This document shows, piece after piece, positions 1 through 64,000 of a stretch of DNA of 64,000 nt. The DNA comes from Hormiphora californensis (Eukaryota > Animalia > Ctenophora). The DNA lies in assembly GCA_020137815.1 (NCBI GenBank), contig CM035352.1, forward strand, positions 6,076,001-6,140,000. The letters are read 5' to 3'. How positions within the stretch are numbered: the stretch's first letter is position 1; the number at the start of each line of letters is the position of its first letter. The notes below the pieces were generated by a model, which was not told where the DNA came from, did no database searches, and saw only the letters and a program-made list of their open reading frames with translations. Made by a program: the position numbers and the translations under genes.

Positions 1-801
1 CCAACTCCACGATAAATATCGCTGTGCTGTGCCACTCGGATGCTTTAAGTACGCACCAGATGAAAAAAGTAGGACGTTATCTCATCCGGATCACTGGGGA
101 CCAACTTCTAATAATCCCAAGGAGATGAAAGACGCACTAATAAGATGCAATGAAATCTCAAAAAGGATTGGTAAGTAAACTAAGTATGAATGAATATCAA
201 TTTAAAGTGCTGCTTGTAGTTGGAATACGGTTTTTGAAAACGGTTATGTTTTGTGTGCTAAAGGTATTTTAAAACAGTCAATCTGGCGCTATGATTTGTC
301 ACGCTTGCACGTCTTCTTACCGTATTTCTCCGAAACCGTTTTGATTACCTGCCTGTTACCTGGCCGTTACACAAACGGTGCGTCTGTGTCCCGTTTTTCA
401 AATACAGTATCTTCGCTACGTTAGAATTGTGAAATCCATATACCATGATACATGATACTTCTTGCCACTCACTCTCCCTCACAGCTTTTAGAATTATGAA
501 ATACATAGACCATGATACATGATACTTCTTGCCACTCACTCTCCCTCACAGTTAAGGGTTATCAGACGATGCTGAAATAGCTTAAATCTGTAGAGGGGGG
601 TTGGTTGTGTGTGTTAAATTAAATCTCTTCAATATTTCAGGTGAACACGCATATTTGATGGCAAATGGAGGTAAAGAGTGTCTCCATCCCAAGAACAAAC
701 AAAAATGGATCGACGTCCACGAACGAGAGTGTGGAAAATACGGTATCGGCAATGACCCCGGGAAACCCTACCGTATGATGCTTTTCATTATGAAATGCTA
801 A
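1..801 (+). CDS. Secreted 6-Cys protein, paralog 1, 5'-partial (exons <1-170 and 641-801)
   Basis: Frame 2 reads QLHDKYRCAVPLGCFKY...RCNEISKRIG, then a GTAAGT donor at 171 and a TTTCAG acceptor ending at 640. Exon 2 reads EHAYLMANGGKECLHP...CGKYGIGNDPGKPYRMMLFIMKC*. Aligns with paralogs 2 and 3. Confidence 0.85.
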
Positions 802-1229
802 TTATAATCCGTGATTATATACATACCAAGGTGTCAACATATAATATATATATATATTTATTGATTTTCCTGTTTTTTATTTAAATCAAGGAGGTTTGTG
901 ATATGTGTACCATTATAAATCAGATTATTATACAGTGGCACTGCGATTTACCGGAATCCCGAGGATACACGCATCTTGGTAAATCAGAGTTTTATATAAC
1001 ATACATCATTATATAACACACACAATGCAGCTGTATGTGTCTGGACAACTTACATCTGATGCTTCTAACATTTCCTGCAGGATCAATTACACGAAGACTT
1101 TCTCACACACATGCCTGGGGACAACTCTACAAGCTCCCACTAGACCTAGTTTATATAGGTTCTCTTTATCCTCATACTTTGTACTTTGTAGACGTATTTT
1201 ATACTTTCTTGTACTCGTCTTCTATTATC

Positions 1230-1926
1230 ATGATGTATGTTACCAAGTTGACCTGCTTGGTTTTACTGGGATTCCTGGCAACCACCACCCTCGCCCGACA
1301 CCCGAAACAACACTGCGCTATAAGGGTTCAGTGCGTTAGGTTTGCAAAGGAACATGAAAGACTGTTCTCCCATCCCGATTACTGGGGACCCGCTGGTAAT
1401 AACCCAGCGGAGATGAACAAGGCTATGATGAGATGCTATGAAATCTCCAAAAGGCATCGTAAGTGAACTATAGTATAGTTACTATAGTATGAATGAATAC
1501 AACTTAGAATTGTGAAACCCATAAACCCATATACAGTGGTGCTCCGTCATAATGGCTGCCCTTATAAAATGTCGCTCAAACCGTTGTCCACCACGTCTAA
1601 GACGCATTCCACTGACATGGGAACGCTTTGGGCAGTGCTGTGTGGGCGGCCAATATGACAGAGAATGAGCACCACTGTGATAAATTTATTGCCACTCTCA
1701 TATAATACTTGATACTTCCTCAAAAAAGGGTTATAACAAGATATTCTAACCCAGTTCTTCTCCAGGTCAACCTGTATATTTGATGGGAAATGGAGGTAAA
1801 GATTGTCTCCACCCAAATAACAAAGCAAAACTGATGGACGCCCAAGCACGAGATTGTGGAAGACACGGTGTGGGCAATGACCCCGGGAAACCCTATCGTA
1901 TGCACATGTACATAGCGGCCTGCTAA
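1230..1926 (+). CDS. Secreted 6-Cys protein, paralog 2, 129 aa (exons 1230-1458 and 1766-1926)
   Basis: Signal-peptide-like MMYVTKLTCLVLLGFLATTTLA. Phase-1 GT-AG intron 1459-1765. Spliced frame is open and ends GNDPGKPYRMHMYIAAC*. Confidence 0.88.
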
Positions 1927-2015
1927 TGCGTGATATACATCGAGGAGTCGAAATTCTAAATTTCTTGTTTAAATCAACGAGTTTTGTGATGTCTGTACTA
2001 TTTAAAATGAAATTA

Positions 2016-2172
2016 CAGTCGGACCGCGATTTACCGGAATTCCGATATACCTTACTCAACAAGATTTACCGGGAGGATATAATACTTTTCCCAATATACC
2101 GGGCCCCCGATTTACCGGGCAAAACCCTTTTCGCCCGAGCATCCCGATAATTGGTAAATCGGGTCCCGACTG
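2016..2172. mobile_element. Tc1/mariner-type (CAGT-ended) MITE
   Basis: TA|CAGTCGGACCGCGATTTACC ... GGTAAATCGGGTCCCGACTG|TA. A 42-bp minimal relative lies at 21766-21807. Confidence 0.7.
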
Positions 2173-2174
2173 TA

Positions 2175-2872
2175 TATGGTCATGTTTTTTTTTCATTGGA
2201 CGTAAAAATTTTTCAAAAATGGGCAAATGTTACGTTTACTTAAAAATGCGGTACTTAATTTAGTAAAAATCAGTTGATATTCCAACCCTAATAGCAAAAG
2301 TGTCTTTTGAACACTTTTATATGCTTCAAATGGAATTTACTCATAAATTGCGGCACTCCGAACCAACTTTGCTAAAGCTGGCACCAAACAAACAGTTTAA
2401 ACAATATCGTTACATTTTTTTGCGTAAATTACAGAAAAATGGTACATATTTCTTATCCATAGCTAGGAGTAAGCGAATTACTCATATTGTGCGGTGTAAA
2501 TGGTGGTTGAATTGATTGAATTATTTAAATTGCATTTAACACCCTTCTTTGGTACCATTTTATGAGTAAATTGATACTAAACTGTTGCAAATATAATAAA
2601 CAACCACCTTAGCTAAAGAAAACTACCAAATTTTACTCAAATTGTGCGGGGCGGCTAAAAATAGCATTCATCTTTAACCTGCTGTAGCACCGCACTAAAT
2701 TGTATCTCTGAAAGCCGTTGAATAAGAGTAACCGTTTTTTCACCATAGTAAAGTTCAAAGTATTATGCACTTATCGCATATTATGAGTGACCATCCAAGC
2801 CGTGTGGTTGCTTTGCAATTCTCTTTTGAAAATTTTTGGTCAAACGTCCAATGAAAAAAAAACATGACCATA
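2175..2872. mobile_element. MITE with about 30-bp TIRs
   Basis: TATGGTCATGTTTTTTTTTCATTGGACGT at the left end is inverted as ACGTCCAATGAAAAAAAAACATGACCATA at the right end. Confidence 0.7.
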
Positions 2873-3503
2873 TGTATTTACTGGATTTGAAGTAGTACAT
2901 GGTTAGCTGACATGGGTGCTTGTAGTGAGAATACGGTATCGGTAAACCATCTAGATGCATCTCTGGGGCCGGTTGAAAATTTAACCATTATGTGCAGTGC
3001 ACACTAGGGTGTGCTAAGTGAAAATTTTGTCGATTTGGCCAATAGTTTAAGGGTAGATATGAAACTATAGACAATTGTCTACTACATCCTGAAAACGGAA
3101 TTGGGCTAGTGTATGTCAATTACGTGGGCCAGGCGATTAAAAAAGTTTACTTTTTTACCGAAAAAAGGAAAATATGTGTGTTTTACACCAGTGTTTGGCA
3201 TGTTCTTGTTATCAACTTTTTATGGTCAGGGTCGTGTTCAGCGGTTTGATACCGATCAGAATGGATGTGTATCATGAAAGTTAGCAAAAGTTCATTTTTG
3301 ACCTTAAAATGTTCATTTTGGACCCAAAATGTTCATTTTTGACTAAAAATGTTCATTTTGGTCATTTTTTTCAATTTTGAGAGCTTTTTCATTAACGGGA
3401 TCGTGTTCAGCAGGTCAAAATTAGTCGGTTACAACCGGAATTTGCTTTCCGACAAATAAAATCTCAAAAAGTTAAAATTCGTCTCCACTAATACTGCAAA
3501 GTA

Positions 3504-5298
3504 TTATTATTATTATTATTATTAAATCTATATAATTTACACAATTTAATTGTATAAATAAGCCCGTGGGCAAAATACGGGTTACCGATAGATATTAAAG
3601 TTCATTGAAGATACCTATTATGAAAAGTCTATCACCCCCCTCCGTACCCGGAATTGTCCTCCAGGATTCGAGTCCCTTAACTCCTTCAACGTTTGGCGGA
3701 GTTCTCTCCTCTCACTTCTCTCTGCGAAGGACATATCCCTTGCAAGATATATATACCGCGAGTGCACATATCACTCCCGCTGTGCGCGACCATTTGCACG
3801 CTGAAATATGCACTGTGCTTCCGCGGGAGCTTGCAGATATAGAGGTAGCGGGATATAAGTGAGAAATGTGTTTTTACACCTTATTCACACACAAACACAC
3901 AGAATATGACTGACAAGGTACTGCACGACATACAGTCTGCCATTTTACACTCACTCTCCCTCTTTCTCTCACTAATTATCCCCTTACACGTTTTGTTGTT
4001 TGCTATTTCCAAGAATTCCAATCTCCCACTCTCGCATCTCTCTCTCTTCTTTTCACTGTTTCAAACTATCAGACCTTCTTTCCCTTGCGTGTAACCGGTG
4101 TAGAAGTGTATTTTTGTCTAGTTTTGCTTAGTTTGTACCTTGTTTTGTCACATCTCTCTGTGTGTAATCACCTAAAATTATGATTGTTTTGCTTGTCATG
4201 TGTTTTCTCGCGGAATATATACTCAATAACGTCCTGCACGGCATGTGCAAGCGCCTCTATATCGCACTCGTTTCACTCGTGCAATATAGATGTGAAATGC
4301 ACTCCAGCTCCGCTGTCGTGCATTTCACCTCCATATACGCTCTGCAGTGCAGAGCGTATATGGCGCGCTTGCACTGCGTGCAGAACGTTATGTACTATAT
4401 ACACCGCAGTACGATTCTAACTGTTTTAGCTGCTTTGCCTTCTGGAGAAGGCTCAGCAGCATTTCCCTACTCTGTAGCTTCACAATCACTGGTCTCTCCC
4501 TTCCTCCCCGTTTCAAACACACCCTTCTAGCTTCTATGGTCGGTTTCTCGCCTAGCTCAGCAAAAACATTTTCCACTTCACGCTTTAACACAGATTCAGT
4601 TTCATCCTCACATTCTGGTAGACCAAACACCATCAGATTTTTTGATCTGTCTGGGCCGGTATCTACTGGCTTGTGCGTAACCTTTTCCACGGCTTTCTGG
4701 ATCTTTTTCGATGCAAACGCAGTCTTACAATTCTGTGTGACGACTGCAGAGAAAGTACGCAAATCTTTCTGTACTGTCTCGGTAACTCGATGCAGTTGCT
4801 CGCCCTGAAGCTCAATAACCTGCTCTTGTAACTTGACAGTTCTTCTCAAAAGATCATCACACTCCACTTTCAACTTCTCCTCCTGCTCCTGCAACTCGAG
4901 AGATTTTCTCATCAGTTCATCTCGCTCCTCTTTGAGTACCATCTCAGGGGATTTCTCGGCAAAGATATGACGCTCAAAGTGTTTTAGAACTATAAAGGTT
5001 GCGAAGCTCATTTCTTCAATCAGTTGCTGTAGCTCAAATTTCGTGTGTACAGAGCTGATTTTAACCGATGACGGTATTTCAGCATCGTTGAAATCTGGAC
5101 TGCTCCTGCACTTTCTTAAAACATTGCCAGCGACAGAGCTCTCTCCACTTTTGGCCAGCGTCAGAATCCGTCTTACAGCAAAGTCCAATTCTCGTTGTTC
5201 GTCTGCCATTATCTTACGTTCTGCCCTTTGGGGCCGTTACATCGCCATGTTGCTGAAACTCAAATTAATTTGTTTAAAGTAGTGTTGAAAAGTTTGAA
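3504..5298 (-). mobile_element. ORF1-only non-LTR retroposon (HAL-like)
   Basis: 11-bp TSD ACTGCAAAGTA at 3493-3503 and 5299-5309. (TAA)n 3' tail on the minus strand at about 3504-3523. Contains an ORF1 but no APE or RT. Confidence 0.7.
4388..5209 (-). CDS. LINE ORF1-like protein (coiled coil plus L1-type RRM)
   Basis: 273-aa ORF with a coiled coil followed by DRSKNLMVFGLPE...RPVIVKL, typical of CR1/L2/L1 ORF1 proteins. Confidence 0.75.
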   Translation of the reverse strand: MADEQRELDFAVRRILTLAKSGESSVAGNVLRKCRSSPDFNDAEIPSSVKISSVHTKFELQQLIEEMSFATFIVLKHFERHIFAEKSPEMVLKEERDELMRKSLELQEQEEKLKVECDDLLRRTVKLQEQVIELQGEQLHRVTETVQKDLRTFSAVVTQNCKTAFASKKIQKAVEKVTHKPVDTGPDRSKNLMVFGLPECEDETESVLKREVENVFAELGEKPTIEARRVCLKRGGRERPVIVKLQSREMLLSLLQKAKQLKQLESYCGVYST

Positions 5299-5700
5299 AC
5301 TGCAAAGTAAAAAAATGTGCAAGAAAAAAAAATGAAAAAAAAAATTTTTTTCATTATAAAATGGAGCTCTGAAGGTGCAGACTGGAAATAATGGTTGTAC
5401 TGGTTCTCATGAGGTGATTTATATGTGTGGTTTTTTCGAATTACCGCCCCAAAAAACATTTTTTGATATGAATATGCCCATATATGGGCATACATCGGCC
5501 CACGTAAAATTTGGGCCAGGGTAGGACTAAAATGTTTTTACCAAATGTTTTAGAATGATCGTAGGAACTCATTCTAGGGGTAAACTATGTGAAAATTGGA
5601 TTAGATTTATGAGTTGGGAAAAATAGCACACCCTAGTGCACACTGCACAGTATACCGTAATCCCACCAAGGGAACCAGTGCCAGATGAGTAGGAATAAAT

Positions 5701-6010
5701 ACCAAACCAAACCAAACCAAACCAAACCAAACCAAACCAAACCAAACCAAACCAAACCAAACCAAACCAAACCAAACCAAACCAAACCAAACCAAACCAA
5801 ACCAAACCAAACCAAACCAAACCAAACCAAACCAAACCAAACCAAACCAAACCAAACCAAACCAAACCAAACCAAACCAAACCAAACCAAACCAAACCAA
5901 ACCAAACCAAACCAAACCAAACCAAACCAAACCAAACCAAACCAAACCAAACCAAACCAAACCAAACCAAACCAAACCAAACCAAACCAAACCAAACCAA
6001 ACCAAACCAA
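5701..6010 (+). repeat. (ACCAA)n pentanucleotide microsatellite
   Basis: About 62 perfect copies, directly after AATAAAT. Confidence 0.98.
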
Positions 6011-6295
6011 GGAGAGAGCCAAAAGCGTTGGAGACTAGCTGGCACGTGGGTGATCACATGAACATATCACGTGGCATTAGATCATCGCATTGCACACCAC
6101 ATACACAAATAATAATAGAGACACATCAGCTGAGAGAGCCATGCCACACGGGTGGGAAGAGAGATAGCAAGCACGACGGGGCTGTTACCATGATACAAGG
6201 TTCAAAACAAACATGCCGATGCAATGTCACACAGCTACCCCTAACACCCCCCCCCCCCGACAAACACAACTGTGATATTTCCCTGCCCCGCCAGC
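6011..6295 (+). repeat. Interspersed repeat; inverted copy at about 11310-11562
   Basis: GGAGACTAGCTGGCACGTGG...ACAAACACAACTGTGATATTTCC matches the reverse complement of 11310-11562. Confidence 0.75.
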
Positions 6296-7961
6296 CCTCC
6301 AAATCCGGGTGAACAAGCTAACAATAGTGCAATGTAATTTCACTATTGTTAGCTTGTTCACCCGGGTTTGGAGGGCTGGCGGGGCAGCCCGCGACGCACG
6401 ATGACTATACGAACACGTTCCGAGAAAGGAGCATTATCAGCTGATTTGTTCACCGTTAAACAAGAGTTTACACTAAGTGTAACAAGTCTTGTTGATGATC
6501 ATCATGATGAACCACACATTTGCATTTTTCGGAATATAGACAGCATAGGCATGTTTTAATTGCACCGCCGTCTATGTTACACAACTAAGCTAACGAAGGG
6601 TGGAGATCCGTTTTCCGGCTCAGAAATTGTAAGGGGAAGCTGAAATACACGAACATCTATAATTTCACACGTCTTGTTGATCACCATCATGATGATCTCT
6701 CCCCATGTGATTGTCACCTGACCTGTGCGACAGCCTCTCAGAGCTTGTAAATTCATATCATGTGGTAAATATCACGTGGTACATATCACGTGACTACTAC
6801 AGGTCTCCATCACAGCAGAGCGTGCACAATGTGCCAGTATGTGCAGTGTGCACTAGGGTATCTTGGTGTGACTCCCTCACGAAGTCACCCCTGCAGTTAT
6901 TATATTGCGGAGGGGTAATTTCATGTGCTCAGTACCACCATATTGCCAACACTTCGGATATAAAGTGATTTAAAAAAATGAAAAGTGTAAGATTTCTGTT
7001 TGAGATCGGGAAGAGGGGCAGAACTATGGAAGGGATTTGGGCTTGTTTTAGATCCCTTTATCCCTGGGAGTAGGCTGGGGTGTTCTCACTGTCTATATAT
7101 ATATATATATATATATATCTCTCTCTCTCTCTCTCTCAAAGTTGAGGGATAGTGAGGTGTTTGGGAGGGTGTGCAAAGTACATCTCGCCTGATTTTACAC
7201 CGGAGGAAAGAGAAGCTCGAGGAATTCTAATGAAAGAGATGAAGAAGTATCCCAGAAAGTCCTTTGTAGTCAGAGGACGCGAGGTCGTGGAGGTCTCACC
7301 TGAGAGACAATAGCACTGGGGCTATTCGTAAAACTTCATATAAGTTTCTTCTTTTATTTCCTGTATTTCTTTCTTTAATAAAACATTTTCGCAGTAATTA
7401 TATCTGGATAATTCACCACCGTCAACGGTGGAGACATGTGGAGGGAGTGACCCTGTGATGAATGATCGTCTATGCCTGATAAAAATCCGAACCACGCGAG
7501 TTCACTACAGAGGTCACTAATACACAATTCAAAAGATCGTGGTACTGCCCCCCCCCCCCCCCCGGGCCATATAATGGTATTTCATCCCCAGTTATTTCAA
7601 TAAAGACTTGGAATCCAGCCGCAAGCTGTATATGTGTCTCACTCATGATCTGCCTTGAATAAAGTCTAGCCCTATTATGTTGGACTATTACCCTCGTATT
7701 CCACCATGCATCCCGGTAAATCAGAGTCCCATTTTATTATATTACATAATACATCATAATATAACACACAGTGCAGCTGCATGTGTCTCTGGACAACTTG
7801 CATCTGCTGCTTCTAACATTTCCTGCAGGATCAATTACACGAAGACTTTCTTACACACATGCCGGGGGACAACTCTGCAAGCTCCCAGTAGCTCCCAGTT
7901 CACTAGACGTAGTTTATTATTTCTTTGTACGTATACTTTATACTCGTCTTCTATAATTATC

Positions 7962-10618
7962 ATGATGTATGTTACCAAGTTGACCTGCTTGGTTTTACTG
8001 GGATTCCTGGCAACCACCACCCTCGCCCGACACCCGAAACAACACTGCGCTATCAGAATGCATTGCGCCAAGTACAAACCCGGGCAAAGACTGTACAACC
8101 ATCCCGATTACTGGGGACCAGCTTCTAGAGACCCCGGGGAGATGAACAAGGCTATGATGAGATGCTATGAAATCTCCAGAAGGATGCGTAAGTGAACTAC
8201 CGCGTGGCCCAAATTAAAGGGAGGGTACGTTGGCCTTCTTTTCACCCAGAAGTTTAATTTCAATCACTCTGATATTTTGACACAATGTCTGCATGGGTAC
8301 TCATTCGAGGAATCCGAAGTTTCAGCCCTCTGGATAAAAGTTCATTTTTTTCGACCGAATGAACATTGAATGAACACCAATATGGGACCATATTTCGGTA
8401 CCAAAGTTTCACAAATTTGTTTGGCTATCGATTTTCTTTCGAATGGGACCAGTTTGAGCTTAATTGGATCACCACAAGAATCACAGTGATCCGTTTTCTA
8501 AGCCTAGGGTAAGTCATGTGATCCCAATCAAATTATGACGTGTTAGCAAGAGAGCTTACATTTTAACGGATGCTGTATCGGTACACCATCCTCATTAGCA
8601 GACGTGATACGTGATACTCGACCGTTACACCTGCTTATTGGCACTTAGTAATGACGCTATCGTCTCATTAGGTGTCAGATGACCAAACCTAGGGTTAGAT
8701 AACTAAACACTGTGTCTCTTGTGGTGGTCCAATTGAGCTCAAATTAGTCGCGTTTGAAAGGAAATCGATACCCGAAGGCGACTGTGAAATTCCGGTTCCA
8801 AAAAGCATTCCTGTTTTCAAGTTCATTCAGGATTCATTCCAGTCGGAAAAATGAATTTTAAGATAGAGAGCTTAAATTCCGGCTAACATCAAAATTGATC
8901 AAGTGTAGTGGCCTTACAGATTTTTAGCGCCTGAATTTACCGATTTCTGGTCAAAACAGGTCAAAATCGATGTTTGGTAAAAAAATATCATCTTTAAATA
9001 ACTTATTTCACCTACTAAACTTGATTCAATTTTAATAAAAATGCAGATTGCCATTTGTTGATACTTGCTCTAATGTATGGCGGTTTTTAAAATAATAAAA
9101 TCGAATTTAATCAAGAGAAAACCTCAAAAAACCCGAAAAACGAAAAATTGAGTTCATTAATGAACTTTCAACTTTTATGATTTGAAACTTCGGATTCCTC
9201 GAATGAGTACCCATGCAGACATTGTGTCAAAATATCAGAGTGATTGAAATTAAAGTGAGAGTGGACCGGATCAGAATTGGACAAGTTTGTTGTAGGTAGA
9301 AGAGATTAGCTTTCTGAGCATTTTGCGTTTTTGCCGCTCAAAATCGACCCACCCATCACTGAGATATTTTTGTTATGTTGGGAGAATTCCTGCTGGATCA
9401 TTATTTATCAAACAGGATAGAAACAATCCTTGTGTTTTACTAACAAATTCTTTAAATGTTTAATATGCTGGCTTGCATTGCCCTGCTTCTGTGCATGGAA
9501 ATTTCAACCTCACTGCTAATATTCAGAATGTGTTAGTAAAACGCCACGATTGTTTCTATTCTGTTTTATACATACTGATTAAACAGGAGTTCTCCCAACA
9601 TAACAAAAATATATCAGTGATGGGTGGGTCGATTTTGAGCGGCAAAAACGCAAAATGCTCAGAAAGCTAATCTCTACTACCTACAACAAACTTGTCCGAT
9701 TCTGATTCGGTCCACTCTCACTTTAAACTTCTGGGTGAAAAGAAGGCCAACGTACCCTCCCTTTAATTTGGGCCACGCGGTATAGTATGAATGAATACAA
9801 CTTAGAATTGTGAAACCCATAAACTATGACAGTGGTGCTCCATCATATTGGCTGCCCGTATGAAACGTCACTCAAACCGTTGTCCACCACGTCTAAGACG
9901 CTGACATTGAATGTTTTTTTTGCGTGTTATGGACGTCGTGGACAACGCTTTGGGTCGGTGCTGTGCGGGCGGCCAATATGACAGAGAATGAGCAACACTG
10001 TGATAAATTTATGCCGTTATTAACGAAAAATTGGAGAAAAATCGAAAATCCTCTCCTCTCATATCTCGCTCCCTGGTCACCTCTTTCTCAGATCACGCGG
10101 TCCACGCCAGCCTAGGCTGACGTGGCAGCTTCTCCTCTCGGCACGTCGCACAATCCCCTGTACGTGGCTTCTCGCTATACCTGCTCAACTAAAACATTGA
10201 CCCAAATTCTTATCTTCTAATATCTCTCCATAACTATTGTAACAAGTAAATAATATTAAATTTACCTGCCCTAAATTCCGACCTGCCCTAAATTCAGACC
10301 CGCCCTAAATTCAGAGCTGCCCTAAATTCAGACCTGCCCTAAATTCTGTCGAAGTTCTACCGACCTGCCCCACTTTCATATAATACTTGATACTTCCTCA
10401 CAAAAGGGTTAGAACAAGATATTCTAACCCAGTTCTTCATTACTTCAGGTTTCCCTATATATATTATGGGAAATGGAGGTAAGGAGTGTATCATTCCAAA
10501 CAAACCAGGTGATCAAGATAAATTTGCCGAAGTCCCCGCTAATCAGTGTGGAAAACTTGGTATGGGTAATGACCCCGGGAAACCCCATCGTGTGACCTGG
10601 TACCTAGCGGCCTGCTAA
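7962..10618 (+). CDS. Secreted 6-Cys protein, paralog 3, 131 aa (exons 7962-8187 and 10449-10618)
   Basis: Same signal peptide as paralog 2. Phase-1 intron 8188-10448 is enlarged by MITEs. Exon 2 reads FPIYIMGNGGKECIIP...CGKLGMGNDPGKPHRVTWYLAAC*. Confidence 0.85.
8200..9780. mobile_element. TA-TSD non-autonomous DNA transposon (Tc1/mariner-like) in the intron of paralog 3
   Basis: TA|CCGCGTGGCCCAAATTAAAGG ... CCTTTAATTTGGGCCACGCGG|TA. Absent from the equivalent intron of paralog 2. Confidence 0.85.
9254..9722. mobile_element. Kolobok-like palindromic MITE nested in the right TIR of the 8200-9780 element
   Basis: TTAA|AGTGAGAGTGGACCG ... CGGTCCACTCTCACT|TTAA: TTAA TSD with AG termini. Confidence 0.75.
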
Positions 10619-11557
10619 TGCGTGATATACATCGAGGAGTCAACATATATCTCAATTGACTAATTATAATTATAATGACGTCCCTGTTGTTTATTTAAAT
10701 CAACTAGTTTTTGATGTGTATACTCTATGTGGTGTGTGGTGTCAGGCCCAGGTGTGTGGGGTTCTGTTTGAGATAGGGACGTGGTCAAATGTGGGTGGGT
10801 GATTAAGGCCTCCACAGGTATGAACGTGTTCATCATATTTTAATAATCGAAATACAAGCTATCTATAGCTTCTCTCCTACGTTCCAAAATCCAAAGTCCC
10901 AGTGAGTGAAAAGAATAATAAATTTGGTAATGAAATTACCCCTCCGCGTGAGCGCCCCGGTTTACAATATAAATGGGTGACTTCGTAACCAAAGAATAAA
11001 TGAAGATAGCAAATTAACTCGGATTTATGAATTATGTTAGGGGAAACTCTAATTGAATGGACGCGCAGTAATGGCGTCCCATCAACCGTAAAAATCTAAC
11101 TGGATGGAAGGAATGATGGACAGAACGCGCGACAATGTCCGTGTGTTTGTCATCGCGCGCTACGTAAAGGCCTTTTTTACGAGCAGAATGTGGCAAATCA
11201 TGGCGCGCCCAGAGTGATGGCTCCCATTATCAGTTAGATTTTTACAGTTGATGGGCTGCCATTACTGCGCGTCCATTCAGTTAGAGTTTCCCCTAAAGGT
11301 GTGTTCGCATACGAAGGAAATATCACAGTTGTGTTTGTTGGGGGGGGGGGGGGGGGTAGCTGTGTGACACTGCATCGGCCACTATGTTTGTCTTGAGCCT
11401 TGCACCAAACAGTCTTGCTTACTATCTCTCTCCCTACCCGTGTGGCATGTCTCTCGACTAGTGCTGCAGGTGGCGAGCAGTGATCTAATGCCACGTGGTA
11501 TGTCCATGTGATCACTTCGCAACCACGTGCCAGCTAGTCTCCAATGCTATTGGCTCC

Positions 11558-11562
<5 letters not shown>

Positions 11563-11654
<92 letters not shown>

Positions 11655-11670
11655 TCTCTTTCTCTCTCCA

Positions 11671-11769
<99 letters not shown>

Positions 11770-11870
11770 TTCCCCCTCTCTCTATCTCTTTTTTTCTCTC
11801 TCTTTTTCTCTCCCTTTTTATCTCTCCTTCTCTCTCTATCTATCCCTCTCTCTATCTCTCTTTCTCTCTC
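11563..11870 (+). repeat. (CT)n microsatellite
   Basis: Long imperfect CT tract. Confidence 0.97.
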
Positions 11871-13002
11871 ATACATGGCCAGTGGAGGAGGCGTCCTCCC
11901 GTTATAAAAAGAGAGCTATTGTATTTCCTAGCTCACTTGTTACTCGTGGGCCTTCCCTTCGTGTATCATGCATCTGCTTACTTCTCTTTCGTACGAAGGC
12001 TTCAAATGTTCGCATCCCTCCATCAGCCGGTAATGTTATGTTTTATAATTTAACCGTTCAATCGTTCATACAGAGCCTGTAATTCCTGGTTAATCAGCAA
12101 GTTATACAACTGTCAGACAACTCACTGGAGATACACTTTTCAGGACCGGTTGGTGGAGGGGGGATACTGTAAACTAAACTCTGTGCCGCTAGATGATTTG
12201 AACCCTGGCACAAAAACCTTCAACTAGAAGATGATCCCCGAGCACCACTGTATCAGACACGTGGATGTTCAGCAACTCTACACTCTCCCACCCATGGTGA
12301 TGACACCCTGTACAAGCAGGCACGCCATCCGCGCATTGTGACGCGGCTAGTGTTTCAGGATCGTTACCATGGGACCCCCACACGGAGTCAACTCAGCAAG
12401 ATGCCTCCTCGTCGGCGACTCCGGAAACCCCGCAACAGTGTCCATACCAGCTGAAATTGATGGAATTGAGTCCAAAAACACTCACAGGACAATTATTGCT
12501 GTTTGGGGGCTAAATCTTGCACTTAAAAAGTAAATATATTTTATCTTTGTATTGAAATGAGACACTTGAAATAACTTTCAAACTTTAAAAAAAGGGTTTT
12601 CGTCAAATTAATAAAACATTTACGCAGTTTGATCTGGATAATTGAAACAATCACGGTGCTGATCACATAGCATTTCACCCACGGTCCTTTCGAAGGCTTG
12701 GAATCCTCCTGCTTGATCGAATGGTGTAACTTGAGTTGTTGGGTAAACTTAAGCACAATTTCTACACGAACTTCCTACACACTTAACATTATGGGTTATC
12801 AATAAATTATCCAAGATATCATGGTTTATTGACAACTAAACCACATATAATACATTATATCTCTAGAATGCTCACTTCATAGGTAAGAGATTGGCGGAGA
12901 GTTTTCAACTTTCAACACACGTTACACAATCAAACATAGAAACACATTGTGGTGTATGGTGGTGGCAGGTGGTGTCCTACTAGCTACCATGAGAGGTGTA
13001 GC

Positions 13003-13329
13003 TCAATCTACCTTCTTGTCCCGTATCTCTACCTGATACTGCTCAACTGCCTTCTCGATAACCCCCGACACAAACTCCTGGACCTCATCCGGACACTCCC
13101 TCTTATTACCCATTGCGAGATACGCTGATATCGTATCACTATCCACATACTTCTCAATCTTTGATCTGATGAAGGCCTTCGTTGGCTCTTTCAGCTTCTC
13201 CCAAAAGTCGAGAATAATGAACATTATTAACAGGTAGATGAGGTAGGAGATGGTGAGGGTCGCAAACCGACCGAGGAACTCCCATAACCCACCATCTTCA
13301 GGATTAGCCACTGTAGGATCTGGGTCCAT
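13003..13329 (-). CDS. Possible 108-aa single-pass membrane protein
   Basis: From the ATG at 13329 it reads MDPDPTVANPEDGGLWEFLGRFATLTISYLIYLLIMFIILDFW, followed by a charged helical tail. No family recognised. Confidence 0.4.
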   Translation of the reverse strand: MDPDPTVANPEDGGLWEFLGRFATLTISYLIYLLIMFIILDFWEKLKEPTKAFIRSKIEKYVDSDTISAYLAMGNKRECPDEVQEFVSGVIEKAVEQYQVEIRDKKVD

Positions 13330-13444
13330 GTGGTATCTAAACAATGGTGGGAGTTTTAGCAAAGAAAATAAAATGTAAATGGCGAATGATATTAATGTCA
13401 GTAATTGTGCTCCGTCACTGTATGGCGGCGCCATACCCCATTTG

Positions 13445-13695
13445 ATTGACAGTGCACTCACAGTGGTCATCCGACATAATTGCCATACCTCGACGTGAAA
13501 TTCGACCTGAATCTCGACCTGGAATGAGGCGTGCATTCGTAGTGAGCGAGACACAAAGACTAACGAGAGAGAAGAGTTGAAGCGCGACACCATTTGCTTA
13601 CTGCGGCACATCTCTCTGATGCGCGCCTCATTCCAGGTCGAGATTCAGGTCGAATTTCACGTCGGGATATGTCGGATGACCACTGTCAGATGGGT
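13445..13695. repeat. Imperfect inverted repeat / MITE
   Basis: CAGTGGTCATCCGACATA...TCGACCTGGAATGAGGCG is inverted as CGCCTCATTCCAGGTCGA...TATGTCGGATGACCACTG. Confidence 0.65.
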
Positions 13696-14063
13696 CGCGG
13701 CGCCAGACAGCTCCGACTACTCAGTACTCATATTCAGATTTACACCTCCCTTTTAAAAAACCGGAAAGTTTTATTCAATTACACATTCGTAGAATAATTT
13801 TGGTAATAACTGTACTGTGCTTGTAGTGTAGTAGCTTGTAGTGGGAAAGCGGTAATTAAAAACCGTTTTGGTCTGAACTACTTGCAAGTGTGGCCAATCA
13901 ACGTGCTGAAAGTGAATCAATGCCATTTAAGCACTCGGGCGTCTGCGTCTTCTTACCGTATTCCAAATACGGTATCTCCACTACAAGCGGCACTGTAACA
14001 ACATTAAAATACTAATTTCACGAAATTCTGACTACCTGAACGAAAGGTTTGAAATATGCAAGG

Positions 14064-14387
14064 GGGGGGGGGGGGTGACACGTAACACTTTGTAACACTT
14101 TGTAACATGTAACGTGCACAAAATATTTTCTGCACATGTTACAAAGTGTTACAAGTGTTACAAAGTGTTACAAAATGTTGCAAAGTGTTGCAAAGTGTTA
14201 CAAAAAGTGCCCATTTTGTAACATTTTGTAACACTTTGTAACATTTTGTAACACTTTGTAACATTTTGTAACACTTTGTAACACTTTGTAACACTTTGTA
14301 ACACTTTGTAACATGTAACGTGCACAAAAAGTTTTCTGCACATGTTACAAAGTGTTACAAAGTGTTACGTGTCACCCCCCCCCCCCC
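14064..14387. mobile_element. Mutator/Foldback-like MITE with internal 10-bp tandem repeats
   Basis: Termini are a G run plus TGACACGTAACAC and GTGTTACGTGTCA plus a C run. Flanking direct repeat TATGCAAGG at 14055-14063 and 14388-14396. Body consists of (TGTAACACTT)n in both orientations. Confidence 0.7.
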
Positions 14388-15483
14388 TATGCAAGGAACG
14401 GCTCTATAAATGGCTATCAGCTAGAATATATAGATGGACAGTGGCTATCATGGTAACTGAAATTGATAGACAGAGAACCTCCCTGTCACCTTATATCAAA
14501 TTGATCGCCATAGAGATGAGAGAAATAGTATATATGTTTCGAGAAGAGAATGAAAAAGACTCCGCGTGATGAAATGAGATATTAATGGGAAATTAGACGG
14601 AAGAGAATGTCAAAAAGAAATGTGTGCTTCAAAACTGTGAATAGAAAGACTCTTTCAGAAAGAGCATACCATATGGTTGAGCTATAAAGGGAGAGAGGAG
14701 ACATGTCGACTATCCATGGAATGAGAAAGATCACTCTTAATTTAAAAGTACAATAAAGACAGAGCGCAGTACAGTAAAGACCTCTGCATCCATATGCACA
14801 GTACAATAAAGACCCGACCTTTTTATTGCATCAATGCAATTTGCTCATGCTCACCACGAATATTATATGTGTGATATTTAGACTGAGAGATCTGTGAGAC
14901 AGCTGTCAATTATTTATTAACAGAACACGTGACGGTCTGTGTACTGCAAGCTGGTAATAAAAGTAAATCATTCACACAGAAGCTGTGTTCTCTTGCTCTC
15001 ATCCCGTGGGCACTTCGCACCCTCTGTCTTTGCGAATTGTCCTGGGCTGGAATTTTTAATTCGAACTGAAAATGGGCAAATTTTCAGGTCGAGTTCTTAC
15101 GATTTGTTGAGTGGTCACTGGTCGAAGTGGTCACTCAACAACCGACGACCAATTTTGTTGTTTTTTTCAAACCATTTTTATTTTTCAAAAAAGGCCCCGC
15201 TCTACGTGTCAAGCCGCGGGTCGAACAAGGCAAACCAAATGAGTGAAAAAAGGGACGTATGTTTAGTGTTTACTATTAAAAGGTTGCTCATTGACGTAGC
15301 GATTTCACGACGTTATAACGTCATTTATAATGACGTAATATCATCAGCGTGTCTAGATGAAGATGCTGACCAAAAAAAGAGAGATACCCCTAACTGAACA
15401 AAAAGAGTCTCAACCGCACCGGAAACCCTAATCTTGTAATCTTGTAATGTTCTTCGTACAGATGCTGTACAGGTGTCAGTTCC

Positions 15484-18400
15484 TCACAGAGCCTCCCCCT
15501 CCCTGGATACCAGTGGTATCCAGTCCAGAATTGAGTTGTTATTCTGTCTGGTATATCCAGGCACCGGTGGACGATCCGGCATCCTCTTCAACCATTTCCC
15601 AAGAAGTATTTTGAACCCAGCTAGGTCTTTTGCTGAATTCACATCACTTGGGAGGGTATTCCACAGTCGGGTCGCTCTAGAAGCAAAGGAATTTTGAAAC
15701 TTCGTAGCTACCGATGATTGGGTGTTAGTAGGGCATGTTGGCACCTCCGCACGCTTTCCGAGACGATGATTCTGGTAGAAGCGGATTCCAATATTGTTAG
15801 GTGCTTCCCCATTAGCCATTTTCCAGACCATGATGATGTTGTATCTTTCTCGGCGTCTTTGGAGCGAGAGAATCCCCAATTGTTTAAGGCGATCCCAATA
15901 GTTGAGGTCTCTCATGCCTTGGATTCTTTTGGTGAATTGTCTTTGTACTGTCTCGACTGCTTGAATATCAGATATTTTTGGAGAGTCCCAGAGGGGGCAA
16001 CAGTACTCAAGTTTGCTACGCACGATGGTTTTGTAGAGAATTAGCATGGTTCTTTTTGCTCTGGTCTTAAAGGCACGTAGAACCCACGCACTTATTCTTC
16101 TGGCGTCTGTGGTCATCTTTGCGATTTGGATTTCCCAGGTGAGGTTGTTTGATAGTTGTATCCCCCCAGTGCGAACATTGTACGAATTCGCGAATTTAGT
16201 TCGTTGCAAATTTTACCAAAAAGAAACACAAAAATTGCATTTCTTCATCTGTCCAGCAGGCCAGGGGGCCACATGGGCACCTAGCACTTGGTGGACCGTC
16301 TTGGACTAACCGGGGTAGAGCCCATGTATGGGGGTTACCATCCATAATGTCACACGGTACACGCGTAGTTATATAGCTCAAGTTAATACCAGGACACTTT
16401 TTTGTAATTCCAGAATAGAAACTTTCCTTGTGTTTCAGTTGACGCGCACGCATATTCAACTATTTATGATTACTAATGAAGCCCAATATACCCAGCAAGG
16501 ACATGAACGGGCTATATTAATTGAGTACTTGGTATTATGAAGTATGAAATTTTACACAAACATTCTCTTGAGAGAGAATTCTTCTTTATTCGTAGCACAT
16601 GATAGTTCAAACTCGGTTGCAACAGAATTCTTCTCCCCCTGAACTCCACTCAATTCTATTTCTGCAACAAGTTGCTATAGCAACTTGTTGCCATATATGG
16701 TTACTACGTCAAATCGTGAACTGTGTACACACAGTAGTATAAATTTATGTGAATTGTCAGTTTTACAATCCCTCCGTGGTCGCACGGTCTAACGATATGA
16801 CACAAATTCGAGCACCCGACTTCATCATGGGTTCGAATCTCTGCTGTGTCAACAACTTTTTTCATAAATTTATATATTTTTGTTTCGTTTTCTAACTTTC
16901 TTGATCTTGTGCGACAGAACTGTAACAAGTAATAATTGAAACGTTAATTGGACAATAAAACGAACCCCTCTAAATGGTAATTTTGACAAAAAATCGTTGA
17001 CGCATAAATTTGACGAAAAATTCAGATTCGTTGCAGATTTTTACAATGTTCGCACTGGGTGTATCCCTAGGTCTCTTACACACTCTTTAGGTTCAATTAT
17101 TAGCCCATCGGGTGTGTAGTAGGTGTTGAGGTCAGAGACAAAGGGTAGTTGCTTCAGGAGGAGAGTGTTATTGAGCGTGTAATGTAACACTTCAAATTTG
17201 TCTTCATTGAGGCTCATGTTGTTCAACCTTGACCATCTGCCGACTTCGATCAGGTCTGTCTGAAGCTGGGTGTGTGATTTCTCGCATTCTATTCCTTTGA
17301 TAAGCTTTGTGTCATCTGCCAGGGTTTTTGTTGTTGAGTGTAAAATGGCTGAGTTTAGGTCCGCCACGTATAGAATAAAAAGCGGTGGTCCAAGGACTGT
17401 GCCCTGTGGTACTCCACTTCGTACCTTTTCCCACGATGACTTTTGCCCGTCCACTAAGACAGTTTGGTATCTGTTGGTGAGGAAGCATCGTATCCAGCCG
17501 AGTGCTTTCCCACGAATTCCATACTTTTCCAGTTTGGCTAGTAGGATGTTGGTGTCCACCTTATCAAATGCTTTAGCATAATCGACATATATGACGTCCA
17601 CTTCATTTCCTTGACGGAGTTCCTTGAGTATAGAGTCAACGTGCTCCAATAGCTGAGTAAGACAGCTCCGCTTCTTACGGAAACCGTGCTGGGATTCTGG
17701 GAAGATATTGTTTTCTTCAAGGAAATCTACTAGATGGTTTCGCATTACTCGTTCAAATGTCTTGATGATGTTAGAAGTCAAAGACACTGGTCGGTAGTTT
17801 GCCGGGTTGGTTTTGTCCCCTTTTTTGAATATAGGGACGATGTATTGGTTCTTCAGTGATGGGGGGATGGCTTCACTGTCCATTGATCTTCTCCAAAGGA
17901 GCCATAGAGGGTACGCTAGTTGCGCTCTGCATTCGAACAGTATTCTTGCAGGGATGTCTCCGTCGGGAGCTGATCCATATGGGTCAATTTCCTTCAGTGC
18001 AGTTTCTATATCGCTTGTGGTGAAGTCAAAATCGTCAAGAGTAGCAGATGGTTCCGATTTAATCCACGTTAAGCTTGCATGAACATCAACTGCAGCAGGG
18101 TCACTGAACACTCGAACATATTGGTTCTGCAGTAATTGGGCCTTTTCTACGCGGTCCGATGTTAGACTACCATCTTGCCTTCTTAGTGGGGCAACAGTTG
18201 ATGCTGTCTTCGACTTTTTCTTGGCGTAAGTGTAGAAGAACTTTGGGTTATCTTTGATGGTATCCACGGCTTTTTCTTCTTCCCGATCCAAGCTCTGCAG
18301 TATTTCCTCTTTCATATCTTCATCTACTGTGATCAGTTGGTTACGCAGCCGGCTTTCCTCTTGGGGGTCAAGGTCCTTTTGAAGCCTTAACTTTATTTTC

Positions 18401-19542
18401 CTAGCCTTTCTTTTGAATGGTTCGGAGATCTTGGATGGCTTGCGTTGCTGACACTCTTTCTTCAGGGGGAGTGTTTCTTCTGCAATTTCGTAAACAACCC
18501 TTACTATACCTTTCAGGAACTGTTCTTCATTGTTGTCTCCGTTTTGGTTACAGTAATCGTGAAGCTTATCCCAGTCCATGTCGCAAAGTCTTGTCTTCAT
18601 GGGAAGGTAGTCCACGTTATGGACTTTAAATTTCCTGAAGGGGTCATTTTCTATCTTTTTCTCGGACTTCGTTTCCATTGGGTTGTAAGTCAGGGTGCAC
18701 TCTACTGCTTTGTGGTCTGACAGCCTGCTCTCTGTGGTTTCCACATTCGCAAAATAGTCAGGGGTGTTAGTGAGGACCAGGTCGAGAATATTGTTTCCTC
18801 TTGTGGGGGACAGAACCAGTTGCTCAAGGAAGTTTTCATCGATGAGCTCAAGGGTTCGGTGGTACGGACTTGCTTTGGCGGAGTTTCTGTCTGGGTGGCT
18901 GGTACACACCCAGTTCATGTGCGGAAGATTGAAATCTCCCATGAGGATTATCTCTGGAACCACTCCGTTTTCCTTAGACACAAAGTTGATCTCCTCCTGT
19001 AGTTTGGTTAGTGCGTTTGTATAAGAGGAGTCTTCAGTATCTGGTGGTCGATAGACACAGGCCAGAAATAGGTTTTGTTCTTCTGAGAAAGCTGTAACCA
19101 GGCTTGTTTGCCTATCACTCCAAGACAGCTGTCTGGTTATTGGTATTTCTGTGTTGACGTAGAGAAGGCATCCTCCTCCGATCTTGCACTCTCTATCAGC
19201 TCTTAAAACGTTATAACCTGGTACAGTTATCTGGGCGTCCGAGATATAGCTTTTTAGCCAGGTCTCTGTTATGCCTACAGCGAGGACTGGGGGTTGGTGT
19301 TGTTTTGGGGACATATACATCTCCTGGATGTAAGGGAGTTTCCACTTTGTTTCCCCACCCGCTGCAGGAGAAATGGATCTACAGTTTAGTAAAATGATCC
19401 TTGAGAGGGGTGAATAAATTGGTACATTGGTTGCTGCATCATTCCGCTTGGTAGGGGGGGTATGTCTGGGCTCATTTGCCCGTGATATTCCCCAAACATC
19501 GGTTTCATTGGGGGGTTCATTTCGTGCTTGTTCACTGTCCAC
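15484..19542 (-). pseudogene. LINE ORF2 (AP endonuclease plus reverse transcriptase), split by the insertion at 16165-17059
   Basis: APE motifs GITETWL, GDFNLP, LDLVL and SDH. RT motifs NYRPVSL, QHGFRK, DYAKAFD, GVPQGTVLGP and LADD. The C-terminal part (RSKLEYCCPLW, LSLQRRRER) resumes at DLG|IQLS. Confidence 0.93.
16165..17059. mobile_element. 895-bp non-autonomous TIR DNA transposon with an 8-bp TSD (superfamily unassigned)
   Basis: TIR CCCAGTGCGAACATTGTA / TACAATGTTCGCACTGGG. TSD TGTATCCC at 16157-16164 and 17060-17067. Confidence 0.9.
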
Positions 19543-20111
19543 ATCAGGTGGTTTAGTTGTCTGGCCTGGGCAGAAAATCCTTCCTTTACTTCTCTGACCA
19601 GGTCTTTCAGAAAATCCGCCGTTATGGCTGATTCCCGGGCTCTTATCGGCTCCTGGTTCTCAGCAACACCTGAGTACGATTTGGCTGTGGATTGCTCTGG
19701 TATGGTCTTTACCTCGGTGGCGGTTGATGCTGATTCGGTACTGTTTTTCGTAGCAGACGGTTGGGGTCCAAATCGTGTTCCCACTGTGTGAAAGAACTTG
19801 CAAGACTTTGGGTGTAGGCAAACTTTTTCTTCTGACAGTGATCCTCTGCAGATTTGTGGGTGAAGAAACTCACATTTGTAGCCTTTGTCGCAGCCGTTTT
19901 TCCCAAAGCCTCCAGTCCTGAGTTTTTTGCAGATCTTAGGGTGCTTTCCTTCACAAACTTTGCCACCACGCCTAATTTTTCCATTGATCCCGTGTTTGCA
20001 CCTACCATATTGCATAAAGTAGCGACAGTTCTCTCCATCTCCACTTACGCTGTCCTTGGCTTGGTTTTTAGCAGGGGTAGAAGACACGATGTCTTTGTTT
20101 GTAGGGCTCAT
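19386..20111 (-). CDS. LINE ORF1 with tandem CCCH zinc fingers
   Basis: CRYFMQYGRCKHG..CEGKHPKIC, CDKGYKCEFLHPQIC, CLHPKSCKFFH. Overlaps the start of ORF2. Confidence 0.8.
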   Translation of the reverse strand: MSPTNKDIVSSTPAKNQAKDSVSGDGENCRYFMQYGRCKHGINGKIRRGGKVCEGKHPKICKKLRTGGFGKNGCDKGYKCEFLHPQICRGSLSEEKVCLHPKSCKFFHTVGTRFGPQPSATKNSTESASTATEVKTIPEQSTAKSYSGVAENQEPIRARESAITADFLKDLVREVKEGFSAQARQLNHLMWTVNKHEMNPPMKPMFGEYHGQMSPDIPPLPSGMMQQPMYQFIHPSQGSFY

Positions 20112-23100
20112 TGTAGTGTTGGGGGGCAGGGGTTTCCGTTCCTCTGTTCTGGGTCGGTGGGAATAAGCACATATTCTGCCGTCAACAATAGTGGTTCCTA
20201 AGGCCTAATTTACTCAACAAACCGCGACGTCGGCAAAATGTTTGTGATATTATATCAGCTTGACATGTATTACACCTAAATCCTAATATACACGCTATAT
20301 ACGATGCACATCAAAACAGAGGAAGAGACTGAGAGAGAGATTATGAGTAATAAAGGACAACATACTGCAGTATTATATACTGCCCAACAAAGTCGCGTAT
20401 GTATAGTCAAAGAAGAAAGCCGCAGAAATAAATCCCATGGTTTTATAAAACATATTGCATCAAGCTATCCAATTAGATCTGGTATAAGCTAACCAAGAGT
20501 GCGATGTGCCAAACAAAACAAGACGTGTGTATTACACGTGCCACAATACCAAGCCATACATGAATCACAAGATCTATACAATATTATGATGATGAGCTGT
20601 TTGTGTGTAATTACCAGAACAAAAACTGAACTAATTTTTATTGTACCGTGGCTATAAATATTGAGTTGCGTGTGTGAAATTCGTGCTGTTGTGCCATACA
20701 CACATGAGTTCATCAATTAACCAGCACATGTAGTTGGCTCAATGCCATTCCATACGGTAATATGGTTGCTAAAAAAGGGAAGTGTGTATTGTAATTGTAA
20801 ATGAGTATGGATATTTTTAAACCATAATTAATTCTTGCTCATGCATGATTATATGTGTATCAAGCATGTATCTGTATGCAGGCTAGTTAAACTATATAAC
20901 CCTAAACAGAAGAAACGAATTAGTTATTACTCACCACAAAGATATTAATACGATTACCAATTTGTAAAATTCCTAACATCGAAAACTTTGGAAACACTAA
21001 TCAAGTACCAAATATACAATATTAAAAATGTCTTTGTTTGAAGGAGAAAACAGCATTACGCATTAAGAGAAAGATGCACCTGGGGTTACACAAGCTGTTT
21101 GAAGAAGCTGCAGCAGCGGCCGTAGTATAGTACTTGGTGAATCGTGTGTAGTAAAGCTCTGCCTGCCTACATTCAAAGAAGTTGTTCGTTAATGACGTGT
21201 AAAATAATACCATTGTTGCTTCTGACTGGCTCCCACCAGTGGATAGAACAATGACGTTTCAAAATACAGCTCTACATTGTACACACTGTGTACTACAGCT
21301 GCACTGTACAGTGTACACTCACTACACACTATATTTTGTTGTTATGTTCTAACCTTGGCCCTTGCCTAGCCCTCCCGGTAGAGCGCAGTATATTTTCAGT
21401 ACTCATCACACGCACGTGAGTCACCACAATGCAGTACATGGAATAGGTCGGCATACAAATAACCCAGACTGTGTTTCGCGGGCGGGGTGAGCTAAACCGA
21501 GCCTAGCTAGGCAAGTATTGTGGATGGTGGATGGCATATTATTCAGTATATATTGAGATCTGGGGGATATATTATTATAATAGTGGGTATGTTTCGAATA
21601 TTCCCCGAATATTCAGTGTGTGACAAAAACAGCCACATTATAGTGGAACAAATAAAGGTGGAGCGGGTCAGGTCGGATTGACGATCTCATGAGTCATGAT
21701 ATTTTACCACATGGATTATGGAAGTAAGAACACACTTGATTCTACCCATTCTATTAAATGTATTACAGTTGGACCCCGATTTACCCCAGTAAATCGGGGC
21801 CTGACTGTATAGGGCCGGGATACATCAGGGCACTGTATGAATAACATAATAGTGTATAGAGGAGACGTGTGTTCAAGCCAAAAAGCAATCTCATGCAGCA
21901 AGGGAGAGAAATGAATGCTCCAGGGTAACATAGTGTAGACCCTTTTGTTCTCTCTTTCTAAATACTGCTCTTGAAAGCTTTTAGCCCTTTCTCATATACA
22001 TATTCTACCCTGAACCGCATATGTCTCTTCCCGGCCCTTTTTGCTTTATATATTTCTCTCTTTCCCCAATCCCCAACCCTCTCCATATTTTATCCCCTCT
22101 CCTTGATCCATCCACTCTATTTCAACACAGTGCAGTTTTCTCGGAAATGACGCCCCCTTTCTTTCAGGATAGGTGAGCTGACACACACTGGTGCACGTTG
22201 AATGCAGCTGGCATTATATTAAGGGACCAACTTACAAAAGAGTGGCAGGGTATTATATTAACCATTTAAGCACTCGGGTATGTTTGTATCAAACTACCAC
22301 GGTCGCTTGTAGTGGGAAAACGGTAATGGAAAACGGAGATACAGTAAGACGACGCGCAACTGTGACCAATCAGGCCAATCATAATGTTTAAAAAACCACA
22401 TTATTTTCTTACGTCAAACAATCACGTGTGTGTAGGTGGATCAAACCACTTAAATAAGTAGAGCTTATTATCATGCATAGTTAAATCTGAATATTATGTG
22501 TCGACACTCGACATGAACTGCCGAAAAATCTCGAATGCTATATTGCTATACCTACTAACGTTGTCGAGCAATGCAAATGGAAGTCCCCGGGCGGGGAAAA
22601 ATCCTAAAATGGGATCTGATCACTTAAGATTGGTTTAAGTTCTAACAAGACATATTCAGATCGAGTTGAGTTTATTAGACCCCGCCTTCATCAGGAACCC
22701 AGATATATTATATGTGATAAAATAATCTGAAAAGATCTAGTAGTACAGCTTTTTTCAACAAATGTCTCATCTCGTAGGAACACTTGCTGTACGATCTGTT
22801 TGGCGGCTCCGAAAGTCAAAACAATCTCTCATATTGAGTCAAACGAGGCGGTGCATGAAAGTTGCCAAGGAACACGTCTTGTAAGTTTTAACGAAGGATC
22901 ATAATCAAATAAAAATACTCACTAAAACTTATTGTTTTGCATGCACTAGCACTGTATAATTCTGTTCATTCCATATTAATCAGAAAAACAGTAAACACGG
23001 TGAGTTATAAATGGGGCTGTGGCATTGCCACCACAAAATAATGTATTTCGAATGGCTCATTCCCCAAATACAGTAAGCATTCTCAATAAATATTTAATAA

Positions 23101-25349
23101 TGCATTTTCTGTCCTTCAATAACTTTCATCCGCTATATTCTATTAGCTTGGATATAATACGCTTAGTATTAGTTGACAAGATATACATACCTAAAACTTT
23201 TCGTCTATCGTATTTTTTCCCCGCCCGGGTGAAGGCCGAAAGCCTTCATCAGGATGCCTTTTGCAAAAAGGCATAGGGGTTTAGAAATCTAAACGGATAT
23301 AGTGACTATGTGTAGCAAGTCAGCTCTCTTGTCCCGTTTCAGGTTGCGAGCGGCAACATGTAGCAACTAGAGCCGTGCACACAACAACCTGCTCCTTCAT
23401 AAACCACTTCATTGAAACGTTTTCAGGAAATATGTAGCATGCAATTCCGCAATTTGGCGTGCAATTTAGTGAAACTAAAACACAAGGATTTGTTTTATAC
23501 TGTTTGCGTGATCTATAAATCATCCGATTTGTCTGTCCCGCCTTGATGTTAGGAATGAAAGGTTGGCGGGGAAACATAGCATTATGAAATTGAAACATAA
23601 TGCATTTATTCTTGTTTTCGATTTGATTTTAAGCATTTTTTCAGAATTTTTTATCGTCTAGAAATATGTGCAAAATAGCGGTGTAGGGGTATACTGATAA
23701 ATGAGTGGTGCAATATAAAAATTGATACTGTAATATCTCCGGTTCCTTATGAGATACAAAAACCGTTTTGGTAGCATTGGAGACGCAGTGAGTGTGTCCA
23801 GTAATCCCAGTGCTGACAATATCAGTCACGTGCATGTGCATTGTGCCTTCTATGTGGTGAAACTTAATGTGTAGAACAATCTTTCGGGCAGACTGTTCAG
23901 GCTCTCCTTTCGAGCCCCCGTAATCCCCGGAGCCGTGTATCAGAATTTGGTGGCATTGACACCTGAGTGAGATCAAGGTCGTGCAGCGACCGAGATCGAT
24001 CTCACATACAGGTGTCTGCTCCGTTATTGATTTTAGAATATTTTCAAAAACCCGACTGCAAGGGACTACTGAATCGATTTGCATCTCGTTTGTTGCTCCT
24101 GGCAGATAATTGTCTCTAGTTTTACGGAAAATACCTGCGAGTATCAGCATTTGAGGAATAGTGGATCAAAATTGACGCTAAACATTTAAGCAATTCTTTG
24201 AAAACCTGGCTGCAAGCTCCTACTCGGTCCTGGGACAATCTGCGGGTCCTGGGTGAATTGTCATGGCCTTGTGAATATGGGAAAATACCCGCCGATTCAT
24301 CACGATGCGAAATGAGGCGATAATTGACGTCAGCTAAAAAGGCCTCCTAAAACGATCTGTCTCGGGCGATTTGTGTTGTCACTGCTGACAAACGAGCTTT
24401 ACATGCGCGCACACGTGAGTTCTTGCTCTCAACGGAGCGGGATCTTATTATTCGCGGAGGTTACAATGGATCCAATATCAGAATCATATGAAGCAGCTCA
24501 TTTCCCCCATTTTTTCAACGTCTCGACTGCATCACGAAGTGTGATATGCATGAGATCTCAAGCCCTCCATGAGATCCATGAGATCCATCCATGAGATATA
24601 TTCTTTTGACCACCAGTGATGAACATCTAGTGAAACTATACAGGCACTATGCTGCCGTGTTAAACCATGTGTGAACTATTATGTTGCTAGGCAGCCGTTC
24701 ATGTGAAGCAGATCTGCAAAAATCAGGCGGCTGAACGTTAAACAAACGTTAAACAAGGCAACTACCGCACTGCAATTCTAACGAATGAAGTGAAATATTA
24801 GGTGAGTAGATAACTACTTTCGAGACCAGCTCGACTCCTTCACGATCTTCCTTCCTCACTCGCACTAGTTGGTGTCACAAAGTTGGTGACCAAGCACTGT
24901 CTGGCACCACGACCCCATCTGAAAATCAAATGGGGTATGGTGCCGCCATACAGACCAAGCATGGCCAACGAGGCCCGCGAAGCGGGCTGAATTTATAACA
25001 TTATAATTACTCTCCATTCATAATTTCCGGCCTGGTACTTTCCGTTCATGAGAGAGAAAATGAACCTGATGACGAAATAGAAGAGATTATATTAGGGTGA
25101 TTCATAATGATTTTCAATCGCTCTTTCTGAGACACTGGTGACCAAAAATTTTTACAGGATCAGCGATTAGTTTGGACAATTTTGGAACCCATCAACCATG
25201 TTTGAAGATCAGGATGGTTTTACGTAACCGGTGACAGACAAGTCAGGCTTTTTTGCGGTCTACGTGCACTAGGGCTAGAATAACCTATTTTGGGGATATT
25301 TGAGGAAAATCAAGTTCATCCGATTTTCACCCTTGATTTTGTGGGCTAT

Positions 25350-25695
25350 AGTAGTTGGAATTGTAGGAAACGAGCACAGGCAATGACGTCACAGGTGATG
25401 ACGTCACTGTTGTGACGTCATCCCCTGTAACGCCCCTACTACACTTCGAATAATTACATAATTATGTTTAATTATGCATAATTATGTAATTATCCAATTT
25501 ATGCAAAATTCGCATATTTTCCCCCCTCCTCAGGTGTACCATACTAACACCGTGCTAGCACCGTACTAGCAATATGCAATGTAATGTATGTACCCTACTA
25601 GTACCCTACTGTACCCTACTAGTATCCAACAGTACCCAACTGTACCCTACTAGTATCATACAGTACCCTACTAGTACCCTACTAGTACCCTACAA
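25350..25695 (+). repeat. Polinton left TIR with subterminal GTACCCTACTA-type tandem repeats
   Basis: Near-identical reverse complement of 41781-41923 plus about 41040-41316. Confidence 0.93.
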
Positions 25696-25772
25696 TACCA
25701 CATAAGGAAATAAAAAAAAACACTTGATTTTTTTAATTTGTATAAACCAATATTTAAATATTATATTATACA

Positions 25773-26350
25773 TTAAACTAATATAATGGAATTATGACGA
25801 CTGTCTTTATTTTGCCATCCCATAACTGACACCGGTTTTCCAGTTTTAACAGCTTTATCACAAAAGAATGCCATTGTCTCCGTCTCATTTCGAATGGTAA
25901 TTCTAAACTTGTCGAACCGTGGGAGGACTCTGATAACATCCCACTCGCCTGAAAATATTAAATAAGTTGAAAAAAATCATTTCTTTGTAAATATTCCAAG
26001 TAAATTTCCTACAAACCTAGTTTGAAAGTGTATGACCTACCATCTATTCGCTTGAAGGGTGTCGGTGAGGGACACACACAACATTCATCCTCTGCAATAA
26101 ATCGCCCACAGTTTTTGCAGCTGGAGAAGTCAGCTTTAGCAAGATTCCGAATCGCCCAAAAAGTGTTCGTAAATTCCACGTAATCGAAACTAACTCGATC
26201 TCCAACTTGGGGCACATAACTTGCCTCTGGAAAAACTCGAAATTTGAAAACTTTTAACCAGAATCCTATCTCCGAGTAGCCAGTAACCAACCATCCACCA
26301 TATCTATCACCCACGGGTTGAGGAGAGATGCTTTTGACGACCGCAAACAT
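25773..26350 (-). CDS. Polinton two-exon gene, 161 aa, beta-rich with a central Cys cluster (exons 26350-26041 and 25948-25773)
   Basis: GTAGGT donor at 26040 and TTTTCAG acceptor ending at 25949 (92-nt phase-1 intron). The join reads ...CKNCGRFIAEDECCVC..FKRIDG|EWDVIRVLPRFDKFRITIRN...VSVMGWQ..LV*. Confidence 0.7.
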
Positions 26351-26661
26351 AACGACAAGATTGGAAATGAATTGAAATTGTGCGTTGGCTATGATATACT
26401 TGAACACGATGCTCGTTCACGCTAAATTTTAAACACCTTCATTTCCGATTGACGTCTTTTTTTCACATCTAAGGTGTTGTTTGATCCATATCGTTTTCTA
26501 TTGTTTTCTATTGTTATCTATTGTAATCTATTGTCTTCTATTGTTAAAACATAGAAAATAGATACGCTGATCCAGGATGCTGAAAGCACACCTGTTGACT
26601 TATCTGCACCGCTATTTAGATCAACTCAAAATCAAATTTTCGTTACAATTTGCAATTCCCA

Positions 26662-32426
<5,765 letters not shown>

Positions 32427-32453
32427 TAAGCATTTTTTATGTTTCGAATAATT

Positions 32454-32891
32454 TTATATTTCATTTACAATATCAGTCTTATTCATTGTTAAATCAATAT
32501 CATCCAGTACACGGCTCAAAATGTCCTTCTTTACACGTCTCCGTTTGGCTGGCTTAGTCTTTGGCATGCTTTTGTCATGATGTGCTAAATAATAACTCCC
32601 AAAATAAATTGAGGAAGGAGTAGCAGATGCTAGAAAACTTGATATGTATGTCATCTTTCCCTCTTTTCCATCTTCCCCCTTCAGCAGAATTCCAGGGTTT
32701 GACATTATCTCATCACGTGCTCCTACGAAATACATGTTAAACTTGTCAAGTAGTGACTGCTGTTCACATTGGTGGAGTAAGGGGCAGGTGAAGTGGTGAC
32801 CGGGACAATCCTTTCGGGCAGCTTCAATTATCTTGCTTGTCAACAAAGAAACTGTTCGTGCTAGAATTATTTCCAGTTGGGCGCTTGTCAT
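32454..32891 (-). CDS. Polinton hypothetical protein (145 aa)
   Basis: ATG-initiated ORF with a CxGxxxxCPxxxQC cluster and a basic NLS-like KPAKRRRVKK. Confidence 0.65.
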   Translation of the reverse strand: MTSAQLEIILARTVSLLTSKIIEAARKDCPGHHFTCPLLHQCEQQSLLDKFNMYFVGARDEIMSNPGILLKGEDGKEGKMTYISSFLASATPSSIYFGSYYLAHHDKSMPKTKPAKRRRVKKDILSRVLDDIDLTMNKTDIVNEI

Positions 32892-32978
32892 GGTTACTGG
32901 CTAGAAATATGATAAATTAGTTATTGACGGAGGGGGGGGGGTTGGAGGGCGTGGGAATAAACACTACAATATAACAGT

Positions 32979-33425
32979 TTAATGAGATTTCAAATATTCT
33001 ATCATCAATTTCAGCTTTTCTTGGCTGCAATATCGAGCCCTGTGAGGGTAAGAGCATGCTGACCATCCAATAAGTTGTTTTGCCTCCACACGTCCAGCCA
33101 GATCAACAATCCTTTGTGTTGGTAGAATAGCAGAGAGGTAATCGTAGGCAATATGTCCATAAGTGTAAACAACTTCTTGCTCGCTCGCCTTTATCAGTCT
33201 GATGAGATCCAATTCGGTGATAGAATCAGCTCCAAAGTCTCGCGGGTTAACAACTCCTAGCTTTGAAACACTAAAGCGACGTTGTTCTGTAGGAAGATAC
33301 GGTTGATGAATTTAGTGTGTAAAGACATCAAGTAATGCTGCACCGTTTGCTGTTACAGCTGCGGCTTCTAACGGGTAGAAGGTACCATTGAACACACCGT
33401 CTAGACAAATAACAGTGAAACGCAT
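32979..33425 (-). pseudogene. Polinton small DnaQ/DEDD-fold-like protein with an in-frame TAA at 33312-33314
   Basis: MRFTVICLDGVFNGTFYPLEAAAV...FTH*IHQPY...VVYTYG...CSYPHRARYCSQ is a single 149-codon frame with one internal stop. Family resemblance judged by eye only. Confidence 0.55.
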
Positions 33426-33501
33426 AGTTTAAAGGTAAACGAGAAATGAAGACTATAACTAACAAACATGACTCACACAAATAAATCACGTGACTAAATG
33501 C

Positions 33502-34536
33502 TTAATGCTGATTAGTTGTATTTAAAAAGTTTATTGTGTCAGATATCACGTTAAAAATGTGTGAAAAAACTTCTCTGTTCTCGTTAATAGTGGATTTAAC
33601 TCTCTCCAAGGATACATTCTCCAACCTACTAATTAAATCTCGATCAGCGTCAGTTAACAAATTCCTTTGTGCAACTACAATTGGTATGACACCATATCGC
33701 ATACCAATAAACAGCTTTTGCAAGGATACAAGCAATCTTTTCGAGCGCAAAACAAGGTCAAATTTATTCTGTCTAATTAACTCCTTGATTTTGAGAAAGT
33801 CCTTAATGCTGGCACTGTTAATGATAGCACTGGAAAACTTGTTAAATGTAGGATCGTTAAACTTGGTTTCAAATTCTTCTCTCTGTTTTTGTAATAATTC
33901 AACTGTCTCTTGGTATCGGGATAGGTTTTCTTTACACTCTTTGAGCTTGTTTGTATATCGACGTTCAAACACACGAGCATTCTTTTCGCTACGAGTTAGT
34001 TTAGTGGTGAGTTGGCGGATCCGTGCCTTATAATAACGCAATCGGCTATTAGTGTAATGGGGAGGAGTTCCTCTTCGTCTGTTGGACGGTTCTGGAGATC
34101 CAGCCAAATTTCTTTTCCTGTGTCGTGGGTAAGGTACATCTGGCGAAGAAATTTCTTCACTATTTGACTCGTCAACTTCTACACTGCGCTGTCTAGAGGG
34201 TGGGGTAAGTGATCTGCTCCTCCTCCTACCACGTGGTGGAGGTGAGTCATCAGAGTCATCTGGCAAAGGAACATCATCCCCACCTACTCTACGTCTGTTA
34301 GCCGGACCTGGTGGTTCAGACGTTCTTCTTTTTCTACCTCTTTTAGACGGGTCTCTCCAAGAGCTGGGCCGTTTATCAATACGTTCATCTCCCCAATTTT
34401 CCTCTCGCTTTCTTTTGGGCGGAAATTCATTTTGTACTGGTTGAATTGCTACAACAGGTGTGTGATGTTGTGCTCTGTGTTGAAACAGCTCAACAGTGGT
34501 TTCGAACTCCTGTTCACACTCGTTGCAAGTTGGCAT
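33502..34536 (-). CDS. Polinton protein with an N-terminal C2H2 zinc finger, Arg/Pro/Ser-rich region and coiled coil
   Basis: 344-aa ORF starting MPTCNECEQEFETTVELFQHRAQHH. Divergent from the integrase. Confidence 0.8.
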   Translation of the reverse strand: MPTCNECEQEFETTVELFQHRAQHHTPVVAIQPVQNEFPPKRKREENWGDERIDKRPSSWRDPSKRGRKRRTSEPPGPANRRRVGGDDVPLPDDSDDSPPPRGRRRSRSLTPPSRQRSVEVDESNSEEISSPDVPYPRHRKRNLAGSPEPSNRRRGTPPHYTNSRLRYYKARIRQLTTKLTRSEKNARVFERRYTNKLKECKENLSRYQETVELLQKQREEFETKFNDPTFNKFSSAIINSASIKDFLKIKELIRQNKFDLVLRSKRLLVSLQKLFIGMRYGVIPIVVAQRNLLTDADRDLISRLENVSLERVKSTINENREVFSHIFNVISDTINFLNTTNQH

Positions 34537-34587
34537 GGCTATAAATAAGCTTGGAAATTATAATTTCTCTATTTATACCATAATACC

Positions 34588-35646
34588 ATGGTGATAGCGG
34601 AATTGTACACTGATCCCAACCTCTATGGTGCGTTTGCAGGACGAGAAACGTTTTATAGAGCTCTTAAAGAACGTAATCCTGCTATTACACGTGGTAAAGT
34701 TAATAAGGCTCTTCGTGCATCCGATGTTTACACACTACATAAGCCAGTGCAAAAACCACGCAAATACCGGCGAGTGTATACAAAAGGGATTAATTACCTG
34801 TTTCAGATCGATTTATGCGACATGTCTAAGCATGTTAAGGATAACAACGGCTACAAATGGGTCATTACATGCATCGATACCTTCTCAAAAAAGTTGTGGG
34901 CGTTTAAAATAAAGGATAAAACAGGTGCAAGTGTATTGAAAGCATTGAAACCGTTAATTGAAAAGGAGAGACCTGTTAAAATTGAGACTGACGGAGGTGG
35001 AGAGTTTAAAAATAAAGGTTTTCAAGCGCTACTCGCCAAGCATAAAATAACCACTTATACAATTAACTCACCCCGGAAATGCTCCATTGTTGAGAGGGTG
35101 AACCGATCGCTTAAACAGAGAATGTATAAAGCTTTCACCTCTCGAGGTTCACACCGTTGGATTGACATTCTGGATAAGTTGGTTCTGGCATACAACCGAT
35201 CATTTCATCGAGCTATAAAAATGTCACCGCTCGAGGTTACAAAAAATAATGAGGCTGCTGTGCGTGCAACATTGTTTCCTAAACTAACCCCTCCCCTACC
35301 ACCCAAACTAAAAGTAGGTGATACTGTGCGTGTAACTGCTAAAAAATCTACTTTCCAGAAGGGATACGAACAGGGTTGGAGCCACGAGATTTTCACAGTC
35401 TCAAGTATAAAAGCTACTACACCTGTAACCTTCTCAATCAAAAACATCGGTGGTCAAGTTATTCCAAGATCATTCTATTCATCTGAAATACAGCTGGTGG
35501 ACAAGTCTAACAACATTTGGCGTGTTGACAGAGTGATAAAGAAGAGGAAATACCGTAACAAGGTACAATATCTGGTGAAGTGGAAAGGGTATCAAGATAT
35601 ATTCAATTCGTGGGTCGACCACAAGGATCTTTTTTCACTTGGATAA
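34588..35646 (+). CDS. int: Retroviral-like (rve) integrase with a C-terminal chromodomain
   Basis: YTLHKP, FQIDLCDM, IDTFSK, ETDGGGEF, SIVERVNRSLK (D,D,E intact), YNRSFHRAIKMSP, KGYEQGWS, YLVKWKGY...NSWV. Confidence 0.96.
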   Translation: MVIAELYTDPNLYGAFAGRETFYRALKERNPAITRGKVNKALRASDVYTLHKPVQKPRKYRRVYTKGINYLFQIDLCDMSKHVKDNNGYKWVITCIDTFSKKLWAFKIKDKTGASVLKALKPLIEKERPVKIETDGGGEFKNKGFQALLAKHKITTYTINSPRKCSIVERVNRSLKQRMYKAFTSRGSHRWIDILDKLVLAYNRSFHRAIKMSPLEVTKNNEAAVRATLFPKLTPPLPPKLKVGDTVRVTAKKSTFQKGYEQGWSHEIFTVSSIKATTPVTFSIKNIGGQVIPRSFYSSEIQLVDKSNNIWRVDRVIKKRKYRNKVQYLVKWKGYQDIFNSWVDHKDLFSLG

Positions 35647-35647
35647 T

Positions 35648-36247
35648 ATGCCTATTAAATTCCTAGCTAATCACAACACTATAGTGTTTGGACAAACAGG
35701 AGCTGGCAAGACACAATTCATTTTACGAGTCATTAAGGAACGATTAATTGAGCCTTTTCCTAAAAATATATTCTATATGTACGGTGTGCATCAAAGCTTT
35801 ATGATGCAATATCCAAACATTAAGTTTATACATGGCCTTAACTTCGAGGAAATGGATACTTCGGAGCCTAGTGTGCTAATTATTGATGATTTGATACTGG
35901 ATACGAACAAGGAAGTAGCTTCCGCTTTCATCATGGGTAGTCATCATCGGCAGATAAGCTTATTTTTTATCACCCAAAACCTCTTTCCAAATTGTGACAC
36001 CTTCCGTCTCATGAGTGCAAATGCTCACTACTATGTTCTGTTCCACAACCAGAGAAACTTTAGACAGGTGCATACACTAGCCCGACAAATATTTGTAGGT
36101 CGGGATGTTCATCGCATAACAGCAGCATATAAGAGGGCTTCTGATAAACCACGGGGCTTCATTCTCCTTAGCTTCTCACCGCTGCTACCTAAAGAGCTAA
36201 CTGTCATCACGGACTATTGGGAACCATGGATCTCCGTCTATCTCTAA
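35648..36247 (+). CDS. A32/FtsK-like genome packaging ATPase
   Basis: Walker A GQTGAGKT, Walker B LIIDD, GSHHRQISLFFITQNLF. ATG at 35648. Confidence 0.92.
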   Translation: MPIKFLANHNTIVFGQTGAGKTQFILRVIKERLIEPFPKNIFYMYGVHQSFMMQYPNIKFIHGLNFEEMDTSEPSVLIIDDLILDTNKEVASAFIMGSHHRQISLFFITQNLFPNCDTFRLMSANAHYYVLFHNQRNFRQVHTLARQIFVGRDVHRITAAYKRASDKPRGFILLSFSPLLPKELTVITDYWEPWISVYL

Positions 36248-36522
36248 AACAACATCGGTATATTTTACAAACTCTAGTCAAGAAATCTCCTAAAATGCGT
36301 ACAGTTATGATACAAAATGCGCCTACACAGCTAGTATCTTTCTTCAAAGCTCTCTCCAAACATGCTTCAAGGGAGCACAAATACAAGAGATTTCTATCGC
36401 TTTTCAAAAAGTTGAAAGGAGCTCCTTCATCCCGTATAAAAGCTTTAATGACTACTAGTAAGGGCATTTCGTTTCTTAAATCAGTGCTACGCAATGAGTC
36501 GCTATTTGCTCCTTCCAGCTGA
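36217..36522 (+). CDS. Small basic Polinton protein downstream of the ATPase
   Basis: 101-aa Lys/Arg-rich ORF overlapping both neighbours, in the usual post-ATPase position. Confidence 0.65.
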   Translation: MGTMDLRLSLKQHRYILQTLVKKSPKMRTVMIQNAPTQLVSFFKALSKHASREHKYKRFLSLFKKLKGAPSSRIKALMTTSKGISFLKSVLRNESLFAPSS

Positions 36523-36784
36523 TAAAGGAGATGCTAGAGAACTAAAACTACCCGCCAACCTTGTTGTAGCTCCAACAAATAATAATGTGAACTTGTTACG
36601 CTCTCTGCTTGCATCATTTGAAAAGGCAGGAATTAGCAAGAATGAGTCGGGAAACCTGTGTTACAATGATACTGAAACGAGCGTGGACTATGACAAGTTT
36701 GTAAGTGATTGTACAAACTTATGTTTTCATAGCGAACTGAATGATGTTTATGATATTTTGCGTGTCAATGGTTTTATGTTTTAA
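36494..36784 (+). CDS. Polinton hypothetical protein (96 aa)
   Basis: ATG ORF tightly packed after the previous ORF. Confidence 0.6.
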   Translation: MSRYLLLPADKGDARELKLPANLVVAPTNNNVNLLRSLLASFEKAGISKNESGNLCYNDTETSVDYDKFVSDCTNLCFHSELNDVYDILRVNGFMF

Positions 36785-36800
36785 AACTAAAAGTCGTGTT

Positions 36801-37253
36801 TTATTGAATTGATTGAACTAAATTACGAACAATATAATCATTACGGTAAATATTAGTATAGATAGATAAAAAGTCTCTCACACTCATACCACTTAACATT
36901 GCATATACAAAATGGCAGCAAAAATATCCACAGCTCGTAGTACCAGGTAGTTGAACTCCTCTTCTCACATGTTTGCAAGACTAATTGTAACGCTTTGCTA
37001 GAACGTAAAAATTTATCGGTAGTGTGTGGTGGCTAGGAGATCTTCCAAAAGAATCGAAAAACACTGCGTGTCCATTGTTAATAAACCAAGCACACCAGTG
37101 TTCGCCAGGTTTGTCATGGGTATCGGTATTTAGGATAAATGCATATTTTTTTCTTCGGGAGCGGATTGGAGTGCAAGCAGGGAAAGTTCCAATGTAGGAG
37201 TTACGAGTGTATGGGTTCTGGAAAAGGAAACCATTTAGATCCGAAGTGTTCAT
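36801..37253 (-). pseudogene. Adenain-like maturation cysteine protease with an in-frame TAG at 36981-36983
   Basis: NTDTHDKPGEHW...FFDSFG lies before the stop. The same frame continues SCKHVRRGVQLPGTTSCGYFCCHF...RND to a TAA at 36801. Confidence 0.9.
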
Positions 37254-38548
37254 TCTACAATATTCACTGTTCTGTCTCCATTAATAGTTATCAACCTATC
37301 ATACAAGGCGTATACAATAAGCACGAGATCTTCGGTTGCATTAGAACCAAGATCAATTTCCAAACGTGTACTGGCATCATATTGAGGGCTTATATAGCTG
37401 TGAGGTACAGTTCCTTCTCGATCAGGGGAGAGACTTAGTCCAACAATGAAATTTTGCTCAAAATTCTCACTGTTTACTAGACAACGTCCATGTAGGTCCA
37501 TACCGAGACTTTTGTACAATTGATGCAAGTATGGTGCATAATCGTTATCATCGCCTGGTTCTAGAGCATCGACAAAATAGGGCTTACCGTCACAGTAGAA
37601 CTGGAACTTTGTGAAGGGTATGAATGCAAAGGGATTGCTATTATGTGCTCCTTCAAAACTAGCGACAGACTGTACACAAAAGAATGCATGATGCGGTAGT
37701 TTTCCGGGGAAAATGTGATTTAAACGCAATACCTGACTGGCTTCAGGAATTGGTCTAATAATAAGTTCTGGTTTGCAAATGTGATAGGGAGCAGGTTCTT
37801 TTAACAAGCGTGACTCAATAAGTGAGAGAAAGGGCGAGGCTGGCCTGATAAACTTTGCTCTCAAGTGCACGCTGTTAAGATGGATCCTATACCCTTGCTG
37901 CTTTGACATAAGAAGAAAACCATCATTGTTTTTGCTTAGCGTAATCCTTAGTGGTAATCCAGTGGGAAGTGCTTTAGAACTATTTAATAAGGGACAGTGT
38001 AGCTTTCCAACAGTAGTAATCTGCTTGGATTTGCTAATCTTTTTTGCTCGTTCTTCTGCACCCTTATTCTTTATATTACTTCCGCTAAATATCATAGAAT
38101 CATCACGTGTTTTGCCAGAGTCCATGACAAACATTTGAGTAGCTTTGAGGAAGTCATCGCGGTTAGGATCTGTGCTGAGAATACTGTTGAAGTAAGACTG
38201 ATAGGCATAACTATTTCTCATACTTTGTGTCATGTCAACACGATCAGCAAGAACGATATCCACCAGCTCCCATAATGCATTTGAAAAATTATTGATAATC
38301 GAGACATTATCTACATCTGTTAACTCTGCATCTCCCTTCATTACTTTGAATTTTGTTTCAATGTCAATTTCCCACAACATTCCGGTTTGTTGAGGAGGGA
38401 TATTAAACGTGATGGGGCCATTCAGTATGGAATTTGTCGGGTAAACTTTAACCAAATAGTTTTCTTCTATCGACACTCGCGTGCTAGGACGTTTCCAGAG
38501 CATGAGTTCGGAAGAAATCGCTTGTCCAAGTCCGGAAAATGTTTTCAT
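37250..38548 (-). CDS. Major capsid protein (double jelly roll)
   Basis: 432 aa. N-terminal SELMLWKRPSTRVSIE..YP...GPITFNIP and internal NNFSNALW, YAYQSY and NPFAF match Polinton MCP patterns. Lies next to the protease. Confidence 0.88.
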   Translation of the reverse strand: MKTFSGLGQAISSELMLWKRPSTRVSIEENYLVKVYPTNSILNGPITFNIPPQQTGMLWEIDIETKFKVMKGDAELTDVDNVSIINNFSNALWELVDIVLADRVDMTQSMRNSYAYQSYFNSILSTDPNRDDFLKATQMFVMDSGKTRDDSMIFSGSNIKNKGAEERAKKISKSKQITTVGKLHCPLLNSSKALPTGLPLRITLSKNNDGFLLMSKQQGYRIHLNSVHLRAKFIRPASPFLSLIESRLLKEPAPYHICKPELIIRPIPEASQVLRLNHIFPGKLPHHAFFCVQSVASFEGAHNSNPFAFIPFTKFQFYCDGKPYFVDALEPGDDNDYAPYLHQLYKSLGMDLHGRCLVNSENFEQNFIVGLSLSPDREGTVPHSYISPQYDASTRLEIDLGSNATEDLVLIVYALYDRLITINGDRTVNIVE

Positions 38549-38868
38549 AGTTTTGCTCTGCGTGGAAGTGAACTTTGTTTCCGACGTTTTCTTGGTTTAG
38601 GTTGTACGTAGGAGTTGATTAAGTTTTCTGCTCCAGCTGCGGCTGCTCGTTTTAGTCCTGTCTGTAAATGAGGAACTGCAGCTTTACCCATGCCCTTTAT
38701 AGCCGATCCAAGTATAGGTAGTGCACCGCGGAATAATGACGCAAGAAAGCTACCAATTCCTTCTCCGTTTTGTGTGTAAACATAATAACCATCTGAATCA
38801 AAACCAGATCCATGCTGGTTAATAATGCGAGAATATGCTGCAAGATTCTTGTAGTTTACTGATTCCAT
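38545..38868 (-). CDS. Small core / membrane-active virion protein
   Basis: QHGSG and QNGEGIG motifs, amphipathic helix SFLASLFRGALPILGSAIK and a basic tail, as seen in Polinton small virion proteins. Confidence 0.75.
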   Translation of the reverse strand: MESVNYKNLAAYSRIINQHGSGFDSDGYYVYTQNGEGIGSFLASLFRGALPILGSAIKGMGKAAVPHLQTGLKRAAAAGAENLINSYVQPKPRKRRKQSSLPRRAKL

Positions 38869-38907
38869 TACAATTGTGAAATGAGTTGGGTTTAAAGTTG
38901 TTTAGAT

Positions 38908-39669
38908 CTATTTATAGTGTAGAGGACGCATTTCCAAAGTAACAACTGTGTCAAAGCTGTTGGAGAATGGTACAAATTTCCCATTGAAGTCCAAAATCGA
39001 CAGAGAGATATCGCTAAACTCTCGAATTTCTACAGGAACATAAGTTGGGTTCCTAAACTCAAAAAATGCATACCCAGGTTGATAGTCGAAGGGACACATG
39101 CATAATATTCTTGATTTTTTGCCGTTGATGAAACTGTTTTCAACAATGTTGAGGTACAGACAGCCCATAATTTGGCGGTTAACGATCTTACCATCGGTAT
39201 TTTGAACCATCCAAACTCCTTCCTCTTCCTCAGCGCCAAGAAACGTCAAGAGTGAGGATGGGACAATAGTAGCATAGTCAGGAGCTATAATTCTTGTCAC
39301 TTTATTGTTAGTTTCAAGTTTTAAACGTCCACTAAACTCTCTCTTTGTGAAATAGGAATTTACAGCCTCCAATAAAGCTTTCAACACGTCTGATCGAGTA
39401 TCATAATGAGCAGCAGAAACAGTGATTGTATGAGTTCCACCAAATAATACACCGTCATACTTTCCCTCTTTTTTTGCCTTAATCATAGCAGTAACATCAA
39501 AATATATCTTTATGACATTGTTCTTTGCATTTACATTCTGCAATTCTCCATATGCAATCGACTTGACAGCTATACCCATTTTTTCTCCTAATTTTACGGG
39601 ATCCAATGACATGGAAAGTTTGGCGGGATTTGCATGAAGCCCACCAGCAATAACAAAGTTACGAAACAT
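38908..39669 (-). CDS. Minor capsid (penton) protein
   Basis: C-terminal LYLNIVENSFING..RIL...FRNPTYVPV...FSDISLSILDFNG..VPF is the Polinton penton pattern. ATG at 39669. Confidence 0.85.
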   Translation of the reverse strand: MFRNFVIAGGLHANPAKLSMSLDPVKLGEKMGIAVKSIAYGELQNVNAKNNVIKIYFDVTAMIKAKKEGKYDGVLFGGTHTITVSAAHYDTRSDVLKALLEAVNSYFTKREFSGRLKLETNNKVTRIIAPDYATIVPSSLLTFLGAEEEEGVWMVQNTDGKIVNRQIMGCLYLNIVENSFINGKKSRILCMCPFDYQPGYAFFEFRNPTYVPVEIREFSDISLSILDFNGKFVPFSNSFDTVVTLEMRPLHYK

Positions 39670-39728
39670 GATTATGATTGAAATATGTGCTTTTTCTTTT
39701 ATATACGACCCGACAATCACGATTTTTT

Positions 39729-40064
39729 TTAGTAATTGAATAAAGGAAAGAAAATAATGAACATAACAAGAACTTTCATGTACAGTCGCTCATGTTCTTT
39801 GTAAAAGTTGACAAGTCTAAAAGTAATGAGATATAATTCTGCTAGAGTCCTACAACTAGAAAAATATTGAATACAGTCGCTTCTCACTCCAGAAAGAGTA
39901 TCTCTTTTAATGAGACAGTGGTTATTCTGCGAAGATTGCATATGGATGAGCGTTTCGTTCTTTAGCCGTATAAACTCGTGCTCGAATGTACGATCGATAT
40001 CACAATCTTTAATTCTGGCAACTTTTAAGGTCCTTGCTGCGATATAGTATGGTAGAGCATCCAT
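39729..40064 (-). CDS. Polinton hypothetical protein (111 aa) with a hydrophobic C-terminus
   Basis: ATG ORF starting 3 nt after the glycoprotein stop. Confidence 0.55.
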   Translation of the reverse strand: MDALPYYIAARTLKVARIKDCDIDRTFEHEFIRLKNETLIHMQSSQNNHCLIKRDTLSGVRSDCIQYFSSCRTLAELYLITFRLVNFYKEHERLYMKVLVMFIIFFPLFNY

Positions 40065-40067
40065 GTA

Positions 40068-40571
40068 TTAAACCCTAGTTTCAGTCGGAACAGAACTATA
40101 ATTGAAAAGGTTTCGTAACTCTTGTCTTCTCAGCAAAAGAGGTGCTAGTAACGGGAAAATAATAAGAAGGTAAAACAAGTACAGCATAGAAGTTTGTTTC
40201 TCTTTATATACTGATACATGAGACTCAAAATGTGAATTTGAAATCAATGCATTGAAACCGCAGAATATGGTTATGTTCAACGGTTTTTCTGCCCTCGCAT
40301 ACTCTCCTTCACTCATAACTAATTCCATCATAGTCCCGTTTACAGTACGATCGTGCCAATTAAAAACAAAGCTATGATTTAACGGAGAAGAGTATAGTTC
40401 AGAACCAAATAATCCTCCTTCCAACAACTGTAGTACATGCGTTGATTCGTTGAGATAAAGGTAGCCATACGTTTCATTTTCTCCTCCAATCAGCATGTAG
40501 TTTTCACAGAGCTCTGAGTTGAATACAATGGAGAAGTTTAAAAGTGCAACATGAGCAAAGCTGATCATCAT
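40068..40571 (-). CDS. Putative type I membrane glycoprotein (167 aa)
   Basis: Hydrophobic N-terminus, multiple N-x-S/T sequons (NET, NES, NHS, NGT, NIT), TM segment MLYLFYLLIIFPLLAPLLL followed by RRQ, and a short tail. Confidence 0.7.
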   Translation of the reverse strand: MMISFAHVALLNFSIVFNSELCENYMLIGGENETYGYLYLNESTHVLQLLEGGLFGSELYSSPLNHSFVFNWHDRTVNGTMMELVMSEGEYARAEKPLNITIFCGFNALISNSHFESHVSVYKEKQTSMLYLFYLLIIFPLLAPLLLRRQELRNLFNYSSVPTETRV

Positions 40572-41039
40572 GAAATGAGACGGTAGAATAAAAAACTCAT
40601 GTCTATTCACTTTTCGCGTTGCTTACAGGTTTCTATAGCTCAACATATTTTGTTTGCCAATGAGTTGATAACGTTAGCATAAGGTAATGGTGTCTTTGAC
40701 ATCTTTTCAGCAACGTACAGCTATAGCAAAAGACCCTAGGTTTCTTTGACCTATTGGAATAAAACGATAACAAGGCGAAAGAGGACATATTAGATCAATA
40801 TTTGTGAAAAAATGGTTGGTTAAATTGTTTCACGTGTTTATTAACGCGTTGCCATTTAACCAACATAACGCTTTGTTTTCTCATTTCCAGTTTTTTTATT
40901 TTCTGTTGTGCGTCGCCAGTTGTTTTTTTTGCAGCTCATGATCCCAAAGAGATAGCACCTCGATTACACACGCATTATATGGGCTACCTTTGCGCTTGCC
41001 AGCGCAGTGATGTATTGTATAGAATATTTAGCATAACTG

Positions 41040-41923
41040 TATGGTACTGTATGGTACTGTAGGGTACTAGTAGGGTACTGTTGGGTATTAGTAGGGTACT
41101 GTAGGGTACTAGTAGGGTACTAGTATGGTACTGCAGGTTACTAGTATGGTACTGTAGGGTACTAGTAGGGTACTAGTAGGGTACTAGTATGGTACTGCAG
41201 GGTACTAGTAGGGTACATACATTACATTGCATATTGCTAGTACGGTGCTAGCACGGTGTTAGTATGGTACACCTGAGGAGGGGGAAAATATGCGAATTTT
41301 GCATAAATTGGATAATAATAAAGGGTTTTTAGTATACCGCTCAGTCCAGACAGGGCTGGATCATTGACATGAGTCCAACACTGCCCAGATTCAGAGCGGT
41401 ACACCAAGGTTGCTAATATCCTGACTCACTTAGAACAAAATAGACACATCTACTGATTATATACTCCAAAAATTGAAAAAAGCCTAAGGAAAAACGGGAC
41501 ACATAAACTTCTGGAAAACAACTTGTTAGCTGAAATTAAATAACAGACTATAAATCGAGATAAAGAAACAAAGCCAGTAGCCCTCATGCTACAAACAAAA
41601 GTCAGCCCAACTGCATCAGCAGCCCCCCTGCTATAATAGCCCTAGGAAGGGAAATAGTAAGGAATTGCTATGCTAGAATTGCCTGCTCGACACGGGAAAG
41701 GGGAAGGATAGGACACCTCCGATTACAACTCTGAAGCAGATCCGAATGCCTCCTGAAACAACCTTGTCTTTAGTCTTGTGTAATTACATAATTATGCATA
41801 ATTAAACATAATTATGTAATTATTCGAAGTGTAGTAGGGGCGTTACAGGGGATGACGTCACAACAGTGACGTCATCCCCTGTGACGTCATTGCCTGTGCT
41901 CGTTTCCTACAATTCCAACTACT
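41040..41923 (-). repeat. Polinton right TIR, interrupted at 41317-41780
   Basis: Reverse complement of the left TIR, with about 2 differences seen in the core. Confidence 0.92.
41317..41780 (-). mobile_element. 5'-truncated L2-like LINE 3' end inserted in the Polinton right TIR
   Basis: Minus strand begins TRLKTRLFQEAF..* (LINE ORF2 C-terminal motif). It ends in a TACCGCTC...GAGCGGTA stem and a TTATTATTA tail. TAAT is duplicated at the junctions. Confidence 0.7.
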
Positions 41924-42531
41924 GGCTATTTCTAGAATTCAGTCAAAAAGCCCTTTTTTCACTTTGAATTACTGTGGCTCGGGACCTAGTCGGTCTTTTA
42001 TCAAGATTTAGCGCTCAAAATATGAATTAAACCATGCTCTATATGACCCTGAAGTTATTTGGTGGTTTTGGGTATCTTAGAAGGTCTAAAATTGAAGTTG
42101 AAAAAAGTCGTGCAAATACGAGCAAATTTTTCTGGCTTTTGGGGCCATATTTCGAGCAATTATTAGCCTCCTACTCCACTCCCGCAACTTTTTCGGCTCA
42201 AAATTGGTTGTTTGCGATGACAACAGCTAATAGAATGAACTACTTCATGAGCAAAATAGGTCGTTTTCCAAAATTGTTGCTTGCATTTTGACGATTTTTT
42301 GGAAAGTGAGACGGTAGTATGGTCAAACACTAGAAAATGGGGTGTAGCCTTGGGGAAAAGTTCGTCAGATCTTTACCAAGGATGTTAGGATACCAAAATT
42401 GTGTCAGGAACTAGGTACTATAAAAATTTTATTGCCCCGATGAACATGAAGCAACTAAATCGCAATTGAAAATCATTATGAATCACTCTAATATATTCTA
42501 GATCTGGTTAATAAAGCTGGTTATAAATTAT

Positions 42532-42951
42532 GGCGGCAGGGTGGTGTAGTGGCCAGTACACTCGCCTTCCATGCATTAGGTCCAGGGTTCGATCCTGGTC
42601 TAGCGCATGTCGTCTAGTCCACCAAGCTATGATTGGTAGGGGCTCTCTTGAGAGACCCGAAAGCAACACGAGTGTGTATGTTGTGGGGTGGCGCCTGGCT
42701 ACGCTGCAGAGTAAATCTGTACCGGAAGGACCGTGGCTGAACGTTATTGAAAGGGATATCAGCACCCCCGGCACTGGAATTATCTTAGCCGTCCTGCTTT
42801 GCTTTGTTATAAATTCCCTGGAAGTGAAAACATGCATGTGGGTTGGTGGACTACGTTGCCCGTTTGGTGAGTCCAGAGGGTCAACTGCATCGTCAGGACT
42901 CAGGGTGGTACCGGCCGTACCCCGTGATCGTGTTTTCATTGACAATTGACA
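42532..42951 (+). mobile_element. tRNA-derived SINE
   Basis: A box TGGTGTAGTGG, B box GGTTCGATCC, central GTCCACCAAGCT and 3' (ATTGACA)2. Confidence 0.7.
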
Positions 42952-44323
42952 GTGCAGGCGTCTCTATTAGAGACGCCTACATTAGATCATTAGAGACTCT
43001 CTAATTATCATAATTTCCACAGTTGCCAATATAAAACAACAGTGGTTTATCTATTCTTTTGTTAGCTGATACCTATTGGCAATACGTCCTATATTGTCAG
43101 ACACTGACTGTACATCGCGCAACCTCGATGCACAGTCAGACCCCAAACACAGCTTTAGAACGCGCAAAGATCAACACGCGGCGCGGTTTACACATTTTCA
43201 ACACTTGTTCTTGTAAAAAAAGCTTCGCGCGACTTTCCCACGGTGCGTGGGAAAAGTGAGAGACGCATTTAGGCTAACGAGAGAGAAGAGTAGGCGCACG
43301 ATAGCACTTGCTTTGCGCGTCGCGACTCAGAAACAAGTAGACTCTTTGGGGTAAGACCGTCCTCGCTACGCGAGGCCGCTACGCGGCCTCACGTAGCCGC
43401 ACCGGGCCTTCGGCCCGGTGCGGAGAGGACGGTCTTATATGAGACAAGTCCTATACTGGCTATAGTTAATCACTATTAGTTATAGCTATTGCCTCTGAGT
43501 GGGCAGACGAATATCATGGAAATGTTTTATATTATTGCATCTCTACCACGTATGCTCGTGAGAAAAGTTTTTTCCTACCAGTAACATGCAGTTACGTACC
43601 CGTAGCTGCAGCAGCACCGCATACAACAAGCCCCCAGACGGCTTGGAAGCACTAACCGTGACGTCATTGATCACGTGTCCAACGCACTCTCTCTCTCACG
43701 TGGGTCATGAGGAACATATCATGTAGCGTATGTTGCATAACAAGCATCAAAACGAGTTGTATCCGTTATTATATGCATACAATATTGGTGTGTGTTAGTA
43801 AAGTTAGGCACGTACAACGAATCTGTGTCCCACAGTTGGCTCTCGGTGGGTTCTGTCAACCCTTTTGATATGTTTGAGACATTTCCCGTTGGTGTAATGT
43901 GATATATGCGAAAAAGACAGATCCCTCGATTTACGATCGATACGATTGCCCCAGTTCTAATACTATATAGTATATTACAATTTATAACTAAACGTTTAAT
44001 CAAAACACCTGAACTAGATTGCTCATAATATATAAAAAGAAAGCCCAGAATGAGGGGGGCGTTCCTTATCGTCCTATTAATTGGGGAGACTCTATCGTTT
44101 TGTAAGTGTTTATAATATTTTACATTTTATTGGGAAATCAGATAGGAAATAGTAGTCCATGATTTTGATTTCTTTACTACAAGCGAAGTCCTAGTTACGA
44201 AAAATTGTTCAATATATCGCTTTGAAAGTATACATTGTTTACAATAAAAATGCTAGTGAAAAAGTGTAAAAGTATACTTGCGAGACTCAATGAATCAATG
44301 AATCAATGATTTTGTAATTTCAG

Positions 44324-45270
44324 CCCTGGACGGCTCTGGTACAGGAAACACCGATAGTGATATTGAATGTGGCAGCACCCAAGTTGCGGTTGATGGAGAA
44401 TGCCGTGAGTTTAGTCTTTTTGTCTTTTTCTTGTTTCACATAATATAATTTGTCCCACTTTATTAGTAATCCAACAATATTGGTACTCTCACTTTATTAA
44501 AGTAATCCCAGTGCTTTCTAAGGTTTTATTTTCAGGAACATGTATTGAAGGCACATATATTGGATCGGATGATTGCTACGATTGCCCTATCGGCACCTAC
44601 AGTATTATAGAGGGAGCCACGAGTTGTACCAGTTGTACCGGTGGCAATTCCACTATATCCACTGGATCTGATAGTGAGGATTACTGCGTCGGTTAGTACA
44701 ACCCACCAGGGGGGAGGGGGTCCCCCACCTCGTCCCTCAGCTGTCATCAGCATTCCTCACAAGTCACAACTCTCTAAATTTGTTTGCCGTTCCAGTACCA
44801 AACATATAAACTTTAAACAGAGGTGTGCACGGTATACGCTTGGGATTACGCTACAACAACGCCGGTGGCCGGAACGAACGTTATAGCCGGTGCTTCGATA
44901 ACCCATCTGTGTTCCGATGGAGCCGTCTACGAGGGGAGCAACTCTTACACGGAGACCTGCGATCCAAGCACCTTCGACGATTACACCAAATCGTGCCGAA
45001 GTGAGTAAAATTGTCCATTTTATCTTTATGTATCTAGCTGATGTGCTTTCATCAAAACGGTGCACCCTGAGAAACATATAATCTCCCTGATTAACTACAC
45101 TTCCACCCTCAGCTGTGTCTGCGGAAGTTGACGACGTGAACGTGATACCGGGCGAGGATGTTACGTTTAGTTGTGTTATCCAAAGCACACAGGAACCTAC
45201 ATCCTGTGATTTGACAATTGGGTCAACAACTGCTACCGTCTCTCCCACGTGAGTTTATTTTGTGTGAGAC

Positions 45271-45313
<43 letters not shown>

Positions 45314-48300
45314 CAGAGACAGAGAGACAGAGAGACAGAGAGACAGAGAGACAGAGAGACAGAGAGACAGAGAGACAGAGAGACAGAGAGACAGAGAGAC
45401 AGAGAGACAGAGACAGAGACAGACAGAGAGACAGAGAGACAGAGACAGAGACAGAGACAGAGACAGAGACAGAGACAGAGACAGAGACAGAGACAGAGAC
45501 AGAGACAGAGACAGAGACAGAGACAGTACGCACACAGATATCCACAGTGAAAAAAATGACTATCTTTGATTGGACTGACATGATAGTACAGCTTCTGTTG
45601 GCTTTTAAAACGTTTTAAATAATGCTTATATCCCGAGTTGTTGTCCCCCTTACTCAACAAATCCCGAGATAATTTGAATTTATCAAATGAAACGGTTATT
45701 GACTGCGGCTCATGATGGATTTGAATATTAGTGGAGATTGTTTATAAACAATCTCGGGTTGTTTGAACATGATTATTTAAAAGGATTCTTTTTTCAAAGA
45801 GGTCCGTCCATACTCCATATGATAAATGATTGCGGAGAATGGATATATTGATTCACTAAAGAAAAATAAAAAACTGAGTATTAGGGGAAATCACATATTC
45901 GTGCACGGATTTTCAGCGGAGGGAAATCACACTGGTTGCAATGTAATTTGTGTCAATGCTCTGCAAGAATCCCGTGTGGCGGTCGTGCTCAGCAGGTTTT
46001 ACCCCGAAATCCGAATTGTGTCAGAAAATTTCACACTTAGAGCGTTGTACGCGATTTCCAGCCAGCAGCAGTGTGATTTTACTCTGCTGGGATTCCGTGC
46101 ATTTGGTGTGATTTCCCCTAACTAGATACATATAGATGGTCTAAGCGATACAGTTTCCCTGTCCAGCTATACAGGTCTGCCACAAATTATGCCACAAATT
46201 ATGTTTTCACACCTCACAGGTATGTACCGGAAGACGGCGATGCCGATGCCTACTATCTTTGCTTTTCGGACGTTACTATAGCAACGTACAACAATGATTT
46301 CTCATGTGTCGTGAATTATACTGACGGTACAGCTGAGAATGTATATGAGGACATCAACACTCTCGGTAAGGGGCATACTAACCCATAATATGATTGGTTT
46401 TATAACTTTGTGATGTAATTTACTTTTCTCTTTAGAATTATCACATGCATAATATATGATATAAAATATAATATATACCAATATAGTTAGAACTCAGAGT
46501 CTAACAGACGAGGCATTGTTTAACGGGCCTTTTGTCTATAGCATAATCCATTATTCTTTTTTCAAGTAGAAAACATGCGAAACCGCAATCTCTTCTACGT
46601 CAATGTAGCTCCAAGATCATTCATAGACTCCGATCTAACAAAGTTTAACAAAGTTATATGAAGCAATTTAATATCTGTTAATATATGCCCCCCCCCCCCC
46701 CGTACTATGACCGCAACGTGACTATTATATATAACTAGAAAGCCCATTGAAGTCCTGCAACAGCCCCCCCCCCCCACCCGTCTCTATGCCCCCCCCCCCC
46801 CTCTTACTCTGAATAACATGTAGAATCAGTCAGGTGATAAAGATCCGTAGAATTGTAGCTGTGTAGAGAATCAACGGGGTACGTAGGTAGAAAGGCTTTG
46901 GCAATCATGGCAGTAGATCCCAAAACACCACAGGTTAACACACAACAAACAACCAACAACATGCACGTGCAGTATCCCCCCAAAACCTCCAATACCCCTC
47001 CCAAGCCACCTCCCAGGGCAACCCCCCACTATTTGCACGTGATGATAGGACATACTCATCACCACGCCACGCATTTGCTTAATTATAATAAGGACTAGAA
47101 AGCCCATTGTTAAGTCCTACAACAGCCCCCCCCCCCACCCGTCTTTATGTCTCTCCCCCCCCCCCTCTTACTGTTCGTCTCTCCATGTCGGGGTAAAGAA
47201 TACGAAGGTTGGTAGTGGTAGAGCGCTGGTGATAAACATCAAGGGAAATACCGCTGAATAACATGTAGAATCAGGCGATAAAGATCCGTAGAATTGTAGC
47301 TGTGTAGAGAATCAACGGGGTACGTAGGTAGAAAGGCTTTGGCAATCATGGCGGTAGATCCCAAAACACCACGAAACACCACAGGAACACGCAACAAACA
47401 ACAAACAACATGCACGTGCAGTATCCCCCCTCCAATACCCCTCCCAAGCCACCTCCTTGGCAACCCCCACCATTTGCACGTGGGATACTACATCACCCTC
47501 CTCACTACGACGTTCATTTGTACTTTATAATATAGATAGTCACGTTGCGGTCCTTCTAACCACGAAGAGGGCAGTCTTTTGTGAGACAAGCCTTATTGTA
47601 TGTACTATAATAAAAAGAAGATAATAAAAGATAACCCATGCCAAAGAATGAGTAACTTCTGATATACCTACTCTAAACAGGGTATCCGGTATATCCATGA
47701 TTCGTACCGATTACAACGTCCTTTATTGTTTCAGGTGTAAATATAACAGCGGATAATGTAGATGTGCAGACTTCCGAGCTATGGGTAAAGAAGGGCGATG
47801 CTTTTTCTTTTACCTGCTCCTATGTTGCAAAGATCGACTGCTCCGGGTGTACCGATGATGCACACTTTTTTCACGACGGAGATGCTATCGATGGTATGTA
47901 GTTTCCGAATTGGTAAAGTTCTAAGTGGTTTCGGCTGTGAGTTGGTAGATTGGCTCCAAAAAATGCTTAAAACTCCTGAAAAAATCCAAAAAAATAAGAT
48001 AAAATAAAAGTTTTAGGTATATAATATGTATGACCGAATATATAATGACATATGATATTGTTTAGATGACTCTCTGGTGTTTGGGGATGAGGTGTTCTAC
48101 TATACAGTATACACAATGAGTGAAGATGACGAGGGAGACTATTCCTGTGAGGTGTACGGCTCTGTCACCACTGATACCACTATAACTGTACACATGTTTG
48201 GTAAGTCACGACGTGTTGATATCAGCATACAATTTTTATATTTCTGTCCTTCAGTTTCTAACTTTAATCTTATCTTATTCCAAGTCGAAATAAGATAAGA

Positions 48301-51300
48301 TTAAAGATAGAAATTGAAGGACAGAAATACTCCGCGGAATCATATTCCTCGAAAAGCTAAAACTTTCTATGCTTGTCAAGAGTCTATTCCGAGAGTCTAT
48401 TCCGAGAATCAGTGTTAATATTATATTCTGACTAGGGTTGATCCATGAAGCAAGCATACAATTTTTATATTTCTGTCCTTGTTACCTCTGCAGAGTATTC
48501 TGCGGAGCTGTGGTAACAATAGCGTGATTTTTGCTATGGTTGCGAACATAATTATTCGTTAAATGGTATCAAGATTGACAATCAGATCGACAGATCGGTT
48601 TGGCGCCGCCAAACAGTCGATCATGAGAGAGAACTATAATAAATATTAAATAATGAATTCCCTGCCTCAGAAATGATGGATTGGAGCGACTCGGTGTACA
48701 TACAGTCGGGTGACAACACCTCTTTAACCTGCATCGCTCCCAGTCTCGCTACATTCACCTGGACGGGTGCCAATGGAACTGCGGAAACTACTACCACCCT
48801 GAATGGTGGAGTTTACCAGTACGTGTGATATAGGGCGTGATACAGGGATCATGCAGGGGTGTTTATGATCATGTGTCATTAGGATCAGATAATATTGTGT
48901 TGAATAAAAACCATCAAGGCTTTGTTATATATAAAGTTTAGTAATGATCATCAAATATTTTCTTGTTGTCGAATATCACGAAACTTTGGAATTGACATAG
49001 AAAATACCCAAAAAACATTCTAGCAAAGTTTCAGCACCAGCAAAAAATTCCTTCTGGTAGTTTTGATGCCAAAAACACACTTCCAGGGGTATTAGAGCTC
49101 CGGAAACACCAGGAACCTTGAATGAGGGTATAGAATAGTCCAAGTATGAATTTTCATAAGCTAATTTTGTCAACTTTTTTCTGGGTGAAGCCCAACGCTT
49201 GTAAAGATCCCATATGAACACCCTGTATGAGACAGGTTCAAACTTTAGGTAAACAAACATGGTCAATGTTCAATTTCAGGACAAAGAGTGTGTATACGGT
49301 GACTGGTTTATACAGTGACACAGACTACACCTGTTCAGCCTCCAGTCAGAACTGCACAGGGTGTACTTCAACCAAAACTATGAGTGTAATCATCACCGGT
49401 ACGTGCAGATATGTATGATTTTATCAACATGCAATGTCATAATATAATGTTAACACTCTTGTTGTCATGGTAACACTCTTGTTGCCATGGTAACACTCTT
49501 GTTGCCATGGTAACACTCTTGTTGCCATGGTAACACTCTTGTTGCCATGGTAACACTCTTGTTGCCATGGTAACACTCTTGTTGCCACGGTAACACTCTT
49601 GTTGCCACGGTAACACTCTTGTTGCTATGGTGACACTCTTGTTGCCATGGTAACACTCTTAATACAACTCACGTTACTATTAGAGGTTGGATTCCTCGAA
49701 TATCCTGAGGATGAGAATCTGGGGGAAGGTGATGCTTTAACACTATCGTGTGTCCTTGATACTCCCAGTGGTGACTACTCAGCCATAAACTATATTCGCT
49801 GGTAGGTTCCCTAATTTTTCTGATCATCCCACGCGAAGGTCACATATTTATTAACGGTTAACCACGCCCCTTGTTCTAGGTATGTTAACGATAACAGATA
49901 CGACACGAATATAGTGGACACTGCGTATAGTGATGCCAATGTCACCTCTGTACTGGTAATTGATTCGGTGGATGCAGATTATAGTGGGTCGTATAAATGT
50001 GTTGCAGAGTACAATAACACTGGAAATTTATACGTGGAATCTGATTTTGGATATGTTACAGTTGAAGGTATAATATATCGAATAACAATATCCAGTTTAT
50101 CATTCAGTTTGTATGATCGAAATCGAGTAAATTACACAAATTGGTTGATTGTGTACAATTTCTTGCTTGTGATGTTCTAACCCGAGCAAGGCAACTTTCT
50201 TCCGTTATGAAATGAAACATCATGTCCTCCTACCGCGTGTATCCATGATTGATATATGTACCTCCTATAACAGTTGTATCCACGGATATTTCCTCCGACT
50301 CCTCCTTTGGTACAAGTGGAGGTAGTTTCACCTTCACTGTCGTGTTCTCCGGATCCCCTGATGTCATCGTGTGGGAGGTAGCATCCCTCTTTACCGGCGC
50401 AGAATACACCACAGTCACAAACGGTAATACTGCAATATCAAACCCAATCTAATAAGCCCTTCGTTGGGGTTTTATTAACTTCAAACGACCATATATATCT
50501 CTCTGGTGTGTGAGATGTGTGTACCACTACCTATAAAACCGTGTTAATATAAACTGATAACTATCCCGTGTACGGCAGGGACGGCAACATATACACTATA
50601 CACTACACACTACATACACTACACACTATATACACTATACTGTACACTAAACAGGGACGGCAACATATAGTGATGAGATGACGAATGGTGTGAACAAGCG
50701 GACCTCAACCCTGGTACTACCATCCCTTGTTACTACCGATGAGGGCCTCTACCGGTGTACCGGCAACTACTCCACTACAGGAACTACAACACAGTCACAA
50801 GCCTCCATTCTCTATGTATACTGTAAGTAGACATGCAGCTAGTGTTCTTGAATGCTGTAGTATTATATCGGTGTCTAGATCTAGCAATATATTAGTTGAT
50901 AGATGCATTAACTCACAACAATTCCAGATATGGAGCCAGATGGAGACCAGTATGCCATATCAGGGGGATCACAACCTGTTGTCATTTACATCAATATATA
51001 CGCACAGGAAGAGCCCACCTCAGTGTCTTTACAGGCAGATGGTTCAATAATTCAGGTACCATATATGGTGGGGGGACCCGGGGGTATGTAGGGCACAGTC
51101 CAGTTAGCAAGGGGTTACGTTGATGATGTTGTTTGGATAATATTTACTATTTATTCGAGTTCCTAAATATGTACAACTCCCTCGCCAGAACTACTATGAG
51201 CTTTCCACTGAACTAACGTCATCCGGAGTATACAAAACAACAATACTTCTAGCAGGATCTTACATTGAAACAGAATCGTTTATCTGTTACGCCTACTTCA

Positions 51301-54300
51301 ATTCTGAAAGCGTCAAAACAGACGCCTTCAGTTTCACTTATCTTGGTATGTATTGTAGGTGGAACACTATATGTGCTTTGAATTGTTCATACTTTATTCA
51401 TATTAATATTATGCTCCACGTTGCAATGCCAATATCATTTTACCCTGTCATGTATAACAGGGTATCTGGGTATGAGCCACTTTTAGATTCAAGAGAAATG
51501 AGAATCACACAGCACGGTGCACCAGAAGGATCGTCAACCCAAAGTTGAGCCCGCAAAACAAACTTTTGTTGGGGGTGACCCAGGAGGCCTTCCTGAACAT
51601 CCCCACGGTGAGAAAAGTATATGTTATCGGGGAAAATTTTTGTCAAAATCGAAAAAACTGGTTTTTGGTCCAAATTTGTGCATAACTTACTTGACTGCCG
51701 TTTGATGAAATATCTGATTGACATAAAATAAGTATACGAGACCTATTTTTGCACGAGGAATCGATTGCCGGTGGAGAGAAATCTCTAAAATGACCGGAAA
51801 ATTGTCAAATATGGGAATTTTGTCATTTTTTTGAGGTTTTTGGCCCTTTAACCATTGAAAACGTTGAGATAGGAAGTTGGCAATAGCGCCAATCGTTAAA
51901 ATGGTCATTTTTCTACGGGATCCCAAAATTTCATGTATATCCGATTCATGGTTAGATTTTGGCAAACTATTGAGATGTGCTTACTGAAAAAAGGATAACT
52001 TGATTTTCTCGTTTTTTGCGATTTTTTAACTTTTGAAAGAATTCTGATTGAAATGGCCAATCAGGGCCATGCTTAAGTTGTTTATGGGACAATTTTCGAC
52101 CAAAATCCAAGATTTCATGCAAATCCAATGACAGATCATTGATTTATAGAAAGTTGAAATAGGCAAAAAAGGCCAATTTTTACCATGAAAACAAAAATAC
52201 ACATTTTTTTTGTCAATTTCCATTAACAACTGGTACCCTACCTATTTTTTGCACGTAGAATCGATTGCCGGTGGAGTGGATCCTCTTAAATGATTGGAAA
52301 GCGGTCAAAATGCCATTTTTTGGAGGTCCAAAAACTTCCAAAAAATGACATTTCGACCGCTTTCCAATCATTTAAGAGGATCCACTCCACCGGCAATCGA
52401 TTCTACGTGCAAAAAATAGGTAGGGTACCAGTTGTTAATGGAAATTGACAAAAAAAATGTGTATTTTTGTTTTCATGGTAAAAATTGGCCTTTTTTGCCT
52501 ATTTCAACTTTCTATAAATCAATGATCTGTCATTGGATTTGCATGAAATCTTGGATTTTGGTCGAAAATTGTCCCATAAACAACTTAAGCATGGCCCTGA
52601 TTGGCCATTTCAATCAGAATTCTTTCAAAAGTTAAAAAATCGCAAAAAACGAGAAAATCAAGTTATCCTTTTTTCAGTAAGCACATCTCAATAGTTTGCC
52701 AAAATCTAACCATGAATCGGATATACATGAAATTTTGGGATCCCGTAGAAAAATGACCATTTTAACGATTGGCGCTATTGCCAACTTCCTATCTCAACGT
52801 TTTCAATGGTTAAAGGGCCAAAAACCTCAAAAAAATGACAAAATTCCCATATTTGACAATTTTCCGGTCATTTTAGAGATTTCTCTCCACCGGCAATCGA
52901 TTCCTCGTGCAAAAATAGGTCTCGTATACTTATTTTATGTCAATCAGATATTTCATCAAACGGCAGTCAAGTAAGTTATGCACAAATTTGGACCAAAAAC
53001 CAGTTTTTTCGATTTTGACAAAAATTTTCCCCGATAACATATACTTTTCTCACCGTGGGGATGTTCAGGAAGGCCTCCTGGGTCACCCCCAACAAAAGTT
53101 TGTTTTGCGGGCTCAACTTTGGGTTGACGATCCTTCTGGTGCACAGTTTACTCTCTATTTATAGTCGTTTACTGTATAGTAAACAGACCATCCATGGCTT
53201 GTTGGGAAACTAATATGTAACTTTTCTTTAGAGGGTACACCCAGCTACAATGCCGAATATACCTCGTTTAGTGACGACCAACGAACTTTAACTTACAAAT
53301 TCACCTACCCATCGACGATGACCGGGACTCCTAGTATGGACTGGGGGACCACCCTTGATACATCGTGAGTATGGAGGGGTGTTTGTACCTATTCTTCAAT
53401 AGTACGGCCCGGTCGAATGAAATCTAGTCAGGGGTACCAAAATAACCGCCAGACAATTTACACTTCTAATGGATGCAATGTGATCCGAGCAACTTTGCAA
53501 TTGTCTGACGACTTCATGTCAATCTTGAACCCAGAATGTTTGCCTGTCAATATATTCTCTGCATGGTATTATTAGAGAATTGGTAGGCGAACATTTTGGG
53601 TGCACATTTTAAAAATTCACAAATGCAAACTGTAATAGTCTACAAGTACAACACTGTTTTTGTTGTTTCCTATATTTCGATGAGATATGATCAATAAGAA
53701 AATCAAATTCTCTCTAGGAATTACACGGTCCTGAATCAGATTGTTAACGACACGTTTACAAGTACAATAGAGTTTACTGCTCTTGAAGTAGGTAGTCTTG
53801 CATACGTTTCTCCCGTCTTTTCGTATGGAGCGGAAACCCTGATTGAACATGGGCTTGCAACTTTTTATGGGAACACAACTGCCGTCTACTTGATTGGTGG
53901 GTATAATAACTAATTATTATTTAATGTTATACATTCACACATAACTTGTTATTAGCTATCTAATTTAAAACATAACAACGAAGTAAAACAACTACGTATT
54001 TGGTACGCTACAATTGTTTCATCGAAACCCTTACGGGAAACGAATCATCAGGCGACATAAAACATAACAACTATTATAGCTATTATAGACAGAATGACAT
54101 TATTGGTTACATATATCCATGTAATACTTTCATGTTTTCAGGTATCGGTCAATACACCTCTAAGTCTCCTTATACCACCATCACAAGTGGGATGGTTCTC
54201 CCGGGTGAGATGTTTACAGTTAGAGCCAAAGCTTGGGTTCCTTATGGTACCACCGGCAACTGGACAGGGACATGGTATGCAGACGGATCTCCCCTTGAAG

Positions 54301-54645
54301 ATTACTATTCCATGTCTACAGTTGAATCATCTTATAACGACGTTAACATGTCTGTCACCTGGTTAGTAGCTGGGATCACCTGCCCGGCGGCCCGATCTGA
54401 GCGCACTGTGCTGAAAATCAAAACTGGTTCTAGCGACGCCGGACAGTAGATATCTAATTATCACGCCAAGCAGGGATCGACCACTGGATAATTATTCAGT
54501 GGCTAATTTTTAATGTTTCTTCAGTTGGCTCATGGCTTATGGTCCAAGTGAAGGGTCCTCGTACGACCTTACTGTTGTGTTGACCGATGGAGATACTGTA
54601 TTGGAATCAGACCCCCCAATTGTTATTGAAGCTATAACATGTAAG

Positions 54646-54691
<46 letters not shown>

Positions 54692-57600
54692 CCTCCCCTA
54701 TAATAATATTGCCCACCTTTAAATTCTTTGACGCAGATACTGTAAACCTTTGCCAACTAAACCAATATTCTCTCTCAAATGAGGGTCGAAATTACAAAAA
54801 GTCTTTTTAGTATTCGCGTTGGAGCCAATCAATGATATCGTGGCAAGTGGAAATTTAGTGGTGCTTTCCTGTACTGTCAATGACTACAACATTAATAGCG
54901 TTGAATGGAGACAGGTACTAAATGTTTATAGTTTAAAAAGCAGTGAGTAAAACCAACTCAGCTAAGCAATTTATTTGAATCTATAATGCAGCCCAATTGG
55001 TTACAAAGTAACCCGTCTTTGCGCGCTGGCAAGGGAGGGGTAACCTCTTAACCAAGCAGTTGATCACCACACGCAGTACGAGTTTGGTTATCTGGTGGAC
55101 ACAATGACGGGATTCAATGCACCTAATGGAAACCAAGTTGCTAGCAGCCTTACAGTCTATGGAAACGACAACAATGGTACGTATAACAGTCGGACGGTCG
55201 GACCCTGATTGAGGGAAAGGATTAATTGGGTGAAATATTGTTAATTCCTCATGATTTGGAGGTTTTTAAATTTTTAAAAACCTTCAAAAAAGTTCGTCTC
55301 CCTTTTTCTCTTTTAAATTAAAAGAGAAAAAGGGAGACGAACTTTTTTTGAAGTTGTCACTCCCAAATTCACACGTATGCGAAATTTATCAATTCATCAT
55401 CAATTAATCATTAATTAAATTCTGAATTTAATGAGTTCAGAGCTAGAATTCGAGTTCTGCCCGTGTATGTGTGAGATTCCCCATTAAACTGTTGTACAGA
55501 GGGTGTGTGTGTGTGCTGATCACCAGAAGGAGATATCAAAATTACTTCCCCATTAATTAAATTCATTCAGTACGTGCAATGCTTCACCACTCTCCTCTAC
55601 ACGAGAGAAAGGGTCAACACTGACATCGTTGCGAGAGTGCTCAAATTTTCTAATATCAATATGTTTTCAGTTACTGATAAAACGTACGCATGTGTGGCAG
55701 AAATTAGTGCAAATTACACGCTTGGATATCTCACATCGGGGAGTGTCCATTCCCAACAAGTATCCGTCTATATGCCAGGTACACATGTGTTTTATGTTGG
55801 GGTGGGGGTGACAGATATATAGGGGAACGATGAAGTGATCACATGTTACATGTGTTTAACCATGTGCTGCAATTACAGTGACTATAGTCGAATTTTTTAA
55901 TCAAGGGACAGGGGCCGCGCATTTACAAAAGTCTTTTTGCGTGTGCTAAACGTTTTCGCTCATATCTCCTGTTCCTGATAAGATAAAGACTTGGTCTTTG
56001 TTGCGTTGAAAAGGTCTTAAAATTATCTTTCCAACGCTTCCGGGTTCAAGTCTTAAGATTACCAGGAACTTGATCTCGATTATCACGCGCAAATACAAAG
56101 CCGCGCGACCCCTCTGAATGCGCGGCCCCCTGTCCCTTGATTAAAAAATTCGACTATAGTTGTTGAGTTATATTCCTGACAAAATGCTCTCAGCGGCTCT
56201 CAGAGATATTCCCTATCAAATCCTGTTTCTGCCCACTCTCACTATAAACCTCATCTGGATAGTTGATAATAAGTAGCATTATATCTCTATTATAATAAGC
56301 AAATGCGTGGCGTGATGGTGATGATGTAGTATCCACACGTGCAAATGGTGGGGGGTTGCCCTGGGAGGTGGCTTGGGAGGGGTATTGGAGGGGGATACTG
56401 CACGTGCATGTTATTGTTTGTTTGTTGCGTGTTCCTGTGTTGTTCCTGTGGTGTTTTGGGATCTACTGATGGGACCTCCATGATTGCCAAAGCCTTTCTA
56501 CCTACGTACCCCGTTGATTCTCTACACAGCTACACTTCTACGGATCTTTATCGCCTGATTCTACATGTTATTCAGCGGGATTTCCATTGATGTTTATCAC
56601 CAGCGCTCTACCACTACCAAGTACCAACCTCCGTATTCTTTACCCCAACATGGAGAGATGAAGAGTAAGAGGGGGGGGGGGGGGCATAGAGACGGGTGGG
56701 GGGGGTGTTGTAGGACTTAACAATGGGCTTTCTAGTCTCTATTATAATAAGCAAATGCGTGGCGTGATGATGATGGAGTATCCTAGCTTGCAACACTAGC
56801 GTGCAACAATTTGCCCCATTTGCCCGTGCAAATCAAGGGGTTGTTATGGTTGGTGGGCAAGGGTTTGAATACTGCACGTGCATGTTGTTGGTTGTTTGTT
56901 GTGTGTTTCTGCGGTGTTTTGGGATCTACTGTTGCTGCCCCGATGAATGCCAAAGCCTTTCTACCTACATACCCCGTTGATTACTCTACACAGCTACAAT
57001 TCTACGGATGTTTATCACCTAATTCGACACGTTTCAAGCCGACCTCTTCTGATCACCCTTGATGTTCAGAGAGAGAGAGAGAGAGAGAAAAGACAGAGAG
57101 AGAGAGAGAGATGGAGGGAGGGAAAAATAGAGATAGAGAAAGATAGATAGATATCAACGGGGTTCACCCAACGGGGTTCACCCAACAGGGTCAAACCAAC
57201 GGGCTTTCTAGTCTATATTATAAAGTGCAAATGAACGTCGTGGTGAGGAGGAGGATGTCCTATCCACACGTGCAAATAGAGGGGGTTGCCAAGGAGGTGC
57301 CCTGGAAGGGGTATTGGAGGTTGTGGGGGGATACTGCACGTGCATGTTTTTGGTTGTTTGTTGCGTGCTCCTGTGTGGTGTTTCGTGGTGCTTTGGGATC
57401 TACTGCTGGGACCCCCATGATTGTCAAAGCCTTTCTACCATCCCACCCCGTTGATTCTCTACACAGCTACAATTTTACGGATCTTTATCACCTGATTCTA
57501 CATGTAATTCAGCGGGATTTCCCTTGATGTTTATCACCAGCGCTCTACCACTATACTACCAACCTTCGTATTATTTACCCCGACATGGAGAGACGAAGAT

Positions 57601-58938
57601 TGAGAGGGGGGAGACATATAAGAGACGGGTGGGGGTTGTTGTAAGACTACAATGGGCTTTCTAGTACACAAATATGCAGGGACTTCACCAACACACGTCA
57701 CCCACATGCCCCATTATACACAAGCCTGTACGATCATAGGTTATTGATCACCGACCGTTCAACAGTACGGAATTGAGGTGCCATGATCACTAGATTCGTA
57801 CAGAAGATCACGAGTTCAATTAATATATTGTCGTGATCACGTTACCAAAGTAATCGATTATTTTGGTAACGAAATTACCCCTCGTTACTAAGGCATCGCG
57901 GTAAGGCACGTTTTAGCGTACCCGCAAAGTTGATTATGGGATCATATAAATTGTGACATTTCCGTTTTACAGATGAATTGACTCCTCTTGATGTGGCAAC
58001 GTATGGGTACTATGGCACATCGGCCTTGGTCACTTGCAGGACTCTTGGACCAGTAGGAGCTACCGTTAATGTTACTTGGTATGTCTTCCGGGTAGCAGAA
58101 AGGGAATTTGGTAGCTGCCAGTTCCCCCTCTGTAGTCTGTCACGTGTTTAGCCCCCGTTATCTTCTTCTGATCTGCTCCCGTTATAAGAAAATAGCGGGT
58201 GAATAAATGACCCCCCACTATGAAGTCTGTCCTCTGTTTTAGCTGCTAAAGTTTATAATTAATAAATATTAAATAAATGTTTTCAGGTCGAATTGGGATA
58301 GTGGGCCAATCATTGATACTTCTAATGTGAATACCACCTCTACCAGTGTAGCTGCGGGAGTACTCACCACATCTTACTACAATTACACTCTTGCTTCATC
58401 GGTAACTGCATAATTTATTCCGAAGACCAATTAAATTGATTATTCGGCAGTATCTATTATAGTAGAGCACACTTTTCACTGCAAATTTGGAACCAATGGA
58501 CGTCAATCGGCATTGATAAATTCCCGAAGGGCATCCACCCGGATGATCTTTTTAGCACGTGCTATGATACATGCTAGTGCTATGATAAATACCTAATATA
58601 TTTTGGATTTCTCATGAGTTAGTTACCCCAGAGGTACCAATATAAAGTGCTCAATGCTCATAATCATTAACTGCACGTGGATATATACTCATGACGCCCA
58701 ATTTTTTCAGTCCGGAAATGTGTATCTGTATTGCAGCTTTGACTATGATTACGGTTCCGGTGCTACAGTTAACAGTAGTAGTCACGAAGTGGTAGCCACT
58801 GACGGCACGATCACCCTCCAGCCTGCATCCGGAGTTTCTAACGATAGTTATGCTCGTTTCACTGCTACTGAATCTGCTGGTACACTGGCATCGTGGTACA
58901 CTAAGCAAGCATATGAAACATATTTTGAATACCGCACA
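44324..58938 (+). CDS. Partial multi-exon gene for a large extracellular protein (Cys-rich ephrin-receptor-like repeat, sushi-like module, many Ig-like domains)
   Basis: Phase-compatible exons at 44324-44404, 44536-44691 ([18 protein letters not shown]), 44821-45001, 45113-45248 and about 46220-46365. Later exons carry Ig F-strand motifs DDEGDYSC (about 48120), DYSGSYKC (about 49980) and DEGLYRC (about 50740). Start and stop were not located, and later exon bounds are approximate. Confidence 0.8.
45264..45525 (+). repeat. Compound (AG)/(AGAGAC)/(AGAGAGAC)n microsatellite
   Basis: Direct reading; intronic. Confidence 0.95.
46735..47555 (-). repeat. Tandem Helitron-like non-autonomous repeat units; same family at 56290-57665 on the opposite strand
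   Basis: Shared AAAGCCTTTCTACCTACGTACCCCGTTGATTCTCTACACAGCTAC core. Units end in CAATGGGCTTTCTAG|T. Confidence 0.6.
49451..49660 (+). repeat. 20-bp minisatellite (GTAACACTCTTGTTGCCATG)n
   Basis: About 10 copies, intronic. Confidence 0.95.
51513..53146. mobile_element. 1.6-kb near-perfect palindromic (foldback) element, Transib-like
   Basis: Arms of about 810 bp centred near 52330, producing mirror ORFs in the track. Left end CACAG|CACGGTGCACC, right end GGTG|CACAG. Confidence 0.8.
55881..56160. mobile_element. MITE with about 40-bp TIRs
   Basis: ACTATAGTCGAATTTTTTAATCAAGGGACAGGGG ... CCCCTGTCCCTTGATTAAAAAATTCGACTATAGT. Confidence 0.75.
56290..57665 (+). repeat. Three tandem Helitron-like repeat units
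   Basis: Same family as 46735-47555. Each unit ends GGGCTTTCTAGT. Confidence 0.6.
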
Positions 58939-60029
58939 GTAAGTAATTGGAGGACACATATTTACACCTTATTCTCTCCAATGTACCAGTTTTTCGGCTG
59001 TAACTTTTGAACGCCTGCCTCAAACCAAATTTCGTAAAAACCAGGTTGTTCCCCTTGAAAAAACGCAAATTTTGGTGTATACTAACCCTTTTTTGGTCTA
59101 AAACTGTGGCCACAGGAGCTAAACACGTATATTAATATATTTGCAGAGTAGAAATATTTATTGGGCCACAGAAATATTTATTGGGCCACAGAAATATTTA
59201 TTGGGCCACAGAAAGCAGAGTTTTCACTTAAATTACACAAATCTAATACCAATTTGTGGCAAATTGATTGTATTTTATTGGTATAAATTGTCAAGATTGT
59301 AAGAGGTGCACGAAAACGAAAATTGGAATAATGTCTAAACTAATTGTTTGTTACATTACAATCCTTGGTGTCCAATTAAAAGTTTGGTGAAAAGATGACG
59401 TCTCTATGTTGTAGTAACATTAGAAATCAAAAGACATTATTCCAAAGTTCGTTTTTGTGCACCTCTCACTTTCCTAGAACACCTGAAGTACGGGAAAAAG
59501 TCGAAAATTACTAAAAAGAACAGTTTTTGCCCATCTTCTTAGTTAAAAGAAGCAAATGCGTGGTGATGAACTATCCACACGTGCATAGAGGGGGGTGTCA
59601 AGGAGGTGCCATAGCCCCTATACTACGCAACGGGTGATTGAAGGCTGCACGTTTGACGTTCGGGTTGGTGCAGCGGGTGAGAGGGGGATCCTGGGTGAGC
59701 GAGAGTGTGGGGATTCGGGTTAACCCTTTGACGGCGAGAAGGATTGGCTCGATAGAATTGTCTAATTTTTCGTTTATAAGTAGATGTTATCAACACAAAA
59801 CGCCTCGAAAAGGAAATTTGTAATTCCGACATGTAGTTTTTGCTGGGCCCACTGTAGCATATATGATACTATCGCCCGTAAGGGAATTCTAGTAACAAAT
59901 CTAAATTGTACAAGTTTGTGGGTGTTATGGCATAAATTCATGCTTTCATGTGGTATGTAGCTACAAGTTCTACAATCGTGAACGGTTTTTACCAGGAAAA
60001 GAACCCAAATTAGAGATTTGTATCATATA

Positions 60030-61465
60030 TGATACTATCGTCCAAAGGGTAAATTCTCCTAAAACATACATAATTCGGGCTAGAAAAGGAGCTAAGAGAC
60101 AAATGGGGGCACTAAAATGTGTAGAATCATCGCATTAGTGGGGGTAGAGCACATATTTAGGTCGCTATCTGGACCCCTAATTGAGATAATTGCATAATTA
60201 GCTAATTATCTGTCCCGTGCGTGCTAATTATTCATGAAACTTTGCTCTGGGAAGGAGTTATGAGACAAATGGGGGCACTAAAATGTGTAGAATCATTACA
60301 TTAGTGGGGGTAGAGCACATATTTAGGTCGCTATCTGGATCCATAATTGAGATAATTGGATAATTAGCTAATTAGTTGCCCTGGAGCGCTAATAAATGAG
60401 ACTTTGTGGAGTATCCAAGACAAGTAGGGGCACTAAAATGTGTAAAATCATCGCCTTAGTGGAGGTAGAGCACATAGCTGAGTTTCTATTCCAACTCCTA
60501 AATGAGATAATTGGATAATTAGCTAATTGACGGTTGCACACCGTCCACTTTTCACCAAATCCCGTGGTTTCTAGGTAATCCTGAGCTCTTTTGTTGAATC
60601 TAAGGATCTTCTGACATAATAATATCCCTAAACCCCTATAACCGTGTGTCCAAACAATAAATATGGGAAACTGTATAGTAGTACATTAGAGGTTGAACGT
60701 GTTGTAGGAGCAATAGGATATAAAAATTCTATAGGATTGTAGTTGGATCTTGGATGTATGAGAGGTCTAGGATGGAGCAAGAGGGTTCTAAAGAGCTGAA
60801 GGCAGTGTCTAGGGTTGTATCGAGTGCTATAATATTGTGTAAAACGAGTCATAGGTGATACAAATGGGGTTAGGGGTTGTCAGAAGATCCTTAGATTCGA
60901 GCAAAAGAGCTCAGGATTACCTAGAAACCACGGGATTTGGTGAAAAGTGGACGGTGTGCAACCGTCAATTAGCTAATTATCCAATTATCTCAATTAGGAG
61001 TGGGAATAGAAACTCAGCTATGTGCTCTACCCCCGCTAAGGCGATGATTTTACACATTTTAGTGCCCTCACTTGTCTTGTATACTCCGCCTAGTCTCATT
61101 TATTAGCGCTCCAGGGCAACTAATTAGCTAATTATCCAATTATCTCAATTATGGATCCAGATAGCGACCTAAATATGTGCTCTACCCCCACTAATGTAAT
61201 GATTCTACACATTTTAGTGCCCCCATTTGTCTCATAACTCCTTCCCAGAGCAAAGTTTCATGAATAATTAGCACGCACGGGACAGATAATTAGCTAATTA
61301 TGCAATTATCTCAATTAGGGGTCCAGATAGCGACCTAAATATGTGCTCTACCCCCACTAATGCGATGATTCTACACATTTTAGTGCCCTGATTTGTCTCT
61401 TAGCTCCTTTTCTAGCCCGAATTATGTATGTTTTAGGAGAATTTACCCTTAGGACGATAGTATCA
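60030..61465. mobile_element. Foldback element with about 590-bp arms containing about 170-bp tandem subunits
   Basis: TGATACTATCGTCC...GGACGATAGTATCA. The subunit GGGGGCACTAAAATGTGTAGAATCAT recurs three times per arm. Confidence 0.8.
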
Positions 61466-62929
61466 CTGCACTGGCAAGTGCCCCGTGGCCTAATGGGGGT
61501 CTGGGGGCAAAGCCCCCAGCAATGAAAAACCATCCCACCCCTTCTAAGGTCATCCTAGAACATTATAAGATCAAATCTGAAAGGATAAACTCAGGCGCAG
61601 AAAATTTAATTTCGCCCGATTCGGGGCCAGTGCAGTATACCATACGGATGTGACTTTCGCCCTTTTCGAGCGTCTATTTAACCATGTTCCCGACAAGCTA
61701 GCACGCTGAAATTTTGTATGTAAAGCTACCTCAATGATATCTAATAGTGTTTAAAATTTCAAGTGGATCGATGGTTTCGTTCAAAAGTTACGAGGGGGGT
61801 CCCAAACGCTTGCTCTGTATACATACATACATACATACATACATACGCACCACCTTTTTACAAACCAAACTGAGCAAAAACGGCTGGATTTAGAGCTTTT
61901 TGTCCCGGGGAAGACCCCCCATAAATCGACTATTCTACATGTCGTAGGCTATGTAAAATTTTGATTTGAGCATGGGAAGTCATTAATTATGCATAATTTA
62001 TGTATAATTTTATGATTATCTCGGTATTGGTTGTTGTGTTGTGGCCGTGGGCCTGGTTTATTACATGTACAGTGAGCTGTACATGTACATTGTACAAAAT
62101 GTACATTGTACTTGTACAGCTCATATCATGTGACATGATATATGTGTATTATTAATATCGATGTGGTTCAAGGCAGGAACCGACCGAAACAAGTAAAACC
62201 ACATCAGAACTCGTTATTTAAGTCACGTGACTGGTTATCGCCCATCAGGGACCATTATTTCCTGATTCGGTCGGTTCCTGTTTCGGGCTTCAGTCACGAT
62301 TTGAGGTAGATAAATTAAATATAAAAGACTGTGTTATTCTACTATATGATAAACTCAGAATGATGATAATGAACTACATTAACCGTAGTATTATGCACCG
62401 TTGGGCTATTAAACAGTAATCACGACATATTAATTAACCTCAGAATGATATACCTCTCGAAGGCTCACGGATGAGCTGTTGGTGAAGATGGTGCCGTCAC
62501 TAAGGTAGCATTACATAGTATGTCTGTCGTCCAGTATATAGGAGGCTTTTGGAATCCTCAGAGACATCACCTGCAGTAGTGTGGCAGTTATTAATAACAG
62601 CTGCATCAATACATTTATAATTATTTCTTTTAACACTGAATTTTCAAAGGGGGGGGGTACTTTGGGGGTGACAGCTCTGCAGTACATTGGTACGGGGTTC
62701 CTGGTTCAGTATACCTGGGTGTATCGAGACCAGATAAACAATTGCACTTCGGTTTTCATTCCCGAGAGTCGCGAGAGCACCGTATGAATCATACCTATAA
62801 AAGTTACAGATAACCACTTTTATGTTTTTCACCAGCTCCCATCTTTGTAAAGGAAGGGGTTCGCAAAAGGCCACCTAGCTTGTCAACACTTTTCTATATT
62901 ATTTTATATAATAATAATTATATAAGATA

Positions 62930-63799
62930 CCGTGTGCGGCAAAAAAAGCCCCCCCCCCCCCCCTAGACCACCATAGTTGCCGATGTGGTGGAGAGCTGTA
63001 CTTGGCAGGGTTCCTCCACTATGTCTATCTTGATCCTGACAGAAAATCAGAGCTCTAGCTCAAAATTCATTTTTTTGATAGGAATGAACATTGTCATTCA
63101 TTCCAAGAAAAAAATATTTTCGGTCCAGAATTCAAGCAATATCTTTGGCCATCGATTAGCTTTCCAATGTGACCAAGATCATCTAAATTGGGCAACCACA
63201 AGAGACACAGTGTCATGTTTCTTAAAGTTAGTCAGGTCATGTGATCTTCACCGAATCGTTGATTATCCGGGATGGCTAATCGAGCCAATGGGCAGAGGAA
63301 TCTCGTATCACGGCCGCTAATGAGGTTGTGTACCAATACAGGGTAATGTGATTCGAGGAAGAGGACATTTATCAAAGAGCTACAGATCTCATGACCAATC
63401 AGCATCGTCATCCCTCATTAGTAGCCGTGATACGTGATTCTCTACCACTTAGACCGATTCGTAATACTGAACACTCAACGATTCGTGAAGATCACATGAC
63501 CTGTTAAATTTAAGAAAGATGACACTGTGTCTCTTGTGGTTGCCCAATTTAGATGATCTTGGTCACATTGGAAAGCTATCGATGGCCAAAGATAATTGCT
63601 GAATTCTGGACCGAAAATATTTTTTTCTTGGAATGAATGACAATGTTCATTCCTACAAAAAAATGAATTTTGAGCTAGAGCTCTGATTTTTCTGTCAGGA
63701 TCAAGATGACATAGTGGAGCAACCCTGCCAAGTTACAGCTCTCCACCACATCGGCAACTATGGTGGTCTAGGGGGGGGGCTTTTTTTTGCCGCACACGG
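62930..63799. mobile_element. Palindromic TA-TSD MITE
   Basis: TA|CCGTGTGCGGCAAAAAAAGCCCC ... GGGGCTTTTTTTTGCCGCACACGG|TA. Confidence 0.82.
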
Positions 63800-64000
63800 T
63801 ATATAGAGCTCATATATTATATCCGGATCTATTAGCCCTCTGCTATGGGTAATCTTGTTACCAATGGATGGCCCCATGATTACTAGATAACTATTGATTG
63901 TTAATTACCATGCAAAGGAATCTGCTCGTTCTCCCACAAATGTACAATTCATCTCGATAAAGAGCCCGCTTCTCCAATAATACGGGGGTATCACTCCATA

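What the first reader, a model, noticed from the sequence alone, without database searches (positions are those of the whole stretch)
25350..41923. Complete, recently inserted capsid-encoding Polinton with a spliced replication module and an unspliced virion module
Seen: perfect TSD, near-identical TIRs and a full morphogenesis gene set. All 16 confidently modelled introns fall in the two leftmost divergent genes. The integrase, ATPase, MCP, mCP and other ORFs are continuous and tightly packed. Inference: a polintovirus lineage whose replication genes depend on the host spliceosome while late genes avoid it, which would provide a possible early/late or latency switch. I cannot confirm novelty without a literature and database search.
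Basis: partly seen in the sequence, partly recalled or inferred. Interest (0 to 1): 0.8.

Follow-up and report, generated by a model that had tools for sequence, protein, structure and literature searches.

The report
Intron-rich polymerase in comb-jelly Polintons
A virus-like transposon in what is likely a comb-jelly genome has a DNA polymerase gene split by 15 predicted host-type introns, 11 at the same positions as in a distant relative, while its capsid gene is uninterrupted, so its copying enzyme likely depends on host splicing although such genes are usually described as intron-free.

Summary
The element is a real 16.6-kb Polinton/Maverick with a 6-bp target-site duplication and AGTAGT ends, in a pleurobrachiid ctenophore (a P. 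bachei gene model is identical over 151 aa). The 16 introns are confirmed as models: 15 GT-AG introns give a stop-free 1,214-aa pPolB, and one lies in the divergent ORF. Eleven of 14 comparable pPolB intron positions recur in a distant Polinton (L047; pPolB 46%, MCP about 32% identical), whose capsid family includes a Mnemiopsis gene. The introns are therefore old and inherited with the element. MCP folds as a double jelly-roll and is unbroken in both. 'Complete' is overstated: the protease and an exonuclease-like ORF carry in-frame stops, and the right TIR has a 464-bp insertion. The early/late switch is unsupported: no spliced RNA was found, L047's integrase has an intron, and intron-free ORFs may still be trans-spliced. 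Spliced pPolB also occurs in 9 of 42 clean metagenomic loci, in several separate intron sets, and this scan noted it before on other DNA (unchecked notes). The papers I could search call the core genes intronless. Verdict: new variant of a known kind.

The parts
25344..25349 (.). left target-site duplication (6 bp)
   Evidence: identical to 41924-41929
25350..25699 (.). left TIR, AGTAGT end, inner 10-11-bp tandem repeat
25773..26350 (-). ORF1, about 160 aa, two exons (26350-26041, 25948-25773), one predicted 92-bp GT-AG intron; Cys-rich, no known family
   Evidence: relatives: P0222 (47%) stops at the junction, P0223 and P0228 run on across it; P0225 is a P. bachei model
26662..32426 (+). pPolB, 16 exons, 1,214 aa; predicted introns 26829-26970, 27175-27279, 27628-27711, 27895-27985, 28181-28259, 28415-28542, 28950-29062, 29176-29654, 29843-29931, 30059-30143, 30347-30442, 30550-30646, 30880-30960, 31224-31358, 31532-31847; N-terminal C2H2 finger
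   Evidence: Pfam DNA_pol_B_2 and Endonuclease_7 pieces below cut-off; zf-C2H2 below cut-off; P. bachei model P0080 is spliced at the last three junctions
32454..32891 (-). ORF of 145 aa, unknown; resembles L047 12690-13235 by eye
32979..33425 (-). exonuclease-like ORF (label recalled from a DEDD-like motif; no Pfam hit), broken by an in-frame stop at 33312-33314
   Evidence: homologue continuous in L047
33502..34536 (-). 344-aa ORF with an N-terminal C2H2 finger and coiled coil
   Evidence: (below cut-off)
34588..35646 (+). retroviral-like integrase with chromodomain, no intron
   Evidence: Pfam rve 7.5e-14, Chromo 8.7e-9
35648..36247 (+). A32/IVa2-like packaging ATPase
   Evidence: below cut-off; 46% to L047 ATPase
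36226..36784 (+). two small overlapping ORFs (98 and 96 aa)
   Evidence: the first has a weak match in L047
36801..37253 (-). adenain/Ulp1-like maturation protease, broken by an in-frame stop at 36981-36983 before the Cys motif
   Evidence: (Peptidase_C5 weak on the 3' piece; Peptidase_C48 weak on the L047 homologue)
37250..38548 (-). double-jelly-roll major capsid protein, 432 aa, no intron
   Evidence: AlphaFold2 pLDDT 87.5; Foldseek to iridovirus, PBCV-1, Sputnik and mavirus MCP, E 5e-16 to 1e-13
38545..38868 (-). 107-aa basic ORF whose stop overlaps the MCP start
   Evidence: weak matches in L023 and L047
38908..39669 (-). putative minor capsid protein, 253 aa (assignment inferred from position and size)
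   Evidence: Atlas 0.98 to unnamed viral and cnidarian clusters; single-sequence model uninformative, pLDDT 38
39729..40571 (-). two accessory ORFs (111 aa; 167 aa with hydrophobic stretches)
41095..41923 (.). right TIR, interrupted by the insertion below
41317..41780 (.). 464-bp insertion in the right TIR, flanked by a 4-bp duplication; no ORF over 63 codons; no other copy in the window
41924..41929 (.). right target-site duplication

Best explanation
This is a young, slightly decayed copy of a likely ctenophore Polinton lineage whose DNA polymerase gene is split by 15 predicted spliceosomal introns, most of them likely gained once long ago and inherited with the element, so host splicing would be required to make the polymerase. 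Shown: the boundaries, the gene set, the open exon chain, shared intron positions in a distant element, faster change inside an intron than in its exons, and an uninterrupted MCP. Inferred: the element is transcribed in the nucleus by host enzymes (PMC4405056, passage) and the host spliceosome removes the introns, several of which cut catalytic motifs. Also inferred: introns could settle in the long, separately promoted pPolB gene but rarely in the compact blocks, where ORFs overlap and are probably co-transcribed. No regulatory switch is needed to explain the asymmetry.
For: 15 of 15 introns are GT-AG, donor +3 is A in 14 of 15 and acceptor -3 is a pyrimidine in 15 of 15. Each modelled intron stops or shifts the frame if retained (which used a different first intron). 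Eleven of the 14 window introns within L047's span are at the same codon and phase: 9 exact by alignment (P 3e-20, or 2e-8 if only 5% of sites are allowed), plus 2 checked by hand. pPolB identity is only 46% (488 of 1058), and the homologous introns show no nucleotide likeness. Window and L047 pPolBs are sisters (SH-aLRT 97) nested among single-ORF relatives (quick tree). A 77%-identical relative (P0081) reads through in-frame inserts at two more of the same junctions. A divergent copy in run X9 has 15 of 25 substitutions and all 15 gap letters inside one 105-bp intron, and 6 of its 10 exon changes are at third positions. L047's MCP is 75% identical to a Mnemiopsis leidyi model. MCP is uninterrupted in the window, L047 and L023, and a 2,855-bp contig of run X5 spans protease to mCP without an insert. 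Junctions fall in motifs such as YIDAN|NLY, NNALF|K and FHNFK|GYD.
Against: No spliced read or contig was found. The three RNA or RNA-guessed runs gave only short pieces, one of which runs across intron 2 unspliced, and X14 laid nothing on the compact module. Introns 1 and 2 lack profile support at high penalty, and intron 1 was placed by hand. The sister relation rests on a quick tree without bootstrap; the careful search did not finish, and the C-terminal tree left it unresolved. Some 'intronless' relatives lie on 4-5 kb contigs that could be transcripts. L047's host is not shown.
Confidence: 0.72

Rival explanations
1. Splicing switch: pPolB introns act as an early/late or latency control, with replication licensed only where they are spliced, while virion genes bypass the spliceosome.
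For: The asymmetry is strong (P about 4e-8) and recurs in L047 (15 introns in pPolB, 1 in integrase, none found in MCP). pPolB introns arose in several separate sets among metagenomic loci.
Against: No RNA evidence of regulated retention. The splice sites look like ordinary constitutive sites. The intron-free block includes non-structural genes, and L047's integrase has an intron. A Mnemiopsis model joins an mCP-like N-terminus to MCP residue 86, which is either a prediction artefact or splicing in the virion block. Trans-spliced leaders were on 56% of Iso-Seq reads in a related ctenophore (PMC8527503, passage).
Confidence: 0.12
2. Recapture: the polymerase gained its introns while it sat as a resident or domesticated gene in an ancestral ctenophore genome and was later picked up again by an active Polinton.
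For: It explains the one-gene concentration in a single step. Modules appear to have been swapped: the window's MCP is closer to other marine MCPs (about 50%) than to L047's (32%), although their pPolBs are sisters.
Against: ORF1 and L047's integrase also have introns. Each lineage has its own pPolB introns (3 in the window's, 4 in L047's), so gain or loss went on inside mobile elements. Other clades have their own pPolB intron sets.
Confidence: 0.13
3. Artefact or decay: the 'introns' are post-insertion insertions, introner copies, or a misassembly.
For: Three introns are mostly microsatellite, the copy has other lesions, and introners are reported inside Polinton-like elements of dinoflagellates (10.1101/2025.03.18.643946, first third read).
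Against: Positions are shared across deep divergence. The introns are unlike each other apart from CT repeats. Independent DNA runs cover both modules, and both element ends share one TSD.
Confidence: 0.03

Closest known systems
Polintons/Mavericks of animals (class Polintoviricetes; 'adintoviruses'); PMC8097293 and 10.1101/2024.03.18.585575, passages read
   Same: Size 16.6 kb, 6-bp TSD, (AGT)2//(ACT)2 ends, TIRs, pPolB, RVE integrase, ATPase, protease, DJR MCP, putative mCP.
   Different: Core genes are described as intronless in intact vertebrate elements (PMC8097293) and in a nematode element (10.1101/2022.07.12.499685). Here pPolB has 15 predicted introns, and the gene order differs from the vertebrate two-module layout.
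Nematode Mavericks with intron-bearing cargo (10.1101/2022.07.12.499685, passages read)
   Same: Intron-containing genes near one end of the element.
   Different: There the intron-bearing genes are host-derived cargo and the core genes are intronless; here the core replicase is the spliced gene.
Introner-bearing Polinton-like elements of dinoflagellates (10.1101/2025.03.18.643946, first third read)
   Same: Spliceosomal-type introns inside Polinton-like elements.
   Different: Those are repeated introner transposons, mostly inserted after integration. Here the introns are unlike each other and their positions are conserved between distant elements.
Adenoviruses (recalled, no call)
   Same: Related nuclear virus with pPolB, protease and DJR capsid that depends on host splicing.
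   Different: As recalled, adenoviral polymerase and late ORFs are mostly continuous and are reached by spliced leaders. This shows that intron-free ORFs need not avoid the spliceosome.

Membership tests
Polinton/Maverick | 6-bp target-site duplication | tested here: met
Polinton/Maverick | TIRs with (AGT)2 or (AG)3 end motif | tested here: met
   right TIR interrupted by 464 bp
Polinton/Maverick | protein-primed family B polymerase | tested here: met
   spliced alignment covers 7-1200 of 1202 profile positions, score 1255; polymerase motifs at junctions
Polinton/Maverick | terminal-protein and vOTU domains at the pPolB N-terminus | not tested
   no fold of the N-terminal exons was run; a Cys after the third junction fits vOTU by recall only
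Polinton/Maverick | retroviral-like integrase | tested here: met
   Pfam rve above cut-off
Polinton/Maverick | A32-like packaging ATPase | tested here: met
   Pox_A32 and Adeno_IVa2 below cut-off; matches to ATPases beside pPolB in other loci
Polinton/Maverick | adenain/Ulp1-like protease gene | tested here: met
   present but broken by an in-frame stop in this copy
Polintovirus | double-jelly-roll major capsid protein | tested here: met
Polintovirus | single-jelly-roll minor capsid protein | tested here: inconclusive
   Atlas 0.98 to unnamed clusters; model pLDDT 38
Polintovirus | virions or free linear genomes | not testable with these tools
   only contig-level runs were available
'Intact' Maverick as defined in PMC8097293 | all core ORFs intact and intronless | tested here: not met
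   15 pPolB introns; protease stop
Introner-generated introns | introns similar to one another or to repeats elsewhere | tested here: not met
   only a CT-repeat match among the 15 window introns, no match to the window flanks; no genome was held

The most novel reading that the evidence does not exclude
A ctenophore-wide Polinton clade has kept at least 11 spliceosomal introns in its replicase since before cydippid and lobate comb jellies split. It uses them as a host licence (for expression, escape from silencing of intronless transcripts, or a host-range lock), while its overlapping capsid cistrons are resolved by spliced-leader trans-splicing, so one small virus would use two different splicing routes for its replication and virion modules.
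Probability: 0.2. Interest if true: 0.82.

Novelty: new variant of a known kind. Interest (0 to 1): 0.6.

Why it matters
Polinton core genes are described, and searched for, as single ORFs. One cross-eukaryote survey required tBLASTn matches of 650 aa and pPolB ORFs of 900 aa (10.1101/2023.08.22.554363, passage), a filter that this gene (longest exon 193 codons) would fail, so whole lineages may be missing from host-range and phylogeny estimates. Conserved intron positions give a new character for dating and tracing these elements, and indicate long nuclear, Pol II-dependent residence in one animal phylum. The two modules of one element also form an internal control for asking why some genes gain introns and others do not.

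Tried and rejected
No whole genome was held, so copy number, empty sites and introns in all genomic copies were not examined. RNA: of 21 runs listed, 2 were RNA on record, with shares of 0.06-0.07. Laying X14, X15 and X20 on 26945-29200 gave 2, 3 and 1 short records and no splice joint; X14 gave nothing on 31850-41030. This absence is no evidence either way. The one joint seen (X9, DNA, 28956 to 29055) lies within intron 7 and fits a diverged intron, not intron loss. Two scans of viral contigs confirmed no relative (0 of 8 and 0 of 88 stretches). Pfam named neither MCP, mCP nor ORF1, and the Atlas gave ORF1 only hits of 0.80 or less. The mCP model was too poor for a fold search. The careful pPolB tree did not finish, so only SH-aLRT values are available. 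The MCP searches were limited to 0.55-1.75 times the query length, so split MCP genes could not appear. 59 of 79 and 62 of 74 hits cover at least 95% of the query, but 16 of 79 and 2 of 74 carry inserts of 13 aa or more that I did not examine for read-through introns. The alignment's first intron (26732-26945) was rejected in favour of 26829-26970, which keeps the ATG and zinc-finger frame. An alternative genetic code for the two stops was rejected: the same codons end other ORFs, and runs X10 and X5 differ from the window at both places. Depths were not used as copy numbers.

Full report
Boundaries. The element runs from 25350 to 41923, with the same 6 bp on both sides and (AGT)2...(ACT)2 ends, the end motif and TSD length given for Mavericks (PMC8097293, passages). 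The outer 143 bp of the TIRs differ at one site. The right TIR is then interrupted by a 464-bp insertion (41317-41780) with a 4-bp flanking duplication, after which the match resumes into a tandem-repeat tract (200 of 223).

Host. The last pPolB exon is 100% identical over 151 aa to EukProt Pleurobrachia bachei model sb/3465864, and the best MCP hit is another P. bachei model at 80%. Runs under two organism labels hold 68-99% of the sampled words (10 of 21 rows). The host is therefore a pleurobrachiid ctenophore; I did not determine which species. No whole genome was held.

Gene set. Integrase with chromodomain (Pfam above cut-off) and an A32/IVa2-like ATPase (below cut-off). The 432-aa ORF folds confidently (pLDDT 87.5) and matches iridovirus, PBCV-1, Sputnik and mavirus double-jelly-roll capsids. 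The mCP assignment is only likely. Two genes are broken by in-frame stops: the protease at 36981-36983, before its Cys motif, and the ORF at 33425-32979, at 33312-33314. Runs X10 and X5, from other studies, differ from the window at both places, so the lesions look private to this copy. The family looks young, but this copy is not intact.

Introns. A spliced alignment with a profile of 47 full-length pPolB relatives gave 15 GT-AG introns, no stops and no frameshifts. Thirteen are stable at all four penalties tried, and the opposite strand scores 28 against 1255. With the first intron set to 26829-26970 the gene starts at ATG 26662 in a zinc-finger frame, and all 16 exons are open (1,215 codons). 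The P. bachei model is spliced at the last three junctions. ORF1 has one 92-bp intron; one relative stops at that junction and two run across it. Uniform placement over 4.1 kb of spliced-gene and 7.8 kb of compact coding sequence would give this split with P about 4e-8.

The introns are old. The metagenome scan kept the best 80 of 167 loci. L047 (13.9 kb) and L045 (99.6% identical to it) hold a pPolB 46% identical to the window's, with 15 introns in L047. Eleven of the 14 window introns in its span are shared: nine exactly by alignment (0.06 expected, P 3e-20), one directly before FIDS in both, and one N-terminal site with colinear flanks. Three are absent from L047, two of which appear as in-frame read-through inserts in the 77%-identical P0081; four are specific to L047. 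L047's MCP is only 32% identical to the window's but 75% identical to a Mnemiopsis leidyi model, which points to, but does not show, a ctenophore host. In a quick tree of 975 columns the window and L047 are sisters (SH-aLRT 97) inside two starred clades of single-ORF relatives. Gain on their common stem is the simplest reading, with the caveats of no bootstrap, a midpoint root and an unresolved C-terminal tree. A divergent copy in run X9 has 15 of 25 substitutions and all 15 gap letters in the 105-bp intron 2, against 10 substitutions in about 290 exon bases, 6 of them at third positions.

The asymmetry is real but not clean. MCP is uninterrupted in the window, L047 and L023. A 2,855-bp contig of run X5 spans protease to mCP with 78 differences and 3 gap letters. 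59 of 79 and 62 of 74 MCP relatives cover at least 95% of the query, though those searches cannot see split genes. L047's integrase, however, has an 89-bp GT-AG intron, and the intron-free block includes non-structural genes. The MCP and protease start codons overlap the upstream stop, the ATPase starts one base after the integrase stop, and none of the three has the TATA-like box seen before four other ORFs. These are probably downstream cistrons that need reinitiation, leaky scanning or splicing. Trans-spliced leaders were on 56% of Iso-Seq reads in Hormiphora (PMC8527503, passages). Intron-free ORFs therefore do not show independence from the spliceosome.

RNA. Only two weak RNA holders and one guessed RNA run were available. 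They gave short records and no joint, and one record crossed intron 2 unspliced and may be DNA. Splicing is predicted, not shown.

How common. Of the 80 loci, 42 had a clean pPolB stretch of at least 300 profile positions. Nine of the 42 had two or more 70-300-bp GT-AG introns, 21 had none, and the other 12 had one or atypical ones. The sets differ between clades, so pPolB has gained introns repeatedly. Earlier notes of this scan (13 findings held the search words, 8 shown) describe spliced pPolB genes with one to six introns, or longer runs, in other genomes; they are unchecked. None was returned for this sequence, and no finding held the word ctenophore.

Literature. Ten searches were run. 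Passages read: PMC8097293 (no introns in intact vertebrate elements), 10.1101/2022.07.12.499685 (core genes intronless, cargo with introns), 10.1101/2023.08.22.554363 (900-aa ORF filter; no mention of ctenophores in the main text), 10.1101/2024.03.18.585575, PMC4405056 (nuclear, host transcription) and PMC8527503. PMC8502044, PMC12220804, 10.64898/2026.07.28.741278, PMC5718144 and PMC6431247 showed nothing on spliceosomal introns in core genes in the passages returned. I read the first third of 10.1101/2025.03.18.643946 (introners in dinoflagellate elements). I found no description of a multi-intron pPolB with conserved positions, nor of ctenophore Polintons. I did not see Kapitonov and Jurka 2006, Pritham 2007, Repbase entries or any supplements; Repbase or the survey's extended tables may already list such elements.

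Verdict. The element is a member of Polinton/Maverick and a new variant by gene architecture. The observation largely holds, 'complete' does not, and the switch is an untested idea (0.12). The solid result is an ancient, inherited set of pPolB introns in a probably ctenophore-bound clade that ORF-based surveys would miss. Interest 0.6.

Noticed in passing
window 40982-41019: A roughly 35-bp motif containing a short hairpin is matched by very many contigs with unrelated flanks (summed depth 3,400-60,000 in the last bin against about 100 elsewhere). It looks like the end of a high-copy host repeat inside the element.
   Followed up: no
window 28839-28842: In DNA run X9, deep contigs stop at this place in pPolB exon 7 and one continues with 112 unrelated letters, suggesting an insertion in that individual's copy.
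   Followed up: no
window 39641-39675 and 34982-35017: Short matches from long unrelated contigs in runs X2, X5 and X10, plus P. bachei MCP models at 80, 77, 61 and 44% identity, point to several further Polinton families in the host.
   Followed up: partly
window 34537-34587: A 51-bp divergent intergenic stretch has TATA-like boxes on both strands between the zinc-finger ORF and the integrase; similar boxes precede mCP and the 107-aa ORF, but not MCP, protease or ATPase.
   Followed up: partly
L001, L009, L011, L015, L016, L018, L062, L063: Other pPolB loci carry different intron sets (649/739/827; 508/573/658/717/827; 788/949; 605/765/952 in profile positions), mostly unlike the window's; 952 phase 1 is shared with L011.
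   Followed up: partly
P0288 (Mnemiopsis leidyi model): The model fuses about 97 aa of an mCP-like protein to MCP residue 86 onward: an artefact, a deleted copy, or splicing in the virion block.
   Followed up: partly
window 51514-53147: Perfect 814-bp inverted repeat with a 6-nt spacer; a second one of 564 bp at 98% lies at 60030-61465.
   Followed up: no
window 15484-20204 (-): LINE-like retrotransposon (endonuclease and reverse-transcriptase-like ORFs, label by recall), with a gap between the pol ORFs.
   Followed up: no
window 1017-1466 and 7659-8195: Duplicated short ORFs with a hydrophobic leader and three or four cysteines, like small secreted peptides, within dispersed direct repeats.
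   Followed up: no
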